From positions 1 through 64,000 of IMG/VR virus record IMGVR_UViG_3300023179_000029: a stretch of DNA of 64,000 bases, one strand, 5' to 3'. The translations under genes and the position numbers were made by a program. This document shows positions 1-64,000 of this stretch, one piece after another. The DNA is from a virus. Positions within the stretch are counted from its first letter, which is position 1. The number at the start of each line of letters is the position of its first letter. Below the pieces are notes generated by a model. It was not told the origin of the DNA and did no database searches. It worked only from the letters and a program-made list of their open reading frames with translations.

Positions 1-1804
1 GAGGCATCTGCTGACCGCCGCCCATGACCGAACGAACCTCGGCATCAAGATCGGGAGGAATAGGCAAGTTAGCCCTGTCAAGAGCCTTCCAAGTCTCAAC
101 CTTCGCCTGCTGCTGGTTAATAGTCTTATACATAAGTTCTTCGTTGTATTCATCAACGAGTTCACGAATATCGTACTTAACGCCAATCATAAGTTTTTGA
201 TCTGGGATTGGGAGGCCCATGGCGCGAAGGCTCTGGAAAAACTGACGCTGTGTGGCCTCGTCACGAAGGTCAAGAGTTTGGAACTCAAGATCAGGAATAA
301 GAAGCTTATGCTTGGTGACAATATGCTTATTGCCCTCTTCATCATACTCAACAACTTCTTCCATGACGGGAACGCGATGAAGTCCACGCTTTTCATACTC
401 CCAATGCTCCTGAGCCTCAGCGACAACATAAGCACGATCCATGTAATGCTTCTTAAGATAACCTTGGAAAGTCCTAAGAATCTGATTAAGGAATTCGGCC
501 TGTAGTGCTGATGATGCGTAAGGCTGCGATGATGAGCCAGCAGAAAGCAATGATGGGTTAACGCCGAAGATCTGCATGATACGGCGTTCAATGCGGTCAA
601 AGTCATCACCAAGGCGTGGCATCTGCTCACGACCAAATACATTTTCTACTTCAAGACCAAAGTGATGGACAAGAAGACGGAAATCAGATGACAGAGCGAT
701 GTCCATATCATCGCGGAAGGCGTCAAGCTCGTCTGGACCGGGAATCCATGGCCCCTGTCCATCCTGCAAGTCCATAATACCTAGACGAGCAAGAATAAGT
801 GGCGAATAAAGACGCTCGGCAATAGCGTCTTGAGACGCAAGGAGCTTCTCTTCGTGAATAAGAGTACGAAGGCCGCGAAGAAGGATTGGCGTACCGTGAT
901 CATCCCAATCAGTCAAAGTATTGGCGACCTGCTTAAGAAGAACATCAGAAATTGGAATATGTTCATTACGACGAAGGTAAGGAATAAGCTCAGGATAATT
1001 CATCTCAAGCTGTGCGAATTCCTTAGCAGGCGACTTAGTTTGCGCAAGCTTTTTAAGGTAATCGGGTGGAACAATCTTCATCTGGCGAGAGCCAAGAAGA
1101 GGGAAGTTTTCAATAACTACATCTTCGGGATTAAGTAACTCTTCGCGCTCCCAAATACCAAGATCCTCATCAAAAGAACCAAGAGGAAAGGCTTCGCCTA
1201 CAGTCCAATATTCACGCCCAAGGGACACAAGGAATTCTGGGTAATCAAGCTGATCAAGAAATAGATCTTCGTAAAAACGTTCAAGTTTTTTATCCTTACA
1301 ATCAAGTTCCATACCGACAAGTGGGAAACGGGTAAAAATGTCAATAAGAATAGGAACAAGATAATGAGTTGCATAAAATAGGCGAAGCCACTTATGAAGC
1401 TTATGCCTATGACCTTCATCAGCAATATTCCAAGGAAGGCCATTGAGATCCCAGAATTCAAGTGGATCATAAAAACGAGGGATTGCAGAATAAACGTCTC
1501 CGCCTGCGCCACCAGATGCGGTTACTCGCTTGCTTAGACGACGGCTATCTCCCATAGCGCGAATAAGTTCATTATTGCGCTCAATTTCAGATACGGTTTG
1601 AGAAACCTGAGTTTTGCCGATTCGTCCGCGAGACTGACCATAAGCGGCATCACCAACGGCGCTTTTAAGTGGACCACCGGGAGCGGTAGCCATTTCATGC
1701 ATGGTGGCCGCAGCTAATTGAGCGCGGGCAGGATTTTTAGGAAGCGCTACGCCTCGTTTCTTAAGATTCTCAACCTGCGCGTTTAACTTATCTGTATTAC
1801 TCAT
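1..1804 (-). CDS. Portal protein (3'-truncated by window edge; absent from the ORF track)
   Basis: Hand translation from ATG at 1804 is open to position 1 (MSNTDKLNAQ...WLRLFYATHYLVPILIDIFTRFP...GTPILLRGLRTLIHEEKLLASQDAIAERLYSPLILARLG...DFRLLVHHFGL). Motifs and position near terL resemble Bxz1-like portals. Confidence 0.8.
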   Translation of the reverse strand, partial: MSNTDKLNAQVENLKKRGVALPKNPARAQLAAATMHEMATAPGGPLKSAVGDAAYGQSRGRIGKTQVSQTVSEIERNNELIRAMGDSRRLSKRVTASGGAGGDVYSAIPRFYDPLEFWDLNGLPWNIADEGHRHKLHKWLRLFYATHYLVPILIDIFTRFPLVGMELDCKDKKLERFYEDLFLDQLDYPEFLVSLGREYWTVGEAFPLGSFDEDLGIWEREELLNPEDVVIENFPLLGSRQMKIVPPDYLKKLAQTKSPAKEFAQLEMNYPELIPYLRRNEHIPISDVLLKQVANTLTDWDDHGTPILLRGLRTLIHEEKLLASQDAIAERLYSPLILARLGIMDLQDGQGPWIPGPDELDAFRDDMDIALSSDFRLLVHHFGLEVENVFGREQMPRLGDDFDRIERRIMQIFGVNPSLLSAGSSSQPYASSALQAEFLNQILRTFQGYLKKHYMDRAYVVAEAQEHWEYEKRGLHRVPVMEEVVEYDEEGNKHIVTKHKLLIPDLEFQTLDLRDEATQRQFFQSLRAMGLPIPDQKLMIGVKYDIRELVDEYNEELMYKTINQQQAKVETWKALDRANLPIPPDLDAEVRSVMGGGQQMP

Positions 1805-1878
1805 TAATTATTAAGGGCTTGTAATTGCCCTTCTTCCTGTTCTTAGAGTAGCAGGTTTTAATACTAAATGCAAGAAGA

Positions 1879-3288
1879 CTATCGAAGGTAGTGAGCCGCG
1901 TCTTTAACGCCCTTGGATTCCCAATAGGTAACAAATCCATTAACTTTGTCTGCCCACTCCCGAGCGTGCTCCGGTCCATTATGAGCGTTATGCCAATTAT
2001 TTAGCTCTGCAACATTTAAATTAAAACTTGGGTCATTGGTTGCATCCGTAATATAATTAATTGCATCTCCTACTGCTCCTACGCCTTGACCAACTAAACC
2101 ATCGCCACCGGGATTTAATTCATTGAGAGCATTACCTACAAATCCAGATCCAGCGGGATTAATTTCATTCCAAATGTGAGGGGCTGCGTGAATTGCATCT
2201 GGAACCACTTGCATCATATCATGCAAAAATCCTGCCTCTTTTTGACTTTCGTGATCAGTAGTACCGAATTCTTTTTCATCTGGTTTGTCAAAAGAACTAT
2301 CGTTAATTAGATAACGGACGCGAGTGCGACCAGCAGACATGTAACCATGATTGCACTTGCCCTCTGGATGAGTTTCGCATCCTTCCGGACAATCAGTTTG
2401 CTTTAAAAGGTCTTTAGCGGCAGCTTCATCGCCTGATGCTAGTGCAGCAAAAACTGCTTGAGCCGCCTTGGGGGAAGGTTTATCCCCTTGAGAGGCAATT
2501 TTAGCAGTAATTTGTGTCTGACCGCTTCCACCAAGCAAAGTGGGGTCTTCTTGACCAAAAAAATTTATTCCTAATATAATTTGATCAACATCTTCTAATC
2601 CGATTTCGCCCTTTGACCATTTATCAAAAACTGGTTTAATGTAATTTTGTATTTGGCTAATTATGCCAACGTCAAACCCACCTTTTGCGGCTTGACCTGC
2701 GGCTTGACCTGCGGCACGAAGAACTTGAAATAAACTTCTAGCCACAGTTTGAGCAAACTCCGGATATTGGGCATACAAACCTACAATCTCATTAATGAAA
2801 TTACTATTTTTGATAGCGGCTTCTTTTTTAGAATGGCCATCACACTTTTCACAAGAACCGGGAGCGCAAGGCTTGGTGCCGGGAACGCGCTTGTAACCAT
2901 CCCAACACTGACATTTTTTCTTGCTTTCAAATGTATTGTTACTTTGTGGTACTTGAAGTTGTTCTGGAGAGCAATGTTCGCAACCTAGATTATTGCAATA
3001 AGGGCAATTAGGATTTTGAAAATCTGGAGAGCAGTACTCGCAACCTTGGCCATGGCAATAAGGGCAGTTAGGATCTCCGGGTGGAGGAGGCGGAGCAGCG
3101 GCAGGAGCGGGTAGCATTTCCCTTGGCTCGGGGGCAGGGCGGAAATGCTGATCCTCAGGAGTATAAGGATCAAGATCGGCGCGGCCAACTTGAAGGCCAG
3201 AGTCTGCTACTTTAGGAAGAAAAGGCAAACCCTCATAACGGGCAATGGCTTTTTCAATACTGTAATCATCTTCGGCAAAATGCTGCAT
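1879..3288 (-). CDS. Mosaic putative head/internal virion protein with several small Cys-rich modules
   Basis: 469 aa; tandem PNCPYCxxxGCExCSP repeats, CWDGYKRVPGTKPCAPGSC and CPEGCETHPEGKCNHG modules; lies between terL and portal. Confidence 0.5.
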   Translation of the reverse strand: MQHFAEDDYSIEKAIARYEGLPFLPKVADSGLQVGRADLDPYTPEDQHFRPAPEPREMLPAPAAAPPPPPGDPNCPYCHGQGCEYCSPDFQNPNCPYCNNLGCEHCSPEQLQVPQSNNTFESKKKCQCWDGYKRVPGTKPCAPGSCEKCDGHSKKEAAIKNSNFINEIVGLYAQYPEFAQTVARSLFQVLRAAGQAAGQAAKGGFDVGIISQIQNYIKPVFDKWSKGEIGLEDVDQIILGINFFGQEDPTLLGGSGQTQITAKIASQGDKPSPKAAQAVFAALASGDEAAAKDLLKQTDCPEGCETHPEGKCNHGYMSAGRTRVRYLINDSSFDKPDEKEFGTTDHESQKEAGFLHDMMQVVPDAIHAAPHIWNEINPAGSGFVGNALNELNPGGDGLVGQGVGAVGDAINYITDATNDPSFNLNVAELNNWHNAHNGPEHAREWADKVNGFVTYWESKGVKDAAHYLR

Positions 3289-3333
3289 GATTACCTACCT
3301 TTAATGCAAGTGCAATCTCCGCCGCAAGGACAA

Positions 3334-5793
3334 TTACTGCCAGTCATCTGGATTTTCCTCAATGTCTCTAAGCAAATCCTTAATTTCATCGTCGTCTGGT
3401 GAATCTACGAATTCAAATGGATCGGTGTCTTCAATGTCTTTAAAATCTTCGTCAATATCAAGGTCAACATCTTCATCACCTTCATCAACAACCTTTACGC
3501 GGTCGCCCTCTTTGTCTTCGCGCTCAATGATTCGCTCAACATCTTCTGGAGTTTCCTCAACGATTACTTCTTCTTCGACTGGCTCTTCAAGAGGCTCTTC
3601 AACAAGATCCTCAACAGAAGGCTCATCAACTGCTGGTTCATCAATAGGAGCGTCTTGACGTTCGCCAATTACATCATCTCCTTCTGCTGGTGCAGGAACG
3701 TCTTGAACGAACTGCTTCCAAAGTGAGCGAATAACAGGGCTTTCTTTAAGTAATTCTGGATCATCTAGCATTTCGATGCCATGATCGGCAAGCCAATTGC
3801 GGAACAATGAATCTTCACTGTACCAAGCAGCTAAAGCTTTGCGAGTTACAGGATCAGCTTGCCCTTTGTCGGGAAAAGTTTCGGCAGCTTTGGTGGGCTG
3901 CTCAATGTTGCGAGTGCCTTCAAATCCAGCCTCATCTTTTTTTGCAGTAGGAAGCTGCTCGCGCTCCCAAACATTATTATCATGCTCCCATGGATCATCA
4001 TTCTGGTAATCAGGCTTCTGCTTGATATCCATCTGACGAGAAGGAACGGGGGAGTTTTCACCTTCAGTGTCAATAGGCTCTAGGTTGCCGTCTGCATTAG
4101 TAGCGTTGGGAACCCACTTTTTCTTGTCAATCTTTGGAGAAGGTCCGCCAAGAGCAGATTCATCACCGGTTGGAAGCTTTTCGCGTTTTTCTGTCTTGTC
4201 ACCGGTATCGACTTCGGCAGCATGTTTAAGTTGAAGCGCTCTAGCCATAGCGGGAGTCACTGAAGTTTGTTTACGAGGCGCGGCAAATGGATCCTCATAA
4301 CCAAACTCAAATTCGTCATCAAGTGTAGGTTCAGGAGCGGCTGGTGTCTGGGGCTGAGGTTGAGGTTGTTGCTGTTGCTGTCCCACGCCAAAAAAATCTT
4401 TTGCCCTATCAACTAAACCGGGCTTTTGCGGAGGTACGAGATCTTGAGGCGTCAGACCAAAAGAACCGTCATGAGGCGCGGCAAATGGATCGTCATAATC
4501 AAACTCATCATCAAGTGTAGGATCGCTGATTGGAGGGACGCCAAGGGCCTCTCTAAATTTATTATATTCTTCAATTGGATTGATCTCAGGGCCGCCGGGA
4601 CGAGGAATAAATTTACGAGTAGCATAACTTGCAAAAGTTCCGTCGCATTCCGGAGAACAACGGTCGCCTTCTACCAACCCAGTCCCTTTATACATTATAC
4701 AATCTGGGCAAATATTTTCAATAACGGCTTTTTCCATAGTTTCTTTATTCAAATTTCTTAGGGCTTTTGTTCCTCCCCAAATGGCCTTACCAATATCGCC
4801 AAATATTCCGGCTTTCTTTTCAAGATTCTCAAGATCATTAAGTTCATTAGCGCGAGCATAAGCGTCTTCCTGAGAATCAAATGGGCCAGCAGCCTCTTCT
4901 CCCTTGTCCTCTACAACAACAAACTTATCGCCCTTCTTCTCTACTGTATGAGCAGCGGCTTCCTTGCCAGTTCCAACGGCGCTAGGGGCCTGCTCAAGAG
5001 CGGTTTCAATATCTTCGCCACCGGCGGTGTAGCCGGGGCGCTCAGCTAAAGGGACAGGATTGGCAATTGGCTGTGAATTAATTTCAGCAGTCTTATTTCT
5101 AAGATTGCCGCCGTCCTCTTGATCCTCATCTTGAATCTGCTTTTTAAGCCAAGGATTAACCTGCGAATGCTCTTCTGCAAGCTGAACTTCATCCTGAGCC
5201 TTGAGATGCTCTGGGCGATCTGAGGCAAACTTAGAGGGTTGATCTGAATCTCCGCTGCATTGTGCGCAACCATGTCCGCCACAGTTTTGGCATATGGATT
5301 GATCGCCATTAGGCGTTAAATCATAGAAAGTCTTAATAGCCTTGATAACGCTTTCTACGGGATGCTGAGTCGCGCCCTGAGGAATTGGTCCTAGTGTTGC
5401 AAGAATCTGATCCTTAACCTGATCAAGATGATATCGAGCGTTTTCTTCAGTCTCGTTCTGAGTACCATAAGTTTGAATAATATAATTTACTGCTTGATCC
5501 CAAGAATCATCTTGATTAATTAAATTACCTTCCATAGCTTCAAAGGCCATTTTGATAGACGTTGCGATCTTCTCAGCGTCTCCGCCATATTCGTAAGCTA
5601 CATCAGCAACCATGTTGTCGATATCCTGCTCAACAAGAGCTAGGCGGCTCTCAAATTCCTTCTTGCTTGAAGCTTGGCGAAGGAATCCAGCAAATTTGTC
5701 GTTAAAACGCTTGTTGGCAACAGCAATAGCCTGACGAGTAGCGACCTTATCGCCCTCATCAAACATTTCAAGTTCTTCAAAAATTCCGCTCAT
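3334..5793 (-). CDS. Large acidic mosaic putative head/internal protein
   Basis: 819 aa, very D/E/P-rich, with recurring K-x-A motifs and an internal PTLDDEF..DPFAAP duplication; good RBS. Confidence 0.5.
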   Translation of the reverse strand: MSGIFEELEMFDEGDKVATRQAIAVANKRFNDKFAGFLRQASSKKEFESRLALVEQDIDNMVADVAYEYGGDAEKIATSIKMAFEAMEGNLINQDDSWDQAVNYIIQTYGTQNETEENARYHLDQVKDQILATLGPIPQGATQHPVESVIKAIKTFYDLTPNGDQSICQNCGGHGCAQCSGDSDQPSKFASDRPEHLKAQDEVQLAEEHSQVNPWLKKQIQDEDQEDGGNLRNKTAEINSQPIANPVPLAERPGYTAGGEDIETALEQAPSAVGTGKEAAAHTVEKKGDKFVVVEDKGEEAAGPFDSQEDAYARANELNDLENLEKKAGIFGDIGKAIWGGTKALRNLNKETMEKAVIENICPDCIMYKGTGLVEGDRCSPECDGTFASYATRKFIPRPGGPEINPIEEYNKFREALGVPPISDPTLDDEFDYDDPFAAPHDGSFGLTPQDLVPPQKPGLVDRAKDFFGVGQQQQQPQPQPQTPAAPEPTLDDEFEFGYEDPFAAPRKQTSVTPAMARALQLKHAAEVDTGDKTEKREKLPTGDESALGGPSPKIDKKKWVPNATNADGNLEPIDTEGENSPVPSRQMDIKQKPDYQNDDPWEHDNNVWEREQLPTAKKDEAGFEGTRNIEQPTKAAETFPDKGQADPVTRKALAAWYSEDSLFRNWLADHGIEMLDDPELLKESPVIRSLWKQFVQDVPAPAEGDDVIGERQDAPIDEPAVDEPSVEDLVEEPLEEPVEEEVIVEETPEDVERIIEREDKEGDRVKVVDEGDEDVDLDIDEDFKDIEDTDPFEFVDSPDDDEIKDLLRDIEENPDDWQ

Positions 5794-5807
5794 GGGATTC
5801 CTTATCC

Positions 5808-6755
5808 TTAGATAAAGAGGGAATCATCGCCAATTGAATCATAATCTACGGATTCAGTGGCTGAAGCCTCTTTATGCATTTCTTCTTTGACATCTGCAAG
5901 AGAGGCACGACGCTGCTCTTCAACGCGGGCAAGCCATACCTTCTCGTACTTCTCGCGTACATCATCATCGGCTGCCGCTGTCTTAGAGCGGATCCAAGTG
6001 GAAGCGAGCGCCCGAACTGTACCTGAGTCAGCAAGTGTCTCGCGGTCAAGTCCAGCGGTGAAAGCCTCAGGGCCTTCATCCATAAGTTTTATGTAATCAG
6101 TGTTGTTGGCTTCTACAATCATTTCATTGATTGATTGATCTAGCCAAGTTGCCTCGCGACCACCAGTTGGACCGCCCTGTTCAACAACCTGTACCTTAAA
6201 TGGTGCGACAGGGGCTTCGTAAGCTGCAACGTGTCCCTCTTCAAGAGCGCGAACAACATCCTTAATTTCTTCAAGCTCGTAATTAGCCTGAGTGATGACG
6301 TTACCTACGCGGGCAAGGTCTTCGTCAGAAAGACCGGCATCGATGAATAGTGAAGCCTCAACCTTGATCTTGTCAAGTTCGCGAGCGCGGTTTTCAATAG
6401 TCTCAGCATCGTATACTGAAACTGAAGTTGCAACCTTATCCTCAAGCTCCTTGATCTCGTCAGTTTCTTCTTCATCCTCTTCCTTGGAGAATGTAAGCTT
6501 GCTGACCGGAAGAGAGGCAACGCGACCATTCTCAAAACGAATGGTAACCTCATCTTCCCAAAGACCTGCTACGCGGCCAAGGACCTTGCCCTTGAGGCCG
6601 TTAGGTGTTACAACATGAGTGGCGCCCTCTGCTGATGCTAGATGGGCGGCCTCTTCTTCTACAAACTCTCCCTCTGGTACAGAGGCGACAATCTTTCCAT
6701 CTTGGAAGGTGTAAACCTTGCCATTTTTGAAAATATAGGTGGGTTCTGAGTTCAT
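5808..6755 (-). CDS. Acidic coiled-coil protein, head module (scaffold-like?)
   Basis: 315 aa ORF directly downstream of terL; acidic and helical. Confidence 0.45.
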   Translation of the reverse strand: MNSEPTYIFKNGKVYTFQDGKIVASVPEGEFVEEEAAHLASAEGATHVVTPNGLKGKVLGRVAGLWEDEVTIRFENGRVASLPVSKLTFSKEEDEEETDEIKELEDKVATSVSVYDAETIENRARELDKIKVEASLFIDAGLSDEDLARVGNVITQANYELEEIKDVVRALEEGHVAAYEAPVAPFKVQVVEQGGPTGGREATWLDQSINEMIVEANNTDYIKLMDEGPEAFTAGLDRETLADSGTVRALASTWIRSKTAAADDDVREKYEKVWLARVEEQRRASLADVKEEMHKEASATESVDYDSIGDDSLFI

Positions 6756-6795
6756 CTCAATGATTACAATGTTGCTTTATAAGTTTTTCTAGTTA

Positions 6796-8847
6796 TTATC
6801 TGTTAGGAAGTCTACGAGAAACTGGTCTACCGCCAACAAGCCTTCTAGTTGGAGATGTCGGGTTTTGTTTACGTCCCATAGTTCCAGAAAAATATTGGTC
6901 GCCTTGACGCCTGCCATAGAAATGTGAAATTTCATTAGGCGTGGCGCTATCTCTACCTCCCATAGCGTATCCGCCGGGAGAACCCATACGCACACCTTCA
7001 TTTAAATCAACCCTTGTTTGCTTGGCCATAGAGTCTCCAATACAAGCCTCTACGACTTCCATCATAGCATCTGCGATATCTTTTGTCTGAATTGGACCAA
7101 CCTCCTGTTTTTCCACTCTTGGTACTTTAGCAGATTTAATTTCTTGAAGGAATTTAAGTTCAAGACTTGCATATTGACAATCGGCTTCATCAAATGGGGC
7201 ATGCACTTTATTTTGATTAATAGCAGTTTTAAAAATTTCTGCTCTATGCCAATTACCTAATGAAGTGGCCGTTTTCTCAAACACTCTAGTATTAATACCT
7301 TTATTACGCAAAGTTTTACGAAGATAGGAAATTGGCCAAGAACTCTGATGTTGATCCATTGTTAATTGTACCGGATGAAAAATTCCGCAAAGCATGATAA
7401 TTTCTTCAAGAATCGGTTCCCAATCAATTGTTCCGTCCTCAAAGTCTGCCGGATTCCACCTTTGGATGATGTCGAATATGACATGCTCTTCTTCTTTGTC
7501 ATCAATTTTAAACATTTCTGTATGACCAAGGGCAAACCCAAATCCTGCGGTAGTTGAAGATGGATCAAGATGAGCGTAATATTGATACATATATGTTCCG
7601 TTGGTACGATTAGTTTCAAGAGGTTCATAAACTAAACCTTCGTCGTTTTGACCAATTGGTACACCCTTAAACATACGATCAACTTTGGCGGCGTCAAGAT
7701 ACGAGTCAATAACTTCAGCGAAGTTTGCGCGTCTCTCGACTTTAAACTTCTCAGGATCTTGGCGTTCATCTTCTCGCATCTGAATAATGGCTTGGCGATC
7801 CTCATTTGTATAAAAGAATTCATCAGAGCCGGGCTTGCGAAGATTGGCATCCCAATCGGGAGATACTGTAACGCATTTTTTAGGACCAATATAAAGAGGG
7901 TCTTCCCACCAACCATCAAACAAAGCCCAAGAAGGCAACTTGATGCCTAAAGTCATTGGAGATACAGGGTTGCCGTTATCCATCTCCATGGCATTCTCAT
8001 AACGCTCATAAAACTTACCAACCTTTGAATAAGGCGACGAGTTAGCAAAAATCATGCCCGCCGTGCCAAACTGAGCGAGAGCAGGAATGGCGGCTGCGTA
8101 TACTTCGTTATCAGATTGATCAGAGTCGCCCTGCATGAAGTGGGCAAATTCGTCGAATGCAAAAACCATAGTGGCAGAACCACGAATGGTACGGGAGTTA
8201 GCTGGAAGGGCCTTACCACGGATTGTAGCGGTGTCTCGCATGACCTTACGACCCTGTCTCTTCCAACTAGCGATTTTACGAAGGTCTGCCTCGGTATAAA
8301 GACTGAATTCAAGCTCCTGCATTTTGTTAATATAACGCTGCATAGACATGCAAGAGTTGACCATGCCAGAAACGTCAGCATACTGCTGGTCTTTGGCCTG
8401 ATCCTGAGCGGCGGCGATTACAGAGAAATAAATTTCTTTGTCTGCGTCAATACCATAATAAGCATTTGGATCTTGAAGCTGGAGCGTGTCATAGATCTTT
8501 TTAGCAATAGAAAGTCCGGTGATAAAACCCTTTGAGCAACGGCGGCCTCCAACTAAAACGACTTCACGAAAATGTTCATACCCATTATCTTTACACCATT
8601 GAATACGTTCACGAATATTAGGAGAAATCTCGATGTTATCTCCGGGGCCGCCGCCTTCAATCCATGAATCAAGGATGCGCTCTTCTTGCTCTGTTAAATC
8701 CTCAAGAAAGAACAGTTTGAGAAGAAGGCGCTGTCTTGGGTATAAAATTCTTCCGCAGAATTCTTTGCTTTCGGCAAATTCTACAATGCCAACTTTTCTG
8801 CGATTGAAATTAGCTTCTAGCTGTCCTAAAAGGTCTAATTCGCTCAT
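6796..8847 (-). CDS. terL: Terminase large subunit
   Basis: LYPRQ adenine-binding motif, VGGRRCSKG Walker A-like, FAFDEFAHF Walker B, SSPY coupling motif, HLDPS RNase H-fold nuclease motif, KDIADA. Confidence 0.9.
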   Translation of the reverse strand: MSELDLLGQLEANFNRRKVGIVEFAESKEFCGRILYPRQRLLLKLFFLEDLTEQEERILDSWIEGGGPGDNIEISPNIRERIQWCKDNGYEHFREVVLVGGRRCSKGFITGLSIAKKIYDTLQLQDPNAYYGIDADKEIYFSVIAAAQDQAKDQQYADVSGMVNSCMSMQRYINKMQELEFSLYTEADLRKIASWKRQGRKVMRDTATIRGKALPANSRTIRGSATMVFAFDEFAHFMQGDSDQSDNEVYAAAIPALAQFGTAGMIFANSSPYSKVGKFYERYENAMEMDNGNPVSPMTLGIKLPSWALFDGWWEDPLYIGPKKCVTVSPDWDANLRKPGSDEFFYTNEDRQAIIQMREDERQDPEKFKVERRANFAEVIDSYLDAAKVDRMFKGVPIGQNDEGLVYEPLETNRTNGTYMYQYYAHLDPSSTTAGFGFALGHTEMFKIDDKEEEHVIFDIIQRWNPADFEDGTIDWEPILEEIIMLCGIFHPVQLTMDQHQSSWPISYLRKTLRNKGINTRVFEKTATSLGNWHRAEIFKTAINQNKVHAPFDEADCQYASLELKFLQEIKSAKVPRVEKQEVGPIQTKDIADAMMEVVEACIGDSMAKQTRVDLNEGVRMGSPGGYAMGGRDSATPNEISHFYGRRQGDQYFSGTMGRKQNPTSPTRRLVGGRPVSRRLPNR

Positions 8848-9230
8848 CCATTAGACTTTTCTTTTTGGCCAAGGTAAGCTTCGCCTTTTTTGTTGGCCTG
8901 CTGGACTTCCCAGTATTTGCGTTCATGGTCAAATCCATCCTTATGGAAAGAGTGTCCGGAGACCTTACCAACAATTTCTACAATTGGCGGCTCGCCATGA
9001 AAACATGGAGTGGGGTCCAGAGTAGCAAGAATTCCCATTTGTTCCGCAAGCTTAGTAACAACTTCATCCCTAAGTTGATCTAAAACTTCGGGGGTATTTG
9101 GCCTTTGAGCGTATTTGCGCTGAAGAGAGCCAATAATTTTACCAACTTCGCCAACTTCAATATCTGTTAAATCTTGAGCAAATCCTGCTAATTGCTCCGT
9201 GCTTTTAATAATATCATCCGTTTGTGACAT
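8844..9230 (-). CDS. Hypothetical protein translationally coupled to terL
   Basis: 128 aa; ATGA overlap with the terL start. Confidence 0.7.
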   Translation of the reverse strand: MSQTDDIIKSTEQLAGFAQDLTDIEVGEVGKIIGSLQRKYAQRPNTPEVLDQLRDEVVTKLAEQMGILATLDPTPCFHGEPPIVEIVGKVSGHSFHKDGFDHERKYWEVQQANKKGEAYLGQKEKSNG

Positions 9231-9240
9231 AATTATCCTT

Positions 9241-10146
9241 TTATACGTGACTTGTAATATAAATTGGTGTTACACTAATTGACATATTATCAATCGTTGG
9301 TACAGTTCCAGTAATCGTTGCAGCTTTGCTGTAAAGAGAATAAGTATTGTTAGAACTACTGTCAACGCTGACAATACGGGATTGCGCAAGATGCCTGTAA
9401 CCGGTAACCGTTGTGGTTGCAGTGGCGTATGTTCCAGAAGGAATGATTGAAGTTGTATCTGCGGCTAGATTGATAGTGTTTGCTCCGGAAGAGCCGGTTC
9501 CTGTGTTTGTTTCGGCAGAAAACGCTAAAAGATAAGCTCCGACATATGGCAAAGTCACGGTTGTTCCAGAAATTAAAGTGTAAGCAGAAGTTGAAGCAAT
9601 ATTTTGAGAAGTAAAGTTAACTACTGTTAATGGAGCACCGCCACTAAAATACCATTTAGTATCAGTACTTGAATATCTAAAGGACCAAAATGTTGAAAAA
9701 TTAAGAACACTCGCTCCAGTAGTATTATTTGAACTTGTTACGGTGGTCCAAAATTGTTTATTTTCCGTCCCTGTTGGCAGACTAGCGCTTGAAGCCTGAT
9801 ATGCAGGAAGAACCGTTGCATCAACTTTATCAGAAGTAACTGCATTATTAGCTAAAGTCCTTGTAATGACAGAGCTATTTGCAAGTTTGGCAGAAGTGAC
9901 ACCATTTGTATATCCGGGACTAGTGCTATTTTCTAATTTTGCGGTTGTAATATTAGAATCTGCAATTTTTACTGTAGTTACTGCATTAGTGGCTAAACCA
10001 GTGCTAGTAATTTGATTACCGCCACTTCCGCTACCTGAATGATCATGGTTTGCAATTTTTGTAAAATTAGAAGCGATTTCAGTATAAATAAATTGATCAG
10101 TTGGGCTATCCCATACAGTCAATTGCATTGGATTATTAGTATTCAT
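9241..10146 (-). CDS. Fibre/minor virion protein, paralog 3
   Basis: N-terminal MQLTVWD..NF.KI..HDH motif, AVTT.KLA repeats, W.F.GG beta-rich C-domain ending VTPIY. Confidence 0.65.
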   Translation of the reverse strand: MNTNNPMQLTVWDSPTDQFIYTEIASNFTKIANHDHSGSGSGGNQITSTGLATNAVTTVKIADSNITTAKLENSTSPGYTNGVTSAKLANSSVITRTLANNAVTSDKVDATVLPAYQASSASLPTGTENKQFWTTVTSSNNTTGASVLNFSTFWSFRYSSTDTKWYFSGGAPLTVVNFTSQNIASTSAYTLISGTTVTLPYVGAYLLAFSAETNTGTGSSGANTINLAADTTSIIPSGTYATATTTVTGYRHLAQSRIVSVDSSSNNTYSLYSKAATITGTVPTIDNMSISVTPIYITSHV

Positions 10147-10147
10147 T

Positions 10148-11203
10148 TTATGAGGCCATTAGATAGATAGGAGTTGCTGTAATTACGCCCTTTGACATAT
10201 ATCCGCCCGATGTGTTTGAAGCGGCGTCTTCTGTCGCCGTTGTTGTTCGGCGGGCAAAAAGCTGAATTGGAGTTGATGCCGCAACACTAGAAGAAGTATT
10301 ATCATATATTGCGGTATGAGAAACTGGCATTCCCAAATCAGTTGAAGTTTTTGTGATTGGAGCTTCAAACCAAGTTCTTTGAGCGTAAGGAATTAAACCA
10401 AATGTACTAGTTTTAGGAGATCCAAGTAGAGTAGTTGAGGCAGTTGCAGCAAACCCCATTTGAAATTGAGCATTTGCAATAATTGCCGCATTTGAAGCAG
10501 TGCTTTGCGTCCAAGAAATATTTCCGTGACCGCTGATTGTAATTGTAAAACGGCCCTTTGGCAAAACAATAGAAGTGAAGCTTCTCCAACTGCCGTCAAT
10601 TTGACGACCAGCGGGAGGAAGAACCAATGTAGATCCAGAATAGTTATTTGCCGGTTGAGTACCTATTACAGACCTGCCACCTAAAAATTGCCATCTGCCA
10701 ATAGCACCATTATCACCAGCTTGATACCTTAAATGCCATACAACCGAATTATCTTTGTCAACTAAATAATAAATTTCGTAACCATCTGTAAGGGAACCGG
10801 CTGAAGGTAAAGTTTCTACTAAAGATGGCACAAATCCTGCACTTAATTTTGCTTTAGTAACAGAGCCGTCCAAAATTTGATCAGTTGTTACAGCATTCGT
10901 TGCTAATTTAGCAGTAGTAACAGATTGATCAGCCAGTTTGGTCGTAGTAACCGACAAATCACTAATTTCACTTGTTCCAACAGCGGCTGTTTCAATAGCA
11001 TTACTATTTACGCTATCAGCGGCTAATTTAGATTTAACAATAGTTCCGTCTTTAATTCCTAAAGAAGCGTCTATTTGTTTACCAATTTTAGAATGATCAT
11101 GTTGATCAATTTTTAGAAAATTATCTGCCAATTGTTCATAGTTATATGTGTCTGTAACTAAATTCCAGACAACAAGTTGCATATTTGGTGTTATTTGTGC
11201 CAT
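10148..11203 (-). CDS. Fibre/minor virion protein, paralog 2
   Basis: Same N-terminal HDH module, SVTTAKLA repeats, WHLRY..WQFLGG domain, ends ATPIY. Confidence 0.65.
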   Translation of the reverse strand: MAQITPNMQLVVWNLVTDTYNYEQLADNFLKIDQHDHSKIGKQIDASLGIKDGTIVKSKLAADSVNSNAIETAAVGTSEISDLSVTTTKLADQSVTTAKLATNAVTTDQILDGSVTKAKLSAGFVPSLVETLPSAGSLTDGYEIYYLVDKDNSVVWHLRYQAGDNGAIGRWQFLGGRSVIGTQPANNYSGSTLVLPPAGRQIDGSWRSFTSIVLPKGRFTITISGHGNISWTQSTASNAAIIANAQFQMGFAATASTTLLGSPKTSTFGLIPYAQRTWFEAPITKTSTDLGMPVSHTAIYDNTSSSVAASTPIQLFARRTTTATEDAASNTSGGYMSKGVITATPIYLMAS

Positions 11204-11205
11204 AG

Positions 11206-13071
11206 TTATCCTACTCTAATTGGAGTGATCGAAAGGTGTCGATCATAAACTGTCAGCGTTCCGCCGCCAGTGACCTTGTACTGGGCGTAGAGGCTGCCTG
11301 CGGTCAAAGTTGCATTGACAATTCTAGACCCGTTATATAGATGCGAGGCAACATCAGTTTGAATATCAAGTTCAAGGCCGGTTACGGGGGTCGCACCGGT
11401 GGTGGTGACGGTGCAAAGTCCCATATAATTATTTCTAACGCTGTTGGAATCGTTTGCTGCCGACATACCAAATTCAACCTTGTAAGTTCCCGCAAGAGGA
11501 ACTGTAACAAATGGACCACTGACACCCGTTGCCATAGTATAAGTATATGATGCAGACGCAGTAGTGCCATTTCCAACATTTTGAACGACAGAGCCGCCGC
11601 CAAGAAAATCCCATTTGGTTGTTGTTGAATTGTACCTCAGATGCCAAATCACGCCGGGAAAATTAGTTGCATCAACTATATAATAATACTCAAGTCCATC
11701 ATAAAGAGAAACGCCCGATGGAAGAGTTTGTCCGTAACCAATAGTCGTAGCAGCGGTCACTCGGCCTTTAGTGTCGACCGTAACTTGATCATAAGTACCG
11801 GCGCTAACGCCAGTAGTGCTGAGCTTATCCGAAGTTATCGCAGCATTGCGAATATGATCCGTTGTTACCGCACGATTTGAATCGGTAACAGCATCGCTTT
11901 TAAGAATTGTGCTATCGACTGTTCCAGAATCAGCAGATGTAATTACATTAGCATTAACAGTTACATTGGGAAATGTAATAGTTTTATTTGGAGCCGCTTG
12001 AATAGATGTAATGGTTACAGGATTAGAAGTACCATTAAGTATTGGCGCAGAAATTGTTGGAGATGTATCAAGAACTGCTTTACCAGTGCCGGTTTTATCA
12101 GTAATCGACGTACCATTAATTTTAAATATATTGCCGGTGCTAGCAGTGTCGTAAGTTTTGTTGGTAAAACTATCTTGAGTTGCTTTACCAACAAGCGTGT
12201 CATTTGCGGCAGGAAGTGTAATCGTATAATCTGTTGCGCTAGAATTAGCTGATGAAATAGTAGTTTTACCCGTGCTAGATCCGTTGATCTTAGGAGTTTT
12301 TAAAGAGGGGGAGTCGTTAAATACCAACAAACCACTGCCAGTTTCATCACTAAGAGAATCAATTAAAATTGCCGAAGTTCCTTGATTAGTTGGACTAAAG
12401 GTAGCAATAGGTCCTAAACCGAGATTAGTACGAGCAGTTGATGCAGTTGATGTAAGTTCGTTTAAATTATTACTTAATCTAAGTACTCCGGCGTCGTAAA
12501 CCCAAGATGATGCGCCATCAGTAATGAATCTTCTAAATCCATAAGCTGTACCAATTGTGACAGTGCTATTAACTACGCCATTAATATTTTGGCCAGTCGT
12601 TGGAATAATATCGATTTTTATTGTATCGTTATTTAAACCAGCGCCAGCTTGAATGATAACCTCTGTACCGGCAGCTAAACTGCTGGCCGATGGCAATGTT
12701 ACAGTTCGGCTAGCACTAATTGTTTGAGTTTGTCTAACAATCGTGCTTTTTGTGACAGGAGTATTAGTGGGACCGGCATTATTAAGATTGATATTGCTAG
12801 TTCCATCCCAATTAACATCAATGAAATCTGGTGGCCGTCCATTAGACAAACGGGTGTCACTAGCTAAAACAAATTTTGTGCTGTCTGTGTCTGATGATGT
12901 TGCAATCGCGGCCGGATCGATTGCGGAAAATTTAATTTTAATACCTTTAGTGCCACCAGTATGATCATGAACATCAATTGTAGTCCAGTTTGCTGCAAGT
13001 TGAGTATGATTATATGCATCAGATAACTGATCCCATACATTTAAACTCATATTTGTTGTAGTAGTGGCCAT
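11206..13071 (-). CDS. Tail fibre-like protein, paralog 1
   Basis: Same N-terminal module, GVSAGTYDQVTVDTKGRVTAA fibre repeat, WHLRY..WDFLGG domain, ends ITPIRVG. Confidence 0.7.
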   Translation of the reverse strand: MATTTTNMSLNVWDQLSDAYNHTQLAANWTTIDVHDHTGGTKGIKIKFSAIDPAAIATSSDTDSTKFVLASDTRLSNGRPPDFIDVNWDGTSNINLNNAGPTNTPVTKSTIVRQTQTISASRTVTLPSASSLAAGTEVIIQAGAGLNNDTIKIDIIPTTGQNINGVVNSTVTIGTAYGFRRFITDGASSWVYDAGVLRLSNNLNELTSTASTARTNLGLGPIATFSPTNQGTSAILIDSLSDETGSGLLVFNDSPSLKTPKINGSSTGKTTISSANSSATDYTITLPAANDTLVGKATQDSFTNKTYDTASTGNIFKINGTSITDKTGTGKAVLDTSPTISAPILNGTSNPVTITSIQAAPNKTITFPNVTVNANVITSADSGTVDSTILKSDAVTDSNRAVTTDHIRNAAITSDKLSTTGVSAGTYDQVTVDTKGRVTAATTIGYGQTLPSGVSLYDGLEYYYIVDATNFPGVIWHLRYNSTTTKWDFLGGGSVVQNVGNGTTASASYTYTMATGVSGPFVTVPLAGTYKVEFGMSAANDSNSVRNNYMGLCTVTTTGATPVTGLELDIQTDVASHLYNGSRIVNATLTAGSLYAQYKVTGGGTLTVYDRHLSITPIRVG

Positions 13072-13135
13072 AAAACTCTCTAATATTAAATACTTGATCG
13101 TGGCTCTGTTAAAGCCTTTTATCGATCATAGCAGA

Positions 13136-13405
13136 TTACAATAAAATTTTCAAGGCTAATTCGTGAGTGCAACCGCCATCAAGCATTTTCTTGACTTTAT
13201 GCCACGAAAGCGGAAAACTATATGACTTTCCATTAATGACATCGATATGGTTTGCGTTAGCAAGTTGCTCCGCCTGATCCTTAGAAAAACCAAGCGATAC
13301 AAAGGTTTCAACCCTATGATCTGATAGAACATCTTTGTCGGTTTCGGTGGTTGCCATATCTGACTCCCAAGGCCAAGGGTCGTATTTATATTGCCTCTTA
13401 TTCAT
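13136..13405 (-). CDS. Hypothetical protein (alternative start 13357)
   Basis: 89 aa ORF; GGAG RBS before both candidate starts. Confidence 0.55.
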   Translation of the reverse strand: MNKRQYKYDPWPWESDMATTETDKDVLSDHRVETFVSLGFSKDQAEQLANANHIDVINGKSYSFPLSWHKVKKMLDGGCTHELALKILL

Positions 13406-13431
13406 TAGTCTCCGTTTGTGAGTGTTTTAAG

Positions 13432-13502
13432 CTGGGGGACAGGGATTCGAACCCCAATTCCTCGGACCAGAACCGAGTGTCTTGCCGTTAGACGATCCCC
13501 CA
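13432..13502 (-). tRNA. tRNA-Gln(CTG)
   Basis: TGGGGGA acceptor, CTCGG-TTCTGGT-CCGAG anticodon arm, GGTTCGAATCC T-arm; no encoded CCA. Confidence 0.93.
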
Positions 13503-13509
13503 GTAAGAT

Positions 13510-13866
13510 TTACCTATCGAATTTTAACCAACGAATGATGCTTTTTTCAACAGGCTTAGCCAAATCTTCTACGGTCTTCTTGCCTTTTTCATCCATTCCA
13601 ACAGGAATTTTATGATCTTTAATGAATTTGACCGCCCAATCCTTGTTGTCTAATGTACTAGTGGATGTTTGAGATTTGCCAATATTGTATTGACGCAATA
13701 CATTTAATTCATTCTTTAGCCGATCTCGCTCGTCTTTAAGCTGATCAATCTCGTCTTCAAGAATGATAACTTGGAATATGTACCGATCCAGAGTTTCTTC
13801 AATTTCGTCAAAACGCTCACCAAGAGCCTTAGCTTCAGCCTTCCAATATTTCTTATTCTTCTTCAT
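13510..13866 (-). CDS. Hypothetical coiled-coil protein
   Basis: Likely start ATG 13866 (MKKNKKYWK) with AAGGA RBS; the ORF track extends it to 13935. Confidence 0.55.
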   Translation of the reverse strand: MKKNKKYWKAEAKALGERFDEIEETLDRYIFQVIILEDEIDQLKDERDRLKNELNVLRQYNIGKSQTSTSTLDNKDWAVKFIKDHKIPVGMDEKGKKTVEDLAKPVEKSIIRWLKFDR

Positions 13867-14152
13867 TATTTTCCTTTCTGCAACAACCGTCGCAGCCATG
13901 TATAGATTCAATACTAGCAGCCCTAGGGCCAACATTACGAGAAATCCAATTAATATGATCTAAATCGGGATGACCTATCCCATGCTTGCAAATTCTCTCC
14001 ATCATACCGCGATCATCGCGCCAATGAGTCGGCCAATCTTTCATATTATGATCCGAGGGGTTATGAATACAACAACCGTGCTTACGGCAATCTTCGGTTT
14101 CATTATGAACATTTAAGACTTTTTGTTTTGTTCCTGTAATATATTTATTCAT
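13853..14152 (-). CDS. His/Cys-rich small phage protein
   Basis: CCIHNPSDH..WP..WR.DRG.MERICKHGIGHPD motif, which I recall from actinophage hypothetical proteins. Confidence 0.7.
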   Translation of the reverse strand: MNKYITGTKQKVLNVHNETEDCRKHGCCIHNPSDHNMKDWPTHWRDDRGMMERICKHGIGHPDLDHINWISRNVGPRAASIESIHGCDGCCRKENNEEE

Positions 14153-14154
14153 AA

Positions 14155-14177
14155 TGCCCCCGGCAGGACTCGAACCT
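14155..14177 (-). pseudogene. 3' fragment of disrupted tRNA-Lys(TTT)
   Basis: AGGTTCGAGTCCTGC-CGGGGGC-A: T-loop and acceptor strand complementary to GCCCTTG at 14766-14772. Confidence 0.85.
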
Positions 14178-14184
14178 AGTTTAA

Positions 14185-14258
14185 TGGGGGCGGTAGGGAT
14201 CGAACCTACAAATCGTCTGATTAAAAGTCAGGTGCTGTACCAATTTAGCTACACCCCC
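14185..14258 (-). tRNA. tRNA-Lys(TTT), intact
   Basis: GGGGGTG/CGCCCCC acceptor, CCTGA-CTTTTAA-TCAGA anticodon arm, GTAGGTTCGATCCCTAC T-arm. Confidence 0.93.
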
Positions 14259-14694
14259 GAAATTGAAGCGTATACTTATAATAGTTATAAGTTTTTGCTG
14301 TGCGGCGTTTATGACAATTTGCGCATACTACTTCGCATTTGTCAATTTCTTCTAAAATACGTTCAAATGTATATCCTTGCATTATCATCTCTGATACATT
14401 TTTGAATTTGTCTCTTTGATGATCAAACTCAAGTACTATTATATCAGATTCATTGCAGTCAACGCAAGGGTGATTTTTTAAATACTCAACAACCTTGCTT
14501 TGACTATTGCCAATGTTTGCATTTTTGCGTTTTAAAATATCTTGTTTATGTTTCTCTCTATTTTCTGCGTAATATTGTCTAGACCTAGCCCGATTGCATT
14601 CACGACATACATTTTGTTTTCCATCGGGGCGACTAGTTTTTTTATTATACTCAGAAAGCGGTTTTTCTTGTTTGCAAAGTGTGCATTGTTTCAT
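14245..14694 (-). CDS. HNH endonuclease with N-terminal Zn finger
   Basis: KQCTLCKQEK..CREC finger and HPCVDC..VLEFDH..KCEVVCANCH nuclease; likely start ATG 14694; stop codon lies inside tRNA-Lys. Confidence 0.9.
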   Translation of the reverse strand: MKQCTLCKQEKPLSEYNKKTSRPDGKQNVCRECNRARSRQYYAENREKHKQDILKRKNANIGNSQSKVVEYLKNHPCVDCNESDIIVLEFDHQRDKFKNVSEMIMQGYTFERILEEIDKCEVVCANCHKRRTAKTYNYYKYTLQFRGCS

Positions 14695-14726
14695 AACTTT
14701 TAACTTGCGCAAATAGTTAAAAGTTA
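14694..14726. repeat. Perfect 12-bp inverted repeat over the HNH start
   Basis: TAACTTTTAACT (14694-14705) and AGTTAAAAGTTA (14715-14726), 9-nt spacer. Confidence 0.85.
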
Positions 14727-14733
14727 GTAATAA

Positions 14734-14772
14734 ATTAAAAGTCCGCTACTCTACCAATTGAGTTACAAGGGC
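14734..14772 (-). pseudogene. 5' fragment of disrupted tRNA-Lys(TTT)
   Basis: GCCCTTG TA ACTC AATTGGTA GAGT A GCGGA CTTTTAA T: acceptor, perfect D-arm and anticodon loop, then an abrupt stop. Confidence 0.88.
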
Positions 14773-14790
14773 GAGCAGAGATATGATAGC

Positions 14791-14819
14791 AAAGCCCGGA
14801 CCATGTTTCAAGTCCGGGC
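14791..14819 (-). terminator. Intrinsic terminator after the holin, abutting an extended -10 (TGcTATCAT)
   Basis: GCCCGGAC/GTCCGGGC stem followed by TTT. Confidence 0.65.
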
Positions 14820-14844
14820 CAAGCCAAGATAGGATCACCTCAAG

Positions 14845-15051
14845 TTAGTTCTTTGGGGGAAGTGCTGAACGAATACCAACTGCTGATGCAAACGCAATAA
14901 TGGTAGTGAGAATCTTCTGTGCCGATGAAGTGGCCGAACCGCCAAGAACACCAGACTGAATGATGAATGTAGCGGCGCCAACAAAAATACCATAAGCAAA
15001 TGATACTTGAGCCTTTGTAAGATGACGGAGCCAATTAATAAACTTTGTCAT
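14845..15051 (-). CDS. Holin (putative)
   Basis: 68 aa with two hydrophobic segments and a basic tail; strong AAAGGAGG RBS; near the endolysin. Confidence 0.65.
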   Translation of the reverse strand: MTKFINWLRHLTKAQVSFAYGIFVGAATFIIQSGVLGGSATSSAQKILTTIIAFASAVGIRSALPPKN

Positions 15052-15085
15052 ATTACCTCCTTTCAGTTATTACTTGTCGCAATCA

Positions 15086-15158
15086 TGCCATGGACAGGGT
15101 TCGAACCTGTATAAAACCGATTATGAGTCGGGCGCCTAAACCATTCAGCCACCATGGC
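15086..15158 (-). tRNA. tRNA with CAT anticodon (elongator Met or lysidine-Ile2)
   Basis: GCCATGG/CCATGGC acceptor, CCCGA-CTCATAA-TCGGT anticodon arm. Confidence 0.88.
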
Positions 15159-15161
15159 CTA

Positions 15162-15234
15162 TAGTCCCGCCGGGATTTGAACCCAGAATACGACTTTATA
15201 AGAATCGCGTGTTTACCACTTACACCACGGGACA
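15162..15234 (-). tRNA. tRNA-Ile(TAT)
   Basis: CGATT-CTTATAA-AGTCG anticodon arm, GTGT/ACAC D-stem, CTGGGTTCAAATCCCGG T-arm; U1.U72 mismatch, A73. Confidence 0.82.
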
Positions 15235-15308
15235 AGCCGAAGGTCGGATTCGAACCGACGACATCTGCTTTACAAGAGCAGCGCTCTGGCCAACTGAGCT
15301 ACTTCGGC
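15235..15308 (-). tRNA. tRNA-Thr(TGT)
   Basis: GCCGAAG/CTTCGGC acceptor, CTGCT-CTTGTAA-AGCAG; upstream TGgTATAAT. Confidence 0.95.
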
Positions 15309-15317
15309 GTAAGCCTA

Positions 15318-16706
15318 TTATACCAGATAATTCATGTCACAATTGCCGATGCCCTTAGCCGACTTAGGGCTAAGAACACCTGTTGTGCCATCTGTGTATT
15401 GGCAAGCCCAAAGATGGGGTTTAGCAATAGCCGGAACAGTAGTTTCAGGTTTAGCAGTATAAGCAGCATGCCAATAACGAAGGGGCTTACCTTTATGATC
15501 TTTGGGCCACTTAGTTACGGTACCGGGGAGGTACCAGCCGCCACTATAAATAACGCGAACAGTATAACCTAAACGCCATGCTTCAGTAATAAAGTCTGCA
15601 ATCCACTTATCGCCGTTTTTATTTTGAAACTTGGGATCCTCCCAATCAAGAACAAGTCGATCATCAGGATTAAGCTTGCCAGCGGCCTTAATAGCATCAG
15701 TGAAATTCTTTGCCTCTTGCTGAGGGGTATTATTACTTGGACGGGCAAAATGATAAATAAAACGAGTAAGCCCAATGCGACCAGCTTCGCGAAAACGAGC
15801 TTGAAATGCAGAATCCTTAAATGTGCGACCTTCGCTAGCTTTTAATACAATAAGTGGATAACCGCCAGATTTATATTGTGAAAGGTTTACTGTCCTCTGA
15901 CCTTCGTAACAGTCCGCAAAATACTTAGCATTAGGATTCTTAGGCTTGGTAGGAGGCTTAGGTGTTGGCTTAACAGGGGGCTTGACTGGAGCAGGAGTTG
16001 GCTTAGAAGGCTTTACCGGAGGCTTGGGATTAACGGGGGGCTTAGGAGTAGGTTTAGACTTAACAGGGCCGTTAAGAGCCTTCCAAGTGCCGGGACCGAC
16101 AATTCCATCGGCAGTGAGTTTATAATCCTTCTGGAATTTCTTTACTTGACGAGTAGTTAGGGCGCCAAAACCATTATTGTTAATTGGGTATACGGCGGGC
16201 CAATAACCATGCTTTTTAAGGAGCTTCTTAAGAGTTACGCAATAACCATTTTTATCACCCTGCTGAATAGTAGGTTCGACCTTGTACTTATCAACGGCTG
16301 AATAATGGCCTTCCTTCCACTTGAAATGCCAAGGCTCAGAAGGAGCATCACTCCATGACTTTGACCAACCAAAATCCTTGCCGTAATTAGCAATAAGCCT
16401 TTGGGTCTGATAAGGAACGTCAAGAGCAAGACCCAATCCGTGATTAGAAGTGCCGGGACGCGCTGCAAGGTTGCCGCCGTTTTGGTAACGCTCCCAAGCG
16501 GCCCATTGGCTCCAACGATTAGCTCGCCAATCGCCGGGCTTACCGAGCGGACGATAAGAATCATTAACCTCTACGGTTTGACCGTGCTTTTCTTTTACAT
16601 AACGAGCAAAAGCATTCCAAGCATCAGCGGCGTCATGACGAAGGCGGCCACCGCCAGCAATATTAGTTAATTCGCTGTTTTTAAGTTGTCCGTTAGCACT
16701 CATCAC
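15318..16706 (-). CDS. Endolysin: M15/VanY-like peptidase, PG-binding domain, Pro/Lys linker, GH25 muramidase
   Basis: SYR..PGTSNHGLGLALD..EPWH; VKKFQ..L.ADGIVGPGTW; LKASEG..YHFARP..VLDWE..QYT..CDMN. Confidence 0.92.
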   Translation of the reverse strand: MMSANGQLKNSELTNIAGGGRLRHDAADAWNAFARYVKEKHGQTVEVNDSYRPLGKPGDWRANRWSQWAAWERYQNGGNLAARPGTSNHGLGLALDVPYQTQRLIANYGKDFGWSKSWSDAPSEPWHFKWKEGHYSAVDKYKVEPTIQQGDKNGYCVTLKKLLKKHGYWPAVYPINNNGFGALTTRQVKKFQKDYKLTADGIVGPGTWKALNGPVKSKPTPKPPVNPKPPVKPSKPTPAPVKPPVKPTPKPPTKPKNPNAKYFADCYEGQRTVNLSQYKSGGYPLIVLKASEGRTFKDSAFQARFREAGRIGLTRFIYHFARPSNNTPQQEAKNFTDAIKAAGKLNPDDRLVLDWEDPKFQNKNGDKWIADFITEAWRLGYTVRVIYSGGWYLPGTVTKWPKDHKGKPLRYWHAAYTAKPETTVPAIAKPHLWACQYTDGTTGVLSPKSAKGIGNCDMNYLV

Positions 16707-16738
16707 ATATTATATTCTTGATATACAATTTTATTGAG

Positions 16739-16812
16739 TAGGGGCGGTGGGATTCGAACCCACACTGTAGGGATTTTAAGTCCCCTTTCTCTGCCAGTTG
16801 GAATACGCCCCC
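16739..16812 (-). tRNA. tRNA-Leu(TAA) with short variable loop
   Basis: GGGGA-CTTAAAA-TCCCT anticodon arm, variable loop ACAGT, 74 nt. Confidence 0.9.
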
Positions 16813-16824
16813 AAGATCATTATA

Positions 16825-17295
16825 TCAGATGTTCATGCGCCTAGCATACTCTGACCATTCTCCATCAGACCTCTGCAAAAGAGATGTAATTGTTTCTGAA
16901 TTTACAGTCCAAGATCCATCATTATTCATTTCGCAATAAATGACCCTATCGACAATGGACAAAAGTTGTCTTGCACAAGACAAACATGGACGAGAATTTT
17001 TTGCAAAATTGCCAGCCCTTGTCAAAGTTACGATACATACTGTGTCAGCATCAAAATCTCTTGGCAAATTTGTAATAGCATCATGTTCTGCATGAACAGA
17101 AGCAATGGCCATACCGCCATTATGGTTATGCGAACAACCTTTAGCAAAAATTTCTGGCCTTTTACCATTTTTAAAAATTACTGCCCCAGTACGATGACGC
17201 TTGTGAGTAGAACGCCTCGCCTGTTTGCAAGTTTCTTCCCAAACGGTAAGAGGAGCAACTTCTGTAAGAATGCTTGTAGATGGAATGTTCTTCAT
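16825..17295 (-). CDS. Zn-dependent cytidine/dCMP deaminase-fold protein
   Basis: HAE..PCxxC (SVHAEHDAI, SRPCLSC); likely leaderless start ATG 17295, 6 nt after TGcTATACT. Confidence 0.85.
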   Translation of the reverse strand: MKNIPSTSILTEVAPLTVWEETCKQARRSTHKRHRTGAVIFKNGKRPEIFAKGCSHNHNGGMAIASVHAEHDAITNLPRDFDADTVCIVTLTRAGNFAKNSRPCLSCARQLLSIVDRVIYCEMNNDGSWTVNSETITSLLQRSDGEWSEYARRMNI

Positions 17296-17316
17296 AACAC
17301 TAGTATAGCATAAGAC

Positions 17317-17341
17317 AAAGACCGGCACAAGGCCGGTCTTT
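17317..17341 (-). terminator. Hairpin terminator after the tRNA cluster
   Basis: AAAGACCGGC-cttgt-GCCGGTCTTT. Confidence 0.65.
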
Positions 17342-17388
17342 GCTGACATGTATAGTTGAAATAATTCAACTTTTGTTCCCTTACGGGA

Positions 17389-17461
17389 TAGCGGAGGCGG
17401 GAATCGAACCTCGCGACCTCTAGGATATGAACCTAGCGAGCTACCACTGCTCCACTCCGCG
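17389..17461 (-). tRNA. Initiator-type tRNA-fMet(CAT)
   Basis: CGCGGAG TGGAGCAG start, C1.U72 mismatch, CTAGG-TTCATAT-CCTAG anticodon arm; upstream TGgTATAAT. Confidence 0.85.
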
Positions 17462-17501
17462 ATGTATACACATTATACCACACTCTAATGTGATTTTCAA
17501 G

Positions 17502-17573
17502 TAGCGGGTAGGAGAATCGAACTCCTATCGCGGGTGTGAAAAACCCGAATCCTGACCGTTAGACGAACCCGCC
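17502..17573 (-). tRNA. tRNA-Glu(TTC)
   Basis: CGGGT-TTTTCAC-ACCCG anticodon arm, GGAGTTCGATTCTCC T-arm; upstream TGaTATAAT. Confidence 0.92.
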
Positions 17574-17598
17574 AAGTTTTGTCATTATATCATATTTA

Positions 17599-17670
17599 CT
17601 GGTCCGGTAGGATTCGAACCTACAACCGTCGCCTTAACAGGGCGCTGCACTGCCATTGTGCTACGGACCA
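17599..17670 (-). tRNA. tRNA-Asn(GTT)
   Basis: TGGTCCG/CGGACCA acceptor, CGCC-CTGTTAA-GGCG anticodon arm; 5' end overlaps the HNH stop. Confidence 0.92.
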
Positions 17671-18020
17671 ATGGTGGTAATACCATTTTCAACTTCTCTA
17701 TGGCAATTGGCACATAATAGCACACATTTATTAGCCTCTTCAAGAAGTTTATCAAATGATTTACTTAATCCTTTTTGACCTAAACCAAAATTTTTGTCAT
17801 TAGGATCAATATGATGAAACTCAAGGGCCGCTGAACATTTGTCGTATTTACAAATTTGACATTTGCCCCCAAAATGAGAAACTAATTTCAATTTGTTTTT
17901 ACGACGCTGCTCGGCAACTCTATCTTGTCTACATTGTTTGCATCTGTAATAACCACGACCCTCCAGAACAAATTCTGTTAGGCCGTGGTGTTTACATTCT
18001 TTTGTAATATATTTTTTCAC
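17661..18020 (-). CDS. HNH endonuclease
   Basis: CKHHG..RCKQC finger; GGKCQICKY..ALEFHHIDP..KCVLLCANCHRE. Confidence 0.9.
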   Translation of the reverse strand: MKKYITKECKHHGLTEFVLEGRGYYRCKQCRQDRVAEQRRKNKLKLVSHFGGKCQICKYDKCSAALEFHHIDPNDKNFGLGQKGLSKSFDKLLEEANKCVLLCANCHREVENGITTIGP

Positions 18021-18065
18021 ATATATTATATGTCGGTATATTACAAAATGTTATACCGAAGAAGG

Positions 18066-18188
18066 TGAGTCGCCAATGCTTTTCCGCTTGCACATAGTAG
18101 ATCATCGCCTATTGATTAATTCTACTTTTTCATCAATAGGTTAGGCGGTTTCATTATTATTTATACCGATAATAATGGGCGACTCAAC
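18066..18188 (-). ncRNA. Candidate structured ncRNA with pseudoknot
   Basis: Three perfect 9-bp helices, a 4-bp helix and a 6-bp loop pseudoknot; TGtTATAAT promoter at 18193-18201. Confidence 0.6.
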
Positions 18189-18209
18189 ACTCATTATAAC
18201 AGATTTTTA

Positions 18210-18282
18210 TGGGCGGTGCAAGGCTCGAACTTGCGACCTACTCGGTGTAAACGAGTTGCTCTCCCAACTGAGCTAACCGCCC
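18210..18282 (-). tRNA. tRNA-Val(TAC)
   Basis: GGGCGGT/ACCGCCC acceptor, ACTCG-TTTACAC-CGAGT. Confidence 0.95.
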
Positions 18283-18299
18283 TTATTTGTTTACTACAA

Positions 18300-18373
18300 T
18301 CGGGATGGTAGGATTTGAACCTACGACCCTTCGCTCCCAAAGCGAATGCGCTACCAGACTGCGCCACATCCCG
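18300..18373 (-). tRNA. tRNA-Pro(TGG)
   Basis: CGGGATG/CATCCCG acceptor, TTCGC-TTTGGGA-GCGAA. Confidence 0.95.
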
Positions 18374-18377
18374 TGAT

Positions 18378-21300
18378 TTATATTCTACCTTGATAATAAA
18401 GTGCTTTATCTTGATAAGTTTGTGCTGCAAATTTAGGTTGTATTGAAATAACTATTTTAGCATTAGTTAAATTAAGATTATTAATTTCATTATTTAAATT
18501 TGAAACTGAGTAAGCATTAATAATAAATGTGTTTGATAATGGTAAGCTTTGTATTTGAAAAGACCCATTGTATTTATTTGCATTTGTACCAGTAATACCA
18601 ATAATAGTTACTGAATCAAATTGTCCACTTTTACCTCTAATATTATGATCATTTGCAGTCGTAAATGTCAATTGTTTATAATTAGAACTTTGTTTAATAT
18701 CAATTATACTAACAAATTCTTCTAATTGCAACTTAGAATATAAAATTCTTTGACCGACTCCGTTACTGGTATCTGACCCTGATGATAATGAAAGACTCAA
18801 ATTTTCAAATGTAGCAGGATTATTTTTATCATTTAAAACAAGATAAGGAAAAGTATAATTCATTACTTTAGTAATAGTTCCCGTATTTTCATTGACCACG
18901 CCAGTCGGCGGATTTAAACCAAATTCAGAAACAGGAATAGTAAAAGTTTTAGTTTTAGAGTTTCCTGTTACAGTTATCGGTAAATCAGTTGATTTAGCTT
19001 GACCACTTTGAGTAGAGTTTGCAAGGGTAACAGTTTTTTCAATTGTAAATTGAGAATCGGTTCTTGTAGCAACGGTTCCAGTGATATTATATCCAGTTGG
19101 TAACATTCCTGTAATTGTTACTGTTTGACCAACAACAAATTTATTAGATGCAAAATAAGTTAATTTAGTTCCATTACTTGAAGCATTAGTAACACTTGTT
19201 GTGTAAAGCGTGTTATATTTTGTATCTCCAGTTATTCCAGAAATAATGACTCTTTGCCCGGTAATTAATTCGTGAGCGGATCTTGTCGTATATGTTACAG
19301 TATCGCCGCTGACAGATGCAGATGCAATAAGAATATTTTCCGTGGTAAAATACGGCATTTTAAATTTAACAGTTTTTCTGTCATCACTAATTGCATCATT
19401 TTCTGAACTAATTTCTATACCATTTGGAAAATTTTTTAAAATAGACTTAGAAGATCCATATAATCTGTAAATTTTAGTTCCCGTGGCCCACAAACTTGGA
19501 ACTGGAGTGGTAAATGTGGCAAATGTATCGCCTTTATTAACTGTAAAAGTTCCAGATTTTAAAGCCCCGTTTTTAGAACGATAAAGGCCTCTTTCGTTGT
19601 TAGTTCCGGCATCAGGATTAGAACTTGCGCTGCGAATAACGTAAGCAGTTTCATCACTAACCCAGTTAAAATACATTACATTTTCAATTTGCCAATTTGG
19701 CAATTCAAGTAAATTTTTAAAACTTGTGATGGAACTATCCCAAGACAACAATCTGTCTATGTATGTGTTTTGCTCTGTTTCAGATACAGCACCATCGCCA
19801 TAACCTATTTGATCAGTGGACCACCCATACTCGCTAAGAATTAGATTTGGACAAGTCAAATTATTAACTGTTGGGATGCCATAGCCGTTTTTATCTTGTT
19901 GGAAAATTGTTTGGTAATTCGGATCGTCTGTAAATTGTCTTATCAATACGGTTGATGCTTTTGCTCCATTATAATCACTTGGATATATATTTACACCAAA
20001 TTTATCATATGCATATTTTCCATTTTTAATTGCAAATATTTTTGGATAAGTCGTCTTTGGAATAGTTACCGCATTTGAAACAGCGTTTGCGTTTGGATCA
20101 ACGTCATGCATTTCTTTTTTGATAATTTTAATAAAATCGATAAAACTATATGCAAATTCATATGCATAATCTTTTACAGAAACAGATTTATTAAAAATAC
20201 CATCTGTAGTTTTTAATTTAATTTGTTTAGGATGAAAAGGCCAATTGGCTCCACGAACAAGTAATTCTTGATCCATTGTGTGCGTTGGACCGTCGTTAAT
20301 TCGAAATTTAAAATCTGCGGGATAATTTCTTTTTCCATAAGCAGCAGAATCGCACTCGTTCCAAATTTGATAATTGATCATTTTTGGAAAAATTAATTTA
20401 ACGGGTACACCCGCTGGCATTGTTTTATTTAAAGGTTTATCAATTGTAATTTGGTTTCCATTAATTGAACAAATTTTTGCATTTGGAGGAATATATGAAT
20501 CGTTACCATTTTGCGCAGTCGATGGGACAGATCCGTATGCATCGCTTTCTATTGTCATCCCGACAACAATATTTGATGTTGTCGGATAGCTACTATCAAT
20601 AATTAAATTAATAGTTTGATTATAACTTGTTGAAATAACGCTAGACGAAGCGGAAGTAACCGTAGTAACGTCGTTATTTAATCCGCTCCAAAAAGAACCA
20701 TTAGTGCCGAACCTTATTAACATTTTATTCATAAAATTAGCAAAATCATTATAATTTGAAGGAATTGACCCTCCTCTTCTTTGCAAATTAGTTGCAAATA
20801 TCACCGCATCATTAACTGAATCAAAAGTAAAAACATCACCATTAGATATACTTTTACTTTTACCATTAATAACATTGTTATTTTCATAATTAGCAATAGT
20901 ACCAATAACATAACCATCTACAACGCCAGTTATATTTTGATTTAAATTAATTTTCCAAGTATCGTTGACGCGAGTTAATGATGTAATTCGGGTATCATCT
21001 TGAATATTGGTACCGGTTATAACCATATTTGGAAGTAACAAACACCCTCTTTTTAAATCATCAATTATAATAAATGAATCACCAGAATTACCTGTTGCAT
21101 AAATTTTGACGCCTTTATTTTGTAATTGAGTTTTTGTTTCTGGGTCATTAAAAGAAAACAAATTGGTATTGTCAATTTTGTAATCCCAATCCATCGCCCA
21201 ATTAGGCGGAGATCCTAATCTTGGCATCACTTGAATTCCTACTTCGCTTGCTAATTTTAAATAATTTTCTAAAGGAAAAATTGAATTATTCCAATTAATT

Positions 21301-21761
21301 GAATGATTTAAAATTCCACCTACAACAGTTGGAGCATTAGGTTCAAAATCTTTCCAAAAAACAGATGTTCTAACTGACTCTACACCACTGGCCGCCATAT
21401 TGTGCAAAATGTATTCAATATTTTTTTGATTATTAAAAAAATAAATATTTAAATTTGTAATATTTTTATTTACATTTGCATTTAAAGTAATTTGATTACC
21501 AGTTTTACCAATAACTCTAGTCGGCTCTCCATTACTATTTAAAGCAGGAATGTTTACACCAGTTACAAACTGGCCAATTTCTATACCCGTTGAACTTGCA
21601 ACCGTAACAATATTTTGTCCGGCGGTGGCCGATTGACAAATAGTTTTAATTTTTGTAGATTCAACAGAACTACCATTGTACATGGTAAAACCGTTTGTCA
21701 AAAATGTAGTTGGAAGTAAATTACTTCCAATAAAAGTCACTGGGTATTTTCTTGTAGCCAT
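18378..21761 (-). CDS. Large GH-A clan (GH39/GH5-like) glycoside hydrolase interrupted by beta-rich modules
   Basis: GVESVRTSVFWKDFEP, LGSPPNWA, YQIWNE (acid/base), LILSEYGWS (nucleophile), YFNW; AT-rich. Confidence 0.7.
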   Translation of the reverse strand: MATRKYPVTFIGSNLLPTTFLTNGFTMYNGSSVESTKIKTICQSATAGQNIVTVASSTGIEIGQFVTGVNIPALNSNGEPTRVIGKTGNQITLNANVNKNITNLNIYFFNNQKNIEYILHNMAASGVESVRTSVFWKDFEPNAPTVVGGILNHSINWNNSIFPLENYLKLASEVGIQVMPRLGSPPNWAMDWDYKIDNTNLFSFNDPETKTQLQNKGVKIYATGNSGDSFIIIDDLKRGCLLLPNMVITGTNIQDDTRITSLTRVNDTWKINLNQNITGVVDGYVIGTIANYENNNVINGKSKSISNGDVFTFDSVNDAVIFATNLQRRGGSIPSNYNDFANFMNKMLIRFGTNGSFWSGLNNDVTTVTSASSSVISTSYNQTINLIIDSSYPTTSNIVVGMTIESDAYGSVPSTAQNGNDSYIPPNAKICSINGNQITIDKPLNKTMPAGVPVKLIFPKMINYQIWNECDSAAYGKRNYPADFKFRINDGPTHTMDQELLVRGANWPFHPKQIKLKTTDGIFNKSVSVKDYAYEFAYSFIDFIKIIKKEMHDVDPNANAVSNAVTIPKTTYPKIFAIKNGKYAYDKFGVNIYPSDYNGAKASTVLIRQFTDDPNYQTIFQQDKNGYGIPTVNNLTCPNLILSEYGWSTDQIGYGDGAVSETEQNTYIDRLLSWDSSITSFKNLLELPNWQIENVMYFNWVSDETAYVIRSASSNPDAGTNNERGLYRSKNGALKSGTFTVNKGDTFATFTTPVPSLWATGTKIYRLYGSSKSILKNFPNGIEISSENDAISDDRKTVKFKMPYFTTENILIASASVSGDTVTYTTRSAHELITGQRVIISGITGDTKYNTLYTTSVTNASSNGTKLTYFASNKFVVGQTVTITGMLPTGYNITGTVATRTDSQFTIEKTVTLANSTQSGQAKSTDLPITVTGNSKTKTFTIPVSEFGLNPPTGVVNENTGTITKVMNYTFPYLVLNDKNNPATFENLSLSLSSGSDTSNGVGQRILYSKLQLEEFVSIIDIKQSSNYKQLTFTTANDHNIRGKSGQFDSVTIIGITGTNANKYNGSFQIQSLPLSNTFIINAYSVSNLNNEINNLNLTNAKIVISIQPKFAAQTYQDKALYYQGRI

Positions 21762-21815
21762 TAAAAATTTGTTAATATTGGTTTATCAACTATTATTATC
21801 AAGTAATTGTGCAAA

Positions 21816-21897
21816 TGGTGGGGGCAGGATTCGAACCTGCGAACTCTGAGAGAGAGGTTTTACAGACCCCGTGCGTTGACCGCTTGCATACCCCACC
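21816..21897 (-). tRNA. tRNA-Tyr(GTA)
   Basis: GGTGGGG/CCCCACC acceptor, GGGGT-CTGTAAA-ACCTC, long variable arm. Confidence 0.93.
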
Positions 21898-21944
21898 GTA
21901 ATACTTTATAAATTATCAATGTACTAGTAATAGTATATCATAAC

Positions 21945-21970
21945 AAAAGAGGCTCCACAAGGGAGCCTCT
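21945..21970 (-). terminator. Intrinsic terminator after nrdJ
   Basis: AGAGGCTCC..GGAGCCTCT followed by TTTGTT. Confidence 0.75.
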
Positions 21971-22002
21971 CCGTACTGCTAAACTATATGCTCAGACAAG
22001 TC

Positions 22003-23700
22003 TTAGGTCCCACACAGGCCTCCGACACAACGCTCTTCGGTCTCCTCAAATACGACGCCAACCTTGTCTTTAGCTTCCTCATAAGTAGAAATCGTAAGGG
22101 GCTGTCCGCCTCTTGACCCATCGGGGTAGCATGTGATGCCTCTGAGATGTGGTAGATAGCCGTACAGAAGATCTGCGAAATCTGCAACCTCTGTAGGATC
22201 CGTCATTGGATACGGGGTGTTAATTGTTGATGAAATACCATGGTCGACAAACTGCTGAACCCATGCTTGCATTGAAATACGACGCTCAACATCATAAGAA
22301 AGAGTATAAGCATCTTCAATCGCCTCTGGGTCAACGCCTTCATCAATTAAACGCTTAGCAGTAGGATCAATTACATACTGGTAACGAATGATATCCTCAC
22401 CATTGGGCTGAGCCTCCTTATAACGGCGCTTGAAAGCAACGCAGAAAATAGGCTCGATCCCAGTGGTGGTTTCGGCAATAATTCCAATTGTGCCGGTAGG
22501 AGCAATAGCGCGAGTTTTAATTGGAGCATTAAGTCCGTGCTTCTCAGCCCACTCTGCGGCAAACTCTCCGGAATCAGCGTATTCGCCAAGCCATTCGCCA
22601 AGCTCAAGATCGGGACCGTATTTCTTGCCCCTTTTAAGTAGCCATTCATGGATGCCCATGACACCAAGGCCAAGACGACGATTCTGGGCGCGAACTTCCT
22701 TCACCTTGTCGTAAGGAAGATCTGAATACACGGTTCCGGCAAGTAGGAATAGTGTTCCGTACTTAACGACCTCGCGCATTTCTACGATATCCTCAATCCT
22801 TGAAAGATTAATTGATCCAAGATTGCAAATATCCGAATCGTCATGTGATGTAACTTCGGTACATGCGTTACGAAGAGTTTCACCGGTATTCTCACCAATG
22901 TCTACGCTAAATCCGGGTTCAGCGGTCTTAACCATGTACTGAACGCCAAGATGGTAAATGTGATGGGCAATTTTGTGCTTAGGATGATCCTTGTTTTCAT
23001 AAGCAACAAAGAATTCATCATCAAGTAGAATGGAAATGTTTGTGAATTCCATATCTGCTGGAAAATTAAAATCTTTAGCCTTAATTTCACGAACTTCATC
23101 ACGCCAATCCTTGATGCGAATGAATTCCTCGCAATCTGGATGTGACCAATTGAGACCGGCCCAGATAGCAGAGCGACGAGCGCCACCCTGCATAACCCCG
23201 CGACCAATTTCATTAACCATCTTCATTAGAGGAATAGGTCCGGATGCGACTCCGCCAGTCCTTTTAATAGGGGTATTTGATGGGCGAATATCGGAATAAT
23301 CAATACCAATGCCAGCACCTGTCTGTAGAGCCATAGCTGACTTGGCAAGAAGATCCGCCCAACCTTCCCTAGAATCCTCTGCCCTAAGGAGAAGGCAATT
23401 CTGGGTCTGATGTAGATCCCTTCCGGAAGCGTAAAGATAACGACCACCGGGAATAAACTTCCTATCCCGAACGTAACCAAAAAGTTTATTGAACTCGACA
23501 CTATCCTCATCATAGCCAAGAGCACCAAGGACATTACTTACTACACGACGAGCAGTATCCTCCCAATTTTCAATTACATTACCTTCTTCATCCTTCCAAG
23601 CATATTTTTGTTCGTAAATGGTCTTAGCGAACTCACTCATCTCTAAAGATGAATCATGACTTACTTCATTAGTTGTATTTAGTTCTGTTACTTGATTCAT
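22003..23700 (-). CDS. nrdJ: Ribonucleotide reductase, class II (B12-dependent) type
   Basis: PGGRYL, NC, GAGIGIDYS, NACTE, CNLGSINL, RRLGLGVMG, IAPTGT..TTGIEP, C-terminal CxxxxC; no beta-subunit gene nearby. Confidence 0.88.
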   Translation of the reverse strand: MNQVTELNTTNEVSHDSSLEMSEFAKTIYEQKYAWKDEEGNVIENWEDTARRVVSNVLGALGYDEDSVEFNKLFGYVRDRKFIPGGRYLYASGRDLHQTQNCLLLRAEDSREGWADLLAKSAMALQTGAGIGIDYSDIRPSNTPIKRTGGVASGPIPLMKMVNEIGRGVMQGGARRSAIWAGLNWSHPDCEEFIRIKDWRDEVREIKAKDFNFPADMEFTNISILLDDEFFVAYENKDHPKHKIAHHIYHLGVQYMVKTAEPGFSVDIGENTGETLRNACTEVTSHDDSDICNLGSINLSRIEDIVEMREVVKYGTLFLLAGTVYSDLPYDKVKEVRAQNRRLGLGVMGIHEWLLKRGKKYGPDLELGEWLGEYADSGEFAAEWAEKHGLNAPIKTRAIAPTGTIGIIAETTTGIEPIFCVAFKRRYKEAQPNGEDIIRYQYVIDPTAKRLIDEGVDPEAIEDAYTLSYDVERRISMQAWVQQFVDHGISSTINTPYPMTDPTEVADFADLLYGYLPHLRGITCYPDGSRGGQPLTISTYEEAKDKVGVVFEETEERCVGGLCGT

Positions 23701-24033
23701 AACTTTCCTTCAGTTTTATTTGGTAGACATTATTTCGTTGGTTTACATTCATCTTTAGTGGAAGCCTGAGTTAATACTAATTACTCAATAACCCCTGTTG
23801 TAGCCCTCCGAGAATAGCACAAACTATCCAAGGCACCGCCTCCCTTTCGCTCAAAATACTGCAAAGAGCGAAAAACACATGTCCCTCTAACGGACTAAAT
23901 GACGTTTGGCAAAGTGGCGAGCTATTGGCCCTGTACTTTCAACGCCCGTTCGGTAGGGTACCACAATTTTTCTGAGATAACAAGTCGACTTGATAAATTT
24001 GAAAAATCTTTTCCAATGTGATATGCTCAACTT

Positions 24034-24339
24034 ATGGAAATTACACCTTATCAGATTTGCGTATCCGCAGATGCTTGGTATCCAATTCGGATTGAGTCCA
24101 GTAACCAAGATCAGTATTACACGGTCATGGTGTCTCCATGGGGAGAGCAACAAGATCATATTTGCGAATGCGCAGGTTACTCATATCGCGGTTCATGCCG
24201 TCATCAAGAACTTGCGCAAAGATATAGATGCGCGTGGAAAGAAAACGAGTCTAATACAATGCAGACTCAATCAGATAAAGAAGAAATGGTTTGCCCCAAA
24301 TGTGGCGGACCAACAAAATGGGCAATTGAGGTAAAATGA
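24034..24339 (+). CDS. SWIM-type zinc finger protein
   Basis: Y.V..CEC.GY.YRGSCRH plus CPKC; leaderless after TGaTATGCT. Confidence 0.75.
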   Translation: MEITPYQICVSADAWYPIRIESSNQDQYYTVMVSPWGEQQDHICECAGYSYRGSCRHQELAQRYRCAWKENESNTMQTQSDKEEMVCPKCGGPTKWAIEVK

Positions 24340-24878
24340 ACAAACTAGAAGAAATTACAAAAGAACTTGGACTCGCTCATTCAAGAGCAAAAGAGTGGGA
24401 CAAGGCTAAAACTCAATATCGAGCAGAGTTTTTCAAGATTGCAACCGAGAGCCATGAGACTCTTGCAGAGAAAATTGTCAACGTTGATGCAGAGACACTT
24501 GCAGACGCAATTTTGCAGGCTGAAAAGCTGTATCCAACTTGGACGCCTCTTTCGGCTACAGAAGTAGAGAATGGTTTTGATGTTCGTCTCAAAGAGAACC
24601 CAGAGTACATGCCTTTTACTTTTGTTAACCATGAAGATGGTATGGTTTATCAAAAGCAGATTGCATCTGGTCCAGTCATGTTTGATGATGAACGTTTTAA
24701 GCAAGACCATCCTATGCTTTATGAAGTGGTAACTCATATTCCAGAGCCTAAGCGCGAACTTCGTCCGTTAGATGATTTGTCAGATGAGCAAATTGCGATT
24801 ATTCAAGATTACGTTTATGAAGGAAAACCAACAATTAAACTTGCTGCCCCTAGAAAGGCCAAGGAAGACGAACTATAA
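24336..24878 (+). CDS. Hypothetical protein
   Basis: 180 aa, ATGA-coupled, RBS. Confidence 0.75.
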   Translation: MNKLEEITKELGLAHSRAKEWDKAKTQYRAEFFKIATESHETLAEKIVNVDAETLADAILQAEKLYPTWTPLSATEVENGFDVRLKENPEYMPFTFVNHEDGMVYQKQIASGPVMFDDERFKQDHPMLYEVVTHIPEPKRELRPLDDLSDEQIAIIQDYVYEGKPTIKLAAPRKAKEDEL

Positions 24879-25139
24879 ATGACAGGGAGATTTTCTTTTA
24901 CTGTTACCGACCTTGCTCGATTTTTGGGCAAATCCTCTGTTACACTTAGGGGATGGGAGCGGCAGGGTCTTTTTGATTTTCCAAGAGATTCTAGCGGTGA
25001 CAGAAAATTTACCACTACAGATATTAGAGATGTTGCCCGTAAAGCAAGGGAATTAAAGCGCATTTCTAAACAAAGATTGCAATATGTCGAAGCATGTGTT
25101 ACCATGCTTGAAATTATCGAAAAGGAGAATTATAAATGA
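24879..25139 (+). CDS. MerR-like HTH DNA-binding protein
   Basis: FTVTDLARFLGKSSVTLRGWERQG..RDSSGDRKF. Confidence 0.85.
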   Translation: MTGRFSFTVTDLARFLGKSSVTLRGWERQGLFDFPRDSSGDRKFTTTDIRDVARKARELKRISKQRLQYVEACVTMLEIIEKENYK

Positions 25140-25747
25140 GAATTGGTTTATCAGGAGTTCCCGGTTCAGGCAAAACTGAATTAGCAAATGCTATTAAAAA
25201 GCATTTTGATTCTAAAAATGAAAAAACTTTAATTATTGATAATTATGTTCAAGATGTTGAACAAGATACGATTTTATCATTAGGATTTAATGCTGCTTAT
25301 GTAGGAAACATACATGTAGCATTAGAAAGAGCTGCTAGAGAAAGAAAGGCTTTTGAAAGCAAAGAATATGATCACATCATTACATGTGGAACATTTTATG
25401 AAACCTCATCATACGCCGTTCAATCATTAGAAACAGACTATAGTTTTTTACACACTGATGCTGAAAAATATGATTTTGCTCAAAGGGTAGAGGCGACCAT
25501 GAGAATTTTTGCATGTTTTTATATTGATTTGATGAAATATGATGATATTTTTTATCTAAGCCCTCTGGATATTTCAGAAGATGAGAGGGTTGTAAATTTA
25601 GAAAAGAATTTGCAATCTGCATTTAACGCATTTAATTTAACCGAATACACACCCCTGTTAACAGAGGGCGCCGATCATGAAAAAATTGTTAACAATCGAA
25701 TCAAAAAGGTATTAGAGGTTTTAAATGCAAATAACACTGAAGGATAA
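25136..25747 (+). CDS. P-loop ATPase/kinase (AAA_28/NadR-like)
   Basis: N-terminal RIGLSGVPGSGKT, YD.IFYL..D..R. Confidence 0.75.
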   Translation: MRIGLSGVPGSGKTELANAIKKHFDSKNEKTLIIDNYVQDVEQDTILSLGFNAAYVGNIHVALERAARERKAFESKEYDHIITCGTFYETSSYAVQSLETDYSFLHTDAEKYDFAQRVEATMRIFACFYIDLMKYDDIFYLSPLDISEDERVVNLEKNLQSAFNAFNLTEYTPLLTEGADHEKIVNNRIKKVLEVLNANNTEG

Positions 25748-26555
25748 AACTTATAAACTCAAGAATCTTACAGATCAAGAATATGATCTAGCTAACAAGC
25801 TTGCTAAGTCTAAGCAACCGCTAGACCAGTGTCCGACCTGTGATTCTAGAATGGAAGTTATCCCCGGCTCCGGCGGAGTTAGGGAAAGGATCAACGGTAC
25901 CTACCGTTACATGGGCGAAGAGCATAAATGCGACTGTGATGCACAAATGGCACTCCGCGCTCGTTACTTAGTTGCCAACATTGGTGAGCAGTACCAGCGT
26001 CTTTCGTGGGACGAATGGAACGGCTGTAAAGACACCAAGGCTGTGGTTGATACATATCTCAATGGTTGGGAACAGTTTTTCAAGCAAGGAATCGGAATCG
26101 AATTTTACAGTTCTGCCCTTGGAACCGGAAAGACTTTCGCAGCCACCCATATTGGCAAGCAACTAATTAAACAGAACCAGTCGGTATATTTCATTCCGTT
26201 TATTGAGATGGCGGCTGCATTTGATAGGCATGATTCAGATTACATTGCAAATCGTATTCGTGAATCAGGTTTTGTAATTTTGGATGAAGTAATACCTCCG
26301 ATTTCAGAGGCTCAAAGGGCTTTCTTTGGCGTTCAATTAGAAGCCCTTATCCGCCATCGGACAAACAATAACCTTCCTACTATAATGACTACGAACATGG
26401 ATCAGGAAACGCTACATGCGGCTTATCCTAGAACGTATTCGCTATTATCTGCAAAGCAGATTAGGCAGGAAGTAAAGGGGACAGATAGACGCGAGTCTAT
26501 TGGACTCCAAGAAATGGAAATTATTGCAAACGGAGAAACGAGGCCTATTACATGA
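25725..26555 (+). CDS. dnaC: DnaC/IstB-like helicase loader
   Basis: CxxC..CxC, GTGKT, VILDE, R.NNNLPTIMTTN. Confidence 0.85.
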   Translation: MQITLKDKTYKLKNLTDQEYDLANKLAKSKQPLDQCPTCDSRMEVIPGSGGVRERINGTYRYMGEEHKCDCDAQMALRARYLVANIGEQYQRLSWDEWNGCKDTKAVVDTYLNGWEQFFKQGIGIEFYSSALGTGKTFAATHIGKQLIKQNQSVYFIPFIEMAAAFDRHDSDYIANRIRESGFVILDEVIPPISEAQRAFFGVQLEALIRHRTNNNLPTIMTTNMDQETLHAAYPRTYSLLSAKQIRQEVKGTDRRESIGLQEMEIIANGETRPIT

Positions 26556-27799
26556 GCATTACCCAGACGTACCTTGATCTTGATGAAGAGATTTTTCATC
26601 ATCTAGGAAAGCCAGAATCAATTGGCCACCTTCAAGCCGAACAAGTGTCTTCTGACATCATCGAAGACAAAAATATCAAGGCCATTTTTGATTGGCAAAT
26701 GAATTACATTCGGGATTATGGCACACCGGCCACTCCCGCAGTCATTCAAGATGAGTTCGGTATTGCTCCGGGTGATACTCAAACGGTTATTGGAGATCTA
26801 ATTAACCGTATGCGAGAGCGGTACATTCGCACCTATGGTCGCGACGTAATTCGTAATATCGCTGAGCTTGCAAATGTAGAGCCGCTTGCGGTGTCCAAGG
26901 AAATGCTTCGCGCTGGTCGGGATCTTGCCGACTTAACTTTGAAGCGGGGCGAGGTTTTTGGATCAGGCGATTATCACCGAGCTATGGCCATGTACGACAA
27001 GAAAGCTCTTCAGGGTCGCGGCCCAAGTCTTGGTTTCCGTGAAATTGATGATCACTTTAACGGCATGCAAGGTGTGACGTTCCTAATCGCGGCTCCTAAA
27101 ACTTATAAGAGTTGGATGACGATTAAGATGGTCCTTAACAACATTGTGTCAGAGGACGAGCATTTTCCTTATCTTTATTCATTGGAGCTTCCCGCAAACG
27201 AGAGTGATATGCGTCTTCGTTGCATGGCCGCAGATGTTCCATATTGGAAGTATCTCAAAAATTGTCTTATGCCAGAGGATCGCAGGGCTATCGAGGACGC
27301 TTCTGAATTTATGGACGAGCGTGGTCAGTTTAAGATTGAAAAGCCCGATCAGGGTGAGCGTGGAGTTCAGCGCATGGTTGAGCGCGCTATCAATGCTGGT
27401 GCATCTTGCATTTTTATTGATCAGCTTCAGTACATTGAAAATCGCAAGGGTCTAAACCTTGGAGCGCAGAATAATACGGGAGATTACTTTGAAGTCGTAA
27501 ATGATCTTCGTAATTATTCGGATGAGATTCCGATTTTCATTGTTCACCAGTTCAATCGTTCAGTTATGAATTCTAGTGAAATGCCCGAGATGCAACAGGG
27601 CAAGGGGTCATCGGCAATTGAAGAAGTTGCCACTCTCTCACTTGGTCTTTGGGCAAGTAAGGATATGCGCAATAGTAATATGCTTCAAGTTGGTACCCTC
27701 GCATCAAGAAATTATTCATACGAAACTTGGGAAGTAGGAGTGCAACTTTCTCATGGTTGTCGTTTTGACATGATTGGCCCGGTAGATAATGACGGTTGA
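26552..27799 (+). CDS. dnaB: DnaB-like replicative helicase
   Basis: IAAPKTYKS, SLE, IFIDQLQ, HQFNR, GSSAIEE. Confidence 0.88.
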   Translation: MSITQTYLDLDEEIFHHLGKPESIGHLQAEQVSSDIIEDKNIKAIFDWQMNYIRDYGTPATPAVIQDEFGIAPGDTQTVIGDLINRMRERYIRTYGRDVIRNIAELANVEPLAVSKEMLRAGRDLADLTLKRGEVFGSGDYHRAMAMYDKKALQGRGPSLGFREIDDHFNGMQGVTFLIAAPKTYKSWMTIKMVLNNIVSEDEHFPYLYSLELPANESDMRLRCMAADVPYWKYLKNCLMPEDRRAIEDASEFMDERGQFKIEKPDQGERGVQRMVERAINAGASCIFIDQLQYIENRKGLNLGAQNNTGDYFEVVNDLRNYSDEIPIFIVHQFNRSVMNSSEMPEMQQGKGSSAIEEVATLSLGLWASKDMRNSNMLQVGTLASRNYSYETWEVGVQLSHGCRFDMIGPVDNDG

Positions 27800-27995
27800 T
27801 GAACGTGAACAAAGAGCATATGATTTAGCTCTATCTTGTCACCGTTGCGAATTACCAACTGATGCAATTCTTGATCCAAAAACAAGAAAATGGAAAACAT
27901 ATTGCGAATGTGGTAAAACTGACGAGCATGACGCAAAACGCATTTTTGACGAAGTACAAGAGCTAATCAAAACTATTCCAGCAAAGAAAAAATGA
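27789..27995 (+). CDS. Small Zn-ribbon protein
   Basis: CHRC..CECG. Confidence 0.6.
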   Translation: MTVDEREQRAYDLALSCHRCELPTDAILDPKTRKWKTYCECGKTDEHDAKRIFDEVQELIKTIPAKKK

Positions 27996-28993
27996 AAGCT
28001 TATTTTGACATTGTTCAAGATATTGATGTAGACGAGTTTGAGAACGCCATTGGATTTGAACCAATGGGTCACAATGAAAGCGGAGAGGATTGGGGCCAAT
28101 GCCCCGACCCTTGGAGCCTGCATAAGCACGGTGATCGCACCGGCAAATTTGCCATCAATCGTGAAAAGAAAGTGTACAACTGTTTCGTTTGCGGTGGCGG
28201 GAATTTACTTTCTCTTACGATGGCGATTCGCAATTGTGAAGAAAGTGAAGCCGTTGAATGGCTACGTCAATTTGCATCTAAGGCATTTCAAAGCGATGAA
28301 GATTTCCTCAGTGAGATAGATCGTTTGATGACTCAAAAAGATCGCGAGGAGGAATCTACGTTGCCATGGTTCAATGCGCATGTGCTTTGGATGTGGGAAG
28401 AAGTCGATCATCCATGGTTTGAAGAACGGGGTATCACTGAAAAAGTAAGAAAGACTTACCGCCTTGGCGTTAATACAAATACTGTTCGTAAATTAAATGA
28501 TCAAGAGTTTGTATCTGAATCAATTGTACTTCCTCATTTTTGGCAGGAAAAGCTAGTCGGCTGGCAAAATCGTTGGATTGGTGAAAGACCAAAGTGGGTG
28601 CCTAAGTACACTAATACTGGAGATTTTCCAAAAAAGACAACTTTGTACGGATTAGATTTGGCGATTCAGTACGACAAACCCATCGTTGTCGTTGAATCTG
28701 TTCCAACCGTTTTGTATTTGGCATCATTGGATATTCCCGCAGTAGCAACTTTTGGAGCCACTGTCAGTAAAGAACAAATGAAGTGTTTGAGACGGTGGCA
28801 ACCCGGCATCATTCTTGCTCAAGACAATGATCAAGCCGGTGATAAATGGCGCAATGACCTTATTGAATATTTAGATCGATACGTTCCGGTTATGGAAATG
28901 GAAATTGCATGGGAAGACGATATTGGCGAGACTCGCATGGTCGAAAATCCAGAAGTAACAATTGGGCTTTATAATCACCCCATTTTTATATAG
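27992..28993 (+). CDS. dnaG: DNA primase (CHC2-like Zn finger plus TOPRIM)
   Basis: CP..H.HGD..YNCFVCGGG; PKY.N; VVVES; AQDNDQAG. Confidence 0.88.
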   Translation: MKAYFDIVQDIDVDEFENAIGFEPMGHNESGEDWGQCPDPWSLHKHGDRTGKFAINREKKVYNCFVCGGGNLLSLTMAIRNCEESEAVEWLRQFASKAFQSDEDFLSEIDRLMTQKDREEESTLPWFNAHVLWMWEEVDHPWFEERGITEKVRKTYRLGVNTNTVRKLNDQEFVSESIVLPHFWQEKLVGWQNRWIGERPKWVPKYTNTGDFPKKTTLYGLDLAIQYDKPIVVVESVPTVLYLASLDIPAVATFGATVSKEQMKCLRRWQPGIILAQDNDQAGDKWRNDLIEYLDRYVPVMEMEIAWEDDIGETRMVENPEVTIGLYNHPIFI

Positions 28994-29011
28994 ATCTGAC
29001 ACATAATTTAT

Positions 29012-29176
29012 ATGAAAAAGTATACAGGTGTTGAAAAAACAGAACTTTTATCCGCTGAAAAACACAGCGTAATTAGTTCTGTCATGAAGAGGTTTAATAA
29101 GACCTCTGCGCAACAACTTTCTGATGATGAAAGGGTTGAATTAAATAAAGCCCTTGAATCTGATGAAAAAGTATGA
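29012..29176 (+). CDS. Small hypothetical protein (54 aa, below the ORF-track cutoff)
   Basis: MKKYTGVEKTELLSAEKHSVISSVMKRFNKTSAQQLSDDERVELNKALESDEKV fills the intergenic gap. Confidence 0.55.
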   Translation: MKKYTGVEKTELLSAEKHSVISSVMKRFNKTSAQQLSDDERVELNKALESDEKV

Positions 29177-29240
29177 TATATTCATATTTGTAAATCGGTA
29201 AAGAGCCTCGTTGTAGGCCATAAATACGAAAGGAATTAAT

Positions 29241-30224
29241 ATGCCGAATTATCAGCCCCGTAGGGGCCTTGGTGCAGTTGAACAGGCTGCAAGCCGCAAG
29301 GGCGGCAAGAAGGTTCGTGGTTTTGCCCCCGAGATCCGTTGGCGCGAAGATGGCGAGAAGAAGTACATTCTTGTTCTCTCTAGTTTTGAGGCCGAGGATC
29401 CCAATGGCGTAGTTGTTGCCGACCTACATGAGTTTATTCCCGTAGGGACGGCAGAAAAGGCCAATGGCGAGACTTATACCCGTTATGAGTCTTTCATTTC
29501 CCGTAAGGATCCAATCTCAGGTAGTGAGGAATATGATGATCTTGAGGATCGTCTTGGTAACAAGCCTCGCACCCGTTGCATTGGTGTTGCCCTTGAGCTT
29601 GAGCCTGAGTTTGAGGTTATTAAGGGTCGTAAGAAGCCCGTTGGTTTTACAGTTAAGACCGACACATTTACCCGTAAGACCGATGATGGCGATGAGGAAG
29701 TCACTCAGCCGACTATCGGACTTATTATTCAGTCAGCATTTCTCGTATGGTCGCCCCTCGGCTCACTTGATGAGTCACAGGGTCCGCTAAGCGAGCTTCC
29801 CATTGAGGTAACTCGTCGTGGCAAGGATGTTAATTCTCGTTACGATTTCGTTCATTACCCCAACATGGAAGTTGATCTATCAGGTCTTTTTGAGAACCTT
29901 GATGGCATCACTTACATTTCTGATGAACTTCAGGATGTTAAGGGTGAAATTGCTGAGAAGGCTGACATTGAAGCTGCACAGCTTGTCGGACAGATTCTCA
30001 TGGACAAGCGCCTTCATGAGCTTTCTGATAAGGAACGCTACGAGGAGCTTGTTACTCCAATTGAGCATATTGAGCAGCGCTTTGGCGGAGGCCGTAAGAA
30101 GCCCGCTGCCAAGGCACCTGTAAAGGTTGCTGCACCTGTTAGCACCGCCTCTGGCGTAGAGGACAGCCGTCAGTCGTTTGATCGACTGAAGGAGCGCTTT
30201 GCTAACAGCGCAAATGCCAGTTAA
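29241..30224 (+). CDS. Putative ssDNA-binding/replication protein
   Basis: 327 aa between primase and dnaE; EVTRRGKD..SRYDF motif like phage gp32-type SSBs; strong RBS. Confidence 0.5.
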   Translation: MPNYQPRRGLGAVEQAASRKGGKKVRGFAPEIRWREDGEKKYILVLSSFEAEDPNGVVVADLHEFIPVGTAEKANGETYTRYESFISRKDPISGSEEYDDLEDRLGNKPRTRCIGVALELEPEFEVIKGRKKPVGFTVKTDTFTRKTDDGDEEVTQPTIGLIIQSAFLVWSPLGSLDESQGPLSELPIEVTRRGKDVNSRYDFVHYPNMEVDLSGLFENLDGITYISDELQDVKGEIAEKADIEAAQLVGQILMDKRLHELSDKERYEELVTPIEHIEQRFGGGRKKPAAKAPVKVAAPVSTASGVEDSRQSFDRLKERFANSANAS

Positions 30225-30474
30225 TAGATCGCATCTCCGTTTTGCCATGGATCGCATCGATGATTTCGGTGCGGTCCATGCTGGAGATGACATAGAAGGA
30301 AAAATTGATGCCCTAGCTCTCGTTTTAGAAGCAATTGGGTTAGATGAATCTGCCGTTTATGCTATGATGGAATGGATTCGCAGTAAAGACGGTCACGGAC
30401 AAGAAGGAGCATTTATTCTTGGTGTGATTGTTGGTATTATGGCTTACGAAAACATGATCGAAAAGGAAAATTAA
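30199..30474 (+). CDS. Hypothetical protein
   Basis: Short ORF filling the gap before dnaE (likely start ATG 30214). Confidence 0.6.
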   Translation: MLTAQMPVNRSHLRFAMDRIDDFGAVHAGDDIEGKIDALALVLEAIGLDESAVYAMMEWIRSKDGHGQEGAFILGVIVGIMAYENMIEKEN

Positions 30475-33400
30475 TTGTCAACATTTGCACCAATTCACAA
30501 TCACACAGAATATTCAGCACTAGACGGTCTAGCAACTGCGAGAGAAATTGCACAGCGTTGTATTGAGATTGGATGCAATTGTTGCGGCATTACCGACCAC
30601 GGCACAGTTAGTGGTCACCTTGAATTTGCCAAGACAATGGCAGAGTTTGATATTAAGCCCGTGTTTGGTTGCGAGCTTTATCACGGAACTAAAGCAAAGT
30701 TTGAAAAGCATGAGCGCGATCAGGCTCATTTCATTGCTGGTGCAATGACCGATGAGGGTCTTCGTAATCTTTGGCGACTTGTTGACGATGCCTCTGGCAA
30801 TTATCGATTTGTAGGCCGGGTTAATTGGGATATGCTTAAGAAGCGTAGCGAAGGTCTTTTTGCAACCTCTGCTTGCATTCAAGGATTGGTTGCTCAGGGT
30901 GTTATGAATGGTGATCCTTATGAGCCGCTCAATAAGTATCTTGAGATTTTCAAGGACAATTTTTATATTGAAATTCATACCTACCCCGGCGAAGAGCATA
31001 TGGCTCTTAACACCATTCTTGTCGGGATTGCGCAGGAGCGAGGCATCCCGCTTATTTATGCGACTGACGCGCACTTTGCCAGTCCTGAACAATACGAGGT
31101 ACATGACGCCTTTGTAGCTATGCAAACTGGCGAAAATGTTTATATGCCAACTGAGGATCGCAAGATGTGGCACCCTAAGTCGCTTTATATTCAAGACGAG
31201 GCCCAGATTCGTGAATCACTCAATTATCTTCCCGAGTCAGCGATTGATGAGGCGTTGCGCAATTCACAAGATCTTGCAGATAAATGTAATGCATCTCTTC
31301 CTGAGGTTAACCGCCACCTTCCAACTTTCATTCCTAAAGATTGCCCATGGACTAAAAACGATGGGTCAGCCGCAGAATTATTCTTTCAGTTGGTCGAAGA
31401 CGGTTTGCATAAGCGGTACGGAGATCCCGGCCCTGAGATTTGGGATCGCGCAGGCCGAGAGATGGAAGTATTCCTTGATGCCGGACTAGAGCATTACTTT
31501 TTGCAGGCATGGGACTTTTGCGAGTTTTGCAATAAGAACGGAATCAAGCGCGGCCCCGGTCGTGGTTCTGCCGCAGGAGCAATCGTGTCTTATGCCCTTG
31601 GCATTACAGATATCGATCCTATGAAGTACGGGCTAATTTTTGAAAGGTTTTACAATCCGGGTCGTGAAGATGGTTACCCCGATATTGATAATGATTTTCC
31701 CGTGGCTGAGCGTAAGCGCGTCCGCCAATACCTTATGGACAGATGGGGCGATGATAACGTCAAGACCATCGGTACAATTACCCGTCTTAAACCTAAGGCT
31801 GCACTAGACAGGACTTACAAGGCTTGCAATATTTCTTGGGACGAGAAGGAAGATCTTAAAAAGATCATTGACAAGGTTCCCGATATTGACATTCTTGGAT
31901 CAGACTCAATTGGTTGGTCAGAAGACGTTGATCCCGGCAAGACTATTTATGTTATGGATCATGTTGGCGATGAGGTTCTTGAATGGGCCGACAATGATCG
32001 CCGTAAATATTGGCTTGATATTGTTGAAATCATTACATCGCGTATTTCAGGATATGGCGTTCACCCATCAGGAGTTGTTGTTGCCGATGTGCCTCTTAAC
32101 GACGAGCTTCCATGCATGTGGAACCGTCAGCAGGAAGTACAGGTAACCTGTTTTCCAATGGCCGATGTTGATAAGCGCATGTTCGTCAAACAGGATCTTC
32201 TTGGTCTTCGCAACCTTGATACATTGCAGGAATGGGAGAATGAATCGGGCAATATTATTGATTGGTCAAAGCTTGATGACGGCCCAACTGAAATGTGGGA
32301 GATGCTTGATCAGGGATTGACTCTGGGCGTATTCCAAATTGAGAAGGGATACGCTAGGCAGCTTTGTAAGGAGTTCAAGCCGCGATCTATCGAAGACCTT
32401 GGGATTATTGTTTCTTTGAACCGTCCGGGTCCAATTCGCTCCGGTGCGCCGCAGTCATTCATCAATCGTCGTAATGGTGTTGAAGCAGTAAGTTACGATC
32501 ATCCAATTCTTGAGGATATCCTTGAGCCAACTTATGGATGGTTCTTGTATCAAGAGCAGGTTATTGCTTTCTTTAACAAGCTTGGCTATTCGCTTTCTGA
32601 ATCCGATGCAGTTCGTAAGATCCTTGGTAAGAAGAAGCCCGAGCAGATGGTCGCACTTTACAACGGTGAGGGTGAATGGAAGGATCGCGGGTTTGTTCAG
32701 GTGTGTCTTGAAAATTATATTGATCAAAGCACCCTTGACATCATTTGGAATAAGCTGGAGGATTTTGCTAAGTATTCATTCAATAAGTCACATGCTATTG
32801 CATATGCCACGATTGCCTTCAGGACGCTTTACGCTAAGTACACTGCGCCCGCTGAATTCTTGATGGCCTGTATTCGAACAAATCCCGATGCCGCTGGCGA
32901 GTATGTTGCCGAGGGTCGTAGAATGGGCATTAATGTTATGCCACCAGATATCCTTAAGTCGCAAAAGGATATCGCTGTCGTTGACAATCAAATCGTTTTT
33001 GGATTCTTCAACATCAAGGGAATCGGCAAGAATGCAGCAGAGCGGATTATTGAATTCAGAGAAAAGTATGACATTACATCGCCTGAAAAGTTGTCAGACG
33101 CTATTGATCAAGAGCAGGATCTTTGGGAGTGGGCCAAGCAGGATGCAAAGAAGAAAGGTGAGCCATATAATGTTCGCTCACCCCGACAGACAGTTACAGC
33201 AAACAGGATCCCTGCTTTGTACGACGCAGGCGCATGGGATAATTACGAAACCCGTGACATCTCTTTAAGCGAAAAGCAAAAGCTAGAGCGGCAGATGCTT
33301 GGCGTCATCCTTACCGATGAAACCAATCAGGTATTTGCAATCAATCAAGATATGGTTGACGAATGTGATGAGTATGTTGATCTGGAATACGGCGAAGATG

Positions 33401-33642
33401 GAATCATTGTTAAACTTCCGGGCGTCGTATCTAGTTGCGTTGAAAGGTACACAAAGAAGGATGGCAAAGCAATGGGTATCGTCAATATTGAATATCAAGG
33501 CGAGGCCGTAGAGTTTGTTGTTTTCCCGAAGGATTGGGATGCATATAAGTTTGTATGGAAGGAAATGACTCCGGGTATATTTAGCTTGACAAAAACAGAA
33601 AAAGGTGTTAAATTTAATGACGCCACGGTATTAAGGAAATAA
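30475..33642 (+). CDS. dnaE: DNA polymerase III alpha subunit
   Basis: PHP HNHTEYS.LDG, TDHG; GPGRGSAAG; PDIDND; HPSG; KQDLLGLRNL; YQEQ; YSFNKSH; no intein evident at 1055 aa. Confidence 0.97.
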   Translation: MSTFAPIHNHTEYSALDGLATAREIAQRCIEIGCNCCGITDHGTVSGHLEFAKTMAEFDIKPVFGCELYHGTKAKFEKHERDQAHFIAGAMTDEGLRNLWRLVDDASGNYRFVGRVNWDMLKKRSEGLFATSACIQGLVAQGVMNGDPYEPLNKYLEIFKDNFYIEIHTYPGEEHMALNTILVGIAQERGIPLIYATDAHFASPEQYEVHDAFVAMQTGENVYMPTEDRKMWHPKSLYIQDEAQIRESLNYLPESAIDEALRNSQDLADKCNASLPEVNRHLPTFIPKDCPWTKNDGSAAELFFQLVEDGLHKRYGDPGPEIWDRAGREMEVFLDAGLEHYFLQAWDFCEFCNKNGIKRGPGRGSAAGAIVSYALGITDIDPMKYGLIFERFYNPGREDGYPDIDNDFPVAERKRVRQYLMDRWGDDNVKTIGTITRLKPKAALDRTYKACNISWDEKEDLKKIIDKVPDIDILGSDSIGWSEDVDPGKTIYVMDHVGDEVLEWADNDRRKYWLDIVEIITSRISGYGVHPSGVVVADVPLNDELPCMWNRQQEVQVTCFPMADVDKRMFVKQDLLGLRNLDTLQEWENESGNIIDWSKLDDGPTEMWEMLDQGLTLGVFQIEKGYARQLCKEFKPRSIEDLGIIVSLNRPGPIRSGAPQSFINRRNGVEAVSYDHPILEDILEPTYGWFLYQEQVIAFFNKLGYSLSESDAVRKILGKKKPEQMVALYNGEGEWKDRGFVQVCLENYIDQSTLDIIWNKLEDFAKYSFNKSHAIAYATIAFRTLYAKYTAPAEFLMACIRTNPDAAGEYVAEGRRMGINVMPPDILKSQKDIAVVDNQIVFGFFNIKGIGKNAAERIIEFREKYDITSPEKLSDAIDQEQDLWEWAKQDAKKKGEPYNVRSPRQTVTANRIPALYDAGAWDNYETRDISLSEKQKLERQMLGVILTDETNQVFAINQDMVDECDEYVDLEYGEDGIIVKLPGVVSSCVERYTKKDGKAMGIVNIEYQGEAVEFVVFPKDWDAYKFVWKEMTPGIFSLTKTEKGVKFNDATVLRK

Positions 33643-34721
33643 TGACAGCAAACACTAAAAAAGCACAAGATTTAGCAGCAAAGTTTGAAAAAAAGTACGG
33701 ACACAAGGCCGGTTCTACAGGAGATGCAGAATGGCCACTTGATGTAATTCCAACCGGTTCACTCAGCCTTGATTATTCTCTTGGCACTGGCGGTTGGCCG
33801 ATGGGTCATTTGATTGAGGTATTTGGACCACCGGACATTGGTAAGTCATCAGTTATTGGGCTTAATGCAATTGCTAACGCTCAGGCAATGGGCAAGTTTT
33901 GCGCCATTGTTGCAGTAGAGCCGGGGTTTGATCCCGCATGGGCCGAGCGTCACGGTGTTAATACTTCCGATCTACTAGTCGTTCGCCCAAACAACGGCCA
34001 AGAAGCATTTAACATGCTTGCAGAGATCGTTTCAGGCGGAGCTAATTTTATTCTGTTTGACTCAGTTGGCGCATTGCTTCGTGAGTCAGAGGCAGAAATT
34101 GATGGCAAGCCCGCACAGGGCGGTCGTTCTGGTCTTATTACTTGGGGCGTACATAATGTTCTACAGCCAGCTTGGAAAAACAATGTTGGCATCATGTTCA
34201 TCAACCAAATTAGAGATAAGATGAATGCTCGTATGGCTGGAGTAGTTGATTCACCCGGAGGACACGCACTTAAGCACAGTTGCAGTATCCGAGTTCAGCT
34301 AAAGGCCGCTGAGTTTTATAGAGAAAAGTTAGAGAACAAGGATGAGGCCGAGGTTGGTCATAGGCTTAAGGCTACTATCCTTCGTAACAAGTTCAGCGAA
34401 GGCTCTCGCCGTACCGCAGAATTTGATTATTACAAGATGGACACATCAACCCGTAAGGTTGGCATTGACAAGGGTGCAGATGTTGTTGATGTTGCAACTA
34501 GGCTTGGCTGTATTGAAACGGCAGGAGCTTGGTACAGACATCCTTCTTTTCCCGGCGAAAAGAATCAGCTACAAGGCAAATCTTCAGTTGCAGAATTTGT
34601 AATTGAAAATCCAAAAGTGCAAGAAGCTTTACGCAAGGAAGTTCTTGAAGCAATGGTTAAAGACTCTGGGCCAATTACAAATGTAAAACCATCAATGGAG
34701 GCCATTGAAGATGGCTCGTAA
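33642..34721 (+). CDS. recA: RecA-like recombinase
   Basis: IPTGSLSLD.SLG.GG.P.G..EVFG..GKSS, FDSVGAL, FINQIR, PGGHALKH, AGAWY. Confidence 0.95.
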   Translation: MTANTKKAQDLAAKFEKKYGHKAGSTGDAEWPLDVIPTGSLSLDYSLGTGGWPMGHLIEVFGPPDIGKSSVIGLNAIANAQAMGKFCAIVAVEPGFDPAWAERHGVNTSDLLVVRPNNGQEAFNMLAEIVSGGANFILFDSVGALLRESEAEIDGKPAQGGRSGLITWGVHNVLQPAWKNNVGIMFINQIRDKMNARMAGVVDSPGGHALKHSCSIRVQLKAAEFYREKLENKDEAEVGHRLKATILRNKFSEGSRRTAEFDYYKMDTSTRKVGIDKGADVVDVATRLGCIETAGAWYRHPSFPGEKNQLQGKSSVAEFVIENPKVQEALRKEVLEAMVKDSGPITNVKPSMEAIEDGS

Positions 34722-35079
34722 AGGTACTAAGAAAGCTAGGTCAGTAGAGCATGAAAAATTCATTGCTAAATGTTATGAAGGCCGTAGATCCCCAAGTTCA
34801 GGCGCAGCGGATCACGATGCTGGCGATGTCAAGGTCGGCAATGCTAGAGTCGGCGGTATACTCTTTGAATGTAAGACTACTGGCGATGCTGAGAAACCTG
34901 CTAAGTCAACCTTAGTAACTAGAATGGAAAAGATTGCAGACGAGGCTTGGGCGTCAGGTTTAGAACCAGCTCTTGCACTTCGTTTTTATAAACCAGACTC
35001 ACGGCTGGCAGACAGTAAGGGATTTATTGATCTGGTAGTTCGCAGGGTCGCAGACGATACGGAATCATATGGCGATTAA
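34711..35079 (+). CDS. PD-(D/E)xK Holliday-junction resolvase-like nuclease
   Basis: E..IA..Y.G.R.P.SGA..GDV..LFECKT. Confidence 0.75.
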   Translation: MARKGTKKARSVEHEKFIAKCYEGRRSPSSGAADHDAGDVKVGNARVGGILFECKTTGDAEKPAKSTLVTRMEKIADEAWASGLEPALALRFYKPDSRLADSKGFIDLVVRRVADDTESYGD

Positions 35080-35812
35080 GTTAACAAAACATAGCATGGC
35101 CCGCAAGTTAGTTTCAAAGACAAAGCTTGCAGTACACATTGACCGAGCCATTGAGCAAACGGGCGACTTTGAATGGAACTACAAGTATGAACCTAAGAAG
35201 GGGGATAACGCATGGCACCCTTCTGGCGACTGCACACTTTCTGCTAGAGAACTATTTGATAAGGCATGTGGTAATACTGAAAGCGACCCAATTGGCGCTG
35301 GACTGAGGAAAACTTTCCAAGTCGGGCATTTTTGGCACGGATATCTTCAACACATTGTTGTTGAACTACTTGGTTATGCTGATTGGGACGCCATTGAGCG
35401 TTCTGGTCAAAAGGTTTGGGCAGAAGAGGATGGCAAGCCTAAAGCTTACAATTGGTGTCGTGGTTCTGCCGATATCGCTCCGGTCAAGATTCCCGGACAA
35501 GGTGAGTTCCTTGTCGATTTTAAGACAATGGGCAGTTTTGACTTCAAGCGTACAGAACTTCCAGCATGGTCCGCAGCAAAGTATGAATGCCAGATGAATA
35601 TTTATATGGACTTCTTTGATCTTGATCAAGCAATTATCGTTGCTATAAACAAGGACTCTCCCCACGAACTAAAAGAGTTTATTTTTGATCGTAACCAGCC
35701 ATTAATTGATACCATTTATGACAAATGGCACTATGTTAGTGATTGTCTGGAGAACGGCACGATTCCTGATGCAACAGAAGAGTGGGAGTTACCCATCAGA
35801 GGTTCTTTATGA
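35069..35812 (+). CDS. Cas4/RecB-family exonuclease
   Basis: HPS.DC, F.VGH.WH, GSAD..VDFKT, Q.NIYM, INKD. Confidence 0.8.
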   Translation: MAIKLTKHSMARKLVSKTKLAVHIDRAIEQTGDFEWNYKYEPKKGDNAWHPSGDCTLSARELFDKACGNTESDPIGAGLRKTFQVGHFWHGYLQHIVVELLGYADWDAIERSGQKVWAEEDGKPKAYNWCRGSADIAPVKIPGQGEFLVDFKTMGSFDFKRTELPAWSAAKYECQMNIYMDFFDLDQAIIVAINKDSPHELKEFIFDRNQPLIDTIYDKWHYVSDCLENGTIPDATEEWELPIRGSL

Positions 35813-36354
35813 GAGTTTTGGCATTTGACCCCGGCGCTGACCGCATGGGGTATGCCTTGCTTGAAACTGGGCCTAAAGAGGTTATGTCCGGCATGGACCT
35901 ATTGCCGGGATCAGGAATTAAGGGCGTTGAAAAACAGGAGGATGAAACTTATCAGGCACATCGTTTGAGGATTATTGCCTATTGGGCGCATGCTACAAAT
36001 GATTTTATAAAAGAATTTAAACCTGATATGATAGTAAATGAAATTGTGCCACCTACGGGCGGCAATGTAGGTAATGTCATCCACAGACAAAAAGCTATGG
36101 CTGCTATTACAGCGGTACAAGTAGTTGCCATTCAAAGTGGAATAGAAATCAAGCAAATTGCAGCATCAACAGTAAAAAAGAACATTGGTGGAAGTGGAAA
36201 GGCGACTAAAGTTGCCGTAAGAAACGGGGTAATTGAATTATTACCTTCAGTTGAGAGATTTAAACCAGAGTGGAAAAAAGTGTTCGATCATAGTGATGCG
36301 TTCGCAGTTGGCCTTACAGCGTTAGGATACAAAATTGAAAAGCGAACTAAGTGA
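35809..36354 (+). CDS. ruvC: RuvC-like resolvase
   Basis: VLAFDPG..GYA, E.VP, STVKK.IGGSGKATK.AV, DHSDAFAV; ATG 35809 overlaps the upstream stop. Confidence 0.88.
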   Translation: MRVLAFDPGADRMGYALLETGPKEVMSGMDLLPGSGIKGVEKQEDETYQAHRLRIIAYWAHATNDFIKEFKPDMIVNEIVPPTGGNVGNVIHRQKAMAAITAVQVVAIQSGIEIKQIAASTVKKNIGGSGKATKVAVRNGVIELLPSVERFKPEWKKVFDHSDAFAVGLTALGYKIEKRTK

Positions 36355-36715
36355 ACCGATCCCAAAGCATCGTGTTCTAAGAGAAGTGTATAGACATTAC
36401 TATACATTTAAAGAGTTATTTGCTCAAAATGGAACTCATACAATTGAACATTCATATTGGGCGCAAGACAAAGATGGAAATAAAACCAAAGAAACAATCA
36501 ACATTTCTCTATGGGATTTACATGACGCACTAGAAACGCTCTCTGCTAGAAAAAGAGAAGCTGTTTATTACAACGTCATTTTAGATAAGAAGCAGAAGGA
36601 CGTTGCAGAGATTATGGGTATTACTACTGTTTCTGTTGGTCAGTATGTTGAGCAAGCAATGATGCAGTTATCGGATCATTATTTTGCAGAGGAGAAGCTC
36701 AATGGCGTGGCATAA
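36335..36715 (+). CDS. Sigma-70 region-4-like HTH protein (candidate late transcription factor)
   Basis: DLHDALETLSARKREAV..KQKDVAEIMGITTVSV. Confidence 0.78.
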   Translation: MKSELSEPIPKHRVLREVYRHYYTFKELFAQNGTHTIEHSYWAQDKDGNKTKETINISLWDLHDALETLSARKREAVYYNVILDKKQKDVAEIMGITTVSVGQYVEQAMMQLSDHYFAEEKLNGVA

Positions 36716-37178
36716 TCGATGGAATAATTATGAAGAAGGTCTTGAGTATGAAGAAGGACGCAAGTATACAAATACTCAATTAAACCAACTTGCAGATGAT
36801 TTTCTAAGAGAAGATGCAAAGAAGGAAATTTGCCGCGAGTGTGAAAAAGAAGGCAAGGAAACTGGTAATAAAAACCCCACCTCCCAAAAAATCAAAGACG
36901 AAGAGGGTAATGAACTCGTCATTGATTTTCCAGAGTTTGAATGCGAAAATGGACACAAGTGGTATCAGGGCGAGGGCAAGGTTAAAGGCATCAAGGGCGA
37001 AGATCCCATCCTGTTTGAAGAGCATCTGTATCAGCGCAAGAGAAGAGAGATTTACACTGCCATTGGTACGCCCGATCCTTCTATTGTCGCAGGCATCTAC
37101 AACCGAACGCATCCTGATGGTAGAAAAGTCAATAGCGATGCTCAGCGTAAAAAGAACGGGGCTTCATACTATCGCTAG
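36702..37178 (+). CDS. Hypothetical Zn-binding protein
   Basis: CREC..C.NGH; likely ATG 36702 with AGGAG RBS. Confidence 0.65.
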   Translation: MAWHNRWNNYEEGLEYEEGRKYTNTQLNQLADDFLREDAKKEICRECEKEGKETGNKNPTSQKIKDEEGNELVIDFPEFECENGHKWYQGEGKVKGIKGEDPILFEEHLYQRKRREIYTAIGTPDPSIVAGIYNRTHPDGRKVNSDAQRKKNGASYYR

Positions 37179-37194
37179 TATGGTATAATGAATC

Positions 37195-37791
37195 ATGGCT
37201 AAATTCAATAAACCAGAATACGACAACAGTAACAAGATCGAAAAGGTCAAAGTCAAGACCCCGGTTCATCACAGGGATCCTAGGTGCAATGTTTGCTCTA
37301 GTGATTTTGCTAAAGCCATTGATCGCATGATTGCTCTTGGCACTAGTTATTCTGAAATCAGTAGAATTTTTGGTATTAATCGACAATCAATTGGTCGTCA
37401 TGCTAAAAATCATTTGAATTATGAAGAAGCCGCTATTCGTCAAATCATTGCCAAAGAAGCGGAAGAGGCACAGGCGGACATTGAAGAAGGTGTTCAAGGT
37501 GCCATCGCAAGGCGTGTTTATATCGATGTAGCTATCCAAAAAGGATTTGAAGCTCTTCTTAATGGCGATGTACCAGTTGAAGTCAAAGACGTTGCGACTC
37601 TGATACAATTGAAAGAGAAGATGGACAGCACCCATGATGGCGCTGCACTAGATGAAGTTAAGACTCAGTTTAATGCTTTTGTTCAAGCCATTAGAGAAGT
37701 TGCCCCTCCTGAGATGTGGGAAAAGATTTTAGGTCGCACCAAAGAATTGTTACAAACGCCCGGACTACCTTCAGCGGAGAGAGATAAGTGA
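37195..37791 (+). CDS. Zn/HTH protein (terminase small subunit-like candidate)
   Basis: PRCNVC, SYSEISRIFGINRQSIGRHAKNH, helical C-terminus; leaderless after TGgTATAAT. Confidence 0.5.
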   Translation: MAKFNKPEYDNSNKIEKVKVKTPVHHRDPRCNVCSSDFAKAIDRMIALGTSYSEISRIFGINRQSIGRHAKNHLNYEEAAIRQIIAKEAEEAQADIEEGVQGAIARRVYIDVAIQKGFEALLNGDVPVEVKDVATLIQLKEKMDSTHDGAALDEVKTQFNAFVQAIREVAPPEMWEKILGRTKELLQTPGLPSAERDK

Positions 37792-39680
37792 AATTATTAA
37801 CATCGGATCTTCTTCTTGAAATGGACGAGAAGGGAGCCGATTACATGAAGGATTTTGTAATCCTTGATCGCCATCCCGAATTTGTAGATCAATGGCTTGT
37901 CAATGCTTTTGACGAGTCATTTTTCTATGACGTTGAGAATTTCATTGGTCGATATCGCACAGTCTCAACTGCTCGTATTGATGAATTCACAGAGCTTTGT
38001 AAACAGCTTGGCAAAGAAATCGTTTGGACAGAGGACCCTACTCCAAATATTGATAAGCATTTATCATTGAACAATGTTCCAGAAGTTGCGATTGAATCTC
38101 CGTTTGAAAACACAATCAACGGATTTCTACCTTTTCAAGTTCAAGGATTCAATTTTCTTAAAGATCTTGATGGCGGAGTTATCGAATGGTCAACTGGTGC
38201 TGGCAAAACTATTTGCGCGTCGGCATTGATCAAATATCATTACGACAAGCACAATTTTGATCTTGCTCTGTTTGTCGCCAAGAGTCATAACAAGGTAAAC
38301 GTCCAGAGAAGCCTACAGACCCTAGTAGGAATTGATTCTGCGGTTATTACAGGGGATAAGACCAAACGTAAAAAACTTTACGCAGAGGCCGATTCTGACC
38401 GAGCCGTAATCATTCTTAACTACGAAAAATTCAGAACTGATACTGAGGACATCAAAAATCTTGTCGAAGGCAAGAAGGTGCTTGTCATTTGGGACGAAAT
38501 GCCCGTCAAACTTAAGAATCGTTCATCGCAAATGTATAAGGGGGTAGTTGAGTGCTTTTACACTACTCCGCCGCCACAAGTGTCTGCGGATAAAACTCGC
38601 GCCGAGCTTCGTCAGTACATGATGTCGGCCACGCCTATTGAGAATAACCCAGAGGATTTTTTCAATTGCGTTCGTCTTATTGACCCAAATATTTACGGGA
38701 CCGTCAAAGAATTTAGAAATGAGTACGTCAAGCGGTTTGATTACTTTGATCGCAATAAACCTGCTGAATGGCATAACCTTGACAAGATGGGGTTGAAAGC
38801 ATCTCATATTATTCATCAAGTAGATAAAACTCATCCCGATATTGCCAAGATGTTCCCGAGTGTTATTTCAGAAGTTTGTTACATCGATTGGGACGACAAA
38901 CAACGGTCACTTTATGAAAAAATTCGCAAAATTGTCAGAAAGGCGGATCCTGATGATATGAACATCCTTGCCGCAATTACCATTCTGCAAATGGTTTGTG
39001 ACCTTCCGAGTATGGTTACTAACTCTGCCGCCACATACGAAGCGTTTGAAGAGGCATTTGAATACGCCATCGAAAACGGAGGGGATCTGCCAGAGAAATC
39101 GGGATCTGAGATTGCAGCAAAGCTTTTGGCAGAAATTGGAGTTGACCAAATCACTAATGACGGTCACGCCAAGCTAGAAATGCTTCAATCATTGATTACA
39201 GATGTTCATGCCGATGAAAAGATTACGGTGTTTTCCGCATTCAATAATGGCCTTATGCCCGACCTTAGAAAGTACTTTGATGAGTGGGGCGTGTCGCATG
39301 TATATTATGGCGGCTCTTCTAAGCAACGTCAGGAGGCCGAGGACAAATTCAAATCCGATCCGAGTGTCAGAGTGTTCCTTTCTTCTGACGCAGGCTCAGA
39401 TTCGATTAATCTAGAAGTCGGCTCAGTGTGCATTCATTACGACATGCCATGGAAATGGTCTACCTACACTCAGCGAGAGAATCGCATTCACCGAGTAACA
39501 TCTGAATTTGAATCAGTCAAATTTTACACTTTGCTTATGGCTAATTCTGTTGAAGACAGAAAGCGCCAAGTTATTCTGGACAAAATGGGATATCACGATG
39601 CCATTTTTAATGGAGCTATTGCCGATCAGGCAATTAGTCAAAGAATGACTAAAAAAGATTTTATGTATATATTAGGTTAG
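37788..39680 (+). CDS. SNF2-family helicase
   Basis: PFQ, TGAGKT, NYE, WDE, SATPIEN, SDAGSDSINL, QRENRIHR. Confidence 0.9.
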   Translation: MKLLTSDLLLEMDEKGADYMKDFVILDRHPEFVDQWLVNAFDESFFYDVENFIGRYRTVSTARIDEFTELCKQLGKEIVWTEDPTPNIDKHLSLNNVPEVAIESPFENTINGFLPFQVQGFNFLKDLDGGVIEWSTGAGKTICASALIKYHYDKHNFDLALFVAKSHNKVNVQRSLQTLVGIDSAVITGDKTKRKKLYAEADSDRAVIILNYEKFRTDTEDIKNLVEGKKVLVIWDEMPVKLKNRSSQMYKGVVECFYTTPPPQVSADKTRAELRQYMMSATPIENNPEDFFNCVRLIDPNIYGTVKEFRNEYVKRFDYFDRNKPAEWHNLDKMGLKASHIIHQVDKTHPDIAKMFPSVISEVCYIDWDDKQRSLYEKIRKIVRKADPDDMNILAAITILQMVCDLPSMVTNSAATYEAFEEAFEYAIENGGDLPEKSGSEIAAKLLAEIGVDQITNDGHAKLEMLQSLITDVHADEKITVFSAFNNGLMPDLRKYFDEWGVSHVYYGGSSKQRQEAEDKFKSDPSVRVFLSSDAGSDSINLEVGSVCIHYDMPWKWSTYTQRENRIHRVTSEFESVKFYTLLMANSVEDRKRQVILDKMGYHDAIFNGAIADQAISQRMTKKDFMYILG

Positions 39681-42545
39681 ATTATTATTCCAATTATTTT
39701 CTGTGTCAGCCTTTGGATATACAACGGTGTTATAAACAAAATCTCGGTTATGATTATCGGTGCCTGTTAAAACAACATGCATAAAACCATTTTGACCACC
39801 GCCGCCATCGTATTTATAATAGTGAGAAGTTTGTATAACTCCATTAATAGGCTGTTGAGCTTGATAACCCGCCGCAGTTGTTGCAAAAGCGCCCCTTGTT
39901 ACATTTTTAAATGTGACAATTAGATCTTGATTATCAATTTTTAACCAATTGGAAGAATTTTGATTAGGAGTCGTTGTTGTGGCGGCATGAGCTTGTATTG
40001 ACACGTATGGAACATTTTTATAAATTGCTAATTCGCCAACCGAAGTACCTGCGTAATGATTCGCTGCAATTGTTTCTTGTTGACCTCTTGTGCAAGTCAA
40101 AGTCGTTAAAGTTGGCCCCGGAGTCCAAAAAGAAACATTTGAAGTGGTGCTGTTAACGGCTTTATTTAAAGTTAATTGCTGCCCATTTAAAATTTTATAA
40201 TTTTTATAAATTGGAAGCGCACCACCAGTAGAGCTTGTTAAATCAGAACCCAATGTTACTTCAACCATAACATTGGCATTTTTAGTTACAACTCCGTTAG
40301 ATCCGGTAACACCGTCAGTCAAAGGATCCATTGTACTAGGGTTGCTGGTTTTTCCAACTACATTAAATTGATTAATTATAGTTTGTCCATCTATGATTTG
40401 ACTTACAATCGCAGTTACTGTAAATGTACCATTATACGCGGCAATTCTTGCATCAGAAATTGTAACAATATCATTAACAGCTAAAGTATGATTATCTGTT
40501 GTATATATACTGTACGTAGTTCCTGAGGCCGTTGCGTAAACAATGTCAAATGATGGAGTTAAACCGTCATATTTTATTTTAAATGATTTTGACAAAGAAG
40601 TTGTCGACCCAGATTGTGTACAAACGGCAGTTATCGTATTTGCGTTTGTATATCCCGTAATTGTAAATACTGCCGTGTTTGCTGTTAAAGTTCCATTAAT
40701 AATTTCTTTTGTTTTAAATGCATTTCCGGTTGTATATAAAGTATAAGTGTTGTTTTTTAGAAAAGTAAGCTCGGTTGTTAAAGTGGCGCCCGTACTGGTT
40801 GTTAAAGTACCAATAATGACCGGTTGCCCCACATCTGTTACTTGATAAGAATTAGACGTTATATAGTCTCCTATTTCAATATTATGAGGAGCAGACGTAT
40901 AATAAAAATTTTTATAAACAGCGGGAGCTGCTTCAGATAAAATAGAATTTATAAAACTCCAATTATTATTCAATGATTTATTTGTATCAATTGTAAGTTG
41001 ATTTCTTGAAGAATCATAAGCAGTAATTTTTGCAGATGTTTGATCAGAAAATACAATTGTTTTATTAACCATATTTGAATTAAAAGCGGTCATAAAACCA
41101 GACACCGTTGTTCCATTGCAAGCAATTAAACCATCATTATAAATATTTTGTTTAATATTTGATATATAAGTTTCAGTTGGTATCACAGTATTTGATGCAT
41201 CTTTAATTTGCGAACCAATTTTAAAACTTCCTGAAGTTTCTATTACGTTATTAGCGGTTAAACATTTAACCGATGCATTTGCAGCGTGTACTGCGGGGAT
41301 TGTATTATTTGCTCCTCTAGTTAAATTGATTAATTTATTTCCAGCAGTAATAAGAGTGCCATCAACTAATTTTTCAATTGTCACTCCATTAGTTGAAAGC
41401 GGTGGCTCTATACCCACCGGATCAGGAAGTTTACTAATCCAATTAATTTGCGTTAAAACTATAACTGTATTTAAAATATTATTGGTAACTTGATACCATC
41501 CATTCCATATTTCCGACCCGGTTCCGGTTGCTGATCCAAAATTGCTTAATTTTAATATTGTGCCCAAAGGATAATTGGTTGCAGGTGAATCCAAGTTTTC
41601 AACCAGAAGATTTCCAAAGCCACTACCGGTTTCTGAAAGAGTAAAGGCATCCGAGATTGTTACAACAAAGTAATCGTAATTTATCTGTTCATTATCAATT
41701 AAAACAGTTCCTGATGGCGGCAAAGTAACGTTGCTGCTCAATGTTAAAAATTGGTCTGCATCAGTTTCGGTAGCGCGATCATCGGTAATAGGAGCAATGA
41801 GTGCGCTTGACAAAGCAACAGTTGGATTATAAAAATTACCAGTGCCAGTAGCAGGCCTATTATCGGTATCAGGATTACTAGTTGTTTTTGTATAAGACAT
41901 TACCTCTTTGTCAACAACAAGATATCCAGAACTAGAAAATTTGTCTGCGTTAGTTCCTAATTCTTTAATTTGAATTGTTGTGTCAGTTTTTGAAACATCC
42001 TTGTACAAAGTTCCGTAACCATAAGATTTGGTCGATGACCAAACGGGAGTAGTCAAATTAATATTCATTTGTGAATAATTAACGTACTCATCTCCCTGCG
42101 ATCCGTTTATTAAAAGCGTTCCGACACTAGGAATTTTTATAAAATCACCATTTAAATCTAATTTTGCTTTAATTTCTGTATCTGTGCTTGATAAATTTTG
42201 ATTAAGAATCAAATTTTCTGGTCCGGAGCCTTCAATATATTCTCCGTCTCCAAATTTTAATTGCCATTTAACAATTTTGTTTGTTTTATTAGAATTAAAA
42301 GAAATAAGATAATTTACCCTGCATAAAGTTGGGTCAGTAAATGTTAAATCAAATTTTGGAACAAAATAATAATCACCAAATTGTGAATTTCTAAAAGTTG
42401 GAGTACTACGAGAGGCAATGGTTCCATTATTATCGTAATATTCGTTTAAAGCAATTGAATATTTAGGAAAATTTTTATTTTTGATACTTTTAATTCCTAA
42501 TCGTGGTTGCAAATTAATTAACATTAAATTTTGAATTTTTTTCAT
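39672..42545 (-). CDS. Minor tail/adhesin protein: PKD domain split by nested modules
   Basis: WQLKFGDG near aa 95 and SHYY..VVLTGTD at the C-terminus; internal IDxE..Y / RG..T.AA.H modules and a CBM5/12-like motif. Confidence 0.65.
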   Translation of the reverse strand: MKKIQNLMLINLQPRLGIKSIKNKNFPKYSIALNEYYDNNGTIASRSTPTFRNSQFGDYYFVPKFDLTFTDPTLCRVNYLISFNSNKTNKIVKWQLKFGDGEYIEGSGPENLILNQNLSSTDTEIKAKLDLNGDFIKIPSVGTLLINGSQGDEYVNYSQMNINLTTPVWSSTKSYGYGTLYKDVSKTDTTIQIKELGTNADKFSSSGYLVVDKEVMSYTKTTSNPDTDNRPATGTGNFYNPTVALSSALIAPITDDRATETDADQFLTLSSNVTLPPSGTVLIDNEQINYDYFVVTISDAFTLSETGSGFGNLLVENLDSPATNYPLGTILKLSNFGSATGTGSEIWNGWYQVTNNILNTVIVLTQINWISKLPDPVGIEPPLSTNGVTIEKLVDGTLITAGNKLINLTRGANNTIPAVHAANASVKCLTANNVIETSGSFKIGSQIKDASNTVIPTETYISNIKQNIYNDGLIACNGTTVSGFMTAFNSNMVNKTIVFSDQTSAKITAYDSSRNQLTIDTNKSLNNNWSFINSILSEAAPAVYKNFYYTSAPHNIEIGDYITSNSYQVTDVGQPVIIGTLTTSTGATLTTELTFLKNNTYTLYTTGNAFKTKEIINGTLTANTAVFTITGYTNANTITAVCTQSGSTTSLSKSFKIKYDGLTPSFDIVYATASGTTYSIYTTDNHTLAVNDIVTISDARIAAYNGTFTVTAIVSQIIDGQTIINQFNVVGKTSNPSTMDPLTDGVTGSNGVVTKNANVMVEVTLGSDLTSSTGGALPIYKNYKILNGQQLTLNKAVNSTTSNVSFWTPGPTLTTLTCTRGQQETIAANHYAGTSVGELAIYKNVPYVSIQAHAATTTTPNQNSSNWLKIDNQDLIVTFKNVTRGAFATTAAGYQAQQPINGVIQTSHYYKYDGGGGQNGFMHVVLTGTDNHNRDFVYNTVVYPKADTENNWNNNLT

Positions 42546-45322
42546 AGTTCATCTCTCCAAACAAAGTTGCCCAAGGTTGCATAAACGGGTAACGTTTTAA
42601 CGCTGTCTATAGAAGCGTAATGACTTTTAGCCCTTGCTCTAAATTGTAAATCAATATTTTTTTGATTAAAAATCACTCCATCGTTAATTTTATTTATTGT
42701 ATTTTCAAGATCTATCCAATTTTCTGAATCATAATTGATTAATGAACTTGAATCAGAGCGCATTTCCCAACTAATTAATCTTTTTTTAATTGATAAGTGA
42801 TTTATCCACCATTGGGTTTCATTTTTAGTGTAAGGTAATAAAATAGCCAATTTATAATTACCACATATAAAATCATTAGATTTAAAATAAACATTTACAT
42901 TATGCCAAGAATTTGTTTTATAATAACTTGGAATTAAAGAATGTGTCAATTTATTTTGAGAATTAATTAAAACAAATTGCAATTCATTTGTTGGAGACCA
43001 AAGATTTAAATTGATATATATATCTTGAACATCTTCAATATAAAATTCATTAGTAACTATACCTTTTACAAAAGAATTAGCGGATAAATAAGTTTTAGTG
43101 CTAATGGTATTGTTGTATTTTTCTTTATCTTCTGAAATTACGCTGTTATTATAACTAGATAAACTTTTAATTAATTCAATATTTTCTGAATAATCCGCAA
43201 ACAATCTTGCGCCTTTAACCGGGGTTCTGCTACGCATGGGCCTTGTCTTATATTCGCCGTAAACTAACCCTCTAGATTTAATTGAATTGATATAAGAATC
43301 TCCGTCTATTAAGGACGCCGACCAACCAATTCGGCTTCGCGATCTAGAAAATAATAATGTATTATAAATTTTATCCGTTTTATAAATCAATTTTGGTTGA
43401 TTATACTCGTTATACCTATACAAATAAATTTGTAATGCATCATCTTCTAAAATTGGATTAAAAATAATTTTTTGATTATTTAACAAAATTCCACTAGTTG
43501 CGGTAATTGCCGTTCCTGAAGAAATTGTACCAGTTGCGGCTGCTGACATTGTAACCGTTGTTGTGCCAATAATATTGGCAATTACAGTCCCAGAAGGAAT
43601 ATTTGATGATCCTGACAAACTTGCCCCGACTTTAAAAGTACTTGGAACAGAACTAAATGATAAAGTTTTAGAACCACTTGAGGTACTAGCACTTGTATTT
43701 GCCGCCGTAGATGTAAAAGTTGGAATTGTAAAACTATATAAAGCAGTTGATCCAGAATATGAATCTGATATTTCAATTGATCCAGCGTAACTTGTTGGAG
43801 AACTGCTGGCATTTTTATACCAATTAAAATTAATTTTTAAATAATCAATTTTATTTGAATTAATAATTTGCATTAATTCGTTTTGATTTTTTGCATCAAG
43901 CGCGCTTTGATTTAATAAATTTAAATCTTTTTGAGTTAAATTAATATAGTAATTGTCAAGCGTTTCTAAATTTTGACCAGCAGAGGTTAAATAACCTTGA
44001 TTGAAACTTGTTGGAATTGTTGCAGTAATTGATGTGTTTGAAGAGATGGTTGCAGTTGCAGGTAGAGACATGATTACTTGGTTACCTGTAACATAACTAA
44101 TTGTTGCGCCAGTCGGAACATTCGTTCCGGCAAGTGAAGCACCAACTACAAAATTTGTACCCGGAGCGCTTGCAAAATTCAAAGTACTTGAGCCAATTGC
44201 AGTTGCATTATTAGTATTTGCAGTTGTTGAAACCCCTGTACTTGGACCACCAAGATTCATTTGAGTAATTTTTTTATTATTTAAATTAAAATAAAATGCA
44301 AATTGGTTTGAATTAGCGCCGGTAGTACCGGTTTGACTTAAAGTTACGTCGCCCAATTCAATTTCAGCCGCAATCGAACCATTTAAAATTTTAGGATCAT
44401 AAGAAGTAAATAATTTATCAAAACTTCTTACAAAAACAGAATTATTATTTAATAAATCTGTACTAGGAAATGCAGCAAAATTATTTGGAAGAGTTTTTGC
44501 TATTTTATTATTAATAGTATTAATATCTAATTGGTAATTGCGCCAATCCGCGCTAACGGCACGTATACTTGCACATTGAAAATTGCAACTGCCAGTTGCC
44601 GTAATTCTAAATCTTACAGCAGTAATCGCAGAAAGGTCGCAATTTTTTAAAGTTAAATTATTTAAATCTGAAATCAAACATTTAAATTCATAATTACCAG
44701 AAGATCCAGTAATTGCAGATACTCGGCCAGTAAAAGGAATCGATGTTGTTTTATCATCTGCAAATGAGCCAGTTGCATCTGACGAAATATCTAAATAAGA
44801 AGTACTTGCAGTAATGCTTGAATTAGGGTAATTTGGAAAAGTGGCAATAATATAATCAGTTGAAGCAAAATTTGAAATATCAATTATATTTGAAGATAAA
44901 ATCGATGTTGCACTTTTTGTTCCAGACGCGCATGTTAAATTGATACCATAGAACCCATTTAATACTTTGTCATTTAGAACAGTTGAATCGCTACTAGTCC
45001 AATTTTCATTTGTTGTAGACCCAATTGATTGAACGCTACCTGATCCAGAGTTTAAAGTTCTTCCGCTTAAATAATAAACCGCATCTGTTGATGTACCAAC
45101 TTTATATTGATACAAATCATAAACAGAAATGCTATTTGTTGAAGATTTATAGAAAGATCGGATGTCTGTATGCTTTTGTAAAATTAAACGATCTGCTTGG
45201 GCAACATCATACATTGTATAATTATTCCAAAGTCCATTGTTATCTGAAAAATCATCAGAAATAGAGTCTTTGTAAATTTTTTCTAATTCTTCAAATGTGT
45301 TATAAGTCATTTTGCTTTCCAA
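42542..45322 (-). CDS. Minor tail/baseplate protein
   Basis: 926 aa in the tail operon; two Thr/Ser-rich inserted beta modules. Confidence 0.65.
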   Translation of the reverse strand: MESKMTYNTFEELEKIYKDSISDDFSDNNGLWNNYTMYDVAQADRLILQKHTDIRSFYKSSTNSISVYDLYQYKVGTSTDAVYYLSGRTLNSGSGSVQSIGSTTNENWTSSDSTVLNDKVLNGFYGINLTCASGTKSATSILSSNIIDISNFASTDYIIATFPNYPNSSITASTSYLDISSDATGSFADDKTTSIPFTGRVSAITGSSGNYEFKCLISDLNNLTLKNCDLSAITAVRFRITATGSCNFQCASIRAVSADWRNYQLDINTINNKIAKTLPNNFAAFPSTDLLNNNSVFVRSFDKLFTSYDPKILNGSIAAEIELGDVTLSQTGTTGANSNQFAFYFNLNNKKITQMNLGGPSTGVSTTANTNNATAIGSSTLNFASAPGTNFVVGASLAGTNVPTGATISYVTGNQVIMSLPATATISSNTSITATIPTSFNQGYLTSAGQNLETLDNYYINLTQKDLNLLNQSALDAKNQNELMQIINSNKIDYLKINFNWYKNASSSPTSYAGSIEISDSYSGSTALYSFTIPTFTSTAANTSASTSSGSKTLSFSSVPSTFKVGASLSGSSNIPSGTVIANIIGTTTVTMSAAATGTISSGTAITATSGILLNNQKIIFNPILEDDALQIYLYRYNEYNQPKLIYKTDKIYNTLLFSRSRSRIGWSASLIDGDSYINSIKSRGLVYGEYKTRPMRSRTPVKGARLFADYSENIELIKSLSSYNNSVISEDKEKYNNTISTKTYLSANSFVKGIVTNEFYIEDVQDIYINLNLWSPTNELQFVLINSQNKLTHSLIPSYYKTNSWHNVNVYFKSNDFICGNYKLAILLPYTKNETQWWINHLSIKKRLISWEMRSDSSSLINYDSENWIDLENTINKINDGVIFNQKNIDLQFRARAKSHYASIDSVKTLPVYATLGNFVWRDEL

Positions 45323-47115
45323 GATTCGTTAATTAAAACAAAATCATTGTGTTCAACATTTAACGATCCTTCGCCTATGCCATAAGTATACATTGCAGAA
45401 TCAGAAACAGAAACATGATTTGTTCTTTGAAATGCTATTTTATTAATTCCAACAAAATACGCCTTATTGTCTTCAAATTTTGCCAAAGCCTCTCTATATT
45501 GATGGCGGCATTTGATATAAAAAGACATAATCGGAAAATGTTTTTCAAATAATACGGAATCCCTGTCTAATGTTGATACAAGCATGGGATTCGCAACTGC
45601 TTTAGATGTTTGTTCAATCGGATAATTTTCAGCAGTCATAATTTTATAGCCAGTAACATTCATTCCTAAAGTAGTTGAAGCCAGTTGGTTAGCTGCTTTG
45701 CCAACAGTGGTATCCGTGTTTGCATTTGATGCAGGGTGAGAACCAAAGCGACTCAAAGATGTTTGAATTTGACTCAAAGTAGCCGAGTCAATTAATTGAG
45801 AATTATAATTATTTTTATCGGTAATAATTCCTAAAAGATCAGATTGATTTTTATCAAAATTATTAATTTCAATGGGTCCATTTGAAGTTTGTATGATGTC
45901 ACCTTTATAATAATTAAAAGCTAAATCATAAACGTCAAAATCGATTGTTGATTCGCCTTTAACAAATGGATCATATGTTTTATTACGTTCTGATTCATAA
46001 TCTGCAATAAAATAATCAAAAACCCATTGGGGGTATTTTTGATAAAGTATTGCCTTTTGAAAAGATCCTGCTGAATAGTACTGCTGTTGAAGATGAGAAA
46101 ATTCAATTTTAATAAATTTTGCAAAAACAGGCTCGGGAAAAACATAATTTTGACGTTTAGTAATTTTATAATTTCTTGGAATTCTAGTCCAAAGTAAATT
46201 GTCCCAAGATTGTCTGTCGATGCCGGGGCCGTTTTTGTCGTTAGAATAATAAACATTGCAATAGACATTTGGAGTAATGGGATCAATAAATACAGAATCA
46301 ATAGAGGTCGGAGCGTCATTTTTACTAACATCGAAATACAAACTTTCAACCGCAAATTTTGAAGGGTTTGGTTTAGATAACCAATATTCATCATCCTTTA
46401 ATGAAGTTACATTTGATGGATTTGCAACATAAATTGAAGAACGAATTTTATTATCAAAAGCATCATTTTTATCATCAACTGTTGATGATAAAATTCTAAA
46501 ACAAAAAGAAGCAGATTGATTCAATGGAGTAAATGCATTTACTCCATCAACTAATAAAGCTTTTCCATTGTTTAATGGATTGGGAGATTGATAATATAAT
46601 TTAGTAATATTGGAATTGCAAAAGATTCTAAATCTAAATTTGTTTATCAACCAATCTGAATTTAATGAAATTGGAGTAAATTTAATATTAAACCAATTAT
46701 TTTCGCTACTTGTATTAACATAGTTTCTAAATTCATTTTCAATAAATAATTGCTCTGTGCCGCTAGCAAGATTAACCCAACCACATTTTGCTGGATCATA
46801 ACGATCAAGGTAATACGTAATCGCAGCGGTATCATTTGATCCTATTAAATTATTAATAGATGAAACAAAAATTTGCAATCCATTTAATTCTGGAATAATT
46901 TGATCACTTCTGATATAATCAGAAGGAAGCATAAATTCTTGACAAGCTGAAATTAAACCATTTGTTGAAGAAATGTAATTATTTAATTGATTTTGACTTG
47001 TTGCAATGCCGCTTAATTTAATACTTGCAGTAGTTGGAGCACCCGTTGTAACGGGCACAGTGACAAGGCTGTGACCAACGCTAAATAAGCTAGCAGATCT
47101 TGAATAGCTAGACAT
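45307..47115 (-). CDS. Minor tail/baseplate protein
   Basis: YWLSKPNPSKFAVESLYFD, discoidin-like AKFIKIEF; tail operon. Confidence 0.65.
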   Translation of the reverse strand: MSSYSRSASLFSVGHSLVTVPVTTGAPTTASIKLSGIATSQNQLNNYISSTNGLISACQEFMLPSDYIRSDQIIPELNGLQIFVSSINNLIGSNDTAAITYYLDRYDPAKCGWVNLASGTEQLFIENEFRNYVNTSSENNWFNIKFTPISLNSDWLINKFRFRIFCNSNITKLYYQSPNPLNNGKALLVDGVNAFTPLNQSASFCFRILSSTVDDKNDAFDNKIRSSIYVANPSNVTSLKDDEYWLSKPNPSKFAVESLYFDVSKNDAPTSIDSVFIDPITPNVYCNVYYSNDKNGPGIDRQSWDNLLWTRIPRNYKITKRQNYVFPEPVFAKFIKIEFSHLQQQYYSAGSFQKAILYQKYPQWVFDYFIADYESERNKTYDPFVKGESTIDFDVYDLAFNYYKGDIIQTSNGPIEINNFDKNQSDLLGIITDKNNYNSQLIDSATLSQIQTSLSRFGSHPASNANTDTTVGKAANQLASTTLGMNVTGYKIMTAENYPIEQTSKAVANPMLVSTLDRDSVLFEKHFPIMSFYIKCRHQYREALAKFEDNKAYFVGINKIAFQRTNHVSVSDSAMYTYGIGEGSLNVEHNDFVLINESWKAK

Positions 47116-49120
47116 TTCGACCTATCCTCAAATTTTTAATTAAAATTGGCCAAGGGTTGTCCGTTCCATCTAATTTTTTAGACAAAAATGAATCGTTTCT
47201 TCTAGTCAATTTAATTCTTAAATACCTAACAAAAGGAATTTGCCCATATTTATCTGTAAAATTATAAGTTAAATAATTCCATGGTAAACTTTTTTCACTA
47301 GGATTGAAATAAAGAGATGTTACAAATAAACTGTTAGCCTCTGGTATAACTGATTTAAAATCTCTTACAGAACCGGCACCAATTTGATCGTATGCAATTT
47401 CAATATCAATAGGTAATTTAAAAATTTGCATAGCAATAAAATTAATTGCTTTGGGAGATCCAAAATCAATTTCTAAATATTCAGACCCCGATGTTCTTTC
47501 TCCAGATGCCCAAAATTTGTAACTATTTGTATATGTATTATTATTTTGAATAATAGAATGTAAGTCGTCAGTTACAGGATACAAATCATTAATGTAGCTT
47601 GCATTGTATTCGTCTGATCTTGAAGTCACATCTAGTGGTTCTGCAAAATCGGCTAAACAATCCTTGGCTGTGTGTATTGTATTTGCATCCACTTTTTGTA
47701 AAAATGGAACATTGATAAACGCATCTGCAAACGCCTTGTTAAATGGACCAATATGTTGAGATGAATATCCGTCATTTGTAGCAATTGCAGAAAAATTAGA
47801 TAAATACGAACTATCATTTAAAGCGTTTTCTGTATAAGCAGCAACTTGAATCGGTGTATGAAAACTTCGATAATGTTGTTTTGACGCGCCTTGTACTTTT
47901 GGAGCCATTTGTTCAACATCTGATTTAATCCAATTTGTTTTACTTACAGATGGCCACGCGATTCTATTACTACCGGTTACATGGTCGATTACTTCATAGT
48001 ATGCGCTACTACTACTGACCTTGCTAACAATTTGATTTTGATAATTACTTTCACCAACAGTGTAACTGCCATAAGAATTTACTGGTTTGATTCGATCAAT
48101 TGCTTCATCAATTAAATGTCGATCATATTGATTAATACCAGCAATTTCATCTGAAGGATTATTAAATTGATAATTTTCAATGTCGACTTCAATTGAATTT
48201 TTTGTATCTAGAGCAGTAAATAATTTACTTATTACATTAAAACTTTGATCTGCTCTATCTGAGTAATTATTAAAAAACTTAATTTCAAATCCTGAAATCA
48301 AAGAACCTTTAACTGAAACATTTCCAGCGCCAATACTCGTAAATTTAATCATTGCATTATAAAAATCAAGTGATGTTATAGTTCCATTTTTTAAAAATAT
48401 TTCTTGAGATTCACCATTAAAATGAATAATAATAGAACCGGTACTAATCGGAGCAGAATTTTTAAAAGAAATTTTTTTATAAATAATTCGACTAATTTCT
48501 TGATTTGGAATCAATGTAAATTCATTCAAATCGTAATTTTTATATGATTTGTTTGTATGATAATTATCTAATCCAATCACATCGTCGCTATGTTGATCAA
48601 ACATATATTGATAATTTTCAATTAGATCTAATTCATAACCAACCGCAGATTTTGCAGCTAATTTGATTCCCTCTGTTGTTCCACCAAGTCTGGCTGCATG
48701 CAAAAAATCCAATACTCTATTTCTATAACTTTCGTCTTTTGCCCTTAAAGTATTCCATTGTTCCCTAGTTAAAACTCCAAAAGGGTCTTCAGAATAATTT
48801 TCATAAAATGGGGTACTTGTAATATTTTTACTAAATTTTAATGGATTAGTATAAAATTTTTCTAATTGATAATTTTGCAAATGAGTTGCTTCTAAAGCCA
48901 GTCTTGCTTCGTAAAAAGTTTTACGCAAAGATCCAACGCCGTTAATTCCCATTAAAGCTTCAAAGAATTTTGAAAGTACAGAATCCGGTGAAGTGTCATA
49001 AACTTCTTCAGGAAACCACCCTTGGTCAATCAACATTTTGACATTTGGAGAGCTTTTATTAGGCTCCACAAAAAATGTTTGATCTATAACCGCGCTATAT
49101 TTAGGATTATCATTTGCCAT
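47108..49120 (-). CDS. Baseplate wedge protein (P2 gpI-like N-terminus)
   Basis: DESYRNR..GGTTEGI..A..IKP, directly after baseplate J. Confidence 0.7.
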   Translation of the reverse strand: MANDNPKYSAVIDQTFFVEPNKSSPNVKMLIDQGWFPEEVYDTSPDSVLSKFFEALMGINGVGSLRKTFYEARLALEATHLQNYQLEKFYTNPLKFSKNITSTPFYENYSEDPFGVLTREQWNTLRAKDESYRNRVLDFLHAARLGGTTEGIKLAAKSAVGYELDLIENYQYMFDQHSDDVIGLDNYHTNKSYKNYDLNEFTLIPNQEISRIIYKKISFKNSAPISTGSIIIHFNGESQEIFLKNGTITSLDFYNAMIKFTSIGAGNVSVKGSLISGFEIKFFNNYSDRADQSFNVISKLFTALDTKNSIEVDIENYQFNNPSDEIAGINQYDRHLIDEAIDRIKPVNSYGSYTVGESNYQNQIVSKVSSSSAYYEVIDHVTGSNRIAWPSVSKTNWIKSDVEQMAPKVQGASKQHYRSFHTPIQVAAYTENALNDSSYLSNFSAIATNDGYSSQHIGPFNKAFADAFINVPFLQKVDANTIHTAKDCLADFAEPLDVTSRSDEYNASYINDLYPVTDDLHSIIQNNNTYTNSYKFWASGERTSGSEYLEIDFGSPKAINFIAMQIFKLPIDIEIAYDQIGAGSVRDFKSVIPEANSLFVTSLYFNPSEKSLPWNYLTYNFTDKYGQIPFVRYLRIKLTRRNDSFLSKKLDGTDNPWPILIKNLRIGRNV

Positions 49121-49134
49121 TGTTAAATCCTAAT

Positions 49135-52100
49135 TTAAACTTTGTTCCAAGTGTTTTGTGCTTTAACCCTAATGGTTATCATATTTGAAATATCGGTGCT
49201 ATCGGCCTGTGGTAAGGGCAACGAAGCCAATTGATTATCGCCAAGTAAGAAATCATTGTTAAAAACTGTACTTGATTCAATCATTAATTCAGGATTTGTA
49301 ATTGTCAACTCATTAATATCACTATTGTTGATGTAAGTAATTGTATATGGATTATCGACAGTCGGCATAGCAGATGGATCGGTTGCAGAAACTGTTGCAA
49401 AATAAGACAATTTTGCATTTAACGATGTTGCTGTAAGCCCAGCCAAAGTGACATCAATAATATTATTTAAATAATGAAATTTTAATTTACCAGAGGTATT
49501 TGAATTAGTTAAATAAAATAAATACGACGTTGGTTGAGTTCCGCCCAAATTGCCTTCGCCAATACTAACCTTTTGCAATGAATATTTTATAGTTTCTCCA
49601 TATTTATTAACTTCAGTCAATCTATTTCGAGGATTGCCATCATCGTCTGTAGAATTAGTTAAATCGTCTTTAGACCATTTAACATTGTCTACTCCACTAG
49701 TGTTGTGAATTACTTGTAAAATATCTGAAAGTTGAATGATAGAACCAAAGTATTGATTATCAAAATAAGATTTTAAACTGGTGACAATATTGTTGTTAAC
49801 AGTTGTTGGATTTTGCCCTTTATCATACATGACCGTAATATCTGGTTTAAAATATCTAATAACAGATTCGTGTACAAGTACATCCGTAGTTACCTGTTTT
49901 GCATTATCGATTGCAGCCTGAAGCGTAACAATATTTCCATTATATGTATAATTTTCAATTGAAAGGGTGTGCTCAGTAGCGTCAAATAATGTGTTAATAT
50001 TACTTTTTGCTAAATGCGCATCAGCAATTGTGGAATTGTCACCTCTAGTAGTCAAAAAGATGCGATTACCAATTTTTTCCCAATAGTAATTGTCTACATC
50101 AGGGGTTGTTGGAATTTGTTCTCCGCCAGAACCAGTGGTGTAACTGTATGAAGTTTTGCAGCGATATGCTCCATCGTTATAGCAAGCGAATGAACTGACC
50201 GTTGCTCCTAATGAATGAGCGGCGATTGTGGTTCCATTTACGCCTCTTGCTAATATTGTGAAAGTATTAGTGGAAAGCGATTTGTAAGAAATTAATTCTT
50301 CGTCAATTAACACAACAAAAGGTTTTGATTGATCGATAGGAACTGGAAATCCGGAACCTGATGTAACTGCAAATGTCGATCCATCACTTGCGGTCGCGGT
50401 TAAATTGGCAGACAAAGTGCTTGTTCCGTATTTTTGCAAAGTGTTAGTAGTCCCAAACCATATTCCCTGATCATTGGAGCTTGATGGTGAATCAATAAAT
50501 GCAAGCCACCCGCTATCTGATGGAGTTGGAGTAGCTGAAGCTTTTTTATAACCAATTTGTTCGCTATCAATAATCAGTTTTCCAAAATCTGGAAAAAGAA
50601 TTGATTCGTTGTATTTAATAATTGTGCCAATACCTGAAACAGAATCTGCACTTGCTCCAATTGACAAAGCTAGTGATGCGCTCGCCCCAGCACTATCTGT
50701 AATATATTGACCACTATACGGTCCCTCATCTGTATCTGTGCTAGACTTTGCTTTAATTTTAATTGCCCACTCAATGCCGTTCCTAGCCCGAATGGTCCCT
50801 CTTAAATCAGTGACATCTTCAACTTCCCAATAATGAACATTTTTAATAAATGTTCCATATTTGGTTGATATAGTATTTGGTAATTCGATAAGTGGCTGAT
50901 TTAAAATTGGCGTATAAACGTGCCCGGGAACTGGACAAGATTGCGTACTGTTTTTTCTTCTAAAATTTTTATAATAAAGGTAATTTGTCGCATCATCTTT
51001 AATAAATTTTTTAACAGGAACATAATTACCCGGCCGAGCCATTACAACATTTGCCAAAACCGCATCAAGGTTATCTACATAAATATCAACGCAATTGAGT
51101 ACTCCTCTTAAATAATCATTTCTTGAAGCAGAAGAAAGGTAAGAATATTCAAAAAATAAAACGTCTTTTGGACTAATTGTTTGAATATTATCTTCGTCAC
51201 CCGTGTAAACATTTGTAAATGTAATATTCGGTTGATAGATAACTGGAGTTGCTGTGCTTAAGGGATTGGAATTAATACCCTTTTGAAATTCTCGATAAGC
51301 GTCTCCTCTGTTTTTAGTAGAGGGGGTAACGTTCATTACAAAGTCGGCATCTTGTGTATATATTGTAATTAAAGAAGTTGTGTCATCAGATACATGGTAA
51401 GGCAAATTATCATAAACAAATTTTGCGTTTGTGTTTGTTGATAACGCGGTGGTATATTCTAAATCATTTCCATTTCCGCTAACATTGTCAGGCAAATCGG
51501 GCACCTGAATGTATTCTGTGTATTTTGACGACGGTCCAATAACTGTTGCTTTTTTCGACAATGTTGATAAAGCTAAAGCTAAATAATTATCCTTGGTCCC
51601 CGCTAGGTTTCTGAATGGCCCGGTAGCAGTAAATCTAGCTTTTAATTGATCATCAGATTCTTTATTAGTCCCTCCAACGATTGGAGCTTCGTTATTAATG
51701 CTGACAATGCTCCCGATGGCGGCTCCGTTCCAATCGGTGATTGTATTAGCGGGAACATTTCCTTTTTCTCCGGACTCAATGCATTCAATTGGCACAATGA
51801 CATCCTTGGTACCGGCAGCCATAATAACTGATCGGTTACTGATAAAAGTTACATCTGACCCATTGTTTACAGCTTTGGCTAAAAATTGTGTACCGGCAGG
51901 AATTCTCAATGGCGCATCGGCGTTTGTATTTCTAGATAATTTAAGAAATCCACTGGCCTTTGTGCCGACTTGTCGACCAAAACCAAAAAGGCCAAGCATA
52001 TTGTCAAGATCGGCGCCCACTTTTGCGTCAATATCAAGACCACCATTTAGAATATTTAAATCAATTTGATTTTCAGCAATGGCTTGCGCGACCGCTTCAA

Positions 52101-52200
52101 TAATTCTACGCTCAGGAGTTCCCTCAATGAGAGACATTGAGGGGACCTTAAATCTAAGGTCATTAATAATATTATCAATAATTTGCTGTTGCGTTGCCAT
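49135..52200 (-). CDS. Baseplate J-like protein
   Basis: GADLD..FG..R..A.G, IPAGT, G.KGNVPANTI, GGTNKESDDQLKAR; C-terminal SDI..I....GVDNV. Confidence 0.9.
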   Translation of the reverse strand: MATQQQIIDNIINDLRFKVPSMSLIEGTPERRIIEAVAQAIAENQIDLNILNGGLDIDAKVGADLDNMLGLFGFGRQVGTKASGFLKLSRNTNADAPLRIPAGTQFLAKAVNNGSDVTFISNRSVIMAAGTKDVIVPIECIESGEKGNVPANTITDWNGAAIGSIVSINNEAPIVGGTNKESDDQLKARFTATGPFRNLAGTKDNYLALALSTLSKKATVIGPSSKYTEYIQVPDLPDNVSGNGNDLEYTTALSTNTNAKFVYDNLPYHVSDDTTSLITIYTQDADFVMNVTPSTKNRGDAYREFQKGINSNPLSTATPVIYQPNITFTNVYTGDEDNIQTISPKDVLFFEYSYLSSASRNDYLRGVLNCVDIYVDNLDAVLANVVMARPGNYVPVKKFIKDDATNYLYYKNFRRKNSTQSCPVPGHVYTPILNQPLIELPNTISTKYGTFIKNVHYWEVEDVTDLRGTIRARNGIEWAIKIKAKSSTDTDEGPYSGQYITDSAGASASLALSIGASADSVSGIGTIIKYNESILFPDFGKLIIDSEQIGYKKASATPTPSDSGWLAFIDSPSSSNDQGIWFGTTNTLQKYGTSTLSANLTATASDGSTFAVTSGSGFPVPIDQSKPFVVLIDEELISYKSLSTNTFTILARGVNGTTIAAHSLGATVSSFACYNDGAYRCKTSYSYTTGSGGEQIPTTPDVDNYYWEKIGNRIFLTTRGDNSTIADAHLAKSNINTLFDATEHTLSIENYTYNGNIVTLQAAIDNAKQVTTDVLVHESVIRYFKPDITVMYDKGQNPTTVNNNIVTSLKSYFDNQYFGSIIQLSDILQVIHNTSGVDNVKWSKDDLTNSTDDDGNPRNRLTEVNKYGETIKYSLQKVSIGEGNLGGTQPTSYLFYLTNSNTSGKLKFHYLNNIIDVTLAGLTATSLNAKLSYFATVSATDPSAMPTVDNPYTITYINNSDINELTITNPELMIESSTVFNNDFLLGDNQLASLPLPQADSTDISNMITIRVKAQNTWNKV

Positions 52201-52664
52201 TATAAACCTAATATAATTTCAATTGTTTCAATAGACCCAGAAGCGCTTTTTAAATGCACTTTTACATCTAATTTATCTAAATTTTGTTTAATATCAATAG
52301 CTTCAATTCCGGCCAAAACCTCTCCCTTGGTCAAAGATTGGGAGTTATATTTCATTTTGTCAGCTTTCGCTCTAGCCAATTGTCTGGATTGATAATTTCC
52401 TACAATTCTTAAAATTTCAGACCTTACTCTTAAATCTACCATTGATAAGTCGGTATCGCCAATAATACTTTCGTAAATGACTCCATCAGAGTTTACGCCT
52501 CCATCAATTAACGAACCGTATGAAGGGTTGTTTAAATCAGATCCCATAGGTTGTTTTAACTCAAGAGTTAAATCTTGAATCATTTTGTTTTCGTTATCGA
52601 CGGTTTCTAAACCTTTTGGACCAATTGCTAAATCTCCATTTTGTAATTTTAAACTCCAAGTCAT
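52200..52664 (-). CDS. Baseplate wedge/sheath initiator (gp25-like)
   Basis: LKLQNGDL..QDL..G....P.YGS.I. Confidence 0.8.
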   Translation of the reverse strand: MTWSLKLQNGDLAIGPKGLETVDNENKMIQDLTLELKQPMGSDLNNPSYGSLIDGGVNSDGVIYESIIGDTDLSMVDLRVRSEILRIVGNYQSRQLARAKADKMKYNSQSLTKGEVLAGIEAIDIKQNLDKLDVKVHLKSASGSIETIEIILGL

Positions 52665-52703
52665 CCTATTAATTAACCTGTCGGAATATAATGTTCGGGA
52701 GTA

Positions 52704-54491
52704 TTATGGAATTAAAACTGTTAAAGTAATTTTTAAAGTACCGTAGCCAACAAAATTGTCACTTGTCGGATTCCAAATCCAGTAAAACAAATTTCCGCTT
52801 ACGTTTTTGCCTGCTCCGCAAAGAAGTGGAAAAGTTCCGGCTAATCTAAAATATTGAGCGCCATAATTAGCACTATTTGAAATAGGATCATATTCGTCAG
52901 GAGGATTGAAACCTCCGGAGTTATCATAATGTCCGCCTGCTAAACCTCTGGGAAAAGTTACAAAACCCGAAGTTGTCGTTCCAATGCTTAAAGGAATTGT
53001 TAATTCATAATATCGACAAATATCACTTGCACCGCTTGGATCAAAATCAACTTTTCGCCATATAGCATTAGATTGTACTCCTTCAACATTATTATTAGGA
53101 TTGGCATCATTTTTATAAGCGGTGCCAACATTTGAACTGTTGCTAGTAACATAAGATTGAGTTGCTAGTGGATTACTAGTTCCCGATCCAATGTAAAAAG
53201 CTCCACCTCTAATGTTTCCACTTCCCGCATCGATGCCGCCATTAGCGGTAACGACGTTTCCTCCGCTGGTATTTAATCCGCCAGTTGTTATCCCTTGAGT
53301 AGATGTAAAATCATTAGTTGTAATTGTTCCTTGAAAATTTGCATTACCGTTACTGGCATATAAATGAATCTTGTTAGTTTCCCCATTTTTAAGATAAACA
53401 TCTCCTTGAAAAGAGGCTGATCCATCATTTCCTTCAAGGTGAATCGTGTTACTGGCTCCATTTTTAAGATAAACATCTCCTTGAAAAGAGGCTGATCCAT
53501 CATTTCCTTCAAGGTGAATCGTGTTACTGGCTCCAACGTACATGTCATTTGTCGCTTTAACATAGTTACTAGCCGTAATGTTTCCACTCGCGCTAATATT
53601 GGTTGTGTCAATGTTACTAATATTGAGATCATTTGCAGAAATGTCACCGTAAATTGTAACACTGTCGTCAATTACTAATTGATCATTAATTTGAATTTTT
53701 GGTGTTTTATAAAATGTTATCGATGCCGTATTTGAAGCACCAATAAAAATTTCGCCTGCAACCGTAGAACTTGTATTTTCACTTGTTGAACTATTAAGAC
53801 GAATAGACGCTAAAGATTTAAATTCTATTGTTCCTTGTTTTGAAAATTGAATTAAACCATTGTTATCAAATACGATTGAAGATTTTTTAGCAAGTGCTTC
53901 TGGCGTTAAATCAGTCGGGTTTGCAGCAGCAAGGTTGATTTTGCCGGTTCCACCGTCTAAAATGATATATCTTGAATTTTGTGTTTCAATTAATTCCAAA
54001 CGTCCAGTGCCAAGGGTACCAGTTTGAGAAGTTGTAGAAATTTGAGCGCCACTTTCCAAAATCACTTTTTCAGTCACGCTAAGGCTATTAATTTTTAAAT
54101 CAATGCTTGGTTGCCAAGTTTCATCTATATAAGACAAAAGGGCATTATTGGCAGCATTTGTATCGTCAGTAATCACAACCGATTTGCCAGTAGGCGTTTT
54201 AACTACATCTGCTGCAATTTTACCGTGCCCGGGAGCAAGATCGTTAATTTTAACATCATCGGTGCTATCAGCGCGACGATCTAATACCCAAATACCGTTT
54301 GCTTGTTGAATGATCCAACTTTCGCCTACTTTTGGCCAAACAAAAAATTCGCGAGTATCAAAAACCGCAATTTGAACCACTGTTTGATCTTTTAAAGCTG
54401 CTTCTATTTTTCTAGTTTTTGGATGAACTGTAGTAATAGTGCATGCTCTTCGGGATCCATATCCCGGCTTCATATGATCTTGTACAGCCAT
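52704..54491 (-). CDS. Baseplate spike/puncturing protein (OB-fold N-terminus, beta-helix repeats)
   Basis: WPKVGESW N-domain, Gly/Asn beta-helix repeats; between hub and gp25-like genes. Confidence 0.65.
   Translation of the reverse strand: MAVQDHMKPGYGSRRACTITTVHPKTRKIEAALKDQTVVQIAVFDTREFFVWPKVGESWIIQQANGIWVLDRRADSTDDVKINDLAPGHGKIAADVVKTPTGKSVVITDDTNAANNALLSYIDETWQPSIDLKINSLSVTEKVILESGAQISTTSQTGTLGTGRLELIETQNSRYIILDGGTGKINLAAANPTDLTPEALAKKSSIVFDNNGLIQFSKQGTIEFKSLASIRLNSSTSENTSSTVAGEIFIGASNTASITFYKTPKIQINDQLVIDDSVTIYGDISANDLNISNIDTTNISASGNITASNYVKATNDMYVGASNTIHLEGNDGSASFQGDVYLKNGASNTIHLEGNDGSASFQGDVYLKNGETNKIHLYASNGNANFQGTITTNDFTSTQGITTGGLNTSGGNVVTANGGIDAGSGNIRGGAFYIGSGTSNPLATQSYVTSNSSNVGTAYKNDANPNNNVEGVQSNAIWRKVDFDPSGASDICRYYELTIPLSIGTTTSGFVTFPRGLAGGHYDNSGGFNPPDEYDPISNSANYGAQYFRLAGTFPLLCGAGKNVSGNLFYWIWNPTSDNFVGYGTLKITLTVLIP
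53383..53535. repeat. Perfect in-frame 75-bp tandem duplication
   Basis: GASNTIHLEGNDGSASFQGDVYLKN x2, identical at DNA level, followed by a diverged third copy. Confidence 0.95.
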
Positions 54492-54501
54492 AACCTATCC
54501 T

Positions 54502-55998
54502 TTAATATGCGCCTTTAGGAGCGCCAATTTCATCTGAACTTGGATTATCCCAAGCTCTAATCATTCCTGCGTGAACCCAAGATTTATTTGGATTATTTGG
54601 ATTACCCGAGGCGTCTTTTGTAGCAGCGGGCGCACTCAATTCGGCCGTAGTTGTAAACCCAGATTCATAAGATCCATTATGCACAACCCGTTCAATATAA
54701 CATTGCAATCCATGCTCTTCAAATTCAACAATCCCGCCGGGATAAAGTTCTGGCATAAAAGTAAATTCAAATGTTGTTTTAAATTGTTTGGCCCACATAT
54801 AACAAAACCTTTGATAAGCCAAAAAGGTTTCATAAATTGGCGACCTAATTGCCGCCACCTCTTCAGTCAACGGTCTAGCTCCATATTTTTGAAGAAATTT
54901 GATCGCATCTTCTTTTTTCTGCAAACTGGGCTTAGTAGAATCCATACCAGATTCGCTTGAAGAAGTTGATGGGCCGTTAACAAAATCTGCCATAAATGCA
55001 TTAAATACATTAATCACTCCGGCCGTATTAATCCTATCAATATAATCAATAGTTCCGTATCCAATTCCGCTTTCACTTCCCATTGTGTCACCAACTACAT
55101 ACATATGAGTAACTAATTCATCATCAGATAAATCGATTTTTCCATCCATGATTTCGATATCTTTAATGACCCAATATGCGGTTTTACCAAGTCCACCAAA
55201 ATAATCTGGGTAAAATGCGTAAAAATCGCCGTTAGGAAGAGACATAAATTCTCTTAAAGACCCGGCCGCAATTTGTTCTACGAATGGAAGAAGCGGTTTA
55301 TCATTAAGAAGACTCCTCTGCCCAGTGAGCAGAATTGCCTCTTTCATTTCCATAATGCTTGGCAATGTAAAATAGGAAGAAAATGCTGCGGCAGTAGCTA
55401 TTTCTCCGGGCGTTTTGCCACTGCCAGCTCCACCCGAACTCGGATCTGGGACTTGTGTTCCATCGACCTTTTCACCATAAATAGACGTATACAACGATGC
55501 CTCTCCGGCAAGTTCGTTATCAATTCCGCCGTTTGCACTAGATCCAAGGGCAACTCTAACATAGGCGACATCAGAACCGACTTCTCCAATAATATTGCCA
55601 GCGGTTACTCCAGCAAGATCAAAATTACGAGGTGGATCAATTTTTACCGGATTGTTGTTTTTATCAAAAGCAGTATAAATAACTTGATCGATCTCTACCT
55701 TTGCTTTTGAATTATGATCCGATGTATATACCAAAGGATTTGTTAAAGTTAAAGAAATACTCTTTGTTGAAGACGATCCATTATATTCTTGATACTCATA
55801 GCCCGTTCCAACAACCCCGTCGTACATTGCAAGTAAATGGTGGGAGCCATTATTTGTTGTATATGTTGACGCCCCGGCTCTGCCCAAACCAAATGATGGT
55901 TTTACACCAGATCCTTTTGGAAATGGATAAATTGTTCTAGCATCCTTACTATTTGGCGCTTTTGTTCTTAATCTTCCTTTTAAATTAGAAATTGCCAT
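54502..55998 (-). CDS. Baseplate hub C-terminal half with degenerate M23-like N-domain
   Basis: GQRSLLNDKPL..REFMSLPNGDFYAFYPDYFG..KYGARP..FMPELYPG..YIERVVH..GFTT. Confidence 0.7.
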   Translation of the reverse strand: MAISNLKGRLRTKAPNSKDARTIYPFPKGSGVKPSFGLGRAGASTYTTNNGSHHLLAMYDGVVGTGYEYQEYNGSSSTKSISLTLTNPLVYTSDHNSKAKVEIDQVIYTAFDKNNNPVKIDPPRNFDLAGVTAGNIIGEVGSDVAYVRVALGSSANGGIDNELAGEASLYTSIYGEKVDGTQVPDPSSGGAGSGKTPGEIATAAAFSSYFTLPSIMEMKEAILLTGQRSLLNDKPLLPFVEQIAAGSLREFMSLPNGDFYAFYPDYFGGLGKTAYWVIKDIEIMDGKIDLSDDELVTHMYVVGDTMGSESGIGYGTIDYIDRINTAGVINVFNAFMADFVNGPSTSSSESGMDSTKPSLQKKEDAIKFLQKYGARPLTEEVAAIRSPIYETFLAYQRFCYMWAKQFKTTFEFTFMPELYPGGIVEFEEHGLQCYIERVVHNGSYESGFTTTAELSAPAATKDASGNPNNPNKSWVHAGMIRAWDNPSSDEIGAPKGAY

Positions 55999-56023
55999 TT
56001 AACTAACCTTTCGATCTTTATAA

Positions 56024-57205
56024 TTAATTGGTGGGTTCTTTACCATTGTATCGTTTATACAAACCATAAATGGCTTTTGCTGCTTCTTCCGCATCAGTAA
56101 CAAAGTCACCAGATGTTCCAACATATCTACTTTTTACGGGACCGAGATTGGTATTTCCGGGGTATTTATAAGTTAAACCAAAATTTGGGGTCTTTGCATA
56201 ATTTCCTTTGTATTTACCAAATTCACTTTCATGACCATATACTCCCCATAAAACGGTAAAAGGAATTTTCCATTTTTTGGCCTTTTCTGCAATGACCTTT
56301 CGATCATTTGGATTACCGCCATTCGCGCCGTTGCTCAATGCTTTTCTATAAACCTGTTCAGCATCATATTTTCCATCAGAATAATGGTTAACTGTCGATA
56401 TCCAATCAGAGCCTATATTTTTAACAGCGTTATCGCCCGAACCTTCACCAGAATTATTTGAACTTTGATCGTTATTGGCATAAGTTGAATTACCATATTT
56501 GGAAGCACCAATAATATTATTTAAATATTGATGAAATTCTTTAATAGAAGACGCGCTTTCTTTTGCCGCATCAGCGTATAATTTCCTAACAATTTCTGAA
56601 ATTTGTTCGCCCGGCAGTTCTTGAATATAAATATTATCACCGTTCCAACCTCCAATTTCAGTTAAAATTGAATAAAGTAAATTACCAATACTAGTGTCGT
56701 TTAAACCAGTCGTTTTGCGGGCTTCTTTTTCAGGGCTTAATGCCGTACCGTCAAGTGTCACTCCCCAACCATGTGCATCCATAAATGCTCTTACAAAAGG
56801 CAAAGCGGGGTCCCAGTATGTGTATTGCAATCTTTTAAGCGTACAAGAAGCATCTATGGCAACTATGCCCGGCAATAATTGCACATGCGGCGTTGTATCG
56901 CAATACCCCGTAAATACCTGAATGGGACGACCTTTTAATCTGGTCATTGTAATTGTAATCGGATCCATGGGATGAAACATTGGGCGAATGGATCCATCGC
57001 TTCCAATATGTTCTGTAAACATTGATCTTATTTGACCACTTGTTTCATCTGAAATTCTAGGATTTCTAAATTCGATTCTTGCATAGCTAGTTGCATTAAT
57101 CCTACGATCAACTTGTACATCCGTGATGTAAGGACTTAAATCAAAGACGCCCGAATCGGATTTAATCCAAACATTAACTGATGGTGAATAAACTAATCTC
57201 TTCAT
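56024..57205 (-). CDS. Hub N-half paralog C plus lysozyme-like domain
   Basis: Shared ~235-aa N-terminus; C-terminal AKKWKIP..LWGVYGHESEFG. Confidence 0.7.
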   Translation of the reverse strand: MKRLVYSPSVNVWIKSDSGVFDLSPYITDVQVDRRINATSYARIEFRNPRISDETSGQIRSMFTEHIGSDGSIRPMFHPMDPITITMTRLKGRPIQVFTGYCDTTPHVQLLPGIVAIDASCTLKRLQYTYWDPALPFVRAFMDAHGWGVTLDGTALSPEKEARKTTGLNDTSIGNLLYSILTEIGGWNGDNIYIQELPGEQISEIVRKLYADAAKESASSIKEFHQYLNNIIGASKYGNSTYANNDQSSNNSGEGSGDNAVKNIGSDWISTVNHYSDGKYDAEQVYRKALSNGANGGNPNDRKVIAEKAKKWKIPFTVLWGVYGHESEFGKYKGNYAKTPNFGLTYKYPGNTNLGPVKSRYVGTSGDFVTDAEEAAKAIYGLYKRYNGKEPTN

Positions 57206-57211
57206 TTTATT

Positions 57212-58369
57212 TTAAACCGGTGATGCTATGCCAAGTTCTTTGCAAATTTTGCGAACGTAAGCAATAGTTTCATTAATTGTTTTCCATGAACCATTATCTG
57301 CTCTTACAGGGCCAGCGTTATAGGCCGCTAAAGACAGCGGAATGTCCCCATTATATTTTTTCAAATATGTTTTGAATTCTATTACTCCAGCGTCAATGTT
57401 TTTAGCATTGTCTGTACGAATTTCATTTGCACTATATCCACTTTGCTCTTCTACAAATTGAGGCATTAGCTGCATCAGCCCAACTGCCCCCGCGCCCGAT
57501 CCCGCATTTGGATTGAAATCAGATTCTGCTCTAATGATTGCGCGGATAATATTTGGATCAACCCCATGTTTTCTACAAGCTTGGGATATTAATCGCTCTA
57601 CCCAATCCGGACCTCGGCTACCAGATTTAGTTTTTTCAGTAGACACGGGGCTGCCGGTATCTGGCTCGCTTCCACCGGCCGAACCATATGCAGAGGCTCC
57701 AATTATTTGATGCAAAAATTCATGAAATTCTTTAATAGATGATGCATTCTCTTTTGCTGTGTCACTATATAATTTTTTAACGATTTCTGAAATCTGTTCA
57801 CTTGGTAATTCTTGAATATAAATATTTTTATCGTTCCAACCGCCAATTTCTTTTAAAATTTGATGTAATAAATAACCGATGCTGCCATCGTGTAATGAAC
57901 CATTGAAGCGATTATCTGTATTAAATGCAGTCCCTTCCGCAGTGACCGACCATCCCGTTTTATTCATAAAATCTCTGACAAAGGGCAAAGCGGGGTCCCA
58001 GTATGTATACTGAAGCCTTTTTAAAGTACAGGAGGCAGTAAGTTCAGCGTTACCCGGTAATAGTTGAACGTATGGCGTTGTGTCGCAATATCCGGTAAAT
58101 ACCTGAATGGGCCTGCCCTTAAGACGAGTTAAGGTGATAATGATCGGGTCCATTGGGTGAAACATTGGACCAATAGAGCCATTGATTTCATGTTCTGTAA
58201 AAAGCATTTTATTGTCGACTTTAGGATTTCTAAATTGAATGCGGGCATAACTGGTCGCATTAATTCTACGATCAATGTTAAATCCTATAATATAGGGACT
58301 TAAATCAAAAACACCTGAATCCGATTTAATCCAAACATTTATAGAAGGAGAATAAACGAGTCTTTTCAT
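57212..58369 (-). CDS. Hub N-half paralog B plus soluble lytic transglycosylase (SLT)
   Basis: Shared N-terminus; AIIRAESDF, GAVGLMQLMP, LAAYNAG, ETIAYV. Confidence 0.85.
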   Translation of the reverse strand: MKRLVYSPSINVWIKSDSGVFDLSPYIIGFNIDRRINATSYARIQFRNPKVDNKMLFTEHEINGSIGPMFHPMDPIIITLTRLKGRPIQVFTGYCDTTPYVQLLPGNAELTASCTLKRLQYTYWDPALPFVRDFMNKTGWSVTAEGTAFNTDNRFNGSLHDGSIGYLLHQILKEIGGWNDKNIYIQELPSEQISEIVKKLYSDTAKENASSIKEFHEFLHQIIGASAYGSAGGSEPDTGSPVSTEKTKSGSRGPDWVERLISQACRKHGVDPNIIRAIIRAESDFNPNAGSGAGAVGLMQLMPQFVEEQSGYSANEIRTDNAKNIDAGVIEFKTYLKKYNGDIPLSLAAYNAGPVRADNGSWKTINETIAYVRKICKELGIASPV

Positions 58370-58370
58370 T

Positions 58371-59606
58371 TTATAATCCTTCTATATGTCTAGGAGTAAA
58401 TCCGTTAGTTGGATAACTATCCATCCAACCAACTGTGTGAGTATGTCCGCCATGACCATCGGGATTTTTATTTTGAATCGAACTTGCTGTTCCAATAAAT
58501 TTAGACCCTCCATTTTTATCAGTTATTTCGGTAAAAACATGCCCGGCATTAGCCCAAACTGTCATGTACCTACCTTTTCCGGGAACACCCCAATTATTTT
58601 CAAACCAACCAGAAGTTTCGGCATAAGACAACCCGTATTTACCAATAAATTTCATCATATAAGAAGTAAAACTTGAACAATCAAAATAATAGGCGCCATT
58701 TAAAGCTTTTGGCGGATTTGTTAAATGATCCGGTGTTATTCTTGCGGCAACTTGCGAATAAACGGTCGTATGATTATGAATTCTATTCGCCTCATTAATC
58801 CATTGTTGCACTAATGCTGGGGCATCTTGCGGCGCTACCGGGCTATTACCCGGATTGCTACTAGACGACGAATTATCCGCTTGTCCAGATAACGAACCGT
58901 AAGCTGACGCTCCGATCAAGTTATGCAAAAATTCATGAAATTCTTTAACTGATTTTGCATTTTCTTTTGAAGTATCTTCGTATAATTTAGCCACAATGTT
59001 TTTTATGCTATCTGGCAACCCCTCAATATAAATGTTTTTATCATTCCAACCGCCAATCTCTTTTAAAATGTTTAAAAGTAAAGATCCCATGCTGCTATCT
59101 TTACTAGTATTTGCCTTTTCTTCAACACTAAAATTGATGGCCGTACCATCATCTTTGACACCCCATCCATTAGCGATCATAAAATCTCTGACAAAGGGCA
59201 AAGCGGGGTCCCAATATGTGTGCTGTAATCTTTTTAAAGTACAGGAGGCCTGTATTTGAGCCATTCCCGGCAATAATTGGATATATGGCGTTGTGTCACA
59301 GTAACCGGTAAATACCTGAATGGGCCTACCTTTTAAACGAGTTAAGGTGATGATGATTGGATCCATGGGATGAAACATTGGGCGAATGGATCCATCTGGG
59401 TAGATATGCTCGGTAAATAAAAATCTGGTCTGATTAGCATTCCTTTCATCAGCAACTTTTGGGTTTCTAAAATCAATAGAAGCATAGCTAGTTGCGTTGA
59501 TTCTACGATCAACTGCAAATGAAGTGACATAGGGGCTTAAATCAAAAACGCCCGTGTCAGATTTTACCCAAACATTAACCGATGGGGAATAAACTAATCT
59601 TTTCAT
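58371..59606 (-). CDS. Hub N-half paralog A plus NlpC/P60-like peptidase
   Basis: Shared N-terminus; FDCSSFTSY (catalytic Cys), WANAGHVF (His). Confidence 0.8.
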   Translation of the reverse strand: MKRLVYSPSVNVWVKSDTGVFDLSPYVTSFAVDRRINATSYASIDFRNPKVADERNANQTRFLFTEHIYPDGSIRPMFHPMDPIIITLTRLKGRPIQVFTGYCDTTPYIQLLPGMAQIQASCTLKRLQHTYWDPALPFVRDFMIANGWGVKDDGTAINFSVEEKANTSKDSSMGSLLLNILKEIGGWNDKNIYIEGLPDSIKNIVAKLYEDTSKENAKSVKEFHEFLHNLIGASAYGSLSGQADNSSSSSNPGNSPVAPQDAPALVQQWINEANRIHNHTTVYSQVAARITPDHLTNPPKALNGAYYFDCSSFTSYMMKFIGKYGLSYAETSGWFENNWGVPGKGRYMTVWANAGHVFTEITDKNGGSKFIGTASSIQNKNPDGHGGHTHTVGWMDSYPTNGFTPRHIEGL

Positions 59607-60628
59607 TTATTATGACCACCATACCCACCCCTAGATCTATTGCTAGCATAGTGATTAGAATACTGAGGGCCTGTAGTATGTTTTCCAGACCCTACGGTGC
59701 CTTTTTTAATTGAATCTGCCCAGCGTTTACGATCTCTTATAATATTTGGATTGGCTTCACCAAAACTTCCAACCGGTACGGGCGATGCTCCAACCGTAGT
59801 TGACTGTGGATTTTTAACAGGTTGACCAGAAGCAATTGGTTGATTTGGATTTTTTTGTTGAGGACCAATAATCCTAAAAATTTCCATCCATGATGAAATT
59901 TGGCTACCATCATCTTCGACATCTTCATAAATACCAATTTTATCCGCTTTCATAGTAGAATACGCGGGAATAAATTCAAATTGAAAATCAGGAGCAAAAT
60001 TAAATTTTGTTGCCCCAGCTGCAATATTTGTGATATATCCTTCGACTTTTAAAGGTAGGTGTCCTCCCTTGGTATGCCTTGGAGCCGATTTAACAACTTT
60101 TGGTCCCGAGTCTTTAACCAATAGCGTGATCGTTTGAGCGCTAACACTTGCGCCTTTTCGTGCTTTATCTGGATTGCCGTCTTTATTATCATAAAGATCT
60201 TGGTTTCCGGTAACCGCAGCAAAATGACATTCTCTAATAAAAGATGCAAGCCTGTTATATTCTTTTTGATTTGGCATTGTGCCAGAAACTGTCATTTTTG
60301 GTTGATTAAATGCTCTTGGAAAAAATTGTCTACGATAACGACTTTGACCAGTCACCCCGGTCAAAGAAAAATCAATATTAATTTCATTTACCCAAAGTTT
60401 CATGTATGCCCCAAATGGAGCCAAAAGAGCAACATTCCAATTTTGCCCTTTACTATCAGGACTAACATTGGGAATATTAACTGCATAACCCTTATCGGAT
60501 CTATTTTCAAGAATTTTTAATTCTTTAGATTCATATTGATTTGATTGCCTGTATGCATTGTTTTTATATAGACCATCATTAATGCGTCTTTTTGGCGATC
60601 TAGGATGTGTTTTCTTTTCTTTTGCCAT
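59603..60628 (-). CDS. Tail/baseplate structural protein
   Basis: 341 aa between TMP and hub genes. Confidence 0.65.
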   Translation of the reverse strand: MAKEKKTHPRSPKRRINDGLYKNNAYRQSNQYESKELKILENRSDKGYAVNIPNVSPDSKGQNWNVALLAPFGAYMKLWVNEINIDFSLTGVTGQSRYRRQFFPRAFNQPKMTVSGTMPNQKEYNRLASFIRECHFAAVTGNQDLYDNKDGNPDKARKGASVSAQTITLLVKDSGPKVVKSAPRHTKGGHLPLKVEGYITNIAAGATKFNFAPDFQFEFIPAYSTMKADKIGIYEDVEDDGSQISSWMEIFRIIGPQQKNPNQPIASGQPVKNPQSTTVGASPVPVGSFGEANPNIIRDRKRWADSIKKGTVGSGKHTTGPQYSNHYASNRSRGGYGGHNK

Positions 60629-61323
60629 TATGAACTCTTATTTTGTCCCCATTTAGGTATCGAAACGTCGGCTCCTAAAGATGAAAAATCTGCGTTGTCA
60701 AGCCAAGATGGAAGAATCTTGCCATAAAATTGTACGGTTTCATTATCCCATCTTTTGGGATCGTTTTGTTTATATTGTTTATTTGTCGGAGCGCTCCAAG
60801 GATTGTTTTCATGAAATCCTATTTCCGCAGTGGCTGTACCAAAGGGGCTAAATTCTCCTTCGGTGGAAACTCCTGCAAAATCTTGAGAAGATAAAACGGA
60901 ATCTTCAAATCTATCATCAAATTCAGAAACCGCCGCTTGTAATTCCCATGTAGGTGCAGTCACCTCTGTCCCATATTTAAAACCGGGCAAATTTTTAGGC
61001 CAAATAGAGAATTTCCAATCTCTATGTGGGTAATACATTTCCACGGGTCTGCTATCATATTTAGGATCACCAGCGCGACCCTGCGTTGCATTTTGCATGT
61101 AAGAAATAAACCATTTGTAAATAACTTCAATGTCTCTATATGTTCTAACCTCTCCACTAATATTTAAATCGTCAACATACATAGATAAAATTTGTACAAC
61201 TTCGCCGCCATATGTCGGATAATTAGCGGTATTTAATCCATATGACCAAACAATTTCATTCGGTTTAACACGAACAACTAAATCATCTGTCATAGAAGGG
61301 TGTTTAAAAATTAATTCATTCAT
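60628..61323 (-). CDS. Tail-tube initiator-like protein
   Basis: P.EI.WSY.LNT..YPTYGGEVVQILS; directly after TMP. Confidence 0.65.
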   Translation of the reverse strand: MNELIFKHPSMTDDLVVRVKPNEIVWSYGLNTANYPTYGGEVVQILSMYVDDLNISGEVRTYRDIEVIYKWFISYMQNATQGRAGDPKYDSRPVEMYYPHRDWKFSIWPKNLPGFKYGTEVTAPTWELQAAVSEFDDRFEDSVLSSQDFAGVSTEGEFSPFGTATAEIGFHENNPWSAPTNKQYKQNDPKRWDNETVQFYGKILPSWLDNADFSSLGADVSIPKWGQNKSS

Positions 61324-63050
61324 CAGCTTGAACCGCCCGTGGTTTTGCCTGTTCTTCTATAAGGCGGTGCGTGGCCACGCGAAGCGGTGCGAGCGCCTCC
61401 AGAACCTACAGTAACTTTAGTTTCTCCGCTGGGGTCCCCATCAATTTCGAGATATCTTCTAGAAGCATCTGATAATCTAATCGTCACAACATTATTCCCC
61501 TGTGGTACATTTTCTTCTTGCTCTTGATTTCCCAATATTTCTTCATATTTATGTTTTTGAGCGTAAGCTCTTTTAACCATTTGGCTGGCTGTTAAATTAG
61601 GTCCATGCGGGCCAGCAGCTAAAACTTCGTTAATTTGCTTAGTATCAAGACCAGAGGCTTGCATGGCTTTAACTAAACCGGAATTTGACCCCCCTTGACT
61701 GGTAATTAATGCTTTAAGCGCATTAGGATTGGTTTTAGCAAGTTGCGAAGCATTTTGAGAATAAGCTTGAAATCCGGATTCTACAGCAGCTCTTTTTTTA
61801 GAAATTTCTTCAGTCCGTCTCATTTTTTGTAAATCGGCAGTGTCGATGCCAAGCATATATGCAACATCGGCATCGCGCTTATCTTGACCAAATTGAGTTA
61901 CCTTAAGTCCAGTGACGGGATCTCTGCTTACTGTGTCCTTTGGTGCCGGACCCATTTGGTTATAAAGCATGTCAATAGTTTGATACATCGCGTTATTTCT
62001 TTGTGCATATGTCGCTAGGCCTAATTGCCATGGATTTAAATTTCCGCCTCTCATCAAATTTGCTTGCACTAATCCATTATTTTGTAAACGATTAATTGCT
62101 AAGGCGGGTACACCAGTGGTCAAAGTCATGGCGGTCATTGTTTTGACTCCATTTAAAAACGTTCCGCCCGTTTGTCTTGATAAATCTCCAAATTGATTAA
62201 CATCGTTCATCATTTGATTGACATTGACATGAGCAGCCCTAGCCGCAGGAACTAAATCTTTCATTGCGTCAGTAAAATCTCTAACGCTGTTGGACCCGTA
62301 TCTAACGCTTTTATCAAGCATTTCATGCACCAATGGGTCGCTCGCAAATCCCGCTCCGATGCTTTTATTTAATTCGACCAATCCTGAAAAAACAGAATTA
62401 AATCCAGAGGTTCCTTGATTGTATCCAAGACCTAGAGTTGCTTTACCAAGTTCTTCCGCCTGTCCAGTAGTAATTCCGCCCCGCCACCCAGTTTTTAAAG
62501 CGCTTAATTTAAATTTAAGACCTTCTACGAGCGCAGGATTAAAAGGCGAACGAAAACCAATATCGGTTCCGGGAATAGTAACGTCGCCACTGGCGCCACT
62601 AATCCCTTGCATCTCTCCAATACTATTTAATTCGGTGGCGATAGCTCCATATTTGGCTCCCGCTTTTGAAACTGTGTCTACAACAGCCTTTGCACGGGGT
62701 ACGTAATCTGATCCCGCTTTAGAGAAAAATTGGGCGCCTTTTTCAGCAGATCTTTCTATAGCTTTTGGCGGCCGACTAATACCATCTTCTTGTTCTTGTT
62801 TGCTTCTTTTCTTTTCTAATGAAGAACTTAATTTACTAAGTCCGGCAGAAGCCAGTTTGAACATATCATTACTTTTGCCTGCGGGTGTAATGCTAGAATT
62901 AGGGGGTGTTGATTGACTGCCTTCCTCGCCTTCTGCTGCGCCAACGCCACCGCTTTTAACGCTAATGTCAATATCGGATAAAACTCCCTTGATTTCCCCT
63001 AGGAGCTTAACGACTTCAGCGTTACCGATGGCTTCTATATTGTCTGGCAT
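61323..63050 (-). CDS. Tape measure protein (short)
   Basis: 575 aa Ala/Gly-rich helical protein downstream of the frameshifted tail chaperone. Confidence 0.7.
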   Translation of the reverse strand: MPDNIEAIGNAEVVKLLGEIKGVLSDIDISVKSGGVGAAEGEEGSQSTPPNSSITPAGKSNDMFKLASAGLSKLSSSLEKKRSKQEQEDGISRPPKAIERSAEKGAQFFSKAGSDYVPRAKAVVDTVSKAGAKYGAIATELNSIGEMQGISGASGDVTIPGTDIGFRSPFNPALVEGLKFKLSALKTGWRGGITTGQAEELGKATLGLGYNQGTSGFNSVFSGLVELNKSIGAGFASDPLVHEMLDKSVRYGSNSVRDFTDAMKDLVPAARAAHVNVNQMMNDVNQFGDLSRQTGGTFLNGVKTMTAMTLTTGVPALAINRLQNNGLVQANLMRGGNLNPWQLGLATYAQRNNAMYQTIDMLYNQMGPAPKDTVSRDPVTGLKVTQFGQDKRDADVAYMLGIDTADLQKMRRTEEISKKRAAVESGFQAYSQNASQLAKTNPNALKALITSQGGSNSGLVKAMQASGLDTKQINEVLAAGPHGPNLTASQMVKRAYAQKHKYEEILGNQEQEENVPQGNNVVTIRLSDASRRYLEIDGDPSGETKVTVGSGGARTASRGHAPPYRRTGKTTGGSS

Positions 63051-63085
63051 TGTAATCCCGTTCTATCTATGCTATCATCATAGCT

Positions 63086-63622
63086 ATGAAACTAACTTTG
63101 AATAAAATTCTATTTTCAATTTGGATCGGATTTATATTGATTCAGAGCAATAATCCAAATCCCAATTCAACATCAAGTATGAACTTTTTGAAAATTACTG
63201 GTTTATTAATTGCTATTGCAATAATTAATTGGTGGATTTCAGAGACAATAGAGCAAAATAAGCGCTTGGAAGAACATGGAGGCGTCGACCCTTGGGAAGT
63301 TTATCGCAAATACGTTTATCAATACTATTACATGTCTGGTGAAATTGGTGGTTGGACGGTTACCTCCATTAATTTGCCGACGCCATTTGATTCAGAATAT
63401 TATAAGCACAAAGAAATATGGCATAAGCCCGGTTATTGGCAAGACGAATGGAAGGCTTTTTGTCTTGGCATGCCTTCAGTTTACACTGAAGCCAAGAGCT
63501 TGCCAGCACCTTGGCGCGGCCCGACCATGAGTTCAATCAATCCATCTATTTATTACAAGGGTACCGAACAAGAGATTCGCTCATGGCGCGAAAATCTACT
63601 TAATGACGCCCTCCCTCTTTAA
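63086..63622 (+). CDS. Membrane protein on the opposite strand within the tail operon
   Basis: Two N-terminal hydrophobic segments, W/Y-rich soluble domain; own TGcTATCAT promoter. Confidence 0.7.
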   Translation: MKLTLNKILFSIWIGFILIQSNNPNPNSTSSMNFLKITGLLIAIAIINWWISETIEQNKRLEEHGGVDPWEVYRKYVYQYYYMSGEIGGWTVTSINLPTPFDSEYYKHKEIWHKPGYWQDEWKAFCLGMPSVYTEAKSLPAPWRGPTMSSINPSIYYKGTEQEIRSWRENLLNDALPL

Positions 63623-63955
63623 TTCAGCAAGCAGCTTATTAACATCGTCCTCTGTTTCAGGGACAACGGCATCAATTTCAAAATCGCCTTCTTCGACATC
63701 GGCTTCATTAAATAGAGCGCCATACAAATCAGGGTTAGAAATAAAGATGCTATTTTTTAACTCAGCTTCTTTTTGCTGAAGCGCATTTTTGGAATCTACG
63801 GAAATTTTGTATATAAGAAGCCTGCGTTGAACAGCATTTAATCCTGTTCTTCGGCCTCCAACATGTTCATAATTTCCGATACTGTTGATGAATCGGCCTT
63901 CGGCATCGAAGAGTCTGGCGAGGCCGTAAAGGTACTCAGACTCTCTTGTGATAAA
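63596..63955 (-). CDS. Tail assembly chaperone, -1 frameshift extension (GT)
   Basis: ~119-codon frame FITRESEYLYGLARLF...LKREGVIK* with no start codon, entered at GGAAAATTTA (63961-63952). Confidence 0.78.
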   Translation of the reverse strand, partial: FITRESEYLYGLARLFDAEGRFINSIGNYEHVGGRRTGLNAVQRRLLIYKISVDSKNALQQKEAELKNSIFISNPDLYGALFNEADVEEGDFEIDAVVPETEDDVNKLLAELKREGVIK

Positions 63956-63999
63956 TTTTCCATTTCCTCCAAAACGTTCGCCTGTCTTTCAAGTAATTG
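63838..63999 (-). CDS. Tail assembly chaperone G (3' end; starts beyond the window)
   Basis: ..QLLERQANVLEEMENLSQES..MLEAEEQD* contains the slippery site. Confidence 0.72.
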   Translation of the reverse strand, partial: QLLERQANVLEEMENLSQESLSTFTASPDSSMPKADSSTVSEIMNMLEAEEQD

Positions 64000-64000
64000 C

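Follow-up and report, generated by a model that had tools for sequence, protein, structure and literature searches.

The stretch of viral DNA analysed here (the window, 64,000 nt), part of a 127-kb metagenome-derived viral record, probably carries a mobile cassette in which a free-standing HNH homing endonuclease and a spare tRNA-Lys(UUU) were copied together into the resident tRNA-Lys(UUU) gene of the phage. The 556-nt insert (14733-14178, minus strand) stands where exactly 11 nt of the resident gene should be and reads, in order, leader hairpin, 149-aa HNH gene, complete tRNA-Lys(UUU) and 7 nt. The remains of the resident gene flank it as a 39-nt 5' part and a 23-nt 3' part. The kind of element is known, being a variant of intron-less homing and of the T4 SegB system, and it is not a wholly new strategy. 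What sets it apart is the package, an isotype-specific HNH nuclease inside its broken target with a spare copy of that target welded to the 3' end of the nuclease gene.

Organisation of the locus

The insert lies among 12 tRNA genes identified by ARAGORN on the minus strand between 21900 and 13400. The initial annotation had read the locus as a tRNA-Lys gene split by an HNH gene that brings its own replacement tRNA, and every element of that reading was recovered at the same positions by sequence reading, ARAGORN, Rfam and synteny with L014, a related viral locus (Table 1).

Table 1. Features of the resident tRNA-Lys(UUU) unit and of the insert, in minus-strand order
Feature	Position	Strand	Evidence and details
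Promoter-like site of the resident tRNA-Lys unit	14783..14811	-	TTGAAA, 17 nt, TG-TATCAT; about 10 nt separate it from the old 5' part
5' part (positions 1-39) of the broken resident tRNA-Lys(UUU)	14734..14772	-	Truncated Rfam match; 37/39 identical to L014
Cassette leader, 39 nt	14695..14733	-	Perfect 12-bp inverted repeat; RNA fold
HNH endonuclease gene, 149 aa	14245..14694	-	phrog_2255; ATG at 14694, stop at 14247-14245
Carried complete tRNA-Lys(UUU)	14185..14258	-	ARAGORN tRNA-Lys(ttt); Rfam tRNA, 63.6 bits, full length
7-nt spacer, final bases of the insert	14178..14184	-	Limits from the L014 alignment and from joints 14177/14734 and 14177/14733
3' part (positions 51-73) of the resident tRNA-Lys	14155..14177	-	22/23 identical to L014

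The old 5' part retains the acceptor strand, the D arm, the 5' strand of the anticodon stem, the loop CTTTTAA and one extra T, and the break coincides with the 3' edge of the anticodon loop. The old 3' part holds 3 bp of the T stem, the T loop, the 3' T stem, the acceptor strand and A73. It is followed by TT and then by the ATG of a gene for a 99-aa protein, an arrangement that is the same in L014. The HNH ORF and the carried tRNA overlap by 14 nt, with the ORF stop inside the tRNA as first described. The insert junctions have neither long homology nor the homology arms expected of ordinary homing. Upstream, the promoter-like site agrees with the consensus at 10 of 12 positions and has the TG element. 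As five such sites were found by the consensus scan of the region against 5.1 expected, the match is weak by itself; the stretch is conserved in the related loci L013, L014 and L015.

The resident gene and its empty site

The old 5' part is recognisable on its own as a 3'-truncated tRNA (27.1 bits, E 3.6e-4, Rfam, 117-nt search), and a custom tRNA profile found it with nhmmer at E 0.041 in 984 kb, against 0.25 for the best shuffled sequence. The 23-nt 3' part taken alone is at noise level (no Rfam match; nhmmer E 0.19 in 984 kb). It is therefore indistinguishable from chance by itself, and its identity rests on synteny with L014.

A search with the neighbouring 99-aa protein identified 129 related viral loci, of which 80 were kept. 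L013, L014 and L015 are the closest three (82-84% identity). L014 carries an intact tRNA-Lys(ttt) at the same position, past the same promoter region and directly before the 99-aa homologue, two bases ahead of the same start codon, so that the uninterrupted gene looked for by the initial annotation was located in a related genome. The two parts in the window match the L014 tRNA-Lys at 37/39 and 22/23 positions, compared with 29/39 and 16/23 for the carried tRNA. At the site of the 556 nt in the window L014 has 11 nt. L013 and L015 have no tRNA-Lys at this site.

Logan contigs of four sequencing runs (X1 to X4) were also compared with the window, and contigs bridging the insert were accepted at 80% likeness. 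Stretches of the window that are uncovered in X2 to X4 carry no information. X2 and X3 are other lake metagenome runs from other studies. An X2 contig passes from 14177 to 14734 with 11 letters instead of 556, its shorter side being only 23 letters, and an X3 contig passes from 14177 to 14733 with 10 letters instead of 555 and a shorter side of 41. Given the 80% likeness and the short X2 joint, these contigs are taken as supporting evidence for an empty site. The estimate of about 11 missing nucleotides in the initial annotation thus agrees with L014 (11) and with the two bridging contigs (11 and 10). In the Logan contigs of X1, the likely source run, there was no empty site. The insert is thus variably present among relatives: there is a precise empty site in L014 and in the X2 and X3 joints, and the close relatives G001-G003 have no HNH homologue.

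Some other X2 contigs have a different arrangement. In one, the first 128-nt region of the HNH gene (6 differences) is joined to a tRNA-Met through 305 unlike letters; the corresponding stretch of the window has 344 letters. The shortfall, 39, is as long as the old 5' part, a match from which no conclusion is drawn. Another, which is ambiguous at 80% likeness, has the promoter region, 15 other letters, the start of a tRNA-Lys resembling the new type and then a tRNA-Gln. An exact DNA pattern of the old 5' part had no matches in viral contigs, and the 3 kb around the site had no megablast match among cultured phages.

Two tRNA-Lys alleles of co-occurring phages could in principle have been mis-joined during assembly, since the record derives from a metagenome and comparable samples contain relatives of this phage that bear other alleles. 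Two X1 contigs nevertheless reproduce the window without difference, one over each junction, although X1 is perhaps the source sample and in that case not independent. A mis-join at a shared tRNA would moreover give a hybrid tRNA rather than a nested one with an in-frame ORF, and the same HNH protein is recorded from two contigs. An assembly chimera is therefore extremely unlikely.

Taken together, the comparisons show that in this lineage a single tRNA-Lys gene, under its own promoter, preceded the 99-aa gene, and that nucleotides 40-50 of that tRNA gene were replaced by the cassette in the window genome. They also show that the resident gene is dead and that the carried gene, which looks intact, now stands behind the resident promoter.

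Introns and split genes

The two acceptor strands of the old gene can still pair (5 G-C and 2 G-U pairs), as would be required if the halves still yielded a working tRNA by intron splicing or by joining of half transcripts. That is most improbable, because the 11 nt that are absent make up the 3' strand of the anticodon stem, the variable loop and two T-stem bases, and because the 39 nt before the ORF and the tRNA directly after it leave no space for a ribozyme core. Rfam at E≤1 over 13000-22500 found no intron family and only tRNAs, two rows labelled 'Plastid-ycf2' being tRNAs read on the opposite strand. ARAGORN with introns allowed (-i) found no gene spanning the insert. A group I intron in the tRNA gene was rejected on the Rfam result and on the missing 11 nt of exon, and a split tRNA joined as RNA was rejected since positions 40-50 are absent. 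In these respects the initial annotation, which saw no group I core and held that splicing could not restore the old tRNA, was borne out. The HNH gene has its own start and stop, and with no intron family and a negative ARAGORN -i result it lies outside any intron or intein.

A foreign tRNA linked to the nuclease gene

The carried tRNA-Lys(UUU) is only 68-69% identical to the tRNA-Lys of L014. Other members of the same array are much closer to their counterparts in relatives (tRNA-Pro 99%, one tRNA-Met 97-99%, tRNA-Ile 93%). For three further members the identity to relatives is 56% (tRNA-Leu(taa)), 70% (tRNA-Glu) and 77% (tRNA-Val). No homologue of the HNH ORF is present in the records of the close relatives (G001-G003; L013, L014 and L015), and tRNA-Lys-like DNA among them is of the old type only (G002). 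A more distant record has a weak HNH homologue (E 1.1e-5) at another position. Judged by sequence comparison, the carried tRNA is foreign and the insert is an acquired unit, as had been proposed: it is absent from three close relatives and has empty sites in L014, X2 and X3. As an exact pattern the carried tRNA had no matches in viral contigs, and no donor was found.

The link between the nuclease and its tRNA, also claimed initially, extends beyond the 14-nt overlap in the window. Six relatives with 95-64% identity to the HNH protein (P0002-P0007) end in FRGCS or FRGV, residues encoded by the first bases of the tRNA. The ORF and the tRNA have therefore stayed welded over 95-64% identity. A profile scan with the alignment of P0002-P0007 returned relatives at ≤50% identity only (viral contigs; among the metagenome matches listed).

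Old-type tRNA-Lys alleles have one variable loop in common, and that of the carried tRNA differs. The variable loop was considered as a candidate determinant of immunity to cleavage; L115 and L003, two tRNA-Lys-adjoining loci of the HNH family, keep the old-type loop beside their own HNH gene, which argues against a general role of this kind.

The HNH protein

In profile searches the protein matched phrog_2255 'HNH endonuclease' (E 3.7e-32) and phrog_3106 (E 2.2e-18), and all of its profile matches are HNH or endonuclease VII families. C77, C80, D91, H92, C124, C127 and H128 are invariant in 48 aligned relatives, and N126 is kept in at least 90% of them. D91-H92, N126 and H128, together with C77, C80, C124 and C127, form what we take to be the catalytic His/Asn/His with flanking Cys pairs. 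The Pfam family PF01844 does not match the window protein at E≤0.01; it matches 10 of the 48 relatives, the best at 6.7e-4. A sub-threshold APOBEC3 match in Pfam was taken as chance.

The predicted model of the protein is confident (pLDDT 94.4). Foldseek gave no matches at E≤0.001 among solved structures, and its top weak rows are HNH proteins (T4 endonuclease VII at E 1.6, Cap5, ZRANB3 and Gme HNH). The best VIA-align score was Z 5.4 to Hpy99I, over residues 1-39 only, with Gme HNH at Z 3.4, and a profile search of PDB sequences had no matches. The search with the predicted model thus gave no confirmation of the HNH fold, and the protein is filed as an HNH endonuclease on its profile matches and conserved residues.

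The HNH family in phage tRNA arrays

At E≤1e-10, 1011 proteins are related to the window HNH. The five best readable loci (43-51% identity) all adjoin a tRNA-Lys, which follows the HNH gene in L003 and L117 and precedes it in L005, L115 and L116. A quick maximum-likelihood tree was built from 31 rows without duplicates (SH-aLRT support, no bootstrap). It groups the window with these five loci in a single clade (SH-aLRT 91), all six members of which are beside tRNA-Lys. Outside this clade tRNA-Lys is a neighbour in 2 of 25 rows, giving 8 of 31 overall, and for independent rows the chance of six out of six would be about 4e-5, but the rows are not independent. Two rows with tRNA-Pro(UGG) on both sides pair with each other (SH-aLRT 97), as do two tRNA-Arg-adjacent rows (93). 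In 12 of the 31 rows the start of a tRNA falls near the HNH stop, from 39 nt ahead of it to 11 nt past it. The survey of homologues suggested by the initial annotation was positive.

Among cultured phages, tblastn found 197 records with family members, all at <60% identity and mostly from Streptomyces, Mycobacterium and Pseudomonas phages. Fourteen of the 40 records listed were examined, a non-random choice that avoided near-duplicates. The HNH gene is inside a tRNA array in all 14 and no more than 130 nt from a tRNA in 13. In JimJam, Riptide and Sham the tRNAs to either side of the HNH gene share an anticodon. It is Pro in JimJam, where Leu also encloses a shorter HNH gene, and Met in Riptide; the flanking tRNAs of Sham are called Pro by ARAGORN and Trp in the record. 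Paradiddles and the second HNH of Bonray have the same amino acid (Thr) on both sides; in the remaining phages the sides differ or one side has no tRNA.

Family members in the cultured phages are mostly beside intact tRNAs rather than inside broken ones, so breakage of the target is not the rule. Some remnants were found. The Riptide leader contains the 5' half of a tRNA-Met, which reaches as far as the anticodon loop and is broken at its 3' edge, like the resident gene of the window. The Paradiddles HNH gene has at its end a tRNA-Thr(UGU) remnant, beginning in the anticodon, whose acceptor strand is that of the intact upstream tRNA-Thr. In Bonray and TunaTartare, 3' tRNA remnants are located at or just past the HNH stop. 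From these sequence comparisons, the family is one that inhabits phage tRNA arrays and whose clades go with a single tRNA isotype.

The leader hairpin and the anticodon loop

The cassette leader contains a perfect 12-bp inverted repeat with arms at 14726-14715 and 14705-14694 (minus strand). Its 5' arm includes the 7-mer of the tRNA-Lys(UUU) anticodon loop and its 3' arm the complement of that 7-mer, ending on the A of the HNH ATG. The leader has no Shine-Dalgarno sequence. Its RNA fold has a predicted energy of -10.1 kcal/mol (z -3.94), and none of 200 shuffled sequences was as good.

Relatives of the HNH gene likewise have, 27-58 nt before the start, an inverted repeat drawn from the loop of their own neighbouring tRNA, these neighbours being tRNA-Lys(UUU), Lys(CUU), Met, Gly(UCC), Pro(UGG), Arg(ACG), Phe and Thr(UGU). 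The repeats were counted at 25 HNH loci with an adjacent tRNA, with expectations derived from the loops of non-adjacent tRNAs. An exact forward copy of the loop stands in the leader, outside any tRNA, at 8 of 25 loci (0.13 expected), and an exact reverse complement at 7 of 25 (0.12 expected); both copies occur at ≤1 mismatch in 10 of 25 (1.15 expected). Most loci lacking the repeat have a leader shorter than 30 nt. In the Streptomyces phages a TTGACA-like box lies between the arms of the repeat. Before the second HNH gene of the window (17694-18011), inspection by eye found no hairpin containing the Asn anticodon loop.

This pattern links each HNH clade to a single anticodon loop, whether as DNA or as RNA. 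The leader repeat itself fits three roles: it may be an operator that mimics the target, it may be left over from the target loop and retained as a short arm of homology, or it may lock translation.

The same observations bear on whether the insert was simply captured by chance illegitimate recombination at a tRNA gene, with a nuclease that has no special relation to tRNA-Lys. Such passive capture would account for junctions without long homology and for the very mosaic tRNA array of this lineage, in which L013 and L015 are without tRNA-Lys at this place. It does not account for the tRNA-Lys beside all six rows of the HNH clade of the window, for a leader that repeats the Lys anticodon loop while other clades repeat the loop of their own neighbour, or for a break at the 3' edge of that very Lys loop, and we regard it as unlikely.

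Comparison with known systems

The T4 nuclease SegB is free-standing and encoded in a tRNA cluster; as described in the excerpts of PMC2330249, it cuts the tRNA genes of relatives at a T-arm motif, with its major site in the tRNA-Asn of T2L, and drives inheritance of its own tRNA region. In T6, SegB amplifies a tRNA gene together with itself, and the excerpted account has its homologues enriched near tRNAs with no isotype preference (PMC13096335). The nuclease of the window resembles SegB in being free-standing, inside a phage tRNA array and with a tRNA carried along, and SegB can also duplicate tRNA genes (PMC2330249; PMC13096335). The window protein is HNH whereas SegB is GIY-YIG, so it is not a member of the SegB family. 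The systems differ further in that the clades of the window family follow one isotype, unlike the neighbours of SegB as far as they are described (PMC13096335), and in that SegB is reported to replace sequence by homologous repair whereas the target in the window is left as two dead stubs around the cassette. In addition, unlike the arrangement of SegB, the spare tRNA of the window overlaps the nuclease ORF.

In intron-less homing, as outlined for the seg and mob genes of T4 in the excerpts of PMC2988022, the nuclease lies beside a resistant copy of the gene that it cuts in relatives, and repair copies the nuclease with its flanking DNA. The cut is there hundreds of bp from the insertion site and the allele is cleanly replaced (PMC2988022), whereas in the window the insertion and the presumed cut site are one and the same place within the target, which is also the case for intron-encoded enzymes, although there is no intron here. 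Free-standing endonuclease genes that split a host gene are on record in Aeh1 (mobE in nrdA) and T4 (mobA in gene 60) (PMC2988022). The halves of those genes are described as functioning as two polypeptides, which a tRNA lacking 11 nt cannot do; here a second, carried gene supplies the function. With these precedents and SegB (PMC2988022; PMC2330249), the 'third strategy beside introns and inteins' of the initial annotation was overstated.

I-TevI represses itself through an operator that resembles its homing site (PMC2988022), and the window family likewise has a target-like sequence in its control region. Unlike that operator, the repeat in the window is a perfect 12-bp hairpin whose end falls on the start codon, a structure that is also compatible with control of translation. 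Group I introns in the anticodon loops of bacterial tRNAs (PMC3984707) occupy the same location in a tRNA gene; unlike them, the insert of the window has no ribozyme, has lost exon sequence and cannot be restored by splicing. Among the coding genes of mycobacterial tRNA arrays, HNH genes are the most frequent, and a role in generating tRNA diversity has been proposed for them (PMC5966550; PMC6582537). PMC5966550 also credits a study of cluster M phages (Pope et al. 2014) with linking HNH genes to the diversity of tRNA repertoires. In the literature searched there was no HNH-plus-tRNA cassette splitting a tRNA gene and no anticodon-loop repeat before such genes.

A predicted cut-and-rescue mechanism

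During mixed infection, the nuclease of a cassette-bearing phage would cleave the resident gene past the anticodon loop and ahead of the T stem. The cut ends would be chewed back by 11 nt, and repair would then copy in the cassette from the donor phage. Because the junctions lack long homology, the join may have been illegitimate or made through very short matches. The cassette's own 8-mer copy of the loop lies 13 nt inside its left end. The carried tRNA would make up for the lost target and, if it is not cut itself, would shield the new host genome, in a cut-and-rescue design. A start codon buried in the hairpin may restrain expression of the nuclease, which could possibly also repress itself at the loop-like repeat. 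Processing of the tRNA 5' end would strip the last four HNH codons and the stop.

Host defences that cut tRNAs strike tRNA-Lys. The swap may have been kept for the benefit of the new tRNA, for example in escaping a host nuclease that acts on tRNA-Lys, with the HNH gene as a vehicle and selection on the tRNA rather than drive behind its presence. In T6, tRNA amplification driven by SegB is reported to allow escape from a tRNA-cutting defence (excerpts of PMC13096335), and phage tRNAs that neutralise such defences are the subject of published papers (PMC11464382 and PMC11555353). At this locus there is no sign of a host defence or of differing sensitivity of the two tRNAs, and we consider this explanation doubtful as the main one. 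It does not exclude the homing-cassette reading and is compatible with it, adding a benefit.

More tentatively than for the single locus, we suggest that the cassette may belong to a widespread and so far undescribed class of isotype-specific HNH nucleases that read the anticodon loop of tRNA genes, are welded to a spare tRNA, use a target-mimic palindrome as operator and reshape phage tRNA arrays; this we would at present put forward as a possibility still short of probable.

Significance for phage tRNA arrays

The tRNA arrays of phages vary greatly and play a part in escape from tRNA-cutting defences, and the agent that reshuffles them is known in detail for SegB only. The window preserves the scar of one event with both junctions and an empty site, so that target, insertion point and cargo can be read directly, which makes it a clean, datable example. 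The rules seen in the family (clades bound to an isotype, anticodon-loop palindromes in the leader and a stop codon inside the next tRNA) give predictions that can be tested in phages held in culture collections, namely JimJam, Sham, Riptide, Paradiddles and Tribute. A nuclease able to recognise a 7-nt anticodon loop in DNA, with variants for many isotypes, would be a natural set of specificity variants. The package looks like a natural gene drive of toxin-antidote style at the level of a single RNA gene, a cut-and-replace element. If the wider reading is true, such cut-and-rescue cassettes would be a main force duplicating, replacing and breaking tRNA genes in phage arrays, and would range from lake phages to the cultured phages of Streptomyces and Mycobacterium.

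HNH leaders and tRNA remnants

The inverted repeat in the HNH leaders corresponds to the anticodon loop of the adjoining tRNA, a rule that holds across the family (eight loci are listed in the table). In the Streptomyces phages this repeat brackets a TTGACA-like box. The leader repeat of TunaTartare (L164:1140-1185) matches an Arg(UCG)-type loop, despite the absence of an Arg(UCG)-type tRNA within 350 nt.

Four cultured phages carry tRNA remnants beside their HNH genes, none of which is annotated in the records. The Riptide remnant is followed directly by its own acceptor 3' strand, and that of Bonray has an acceptor 3' strand identical to the one in the old tRNA of the window. Some other annotations contain slips. 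GenBank names both Sham tRNAs that have the anticodon tgg as tRNA-Trp, and ARAGORN reads them as Pro; Shifa, DirtMonster and ET08 (among hits H1-H4) have no annotated feature under a full-length HNH match of 46% identity, and in Specks the match is annotated over its last third only.

Coordinates of HNH-associated features in the window and in related viral and cultured-phage loci (L handles)
Feature	Position	Strand	Remark
Leader inverted repeat	L151:1454-1500		HNH leader
Leader inverted repeat	L163:1154-1200		HNH leader, Sham
Leader inverted repeat	L159:1150-1195		HNH leader
Leader inverted repeat	L154:37790-37834		HNH leader
Leader inverted repeat	L152:1426-1500		HNH leader, Riptide
Leader inverted repeat	L153:1461-1500		HNH leader, Paradiddles
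Leader inverted repeat	L003:2930-2990		HNH leader
Leader inverted repeat	L005:2965-3000		HNH leader
Riptide remnant	L152:1429-1470		First half of tRNA-Met, in HNH leader
Paradiddles remnant	L153:1935-1970		tRNA-Thr(UGU) 3' remnant under HNH end
Bonray remnant	L162:1617-1666		Lys(UUU)-like 3' remnant under HNH end
TunaTartare remnant	L164:1687-1715		3' remnant after HNH
Unusual tRNA array	L005:2890-4260		Adjoins HNH homologue
tRNA-like gene	L005:3841-3950		Insertion of ~40 nt
Second HNH gene	Window 17694-18011	minus	Distant relative of first HNH
tRNA-Asn(GUU)	Window 17598-17671	minus	Next to second HNH
Compared tRNA-Lys site	L013:3960-4000, L015:3960-4000 vs L014:3925-3999		

In the viral locus L005 the genes run Lys, HNH, Trp, Phe, His, His, Phe, Trp, Lys, His by isotype. 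They include a tRNA-Trp of 87 nt and a tRNA-His of 89 nt, both larger than usual, and the upstream tRNA-Lys is poorly formed.

A cassette relative and a second HNH gene

Record 10 of run X2, a contig from another lake sample, corresponds to window positions 14576-15161 and contains the start of an HNH gene 95% identical to that of the window, linked to tRNA-Met by 305 unlike letters; the equivalent stretch of the window has 344. Another phage therefore carries a closely related cassette in this neighbourhood.

The second HNH gene of the window shares 28% identity with the first (E 4.3e-5) and, like it, has its stop codon (TAG) inside the next tRNA gene, here tRNA-Asn(GUU). Inspection by eye of its surroundings revealed neither tRNA-Asn remnants nor an Asn-loop repeat, and no homologue was found in five related records, an absence of match that carries little weight.

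Variation across the tRNA array

The tRNA-Lys site is polymorphic among the three closest relatives, the tRNA being present in L014 and absent from L013 and L015, where neither tRNA-Lys nor visible remnants lie between the conserved promoter-like region and the 99-aa gene. Compared with these loci, window positions 12500-22500 form a mosaic of tRNAs. The tRNA-Asn is 79% identical to its L014 counterpart and 67% to that of L013. Because identities between tRNAs of the same anticodon span 99% (Pro) to 56% (Leu UAA), the comparison suggests repeated allele replacement in the array, extending past both HNH sites.

Follow-up and report, generated by a model that had tools for sequence, protein, structure and literature searches.

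The gene termed HNH2 lies directly in front of the tRNA-Asn(GUU) gene of a lake phage and ends inside it, and with a probability of roughly 0.7 we read it as a free-standing homing-endonuclease gene of a tRNA-Asn(GUU)-specialized lineage that would have been inserted before the phage tRNA-Asn and ends on nucleotides U8-A9-G10 of the tRNA. The DNA analyzed, referred to here as the window, is the 64,000-nucleotide stretch at positions 1 to 64,000 of IMG/VR virus record IMGVR_UViG_3300023179_000029, in which ARAGORN places 12 tRNAs between 13431 and 21897, all on the minus strand and co-oriented with HNH2. The insert would comprise a short hairpin leader and a 119-codon frame without a stop, placed between a structured RNA and the first base of tRNA-Asn. 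During co-infection the enzyme would cut tRNA-Asn loci lacking the HNH gene, and recombinational repair would then copy the gene into the cut locus, using the tRNA as homology on the downstream side. The site would be tolerated because RNase P is expected to remove everything 5' of tRNA nucleotide 1, leaving the tRNA unharmed. HNH2 would be transcribed within the tRNA precursor, and 5' maturation of the tRNA would part the message from its stop codon, a separation that probably holds nuclease output low.

The HNH2 ORF (17661 to 18020, minus strand) appears in the ORF list with 119 amino acids, a GTG start at 18018-18020 and a TAG stop. The tRNA-Asn(GUU) gene on the same strand covers 17599 to 17670 by the Rfam limits (RF00005, 66.5 bits), compared with 17598-17671 by ARAGORN, and within the Rfam limits it folds as a clean cloverleaf with a 7-bp acceptor stem, U8 and a discriminator G; the CCA is not encoded. 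With these Rfam limits the overlap read directly from the sequence is 10 nt (17661 to 17670, minus strand). The C terminus of the protein reads ENGITTIGP, with the first base of the tRNA forming the third base of the Ile codon, nucleotides 2-7 encoding Gly-Pro and nucleotides 8-10 providing the TAG stop, in agreement with the initial annotation, which had an ORF ending in ITTIGP whose last 10 nt are the first 10 nt of tRNA-Asn(GUU). Because the insert itself encodes no stop, the frame runs on into the tRNA and ends on the near-universal triplet U8-A9-G10. The same reading phase is found in relative L003 and in Solirubrobacterales relatives, whose ORFs end in CCG GGG TAG. A longer HNH2 ORF was considered and rejected as the open frame spans just 129 codons, and a recoded TAG was rejected because the 12 window tRNAs include no suppressor and the relatives stop at the same place.

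The best PHROG match of HNH2 in a profile search is PHROG 2255 (E 2.9e-30), and eight further PHROGs are matched, six of which are annotated as HNH endonuclease. Residues Cys-54, Cys-57, His-70, Cys-103, Cys-106 and His-107 are invariant in the HNH2 alignment (A1) and Asn-105 is near-invariant, with the N terminus aligning from residues 1-3 onward with relatives L003 and L004. By its sequence HNH2 is an intact HNH (His-Me finger) nuclease with a predicted Cys4 zinc site. The Pfam family PF13391 (HNH_2) scores 17 bits compared with a curated cut-off of 21 bits, an NCBIfam search with HNH2 gave no match and a PDB profile search gave weak matches only, to solved HNH domains. The initial annotation placed HNH2 in a different HNH subfamily from HNH1, the second such gene of the window. 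The two proteins do not belong to different families, since both have PHROG 2255 as their best match (E 1e-32 for HNH1 and 3e-30 for HNH2), but they are distant from each other, with 27% identity and separate clades on the HNH tree.

The insertion site is defined by comparison with three syntenic relatives (L123, L124 and L125), which have the same gene order and endolysins with 72, 71 and 59% identity, and in which tblastn finds no match to HNH2 or HNH1. In L124 and L125 the structured RNA is followed by a 2-4-nt spacer and then tRNA-Asn with no HNH gene between, whereas in the window about 395 nt separate the two. As the RNA adjoins tRNA-Asn in these HNH-less relatives, HNH2 is read as an insertion at the tRNA 5' boundary, and on the alignments it looks like an insertion of ∼395 nt in front of the resident tRNA-Asn, with the junction resolved to within about 5 nt (alignment A2). 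Loss of HNH2 in the three relatives is less parsimonious than gain in the window. The relatives were found in IMG/VR with the endolysin as bait; the dCMP-deaminase-like protein used in the same way found none, and megablast of 13000-22000 against cultured phages gave tRNA-Pro matches only. One X4 contig joins 17482 to 18067, apparently leaving out tRNA-Glu, tRNA-Asn and HNH2, and resembles L123, an X2 contig of 209 nt agrees fully with 17836-18044 and one 119-nt X9 contig carries a near-identical tRNA-Asn. The contigs of the four DNA runs gave mostly tRNA-gene matches of other organisms, and none showed the HNH-less junction of a closer relative in readable form.

The conserved structured RNA of ∼120 nt (18067 to 18186, minus strand; alignments A2 and A3) forms the left edge of the insertion, with 11 of 31 predicted pairs retaining pairing through two-sided changes across four phages and a folding z of -3.9 for 18015-18200. 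The 5' leader of the insert (18021 to 18066, minus strand) has no counterpart in L123, L124 or L125 (alignment A2) and is predicted to fold into an imperfect hairpin at 18033-18059 (UCGGUAUA-A-CAU...GUA-AUAUACCGA), followed by CAUAUAAUAUAU before the GUG start, which no Shine-Dalgarno sequence precedes. Just after tRNA-Val, an extended -10-like motif TGTTATAAT (18193 to 18201, minus strand), identified by reading the sequence, is a candidate promoter for a unit of structured RNA, HNH2 and tRNA-Asn; a promoter consensus scan did not list it because a -35 match is absent, and L125 has CTGCTACAAT at the aligned place. The flanks of HNH2 are free of the broken resident tRNA halves that accompany HNH1 (nhmmer and Rfam), and the absence of tRNA-Asn remnants stated at the outset is upheld. 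With the nhmmer tRNA profile (E ≤ 10), which recovers both old tRNA-Lys pieces beside HNH1, no partial tRNA is found at 17574-17597 or 18021-18209, and Rfam at E ≤ 5 over 13000-22500 gives no intron, riboswitch or partial tRNA. The tRNA-Asn is uninterrupted with no intron family at E ≤ 5, and HNH2 therefore does not have the setting of an intron-encoded homing endonuclease.

Among HNH2 relatives at 45% identity or more, 28 of the 36 assessable lie within 60 nt upstream of tRNA-Asn, with nine overlapping the tRNA and 19 separated from it by a gap. The placement of an HNH2 relative within 60 nt upstream of tRNA-Asn holds for 11 of 11 Solirubrobacterales loci. An HNH2-type gene is present in 54 of 151 Solirubrobacterales genomes, and 148 of the same 151 match a 75-nt tRNA-Asn DNA query (E ≤ 0.001), the weaker of these matches possibly being other tRNAs. 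On the HNH tree (FastTree, 132 columns, with many unresolved forks and no starred clade holding HNH2) the labels tRNA-Asn and other tRNA require seven changes compared with a mean of 29.8 and a minimum of 24 for shuffled labels, and all tRNA labels together require 52 compared with 84 on average after shuffling. From a phage of 40% GC to bacteria of 65-74% GC, tRNA partner and reading phase stay the same within the clade. As judged from these loci the HNH2 clade is specific to tRNA-Asn across very divergent genomes, including phages and bacterial chromosomes, and the clustering of clade and tRNA partly reflects vertical descent within Solirubrobacterales. The closest relatives are just 59-61% identical to HNH2, and no recent transfer is therefore documented; none exceeds 61% in the metagenome scan, 56% in the genome scan or 60% in the 151 Solirubrobacterales genomes. 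The Solirubrobacterales tRNA-Asn alleles with and without the HNH gene have the same acceptor and T arms, a point against the homing reading in that these arms give no account of how a carrier would escape cutting of its own allele. A variant containing GGCAGATGCG occurs at 7 of 13 HNH-bearing loci compared with 1 of 17 HNH-less loci, as counted by eye with no phylogenetic control.

HNH1 provides a sister case in the same phage. The HNH1 ORF (14245 to 14712, minus strand; 155 amino acids) belongs to a tRNA-Lys-linked clade and takes its TAA stop from nucleotides 12-14 of tRNA-Lys(UUU) (14185 to 14258, minus strand), so that the limits 14245 and 14258 give the 14-nt overlap first described. This tRNA came with HNH1 and is 69% identical to the resident tRNA-Lys of a relative. 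The old resident gene is broken in the anticodon loop, with its 5' half at 14735 to 14772 (minus strand; 14734-14774 by nhmmer) and its 3' part, consisting of T arm and acceptor strand, at 14155 to 14180 (minus strand; 14155-14178 by nhmmer), and both pieces match the intact tRNA-Lys of L125 (7888-7962). The most similar relative of HNH1, in L035, is 48% identical over 108 columns and has a tRNA-Lys(TTT) at +13. Judged by the remnants, HNH1 brought a replacement tRNA-Lys and split the resident one, and only for HNH1 is a carried tRNA shown. The two cassettes share PHROG 2255, the phage and a stop inside the downstream tRNA; they differ in that HNH1 imported a tRNA and split the old gene in two, whereas HNH2 appears as a clean insertion with the tRNA at its ancestral position.

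It is conceivable, if rather unlikely, that HNH2 also travels with its own tRNA-Asn as a locked unit and that the window tRNA-Asn is an imported, cleavage-immune copy replacing the resident. HNH1 did exactly so, and tRNA-Asn genes are present on both sides of the HNH gene in L003, L010/L167 and L172. Superposed on the L125 gene, the window tRNA-Asn differs in five of five anticodon-stem pairs with an identical T arm and variable loop, and across 263 loci its unusual GCGCC/GGCGA stem with G27.A43 is otherwise confined to the HNH-linked tRNA-Asn of L135 and L136/L214. The shared stem could however be chance, with the exact anticodon-arm 24-mer giving no other match in IMG/VR, and the 81% identity between the window and L125 tRNA-Asn falls inside the range of 70-99% for the other shared class-I tRNAs. 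The lack of older tRNA-Asn remnants further argues against import, as does the tRNA-Asn linked to the closest HNH relatives, which is very unlike that of the window. The genetic lock between nuclease and tRNA proposed initially holds to the extent that the clade stays beside tRNA-Asn, but L124 and L125 keep a syntenic tRNA-Asn without the HNH gene. The refuting condition set initially, that HNH gene and tRNA-Asn vary independently among relatives, thus applies in one direction, the tRNA being independent of the nuclease.

Two shared features of the cassette tRNAs bear on the same question. Position 27:43 is unpaired in both, as had been noted, with G.A in tRNA-Asn and C.A in tRNA-Lys, followed by CG; the G.A mismatch is also present in the HNH-free tRNA-Lys of L125. 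The near-identical T arms were quoted correctly, but they do not mark the cassettes, since GTAGGTTCGA.TCCTAC is also found in the HNH-free tRNA-Asn and tRNA-Lys of L125 and GTAGGTTCAAATCCTAC in the tRNA-Pro of both L125 and the window. T-arm identity was rejected as a cassette signature because HNH-free tRNAs carry the same T arm.

The frequency of stops inside tRNAs, which the initial annotation had set as a check, was counted in 120 IMG/VR loci and the window using ORFs of at least 100 amino acids, made non-redundant at 90%, whose ends lie no more than 200 nt upstream of a tRNA on the same strand. The expected excess is clear, with 32 of 60 HNH-family ORFs ending inside the tRNA compared with 8 of 73 other ORFs (Fisher p 1.3e-7), making the overlap ∼5 times commoner in the HNH family; 1 of the 32 overlap clusters rests on a doubtful 90-nt ARAGORN "tRNA-Phe" with its anticodon at position 31 (L018-type loci, 43-52-nt overlap). 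At least three of the eight other overlapping ORFs are themselves other homing or HNH endonucleases, five having been examined with L030, L055 and L081 left out. Among 112 assessable non-redundant HNH relatives from the IMG/VR loci and the window, a same-strand tRNA lies downstream in 79 and within 200 nt in 65. The 119 non-redundant HNH segments include 32 that terminate within the following tRNA and 15 that stop 0-20 nt short of it, and overlap in the family is frequent, not obligatory. Half of the overlaps (16 of 32) measure 9-11 nt, corresponding to the triplet at tRNA nucleotides 8-10, which is a stop triplet in 317 of 519 distinct array tRNAs (61%). Where a gap separates ORF and tRNA, 8 of 39 pairs contain in it a copy of tRNA nucleotides 1-10 with at most one mismatch, compared with 1 of 604 control tRNAs; like the tRNA-Lys split by HNH1, these copies are read as footprints of mobility.

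The enrichment of the overlap in the HNH family and other homing-nuclease families, together with its presence in hegC and hegD of phage T5, would also be consistent with a selected throttle, in which the RNase P cut produces a non-stop message directed to tmRNA rescue, the tagged product is degraded and only translation before processing yields nuclease. The base at -1 is U and tRNA-Asn is by its predicted fold a good RNase P substrate, control of this type was put forward earlier for SegB and for the enzymes of T5 (PMC2330249), and the starts of HNH1 and HNH2 are both located at hairpins, which are known to restrain homing nucleases (PMC2330249). Selection for this effect is nevertheless unlikely, as many relatives stop just before the tRNA or regain a stop ahead of the RNase P site through a duplicated segment of the tRNA 5' end. 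The layout is easily gained and lost, as expected if it is nearly neutral, and untagged release through ArfA/ArfB-type rescue would cost the product only three residues.

Retention of the nuclease for phage benefit, either by excluding the tRNA regions of competitors or through tRNA duplication and turnover against host tRNA-cutting defences, is very unlikely. SegB excludes the T2L tRNA region in crosses (PMC2330249) and amplifies anti-defence tRNA loci according to a 2026 paper (PMC13096335), and tRNA debris and duplicated tRNAs are common around HNH-family genes. However, no amplification is visible in the window, and on bacterial chromosomes, where a benefit of this kind is not apparent, the same clade adjoins the only tRNA-Asn gene. 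The least probable account is ordinary compaction, with the overlap a by-product of tight packing in the tRNA array and of the free stop triplet at nucleotides 8-10 and unrelated to mobility; non-HNH ORFs of the window leave gaps of 4, 7, 9 and 12 nt before tRNAs and 33 of the 73 non-HNH ORFs counted stop within 0-20 nt of one, so that part of the tightness is general compaction, but the fivefold excess in the HNH family, the absence of the HNH2 insertion from the syntenic relatives and the constant tRNA partner and phase from phage to bacteria all stand against it.

The interpretation of HNH2 as a homing-endonuclease gene specialized on tRNA-Asn could be extended, tentatively and with more doubt than confidence, to a "silent" niche that homing nucleases would occupy as a third option after introns and inteins. 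This niche would be the tRNA 5' leader, from which RNase P excises the insert at the RNA level, with the nuclease lacking a stop and being completed by U8-A9-G10. The same cut would act as a limiter allowing about one round of translation per transcript with the rest passing to tmRNA rescue, and the lineage would have tracked tRNA-Asn from actinobacterial chromosomes to freshwater phages. The locus is a natural example of how a selfish nuclease gene may be accommodated in a gene-dense tRNA array without cost, with an HNH-less allele and the messier HNH1 event in the same genome available for comparison. The tRNA-Asn clade, which occurs in phages and also in roughly one third of the Solirubrobacterales genomes sampled, is a tractable system for enzyme recognition in tRNA genes and also suits testing the old idea that tRNA processing throttles nuclease expression. 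Annotators should note that where an ORF overlaps a tRNA by 10-25 nt in a phage array, the overlap is usually real.

The closest precedent is SegB of phage T4, whose recognition motif lies in the tRNA T loop and which homes within the tRNA cluster of T4; its preferred site in T2L is located in tRNA-Asn (PMC2330249). Like HNH2, segB lies immediately 5' of a tRNA within a tRNA cluster of the same orientation and is absent from related phages, its start region is occluded by a hairpin (PMC2330249), and small stable RNAs lie next to tRNAs in the T4 cluster as in the window. The SegB fold is GIY-YIG whereas that of HNH2 is HNH, and SegB activity and homing have been shown at the bench whereas HNH2 is known here from sequence alone. 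The segB stop lies 5 nt before tRNA-Arg (RefSeq), annotated as abutting, whereas HNH2 overlaps its tRNA; the SegB authors proposed in 2008 that during tRNA-Arg maturation the transcript is cleaved after the last sense codon and ahead of the stop, limiting expression (PMC2330249). This was the only paper found on nuclease ORFs ending inside tRNAs, which the subscription T5 papers and supplements may also discuss.

In phage T5, the annotated ORFs of hegC and hegD end inside the next tRNA, with overlaps of 14 nt for hegC (tRNA-Ser2) and 23 nt for hegD (tRNA-Gln2), and as with HNH2 both are HNH genes in a tRNA array, which in T5 as in the window has stable RNAs between the tRNAs. The HNH enzymes of the T5 tRNA region are the F-Tfl enzymes of Akulenko et al. 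2004 (PMC2330249). Unlike HNH2, the hegC and hegD products belong to PHROG 59 with a NUMOD-type domain and have different tRNA partners, and comparison with HNH2 gives no significant similarity (E 0.05-0.7). A true homologue is gp262 of Cronobacter phage CR3 (47.5% identity over 117 amino acids), which also lies in a tRNA array next to tRNA-Asn but is placed 17 nt downstream of it and stops 23 nt before tRNA-Glu with no overlap. Gp64 of Shigella phage Henu11, a homologue annotated as "HNH endonuclease," ends 7 nt inside a tRNA as HNH2 does, whereas the homologue in Acinetobacter phage Aci05 has its next tRNA 640 nt away. The family-wide counts turn what was an anecdote of T4 and T5 annotation into a measured tendency. 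The layout with the stop inside the tRNA is already visible in T4 and T5 phages, and HNH2 is a well-documented new example of it, not a new kind of system.

The reading frame of HNH2 (17661-18020, minus strand; 119 aa, C terminus ENGITTIGP before the stop) runs into tRNA-Asn(GUU), which Rfam places at 17599-17670 on the same strand (66.5 bits) and which folds as a clean cloverleaf with G27·A43 unpaired. The end of the frame and the Rfam limits therefore place its final 10 nt on tRNA nt 1-10, with the TAG stop being U8-A9-G10. This confirms the observation in the initial annotation of an HNH protein ending in ITTIGP with its stop codon inside tRNA-Asn, and the 14-nt overlap it described between HNH1 (14245-14712, minus strand) and tRNA-Lys(UUU) also holds, the stop lying at tRNA nt 12-14. 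HNH1 and HNH2 have the same best match, PHROG 2255 "HNH endonuclease" (E 1e-32 and 3e-30, respectively), with just 27% identity to each other. In their alignment both retain the catalytic His and Asn along with the Cys4 zinc site, and HNH2 is an intact nuclease by sequence. Both genes have a hairpin at the start; at HNH1 a 12-bp inverted repeat (14694-14741, minus strand; TAACTTTTAACT / AGTTAAAAGTTA), each arm of which copies the tRNA-Lys anticodon-loop sequence, terminates at the ATG and could occlude the start site, by analogy with T4 homing nuclease genes.

The virus record totals 127 kb, the window being its first 64 kb, and no close cultured relative was found. Twelve tRNA genes, every one on the minus strand and interspersed with protein genes, lie between 13.4 and 21.9 kb. 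The tRNA with the Leu anticodon UAA (16738-16812, minus strand) is just 75 nt long and lacks an extended variable arm, compared with 85 nt for its syntenic counterpart in phage L125, and short "tRNA-Leu" genes also occur in several related arrays (e.g. L011 and L028). Three syntenic phages, L123, L124, and L125, were found via the endolysin (72, 71, and 59% identity, respectively), and tblastn with all window ORFs of 12-23 kb shows conserved gene order with no match to HNH1 or HNH2 in any of the three. A tRNA-Asn is present at the matching position in L124 and L125 and absent from L123. An RNA of ~120 nt (18067-18186, minus strand) is conserved in all four phages (L123, 5165-5290; L124, 3590-3713; L125, 5298-5419) and is a real structured RNA, with 11 of 31 predicted pairs preserved by double, compensatory changes; it has no match in Rfam. 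In the relatives it lies directly between tRNA-Leu and tRNA-Asn, or in the tRNA-Met region in L123. The tRNA-Asn follows after 2-4 nt in L124 and L125, compared with about 395 nt in the window, where the insert comprises a 46-nt leader with a hairpin and a reading frame without a stop codon. The alignment thus shows a precise insertion, most parsimoniously read as a gain of HNH2 by the lineage of the window. Gain is certain for HNH1 from the comparison with L125, because the pieces of a broken resident tRNA-Lys (14735-14772 and 14155-14180, minus strand), split in the anticodon loop by the HNH1 and tRNA-Lys cassette, match the intact gene of L125 (7888-7962), and the complete copy behind HNH1 shares only 69% identity with that gene.

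That HNH2 likewise travels with its own tRNA-Asn is doubtful. All five anticodon-stem pairs differ between the window tRNA-Asn and that of L125, the unusual stem recurs among 263 loci only in HNH-linked tRNA-Asn (L135 and L136/L214), and in some relatives tRNA-Asn flanks the HNH gene on both sides. However, the two tRNAs agree fully in T arm and variable loop and are 81% identical overall, which falls inside the 70-99% range of other class-I tRNAs common to window and L125, and no remnant of an older copy was found near HNH2, in line with the initial annotation.

HNH ORFs show a family-wide bias toward ending inside a tRNA. Scanning IMG/VR twice with protein queries and once with a profile yielded 120 loci, with 147 HNH segments in 119 clusters at 90%; 32 end within the next same-strand tRNA (overlap 9-11 nt in 16), 15 stop 0-20 nt before it, 18 stop 21-200 nt before it, 14 are farther away, 33 lack a downstream tRNA within the locus, and 7 are truncated by a contig end. 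Among ORFs of at least 100 aa whose stop is no more than 200 nt from a tRNA, overlap is far more frequent for HNH ORFs than for the others (32/60 versus 8/73, p 1.3e-7), so the frequency check put forward in the initial annotation comes out in its favor. Five of those eight were scanned, giving three other homing or HNH endonucleases, one 2OG-oxygenase-like protein, and one unknown protein. Non-HNH ORFs are also tightly packed (stop 0-20 nt from the tRNA in 33/73), and a tRNA-derived stop is cheap, since nt 8-10 form a stop triplet in 317 of 519 distinct array tRNAs.

The HNH2 clade is faithful to its tRNA partner and occurs patchily; it was sampled as 37 non-redundant relatives (at least 45% identity over at least 100 aa), one cut by a contig end. 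tRNA-Asn lies within 60 nt downstream in 28 of the remaining 36, 9 of them overlapping; 2 extend into tRNA-Ser or tRNA-Gly and 6 lack a nearby tRNA. In a 193-row HNH tree, weakly resolved and with kinship inflating the clustering of tRNA labels, the label changes 52 times (shuffled mean 84) and Asn versus other tRNA 7 times (shuffled 29.8). The highest-identity relative of HNH1 (L035) is followed by tRNA-Lys. The nearest HNH2 relatives include Solirubrobacterales chromosomes (65-73% GC), where the gene directly precedes the single tRNA-Asn in 11/11 loci, 4 of which end CCG GGG TAG on tRNA nt 8-10 in the same phase as the window. Among 151 sampled genomes of this order, 54 have the gene and 148 match a tRNA-Asn query; L214-L223, L232, and L234-L263 are Solirubrobacterales genomes.

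Any gap between HNH and tRNA often holds a relic of the first 10-30 nt of the tRNA (8/39 pairs at ≤1 mismatch versus 1/604 controls, representing only ~2-3 independent events), also in Solirubrobacterales. The tRNA-derived stop is therefore an ancestral trait of the clade that has been lost and regained. By eye, a D-arm variant (GGCAGATGCG) occurs in 7/13 Solirubrobacterales loci with HNH and 1/17 without, the latter having a tRNA relic upstream. HNH2 belongs to a cross-domain lineage tied to tRNA-Asn. A ribonucleotide-reductase-like protein (22006-22935, minus strand) has counterparts at 56-60% identity in Streptomyces phages and in an acidobacterial (Tunturiibacter) phage; combined with the actinobacterial HNH2 relatives, this is a hint, short of proof, of an actinobacterial host. 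HNH relatives in CPR genomes (Peribacteria/Peregrinibacteria, L225-L231) are not beside a tRNA and precede a conserved stretch (GGATAACGGTGAAAGCTAA..AAGCCAATACCGTGGGAA) suggestive of a structured RNA or an intron setting. In Lak-like phage contigs of 250-550 kb (L006-L009, L057, L170), an in-frame stop interrupts the HNH match under table 11, which would fit a recoded stop codon.

HNH2 may home by cutting tRNA-Asn loci without HNH, at a site that would be tolerated because RNase P would trim any leader. It could be co-transcribed from a candidate motif, TGTTATAAT (18193-18201), and its expression would fall once RNase P takes the stop codon away. Overall, the interpretation in the initial annotation is partly supported. 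The idea of reduced expression through stop removal is not new: for T4 SegB it was proposed that tRNA-Arg maturation cuts the message ahead of its stop codon, and the same paper points to start-site hairpins of homing nuclease genes (PMC2330249).

A literature search, with supplements and subscription papers outside it, returned no paper treating nuclease-ORF/tRNA overlap as such. Annotated HNH2 homologues occur in phages CR3, Henu11, and Aci05. The ~120-nt RNA is reminiscent of the functionally uncharacterized small stable RNAs encoded in the tRNA clusters of T4 (rnaC, rnaD) and T5. SegB, a T4 GIY-YIG homing endonuclease, recognizes a tRNA T-loop motif and homes within the T4 tRNA cluster (PMC2330249). 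The segB stop lies 5 nt before tRNA-Arg. T5.069 of phage T5 (7007-7525; 172 aa, function unknown, PHROG 5032) has an annotated end 24 nt inside tRNA-Asn(GUU). In the T5 RefSeq record hegC ends 14 nt within tRNA-Ser2 and hegD 23 nt within tRNA-Gln2; both belong to a different PHROG from HNH2 and are unrelated to it by BLASTP.

Follow-up and report, generated by a model that had tools for sequence, protein, structure and literature searches.

A predicted RNA of about 120 nucleotides with two pseudoknots in the tRNA gene arrays of uncultured phages

Results

An RNA gene on the tRNA strand

The window, as we call the whole 64,000-nucleotide stretch of DNA that was analysed, belongs to a 127,398-base record of an uncultured virus and carries twelve tRNA genes, none of which is followed by CCA. 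A first-pass annotation had flagged a structured element among these genes. The element reads sensibly on the minus strand, from 18186 to 18066, the strand of 12/12 window tRNA genes, and the RNA that it would encode is single-copy in the record. The features of the locus are listed below in the direction of that strand; pair changes and paired cells refer to the alignment of ten distinct sequences described further on.

18210..18282, minus strand: tRNA-Val, the upstream neighbour in the window.
18201-18193, minus strand: extended -10-like element TGTTATAAT, 6 nt before P1, a putative promoter element.
18066..18186, minus strand: RNA gene, ~121 nt from the first to the last P1 base; matched by covariance model R1 with 150.2 bits.
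18186-18178/18074-18066, minus strand: P1, terminal helix of 9 bp; 5/9 pairs changed on both sides, 95.6% of cells paired.
18152..18177, minus strand: P2, hairpin of 9 bp (arms 18177-18169/18160-18152); 97.8% paired.
18161-18168, minus strand: P2 loop, 8 nt, the most variable unpaired part of the RNA.
18148-18145/18087-18084, minus strand: P3, CCGC/GCGG, its 5' strand inside the invariant block UGAAACCGCCUAA; the same in 10/10 distinct sequences.
18108..18140, minus strand: P4, hairpin of 9 bp with a 15-nt loop (arms 18140-18132/18116-18108); 5/9 pairs changed on both sides, 100% paired.
18126-18121/18101-18096, minus strand: PK1, 6 bp between AGUAGA in the P4 loop and UCUACU; 3/6 pairs changed on both sides, 100% paired.
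18076..18093, minus strand: P5, hairpin of 4 bp (arms 18093-18090/18079-18076); 2/4 pairs changed on both sides.
18033..18059, minus strand: inverted repeat that separates the RNA from HNH2, with arms of TCGGTATA; it belongs to an insert rather than to the RNA family and is lacking in the relatives.
17661..18020, minus strand: HNH2 gene (HNH_2, 17 bits, below the cut-off of 21).
17598..17671, minus strand: tRNA-Asn, beyond the HNH2 insert.

The four helices P1 to P4 that the first-pass annotation had drawn are all present where it had placed them, as is the complementarity of the 6-bp pseudoknot that it had proposed from the P4 loop, and three of the six PK1 pairs covary. The list missed P5, however, and P3 belongs to a second pseudoknot rather than being a nested helix. 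The P5 loop of 10 nt, AAGCGGAAAA, contains the 3' strand of P3 (18087-18084), so that P3 and P5 together make up this H-type pseudoknot. The block GCAAGCGGAAAAGC lies between the 3' strand of PK1 and the 3' strand of P1. The strands follow one another in the order P1-P2-P2'-P3-P4-PK1-P4'-PK1'-P5-P3'-P5'-P1'; no nucleotide separates P1 from P2 and a single one separates P5 from P1, which measures 7-9 bp, and the helices meet in a four-way junction. The folding energy of the 133-nt stretch is -36.5 kcal/mol, against -22.2 +/- 3.6 kcal/mol for 200 shuffled versions (z = -3.96), none of which folded as well. The absence of an open reading frame, also noted in the first-pass annotation, holds throughout the family: stop codons fall in all six frames of each of the ten distinct members, with no open stretch longer than 25 codons.

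Relatives of the RNA form three lineages

Homologues were reached by way of the ribonucleotide reductase (RNR) gene that lies 4 kb upstream of the RNA. Thirteen IMG/VR loci encode relatives of this RNR; the top three, L034, L035 and L036 (85-87% identity), carry the RNA at 75-82% nucleotide identity, and the other ten are without it. A covariance model, R1, was built from these three copies and that of the window with a given structure that included P5, and it scores 137-158 bits on its four sources and at most 14.5 bits elsewhere. A metagenome scan for a pattern of two invariant blocks returned 39 loci, ten of which pass R1 with E <= 6e-34, two of these being contigs of L035 and L036 again. 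In total the family comprises 12 copies, representing 10 distinct sequences, from 11 related loci of uncultured phages and the window. They fall into three lineages that are 68-75% alike.

Lineage A: seven sequences, 94-98% alike; the commonest lineage.
Lineage B: the window copy, 73-74% identical to lineage A.
Lineage C: L034 and L054/L064, 93% alike and 68-75% identical to the others.

Other searches added no copies. Neither blastn of the RNA against 50,697 phage records, which gave no match, nor a 5.3-kb context query against the phage records, which matched tRNAs and nothing else, revealed a relative; five exact or degenerate pattern scans of IMG/VR yielded the three known relatives and chance matches only, and none of the 14 loci from a scan of genome contigs passes R1. 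The RNA was not found in the whole records of four more distant phages, nor in phage records with 73% and 67% RNR identity. Several candidates were rejected: L048 is a GC-rich stretch without tRNAs, the site in L094 falls inside an ORF of 615 aa, 25 loci from one IMG/VR pattern scan are missing the 5' half, L134 and L135 gave no match, and the remaining 29 metagenome loci are GC-rich chance matches. These 29 include a group of nine related GC-rich loci (L057, L067, L071, L072, L073, L074, L079, L081 and L082) that shows both motif blocks at the spacing of the RNA and is otherwise unlike it; there was no Rfam match in the four members tested and no R1 match in the two tested, and the group probably reflects a chance resemblance that is to be counted once. 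As seen by word-based scans the family is narrow, with 10 distinct sequences in three lineages, and distant relatives may have been missed since such scans require exact words.

Five helices covary around a nearly invariant core

The 41 pairs and 10 distinct sequences give 410 pair cells, 98.3% of which hold standard pairs, and 16/41 pairs have changed on both sides (29 cells). None of 500 shuffles matched the observed proportion of paired cells, the numbers of double changes or the covariation score, although these shuffle counts are not probabilities because three lineages represent few independent events. The count of further pair types was equalled by 134/500 shuffles and is not an exceptional measure. 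When partners were slid by 1-3 columns as a control, pairing dropped to 30-44%.

The exchanges also point to one strand. P2 shows one pair in nine changed on both sides together with five one-sided G-U exchanges, and its many exchanges among G-U, A-U and G-C are compatible only with the minus strand as RNA; the G-U exchanges in P1 and P2 alike fit the tRNA strand only. P3 is invariant in all ten sequences, and its pairing is read from complementarity rather than covariation. RNAalifold predicts P1, P2, P4 and P5 on alignment A4, a result that is not an independent check since A4 had been fitted to the R1 structure, P5 included.

Of the 32 unpaired columns that lie outside the P2 loop, 26 are invariant; among paired columns the figure is 40 of 82, so that the junctions are under tighter constraint than the helices. 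The core is predicted to consist of two H-type pseudoknots, P4+PK1 and P3+P5, with unpaired nucleotides that are almost invariant, and an A-rich strand (AAAA; GUAA in lineage C) appears to be placed so as to cross the groove of P3. As judged from its conservation, the flagged stretch is a genuine non-coding RNA gene of about 120 bases that is predicted to fold into two knots.

The RNA matches no known family

No Rfam family matches the RNA at the gathering score in a search of the whole window. At E <= 10, one copy from each of the three lineages gave sub-threshold noise only, with no family common to the lineages: rliF (15.6 bits), bablM (17.7), snoMe28S (15.8), K10_TLS (12.8), CRISPR-DR53 (16) and Gut-1 (11.9). 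The window copy accounts for the rliF match, on the other strand, and besides this matched only the cut tRNA-Val. ARAGORN called a tRNA or tmRNA in 0/12 copies at default and lowered thresholds and gave inconsistent calls in its mitochondrial mode, and the Rfam tRNA model does not match the RNA. The first-pass annotation, which had seen no T-loop and no known consensus and had suggested an Infernal search of Rfam, is borne out by these results, Y RNA and tmRNA included.

Individual candidates were set aside for specific reasons. A tRNA or tmRNA is contradicted by the lack of T-loop, D-loop and anticodon loop. Among the ribozymes, twister, pistol, hatchet, hammerhead and the other Rfam families are without a match at E <= 10 in the three lineages, a search that permuted forms would escape. 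An HDV-like or theta identity is contradicted by a strand order that is not the nested P1-P2-P3-P3'-P1'-P4-P4'-P2' and by the lack of an Rfam HDV-like match; the placement typical of theta ribozymes, within +/-5 nt of a tRNA 3' end, is seen in 11/11 relatives and not in the window copy. A bacterial Y RNA was rejected for want of an Rfam match and because a TROVE search of the 127-kb record, of which the completeness is 79%, gave nothing; genes for Ro60/TROVE, the CCA-adding enzyme and RtcB were not found in the same record. A riboswitch or cis-regulatory leader was rejected since the downstream gene is a tRNA in 11/11 relatives and an ORF in the window alone. The RNA is not described in the literature searched, motif strings included, and the supplement to PMC10690425, with 8495 IMG/VR candidates, may hold it. 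These searches place the RNA in no Rfam family and suggest a new RNA family in a known kind of locus.

Relatives place the RNA between tRNA genes

In all 11 related loci the RNA lies between tRNA genes and on their strand, with P1 starting 1-2 nt past the 3' end that ARAGORN assigns to the preceding tRNA. The next tRNA begins 2-5 nt past P1 in 6/11 loci, and in the other 5/11 a spacer of 39-109 nt precedes tRNA-Met. The bases past P1 are neither conserved nor CCA.

L034, L036, L056 and L069: P1, then tRNA-Asn after 2 nt.
L054 and L064: P1, then tRNA-Glu after 5 nt.
L035, L090, L058 and L065: P1, then a 39-40-nt spacer, then tRNA-Met.
L091: P1, then a 109-nt spacer, then tRNA-Met.

A Leu anticodon is found in every tRNA that precedes the RNA, yet these tRNAs differ in sequence and fall into four kinds, no more than 67% alike: a long CAA form, a short CAA form of 75-76 nt, and two long UAG forms (examples are L034:16062-16145, L035:15489-15572, L036:10569-10653, L054:1384-1465, L056:1070-1144 and L065:931-1005). 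Within lineage A the upstream tRNA has been exchanged while the RNA stayed 94-98% identical. The constancy of the Leu anticodon across four tRNAs hints at a link to that tRNA.

The first-pass annotation had offered a novel phage RNA of the tRNA cluster as one possible reading of the element, and this reading fares well: the fold is kept in three lineages, belongs to no Rfam family and lies between tRNAs in 11/11 related loci. Its proposal to compare co-occurrence with the tRNA cluster and with the HNH gene gives a clear answer, the RNA being in a tRNA cluster in 11/11 of these loci and adjoining an HNH gene in 0/11.

HNH2 lies in an insert at the edge of the RNA gene

Relative to L034, L036, L056 and L069, tRNA-Asn of the window is displaced from the RNA by an insert of about 394 nt, which contains a hairpin, a promoter-like site and HNH2, whose frame ends in a TAG inside the first tRNA-Asn bases (17661-17671). 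No ORF of any kind adjoins the RNA in the 11 related loci, so that HNH2 is an insertion specific to this genome. When the 11 loci were searched by tblastn with HNH1 and HNH2, only L091 matched, beyond its tRNA-Met. Conversely, the RNA is absent from all 32 IMG/VR loci that encode HNH2 relatives (blastn, nhmmer), and a covariance-model scan of 14 of these found it in 0/14. The suggestion that the RNA is a partner or regulator of the HNH protein is therefore not upheld. HNH2 is best described as a mobile cassette inserted beside the RNA gene and not as a conserved partner; as far as genomic context can tell, the RNA serves the HNH nuclease neither as a guide nor as a partner or leader.

In the window, 45 nt separate the RNA from the start of HNH2, and no intrinsic terminator was called after the RNA, so it may there double as the 5' portion of the HNH2 mRNA. 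The sequence TCGGTATA occurs three times within 137 nt, at 18033-18040 (plus strand), 18052-18059 (minus strand) and 18162-18169 (minus strand), the sites being both arms of the pre-HNH2 hairpin and the P2 loop of the window's copy of the RNA only. There are five copies in the window, where 1.23 would be expected, and 1/100 shuffles reaches five. The P2 loop of the window copy could pair with the 3' arm of the pre-HNH2 hairpin.

A -10-like element takes the place of the upstream tRNA

The window lacks the tRNA that lies directly upstream of the RNA in the relatives. Positions 18238-18192 correspond to L034 15838-15884 with 87% identity, a match that covers the segment after tRNA-Val and includes the -10-like element, and L034 then has about 260 nt more before the RNA, holding a small ORF and tRNA-Leu. 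The ORF appears hydrophobic and, by eye, lies before tRNA-Leu at about 15890-16057 in L034 and 15400-15485 in L035, between the promoter-like site and that tRNA; the window is without it. In L034 a complete tRNA-Val is also followed, at 15820-15866, by an incomplete second copy of its 3' half.

The first-pass annotation had given the RNA a promoter of its own, like those before the tRNAs. A -10-like element does lie 6 nt before P1, but TGTTATAAT occurs once in the window, where 1.58 occurrences are expected by chance, and a consensus scan calls no promoter at 18201-18193 because the -35 hexamer fits just 3/6 positions. The same scan calls TTGAAA-17-TATAAT, with a TG, before tRNA-Met (17500..17472). 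Since the relatives have a tRNA at the position of the -10 element, an own promoter would be confined to this genome.

By eye, the same 9-mer recurs elsewhere in the family. In lineage A the sequence of the P2 loop is TGTTATAAT, which makes a perfect extended -10 and is identical to the sequence before P1 in the window (L036:10672-10680; L035 and L065 likewise), and the 39-40-nt spacer before tRNA-Met reads TTGAAA-17-TGTTATAAT. The lineage A P2 loop may be an internal promoter for the downstream tRNAs.

Discussion

In precursors of CCA-less tRNAs, an RNase Z-type enzyme classically cleaves behind the discriminator base, and the 5' end of each tRNA is generated by RNase P. We consider it probable, though by no means assured, that the RNA described here is a stand-alone structured RNA of the phage tRNA operon, a passenger released from the tRNA transcript by the tRNA-processing enzymes. 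It would be co-transcribed with the tRNAs, its 5' end being made by an RNase Z-type cut after the upstream CCA-less tRNA and its 3' end either by the RNase P cut at the next tRNA or by a 3' exonuclease trimming back to P1, the helix that would join and protect both ends. An RNA lying between close tRNAs would in this way be freed by their processing cuts and would need no signal of its own, and the looser 3' side of the RNA is as expected if exonucleases trim to P1. In the window copy, the -10 element would replace the missing upstream tRNA, with transcription from about the first P1 base: the last -10 base is 18193, and a start 7 nt on would fall at 18186, the first base of P1. We infer that in 12/12 copies the first P1 base lies within a few nucleotides of an event that makes a 5' end, namely 11 tRNA cuts and one predicted start. 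In this genome the HNH2 cassette would have been inserted between the RNA and tRNA-Asn. Once released, the RNA would most likely work in trans, using its invariant knotted core to bind a protein or a small ligand.

The constant Leu anticodon of the upstream tRNA is not predicted by a pure passenger model, and together with the tight 5' adjacency it keeps alive two alternatives, a tRNA-like decoy and a ribozyme. The first of these, an enlarged tRNA mimic that would act as a decoy for a tRNA-directed host factor or defence nuclease, possibly one that targets tRNA-Leu, is unlikely. Here P1 would stand for the acceptor stem and P5 for the T arm, P2 and P4 would occupy the places of the D and anticodon arms, the pairing of the P5 loop with P3 would replace the elbow, and the molecule would enter tRNA pathways such as RNase P cleavage and CCA addition. 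The RNA does resemble a tRNA in its position within a tRNA array, always behind a Leu-anticodon tRNA even though that tRNA has been exchanged, in its cloverleaf-like helix order and four-way junction, and in the spacing and length of its terminal helix. It differs from a tRNA in its 121 nt, in lacking T-, D- and anticodon loops, in bases after P1 that are neither conserved nor CCA, and in passing unrecognized by ARAGORN, in all 12 copies at lowered thresholds, and by the Rfam tRNA model; moreover, the L-shape of the mimic is itself conjectural.

Rather more doubtful is the proposal that the core is a catalytic or a ligand- or protein-binding centre of a new class, whether in a ribozyme that trims the Leu-anticodon tRNA or, less boldly, in a decoy for a tRNA-Leu factor. 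We rate lower still, as improbable, the specific case of a new class of self-cleaving ribozyme that would cut at or near its own 5' end and thereby free the 3' end of the CCA-less tRNA. This case draws on the start of the RNA 1-2 nt past a CCA-less tRNA in 11/11 relatives (the 3' side is not always near a tRNA), on the core of two pseudoknots with near-invariant junction nucleotides, and on two known ribozymes. Theta ribozymes, which are minimal HDV-like ribozymes, lie within +/-5 nt of phage tRNA 3' ends, only 4.5% of those tRNAs encode CCA, and their proposed role is to free the tRNA 3' end (PMC10879173). The likeness to our RNA, a pseudoknotted RNA a few nucleotides from the 3' end of CCA-less phage tRNAs, is one of placement; the RNA is not a nested HDV double pseudoknot, is ~120 nt long, and in the window has no tRNA in front. 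In pistol ribozymes, which are associated with phage genes, a hairpin loop forms a 6-bp pseudoknot with a strand leading into the next hairpin (PMC6154101), and the pairing of the P4 loop with a strand before P5 recalls this arrangement. The 5' strand of the pistol closing helix comes after the first hairpin, however, whereas that of our RNA comes before it, and the G-U junction of pistol is not kept between P5 and P1. Thus the strand order is unlike that of HDV/theta, twister and pistol, no Rfam ribozyme family was detected at E <= 10 in the three lineages, and the window copy, with no tRNA in front, keeps all 41 pairs and the whole core. Additionally, the RNase Z and RNase P of the host would already carry out this processing.

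A role of the RNA as a cis-acting leader, regulator or RNA partner of HNH2 is very improbable. The short distance to HNH2 with no terminator between, and the presence of TCGGTATA in the window P2 loop as in both arms of the pre-HNH2 hairpin, speak for such a role, but none of the 11 homologues adjoins an HNH gene, the HNH2 relatives are without the RNA, and the P2 loop is the one unconserved part of the RNA, so that any link to HNH2 would be a local, secondary adaptation. Least probable of all is a DNA-level or remnant element without RNA function, such as an internal promoter, the target site of a homing endonuclease, or the decayed remains of a tRNA or intron, in spite of the extended -10 in the lineage A P2 loop and of an HNH cassette inserted exactly at the 3' edge of the RNA, since compensatory and G-U exchanges in five helices, the pseudoknot included, indicate selection on RNA pairing of one strand and would not be needed by a promoter or a nuclease site.

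An RNA of the tRNA operon, the reading that we prefer, would have company in phage biology. In T4, RNAC (species 1, 139 nt) and RNAD (species 2, 119 nt), as annotated, are encoded on the tRNA strand of the tRNA cluster, 1 nt behind tRNA-Arg, and the homing endonuclease gene segB is part of the same cluster. Both RNAs are expressed and their role is unknown (PMC3014915, PMC9697503). R1 scores at most 7.5 bits on the T4 region, with two 32-nt matches in rnaC of 6.1 and 4.6 bits, and the 3' end of rnaC looks T-arm-like by eye, whereas the window RNA has no T arm; the likeness to RNAC and RNAD is one of position only, not of sequence or structure. A survey of IMG/VR, the collection from which the window comes, predicted 8495 candidate structured RNAs, some of them tRNA-like, and passages of its main text do not describe this RNA (PMC10690425).

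Phage tRNA clusters have thus held unexplained small RNAs since RNAC and RNAD of T4. The compact fold, strong covariation, two pseudoknots and near-invariant unpaired core of the present RNA form a pattern that is usual for specific binders or catalysts, and at ~120 nt the molecule is small enough for direct tests. Furthermore, its setting suggests that tRNA arrays can act as platforms for the expression and processing of other RNAs, and the window illustrates, cleanly and in a natural setting, how a homing HNH cassette can land at the edge of an RNA gene without a link to the RNA.

Two tRNAs encountered in this work deserve mention. The short CAA tRNA of 75-76 nt (L056:1070-1144, L058:413-487, L065:931-1005, L069:1851-1926 and L091:1582-1657) has a class-I-type variable loop, which is unusual for a leucine tRNA. 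In L042, a more distant phage with 29 tRNA genes, ARAGORN reports a tRNA with the anticodon TTA at 14336-14406, which reads a stop codon, and a tmRNA at 14744-15194.

What the first reader, a model, noticed from the sequence alone, without database searches (positions are those of the whole stretch)
54502..59606. Split baseplate hub: three paralogous N-halves each armed with a different wall hydrolase, plus one C-half gene
Seen: three tandem genes share a highly similar ~235-aa N-terminus (MKRLVYSPS.NVW.KSD.GVFDLSPY..IIGAS.YG), then a Ser/Gly linker, then unrelated C-domains: NlpC/P60-like, SLT and a lysozyme-like ES motif. The next gene holds the hub-like C-terminal half behind an M23-like domain. 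Established: gp27/VgrG-type hubs are trimers. As I recall, related actinophage hubs are single chains with an enzyme inserted mid-protein. Inference: a heterotrimeric hub with one enzyme per protomer completed in trans, or interchangeable 'warhead' virions, analogous to evolved VgrG effectors.
Basis: partly seen in the sequence, partly recalled or inferred. Interest (0 to 1): 0.85.

Follow-up and report, generated by a model that had tools for sequence, protein, structure and literature searches.

The report
Split phage hub, three enzyme-armed halves
An uncultured large contractile-tailed phage has cut its tail-tip hub gene in two and made three copies of the front piece, each carrying a different cell-wall-cutting enzyme, so one tail tip could carry a mixed enzyme kit.

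Summary
Three tandem minus-strand genes (A 58371-59606, B 57212-58369, C 56024-57205) share a ~237-aa N-half that is 70-75% identical. Each continues through a disordered linker into a different domain. The next gene (54502-55998) holds the rest of the hub.

PHROG 2810, a single 952-position family, matches the N-halves at positions 47-262 and the C-half at 683-921. Predicted folds are complementary: the N-half matches hub residues ~1-130 of Mu gp44, T4 gp27 and the pyocin hub, and the C-half matches ~105-365. A complex prediction supports N-C binding (0.75 against 0.02 for the best control).

Of 80 distinct complete modules in public contigs:
- 66 are fused;
- 9, in six lineages, are 3N+1C;
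- the rest are 1N+1C (2), 2N+3C, 2N+2C and N+C+fused.

One cultured phage, Eggerthella phage LE2-3, has a 1N+1C split. All three window paralogs are under purifying selection.

Only the SLT domain of B is firmly identified. The NlpC/P60-like (A) and lytic-transglycosylase-like (C) calls are weakly supported. The 'M23-like' domain looks like a degenerate remnant.

Fixed heterotrimer versus random mixing is unresolved. This scan noted the same layout earlier on other genomes.

The parts
58371..59606 (-). Paralog A (411 aa). Hub N-half is aa 1-237 (58896-59606), followed by a Ser-rich linker and a C-domain (aa ~263-411) that looks like an NlpC/P60-type cysteine peptidase.
   Evidence: PHROG 2810 E 4e-35, profile positions 47-262. 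Alignment. The C-domain has no Pfam or PDB sequence hit. It is homologous to the N-domain of a C-half in L014 (phmmer 1.5e-6), and that domain has a weak Pfam NLPC_P60 match (E 5e-4). Atlas leads point to NLPC_P60/Amidase_5 clusters (scores 0.92 and 0.90). The sequence shows a D-C-S-S-F motif and a later G-H, read directly.
57212..58369 (-). Paralog B (385 aa). Hub N-half is aa 1-229 (57683-58369), followed by a linker and an SLT lytic transglycosylase domain (aa 260-358, 57296-57592).
   Evidence: PHROG 2810 E 2.4e-35. Pfam SLT PF01464 E 4.5e-24, 84.7 bits against a cut-off of 21.3. NCBIfam lytic transglycosylase models also match. The ES, GLMQ and AYNAG motifs are visible in the translation.
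56024..57205 (-). Paralog C (393 aa). Hub N-half is aa 1-238 (56492-57205), followed by a disordered linker and an all-helical C-domain (aa ~257-393) with an H-E-S-E-F-G motif. It is possibly a lytic-transglycosylase/lysozyme-like domain.
   Evidence: PHROG 2810 E 4.5e-35. The AF2 model matches hub proteins over residues 6-129, up to 197. For the C-domain the support is weak: Pfam SLT_2 E 0.023, TIGR02283 MltB_2 E 0.048, and hhalign against the SLT domains of relatives P 0.0012 around the ES motif. The fold searches did not cover this domain.
54502..55998 (-). C-half gene (498 aa). Aa 1-200 (55399-55998) is a fast-evolving orphan domain sitting where relatives have Peptidase_M23. Aa ~201-480 (54505-55398) is the rest of the hub, domains II-IV of the gp27/Mu gp44 fold.
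   Evidence: PHROG 2810 E 9.8e-56, profile positions 683-921. The AF2 model has pLDDT 80-94 over residues 212-480. Foldseek and VIA match model residues 200-458 to Mu gp44 105-365 (Z 9.3), Milano hub 142-366 (Z 9.5) and T4 gp27 124-365 (Z 7.5). The N-domain finds only itself and one relative in 5.8 billion proteins, has no Pfam hit and has low pLDDT. Orthologue comparison gives 60% identity and omega 0.34 for the N-domain, against 95% and 0.026 for the hub part.
52704..54491 (-). Probable central spike (595 aa), the next gene downstream. It is the partner that sits under the hub.
   Evidence: Assigned by position only. The gene has a conserved N-terminus in every related locus between the hub module and the gp25-like gene. 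There is no significant family hit. It holds a 75-nt x 2.3 tandem repeat.
52200..52664 (-). gp25-like baseplate protein (154 aa). Context.
   Evidence: PHROG 2669 'baseplate protein', E 5.9e-16.
49135..52200 (-). Baseplate J/gp6-like wedge protein (1021 aa). Context.
   Evidence: Pfam Baseplate_J E 4.2e-21. PHROG 6 E 5.3e-44.
59603..63050 (-). Three upstream tail genes of 575, 231 and 341 aa. The first is a putative tape measure by position only. The stop of the 341-aa gene overlaps the start of paralog A (ATGA).
   Evidence: Synteny with Mangeria genes 132-135 and with all related loci. PHROG 2786 E 3.8e-11 for the 231-aa protein. Junction sequences.

Best explanation
The four genes encode a baseplate hub (gp27 / Mu gp44 / P2 gpD type) whose ancestral single chain had the order N-half, glycosidase, peptidase, C-half. 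That chain was cut between its two inserted enzyme domains.

The N-half supplies the first tube-like barrel of the hub. The C-half supplies the remaining hub domains, including the second tube-like barrel. The two re-associate non-covalently. Three N-halves and three C-halves would then rebuild the usual trimeric, pseudo-hexameric cap at the tip of the tail tube, above the spike.

The freed N-half gene was triplicated. Each copy acts as a docking module for a different wall hydrolase on a flexible linker: a probable NlpC/P60-type peptidase, an SLT lytic transglycosylase, and a probable second transglycosylase-like domain. All three copies pair with the one C-half. The tail tip of the phage population, and probably of single virions, therefore carries several bond specificities. 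These digest peptidoglycan locally when the sheath contracts.

Shown by computation: the split, the homology to fused hubs, the complementary folds, the predicted N-C binding, purifying selection on all copies, and the recurrence of the layout.

Inferred: the trimer stoichiometry, co-assembly of different paralogs in one hub, and enzyme activity.
For: (1) One profile, PHROG 2810 (952 positions), matches the N-halves at positions 47-262 (E ~1e-35 each) and the C-half at 683-921 (E 1e-55). In Mycobacterium phage Mangeria both parts lie in one 948-aa gene in the same gene order.

(2) The folds are complementary. N-half model residues 6-129 align to pyocin R2 hub 1-103 (Z 9.1, rmsd 3.2, 101 aligned), MuSo2 2-103 (Z 8.3), T4 gp27 4-141 (Z 7.6) and Mu gp44 3-133 (Z 6.4). 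C-half model residues 200-458 align to Mu gp44 105-365 (Z 9.3), Milano hub 142-366 (Z 9.5), pyocin hub 110-325 (Z 8.4) and gp27 124-365 (Z 7.5). Foldseek E-values go down to 8e-6.

(3) Complex prediction of the N-half (aa 1-237 of paralog C) with the C-half (aa 196-498) scored 0.75, against 0.02 for the best of 3 controls. That mark was reached by 116 of 157 solved complexes and by 2 of 215 mismatched pairs. The runs agree in at least 69% of contacts and the partner pLDDT is at least 64. The model shows strand-to-strand pairing: 27-40 with 436-445, and 191-195 with 259-261.

(4) Predicted interface positions are invariant among A, B and C in 58 of 73 cases, against 90 of 164 elsewhere (Fisher p 2.8e-4). 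This is consistent with all three binding one C-half.

(5) Orthologues in a second phage (L005/L006) are 82-84% identical in the N-half, with synonymous sites near saturation and omega about 0.04-0.08. The C-domains of A and C have omega 0.11-0.14.

(6) Survey of 80 distinct complete modules: 66 fused, 9 NNNC in six lineages, 2 NC, 1 NNCCC, 1 NNCC and 1 NCF. The N-half copy number is 3 in 9 of 9 complete loci of the NNNC clade.

(7) N-halves of relatives carry SLT, SLT_2, SLT_3, Amidase_2, M23, M15_3, VanY, CHAP, Phage_lysozyme2, DPBB_1, 3D, Beta-lactamase2 and GDSL domains. C-halves of relatives carry M23 or an NlpC/P60-like domain at their N-terminus. This is the pattern expected if a two-enzyme insert was cut in the middle.
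Against: No virion, expression or biochemical data exist for this uncultured phage.

The trimer is inferred from solved hubs, not tested here.

The complex prediction may pass partly because hub folds are well represented among solved structures. It also used my own unpaired alignments, so the calibration counts hold only roughly.

The higher conservation at the interface may simply reflect core against surface positions.

Fold Z-scores of 6-9.5 are in the range the tool calls 'middling'. The case rests on many independent hub entries being hit with complementary ranges, not on any one score.

Only one of the four appended domains (SLT) has a significant family match. The C-half N-domain lacks the M23 metal ligands and evolves fast (omega 0.34), so it may be non-catalytic.

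Relatives with 2N+3C, 2N+2C and N+C+fused show that three different N-halves is not obligatory for the family.
Confidence: 0.72

Rival explanations
1. Fixed heterotrimer. Each hub holds exactly one A, one B and one C on three identical C-halves. The threefold symmetry of the tail tip is broken, and every virion carries the full enzyme set.
For: The copy number is exactly 3 in 9 of 9 distinct complete loci of the NNNC clade, spanning six lineages whose N-halves have diverged to ~50% identity. This holds although the enzyme domains and even the gene order have changed. The relative L006 keeps an N-half (246 aa) that has lost its SLT domain, yet it is intact and 83% identical to B with omega ~0.05. 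That suggests a structural slot rather than a mere enzyme carrier. Each paralog carries signatures conserved between orthologues. Neither piece exceeds three copies in any locus.
Against: In gp27-type hubs the two tube-like barrels alternate around the ring (established knowledge of solved hubs). N-halves would therefore be separated by identical C-halves, and no N-N contact that could set an order was seen or tested. Loci with 2N+3C, 2N+2C and N+C+fused cannot fill three slots one-to-one. If the triplication happened once, the nine loci are not independent. The date of the SLT loss in L006 is unknown.
Confidence: 0.33
2. Stochastic mixing. Any N-half can take any of the three sites, so a burst yields virions with different enzyme combinations (interchangeable warheads, a form of bet-hedging).
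For: All three share a conserved predicted interface with the single C-half. The copies are in one tightly packed, apparently co-translated gene string. Copy numbers of N and C vary between lineages (1, 2 or 3). The same enzyme cassette occurs on an N-half in one phage and on a C-half in another.
Against: This does not explain why copy number stays at three in all nine complete loci of the clade. It also does not explain why an unarmed N-half is retained in L006.
Confidence: 0.37
3. Only one N-half is the structural hub subunit. The other copies are accessory tail lysins that dock elsewhere (for example inside the tube or on the tape measure), or act as free lysis enzymes.
For: The N-half barrel is the general tail-tube fold, and the same searches also hit tube and distal-tail proteins. 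The paralogs are 25-30% diverged from each other.
Against: The predicted C-half interface is conserved in all three copies. All three score alike against the hub profile (E ~1e-35). The phage has a separate endolysin-like gene with VanY, PG_binding_1 and GH25 domains at 15318-16706.
Confidence: 0.1
4. Assembly artefact or decaying duplicates with no function.
For: The record is a metagenome-assembled virus with an estimated completeness of 79%.
Against: The copies are only ~70% identical in DNA and have different 3' domains. The same layout occurs in independent assemblies. All frames are intact, with omega 0.04-0.14 against orthologues.
Confidence: 0.02

Closest known systems
Fused hub-lysin of cluster C actinobacteriophages (PHROG 2810). 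Examples: Mycobacterium phage Mangeria gp136 (948 aa, 'virion structural protein'), Myrna gp132 (annotated 'lysin A'), Rhodococcus phage E3 gp119 ('baseplate protein').
   Same: It is homologous over both halves. The gene order is the same: tape measure, two small genes, hub, spike, gp25-like, Baseplate_J. Wall hydrolase domains sit between the two hub parts.
   Different: It is one chain and one copy per genome: 224 GenBank phage records matched, with 224 places. Here the gene is cut between the two enzyme domains and the front piece is present three times.
Eggerthella phage LE2-3 (MW679026.1), genes LE23_104 and LE23_105, both annotated only as 'tail protein'.
   Same: This is a cultured phage whose hub is also split. 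LE23_104 is 378 aa and holds the N-half (E 3.7e-22) plus Phage_lysozyme2 (E 1.6e-29). LE23_105 is 472 aa and holds the C-half (E 3.7e-66). They are followed by spike-position, gp25-like-position and Baseplate J genes.
   Different: It has only one N-half. It is distant from the window (28.7% identity over the C-half). Whether its fission is the same event as the window's was not tested.
T4 gp27-gp5 cell-puncturing device, and the Mu gp44 and P2 gpD hubs.
   Same: The fold is the same when the two pieces are put together. A wall-degrading enzyme is carried at the tail tip (the T4 gp5 lysozyme; recalled knowledge).
   Different: There is no sequence-level match to Pfam hub families. In T4 the enzyme sits on the spike protein gp5, not in the hub. 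Those hubs are homotrimers of one chain.
T6SS 'evolved' VgrG spikes that form heterotrimers.
   Same: Paralogous hub/spike subunits carry different appended effector domains, including a peptidoglycan-degrading one (VgrG-3). These can co-assemble so that one firing delivers several domains (passages read in PMC12195295, and PMC3854691).
   Different: VgrG paralogs are whole gp27+gp5 fusions encoded at scattered loci. Here only the first hub domain is duplicated, in tandem, and a shared second piece completes each protomer. Co-assembly is not shown here.
Hubs with large inserts in solved baseplates: S. aureus phage phi812 (9euf_E, 722 aa) and cyanophage A-1(L) (8kea_A, 878 aa).
   Same: The N-half aligns to phi812 residues 1-200 and the C-half to 160-624. 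The N-half aligns to A-1(L) 1-513 and the C-half to 523-714. Inserts between hub parts are therefore an established theme.
   Different: They are single chains, with no paralog set.

Membership tests
gp27 / Mu gp44 / P2 gpD-type baseplate hub | An N-terminal tube-like beta-barrel (domain I). | tested here: met
   Paralog C model residues 6-129 align to pyocin R2 hub 1-103 (Z 9.1), MuSo2 2-103 (Z 8.3), gp27 4-141 (Z 7.6) and Mu gp44 3-133 (Z 6.4). Foldseek E-values go down to 9.4e-5.
gp27 / Mu gp44 / P2 gpD-type baseplate hub | The remaining hub domains, including the second tube-like barrel. | tested here: met
   C-half model residues 200-458 align to Mu gp44 105-365 (Z 9.3), Milano hub 142-366 (Z 9.5) and gp27 124-365 (Z 7.5). 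Foldseek E-values go down to 8e-6.
gp27 / Mu gp44 / P2 gpD-type baseplate hub | Sequence match to a curated hub family (Pfam or NCBIfam). | tested here: not met
   Neither half has a Pfam or NCBIfam hit, even at E up to 10 or 1. Membership is at the fold level only.
gp27 / Mu gp44 / P2 gpD-type baseplate hub | Gene position between the tape measure and the spike, gp25-like and gp6/J-like genes. | tested here: met
gp27 / Mu gp44 / P2 gpD-type baseplate hub | A trimer that forms a pseudo-hexameric ring. | not testable with these tools
   The size limit of the complex tool (1000 residues) excluded a 3N+3C job. Only the 1:1 pair was folded.
PHROG 2810 (actinophage hub-lysin) | A profile match over both conserved ends. 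| tested here: met
   N-halves match at E 2.4e-35 to 4.5e-35 (profile positions 47-262). The C-half matches at E 9.8e-56 (positions 683-921).
PHROG 2810 (actinophage hub-lysin) | A single polypeptide with enzymes inserted mid-chain. | tested here: not met
   There are four separate ORFs with stops and own starts. 66 of 80 distinct complete relatives are single-chain.
SLT lytic transglycosylase (PF01464), paralog B | A profile match above the gathering score, and the catalytic Glu of the ES motif. | tested here: met
   84.7 bits against a cut-off of 21.3. The A-E-S motif is visible in the translation.
NlpC/P60 (PF00877), paralog A C-domain | A profile match, and a Cys-His catalytic pair. | tested here: inconclusive
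   There is no Pfam hit for the window's own domain. Its homologue in L014 (phmmer 1.5e-6) hits NLPC_P60 at E 5e-4, below the gathering score. Atlas gives leads only. Candidate Cys and His residues are present in the sequence.
Family-3 lytic transglycosylase (SLT_2 / MltB), paralog C C-domain | A profile match, and the catalytic Glu. | tested here: inconclusive
   SLT_2 E 0.023 at 14.3 bits against a cut-off of 24.3. MltB_2 E 0.048. hhalign P 0.0012, probability 19%. An E-S motif is present. The fold searches did not reach this domain.
Peptidase M23 (PF01551), N-domain of the C-half | A profile match, and the HxxxD and HxH metal ligands. | tested here: not met
   There is no Pfam hit at E up to 10, and no Atlas hit. 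Only the domain itself and one relative were found in the word-indexed search of 5.8 billion clustered proteins. The stretch that aligns to the HxH motif reads Y-V-R-V. Relatives have true M23 at this position (L007, L008, L014, L086, L099), and an intermediate group links to M23 at hhalign probability 82%. A degenerate remnant is therefore likely.

The most novel reading that the evidence does not exclude
The hub is an obligate asymmetric heterotrimer: one A, one B and one C on three identical C-halves. Gene fission followed by triplication would then have turned a threefold-symmetric tail tip into a fixed multi-enzyme drill, in which every virion attacks both the glycan strands and the peptide stems of the wall at once. 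The number of paralogs would be held at three by the three structural slots. This would be a phage counterpart of heterotrimeric VgrG spikes, and a rare case of symmetry breaking at the very centre of a baseplate.
Probability: 0.33. Interest if true: 0.85.

Novelty: new variant of a known kind. Interest (0 to 1): 0.68.

Why it matters
Baseplate hubs of contractile tails are treated as homotrimers of one chain. This clade shows that the hub can be taken apart at a domain boundary. One barrel domain can then serve as a portable docking module for wall hydrolases, and that module can be multiplied and re-armed. Thirteen different Pfam enzyme families were seen on it in relatives.

If several paralogs co-assemble, the tail tip carries a combinatorial or fixed enzyme kit. 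That bears on three questions: how phages cross thick or unusual cell walls, how tail lysins evolve by cassette exchange, and how virion-associated lysins could be engineered by swapping the domain behind a constant adaptor.

It also gives a clean natural test of how a symmetric assembly tolerates, or enforces, heteromeric composition. A cultured phage with the simple 1N+1C split, Eggerthella phage LE2-3, makes the trans-complementation step testable at the bench.

Tried and rejected
- **PDB sequence searches.** Searches with the C-domains of A and C and with the whole C-half found nothing meaningful.
- **Curated hub families.** Pfam and NCBIfam found no hub family for either half.
- **C-half N-domain.** A word-indexed search of 5.8 billion clustered proteins found only the protein itself and one relative. 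Atlas found no usable hit. The AF2 model is unreliable over residues 1-200. hhalign against the M23 domains of relatives gave nothing over the domain itself.
- **C-domain of paralog C.** Both VIA searches were filled by N-half matches and did not reach it.
- **Gene conversion between paralogs.** The longest identical runs are 37-38 nt (naive shuffle p about 0.0005) for A-B and A-C, and 23 nt (p 0.06) for B-C. There are no long tracts, so the result is ambiguous.
- **Promoter and terminator scan.** Consensus sites were at or below chance for promoters, and nothing lay between the genes. Uninformative.
- **Sequencing runs.** No RNA holder is listed. One DNA holder may be the source sample, and another holds a small share.
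- **Literature searches** (full-text library; listings read):
  - 'baseplate hub' + heterotrimer + phage. Passages of PMC13252515 were read; its heterotrimer is an accessory fibre complex, not the hub.
  - Bxz1 + baseplate + cryo-EM.
  - 'baseplate hub' + 'peptidoglycan hydrolase' + paralogs + tail (0 papers).
  - Cluster C mycobacteriophage minor tail and hydrolase terms.
  - Eggerthella phage LE2-3.
  - None describes a split or triplicated hub.
- **Rejected readings.** Assembly artefact and pseudogenes are rejected; see the rival explanations.

Full report
**What is there.** The window is the first 64 kb of a 127-kb IMG/VR virus record with an estimated completeness of 79%. It carries phage replication genes (DnaB-like helicase, primase, Pol III alpha, RecA, class II RNR) and an endolysin-like gene.

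From 63050 down to 45307 on the minus strand lies a contractile-tail baseplate module. Its genes, in order, are:
- a 575-aa gene in tape-measure position;
- genes of 231 and 341 aa;
- three paralogs: A (58371-59606, 411 aa), B (57212-58369, 385 aa) and C (56024-57205, 393 aa);
- a 498-aa gene (54502-55998);
- a 595-aa spike-position gene;
- a gp25-like gene (PHROG 2669, E 5.9e-16);
- a Baseplate_J protein (Pfam E 4.2e-21), and larger distal genes.

The same order, with one 948-aa gene in place of the four, is annotated in Mycobacterium phage Mangeria.

A, B and C align without trouble over the first ~237 residues and are 70-75% identical there. They then pass through Ser/Gly/Asn-rich linkers, which are disordered in the model (pLDDT below 50 at residues 233-256 of C), into domains that do not align. 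The genome holds exactly three copies. The genes are packed tightly. The stop of the 341-aa gene overlaps A's start (ATGA), A and B are 1 nt apart, B and C are 6 nt apart, and C and the next gene are 25 nt apart.

**It is a split hub.** PHROG 2810, a 952-position profile of 'virion structural protein', matches each paralog at profile positions 47-262 (E about 1e-35) and the 498-aa protein at positions 683-921 (E 9.8e-56).

tblastn against 50,697 GenBank phage records found 224 records for either half, one place per record. These are 209 Mycobacterium, 9 Gordonia, 4 Rhodococcus, 1 Mycolicibacterium and 1 Eggerthella.

There are no Pfam, NCBIfam or PDB sequence matches for the hub parts, so I used predicted structures.
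- The paralog C model has mean pLDDT 75.6, with residues 1-120 mostly above 90.
- The C-half model has mean pLDDT 61.5, with residues 212-480 at 80-94 and residues 1-200 unreliable.
- Both hit baseplate hubs of contractile tails, contractile injection systems and siphophage tips in Foldseek. These include 3d37, the Milano hub, Mu gp44, MuSo2, the pyocin R2 hub, T4 gp27 and VgrG.

The aligned ranges are complementary:

| Solved hub | N-half match | C-half match |
|---|---|---|
| Model residues | 6-129, up to ~197 | 200-458 |
| Pyocin R2 hub | 1-103 (Z 9.1) | 110-325 (Z 8.4) |
| MuSo2 | 2-103 (Z 8.3) | not quoted |
| T4 gp27 | 4-141 (Z 7.6) | 124-365 (Z 7.5) |
| Mu gp44 | 3-133 (Z 6.4) | 105-365 (Z 9.3) |
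| Milano hub | not quoted | 142-366 (Z 9.5) |

The N-half is thus the first tube-like barrel plus a helical addition, and the C-half is everything else.

A complex prediction of the N-half (aa 1-237) with the C-half (aa 196-498) scored 0.75, against 0.02 for the best of 3 controls. That mark was reached by 116 of 157 solved complexes and 2 of 215 mismatched pairs. The runs agree in at least 69% of contacts and the partner pLDDT is at least 64. The halves are joined by strand pairing. Because hubs are well represented among solved structures and my own alignments were used, this supports binding but does not show it.

Predicted interface residues are invariant among A, B and C in 58 of 73 positions, against 90 of 164 elsewhere (p 2.8e-4).

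**The appended domains.**
- **B:** an SLT lytic transglycosylase (Pfam E 4.5e-24).
- **A:** no family hit of its own. It is homologous to a domain that sits at the N-terminus of a C-half in locus L014 (phmmer 1.5e-6). That domain matches NLPC_P60 weakly (E 5e-4). Atlas leads point the same way.
- **C:** only weak, mutually consistent hits around its H-E-S-E-F-G motif (SLT_2 E 0.023; MltB_2 E 0.048; hhalign against SLT domains P 0.0012).
- **First 200 residues of the C-half:** an orphan domain. In relatives this position holds true Peptidase_M23 (L007, L008, L014 twice, L086, L099 twice). A group without Pfam hits (L009, L010, L011, L013) links to M23 by profile comparison (probability 82%) with the HxH histidines lost. 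The window's domain aligns only weakly to that group (P 0.016), reads Y-V-R-V at the HxH place, and evolves fast (60% identity and omega 0.34 against its orthologue, versus 95% and 0.026 for the hub part). I read it as a degenerate M23 remnant.

**How the split arose.** In fused relatives the ~350-450-residue insert between the hub parts typically holds a glycosidase first (SLT_3, SLT, Phage_lysozyme2 or Glucosaminidase). A peptidase follows (M23, NlpC/P60, CHAP or M15_4). Examples are L033 (SLT_3 + M23), L039 (SLT_3 + M15_4), L041 (SLT_3 + CHAP) and L057, Rhodococcus phage E3 (SLT_3 + NlpC/P60). The fission point lies between the two enzymes. The first enzyme stays on the N-half and the second on the C-half.

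**Survey.** A phmmer search of 1.84 billion representatives with the N-half gave 670 hits at E up to 0.001. The best 150 are bimodal in length. Eighty-three are short (mostly 358-620 aa, with the N-half at residues 1-240 and then another domain) and 67 are long (830-1280 aa).

Pfam on 75 of the 83 short ones (the 8 proteins under 350 aa were left out) found SLT, SLT_2, SLT_3, Amidase_2, M23, M15_3, VanY, CHAP, Phage_lysozyme2, DPBB_1, 3D, Beta-lactamase2 and GDSL domains behind the N-half.

I fetched 68 loci from IMG/VR and 66 from JGI/ENA metagenomes. The two sets overlap. I scored all ORFs with N-half and C-half HMMs. After merging identical modules, 80 distinct complete modules remain; 27 others are cut by contig ends.

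| Layout | Count | Loci |
|---|---|---|
| Fused | 66 | - |
| NNNC | 9 | window, L006, L007, L008, L009, L010, L011, L074, L079 |
| NC | 2 | L013, L086 |
| NNCCC | 1 | L014 |
| NNCC | 1 | L099 |
| N + C + fused | 1 | L017 |

The one non-Mycobacteriales GenBank record, Eggerthella phage LE2-3, is a cultured phage with an NC split. Its LE23_104 holds the N-half plus Phage_lysozyme2, and LE23_105 holds the C-half. The fission is therefore present, unremarked, in a deposited genome, but the triplication is not.

**Evolution.** In a maximum-likelihood tree of N-halves, the main split loci form one clade (24 rows, support 94/96), with L013 and L014 on its basal branches. The L017 split copy groups with L017's own fused copy (100/99), which points to a separate event.

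Within the NNNC clade the three paralogs group by phage lineage, not by position. The lineages are window+L006 (three clean orthologue pairs), L074, L007, L008, L010, and L009+L011 (three pairs).

Yet the A-type C-domain is shared by window, L006, L009, L010 and L011 (phmmer 2e-58 to 8e-20). The B-type SLT domain is shared by window, L074 and L009 (about 1e-33). This discordance means one of two things. Either there was one old triplication whose N-halves have been homogenised within genomes, or the enzyme cassettes have been exchanged behind a constant adaptor.

Against the close relative L006, each paralog is 82-84% identical in the N-half, with synonymous sites near saturation and omega about 0.04-0.08. 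The C-domains of A and C have omega 0.11-0.14. In L006 the gene order is B', A', C' rather than A, B, C, and B' (246 aa) has lost its SLT domain but is intact.

**Mechanism and what stays open.** The best-supported reading is a hub rebuilt in trans from N- and C-pieces, with three enzyme-armed versions of the N-piece sharing one C-piece.

What the data cannot decide is composition.
- For a fixed A-B-C heterotrimer: the copy number is three in 9 of 9 complete loci of the clade, despite heavy turnover of enzyme domains and of gene order. An unarmed copy is kept in L006. Neither piece ever exceeds three copies.
- Against it: in gp27-type rings the two barrels alternate, so N-halves would touch only the identical C-halves. 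No ordering contact is known. The 2N+3C, 2N+2C and N+C+fused layouts cannot fill three slots one-to-one.

I put fixed heterotrimer and random mixing at roughly equal odds.

**Comparison with what is known.** The closest relatives are the fused actinophage hub-lysins. The closest functional analogy is the heterotrimeric VgrG spike with different appended domains (passage read in PMC12195295; VgrG-3 targets peptidoglycan, PMC3854691).

Seven full-text searches found no description of a split or multiplied phage hub.

Earlier notes of this scan describe the same layout on other genomes (e1-6027936, e1-6027947) and a parallel case of three adaptor-plus-enzyme paralogs built on the T4 gp5 head domain (e1-6032602).

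The run that holds this DNA is labelled lake water metagenome. The host is unknown.

Noticed in passing
L006 (= L005 contig) 7251-7991; compare window 57212-58369: The orthologue of paralog B in the closest relative is a 246-aa N-half with no enzyme domain. The gene order there is B', A', C' instead of A, B, C. An unarmed docking module is kept intact.
   Followed up: partly
L014 9143-13649 (same contig as L083) and L099 3925-9154: Relatives multiply the other piece. L014 has two N-halves and three C-halves (two with M23, one with an NlpC/P60-like domain homologous to the window's A C-domain). L099 has two N-halves and two C-halves, both with M23.
   Followed up: partly
L140 (Eggerthella phage LE2-3, MW679026.1) 5344-7900: A cultured, deposited phage has a 1N+1C split hub (LE23_104 with Phage_lysozyme2, and LE23_105). 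Both genes are annotated only as 'tail protein'.
   Followed up: yes
window 53365-53535 (inside the 595-aa spike-position gene 52704-54491): A 75-nt tandem repeat of 2.3 copies at 94% match encodes a repeated 25-residue segment (ASNTIHLEGNDGSASFQGDVYLKNG). It may be a length-variable part of the spike.
   Followed up: no
window 40001-50000 and 18001-22000: G+C content drops to 29-34% over the large distal tail genes (39672-49120) and over the 1127-aa ORF at 18378-21761, against 40-46% elsewhere in the window. These may be mosaic or fast-evolving host-recognition genes.
   Followed up: no
window 15318-16706: A three-part endolysin-like gene on the minus strand: a weak VanY-like match (E 2.9e-4), PG_binding_1 and Glyco_hydro_25. 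It is separate from the tail-tip enzymes.
   Followed up: no
L128 6923-8695: This is the smallest fused relative seen (590 aa), with only ~115 residues between the N and C hub parts and no Pfam domain. It may be close to an unarmed ancestral hub.
   Followed up: no
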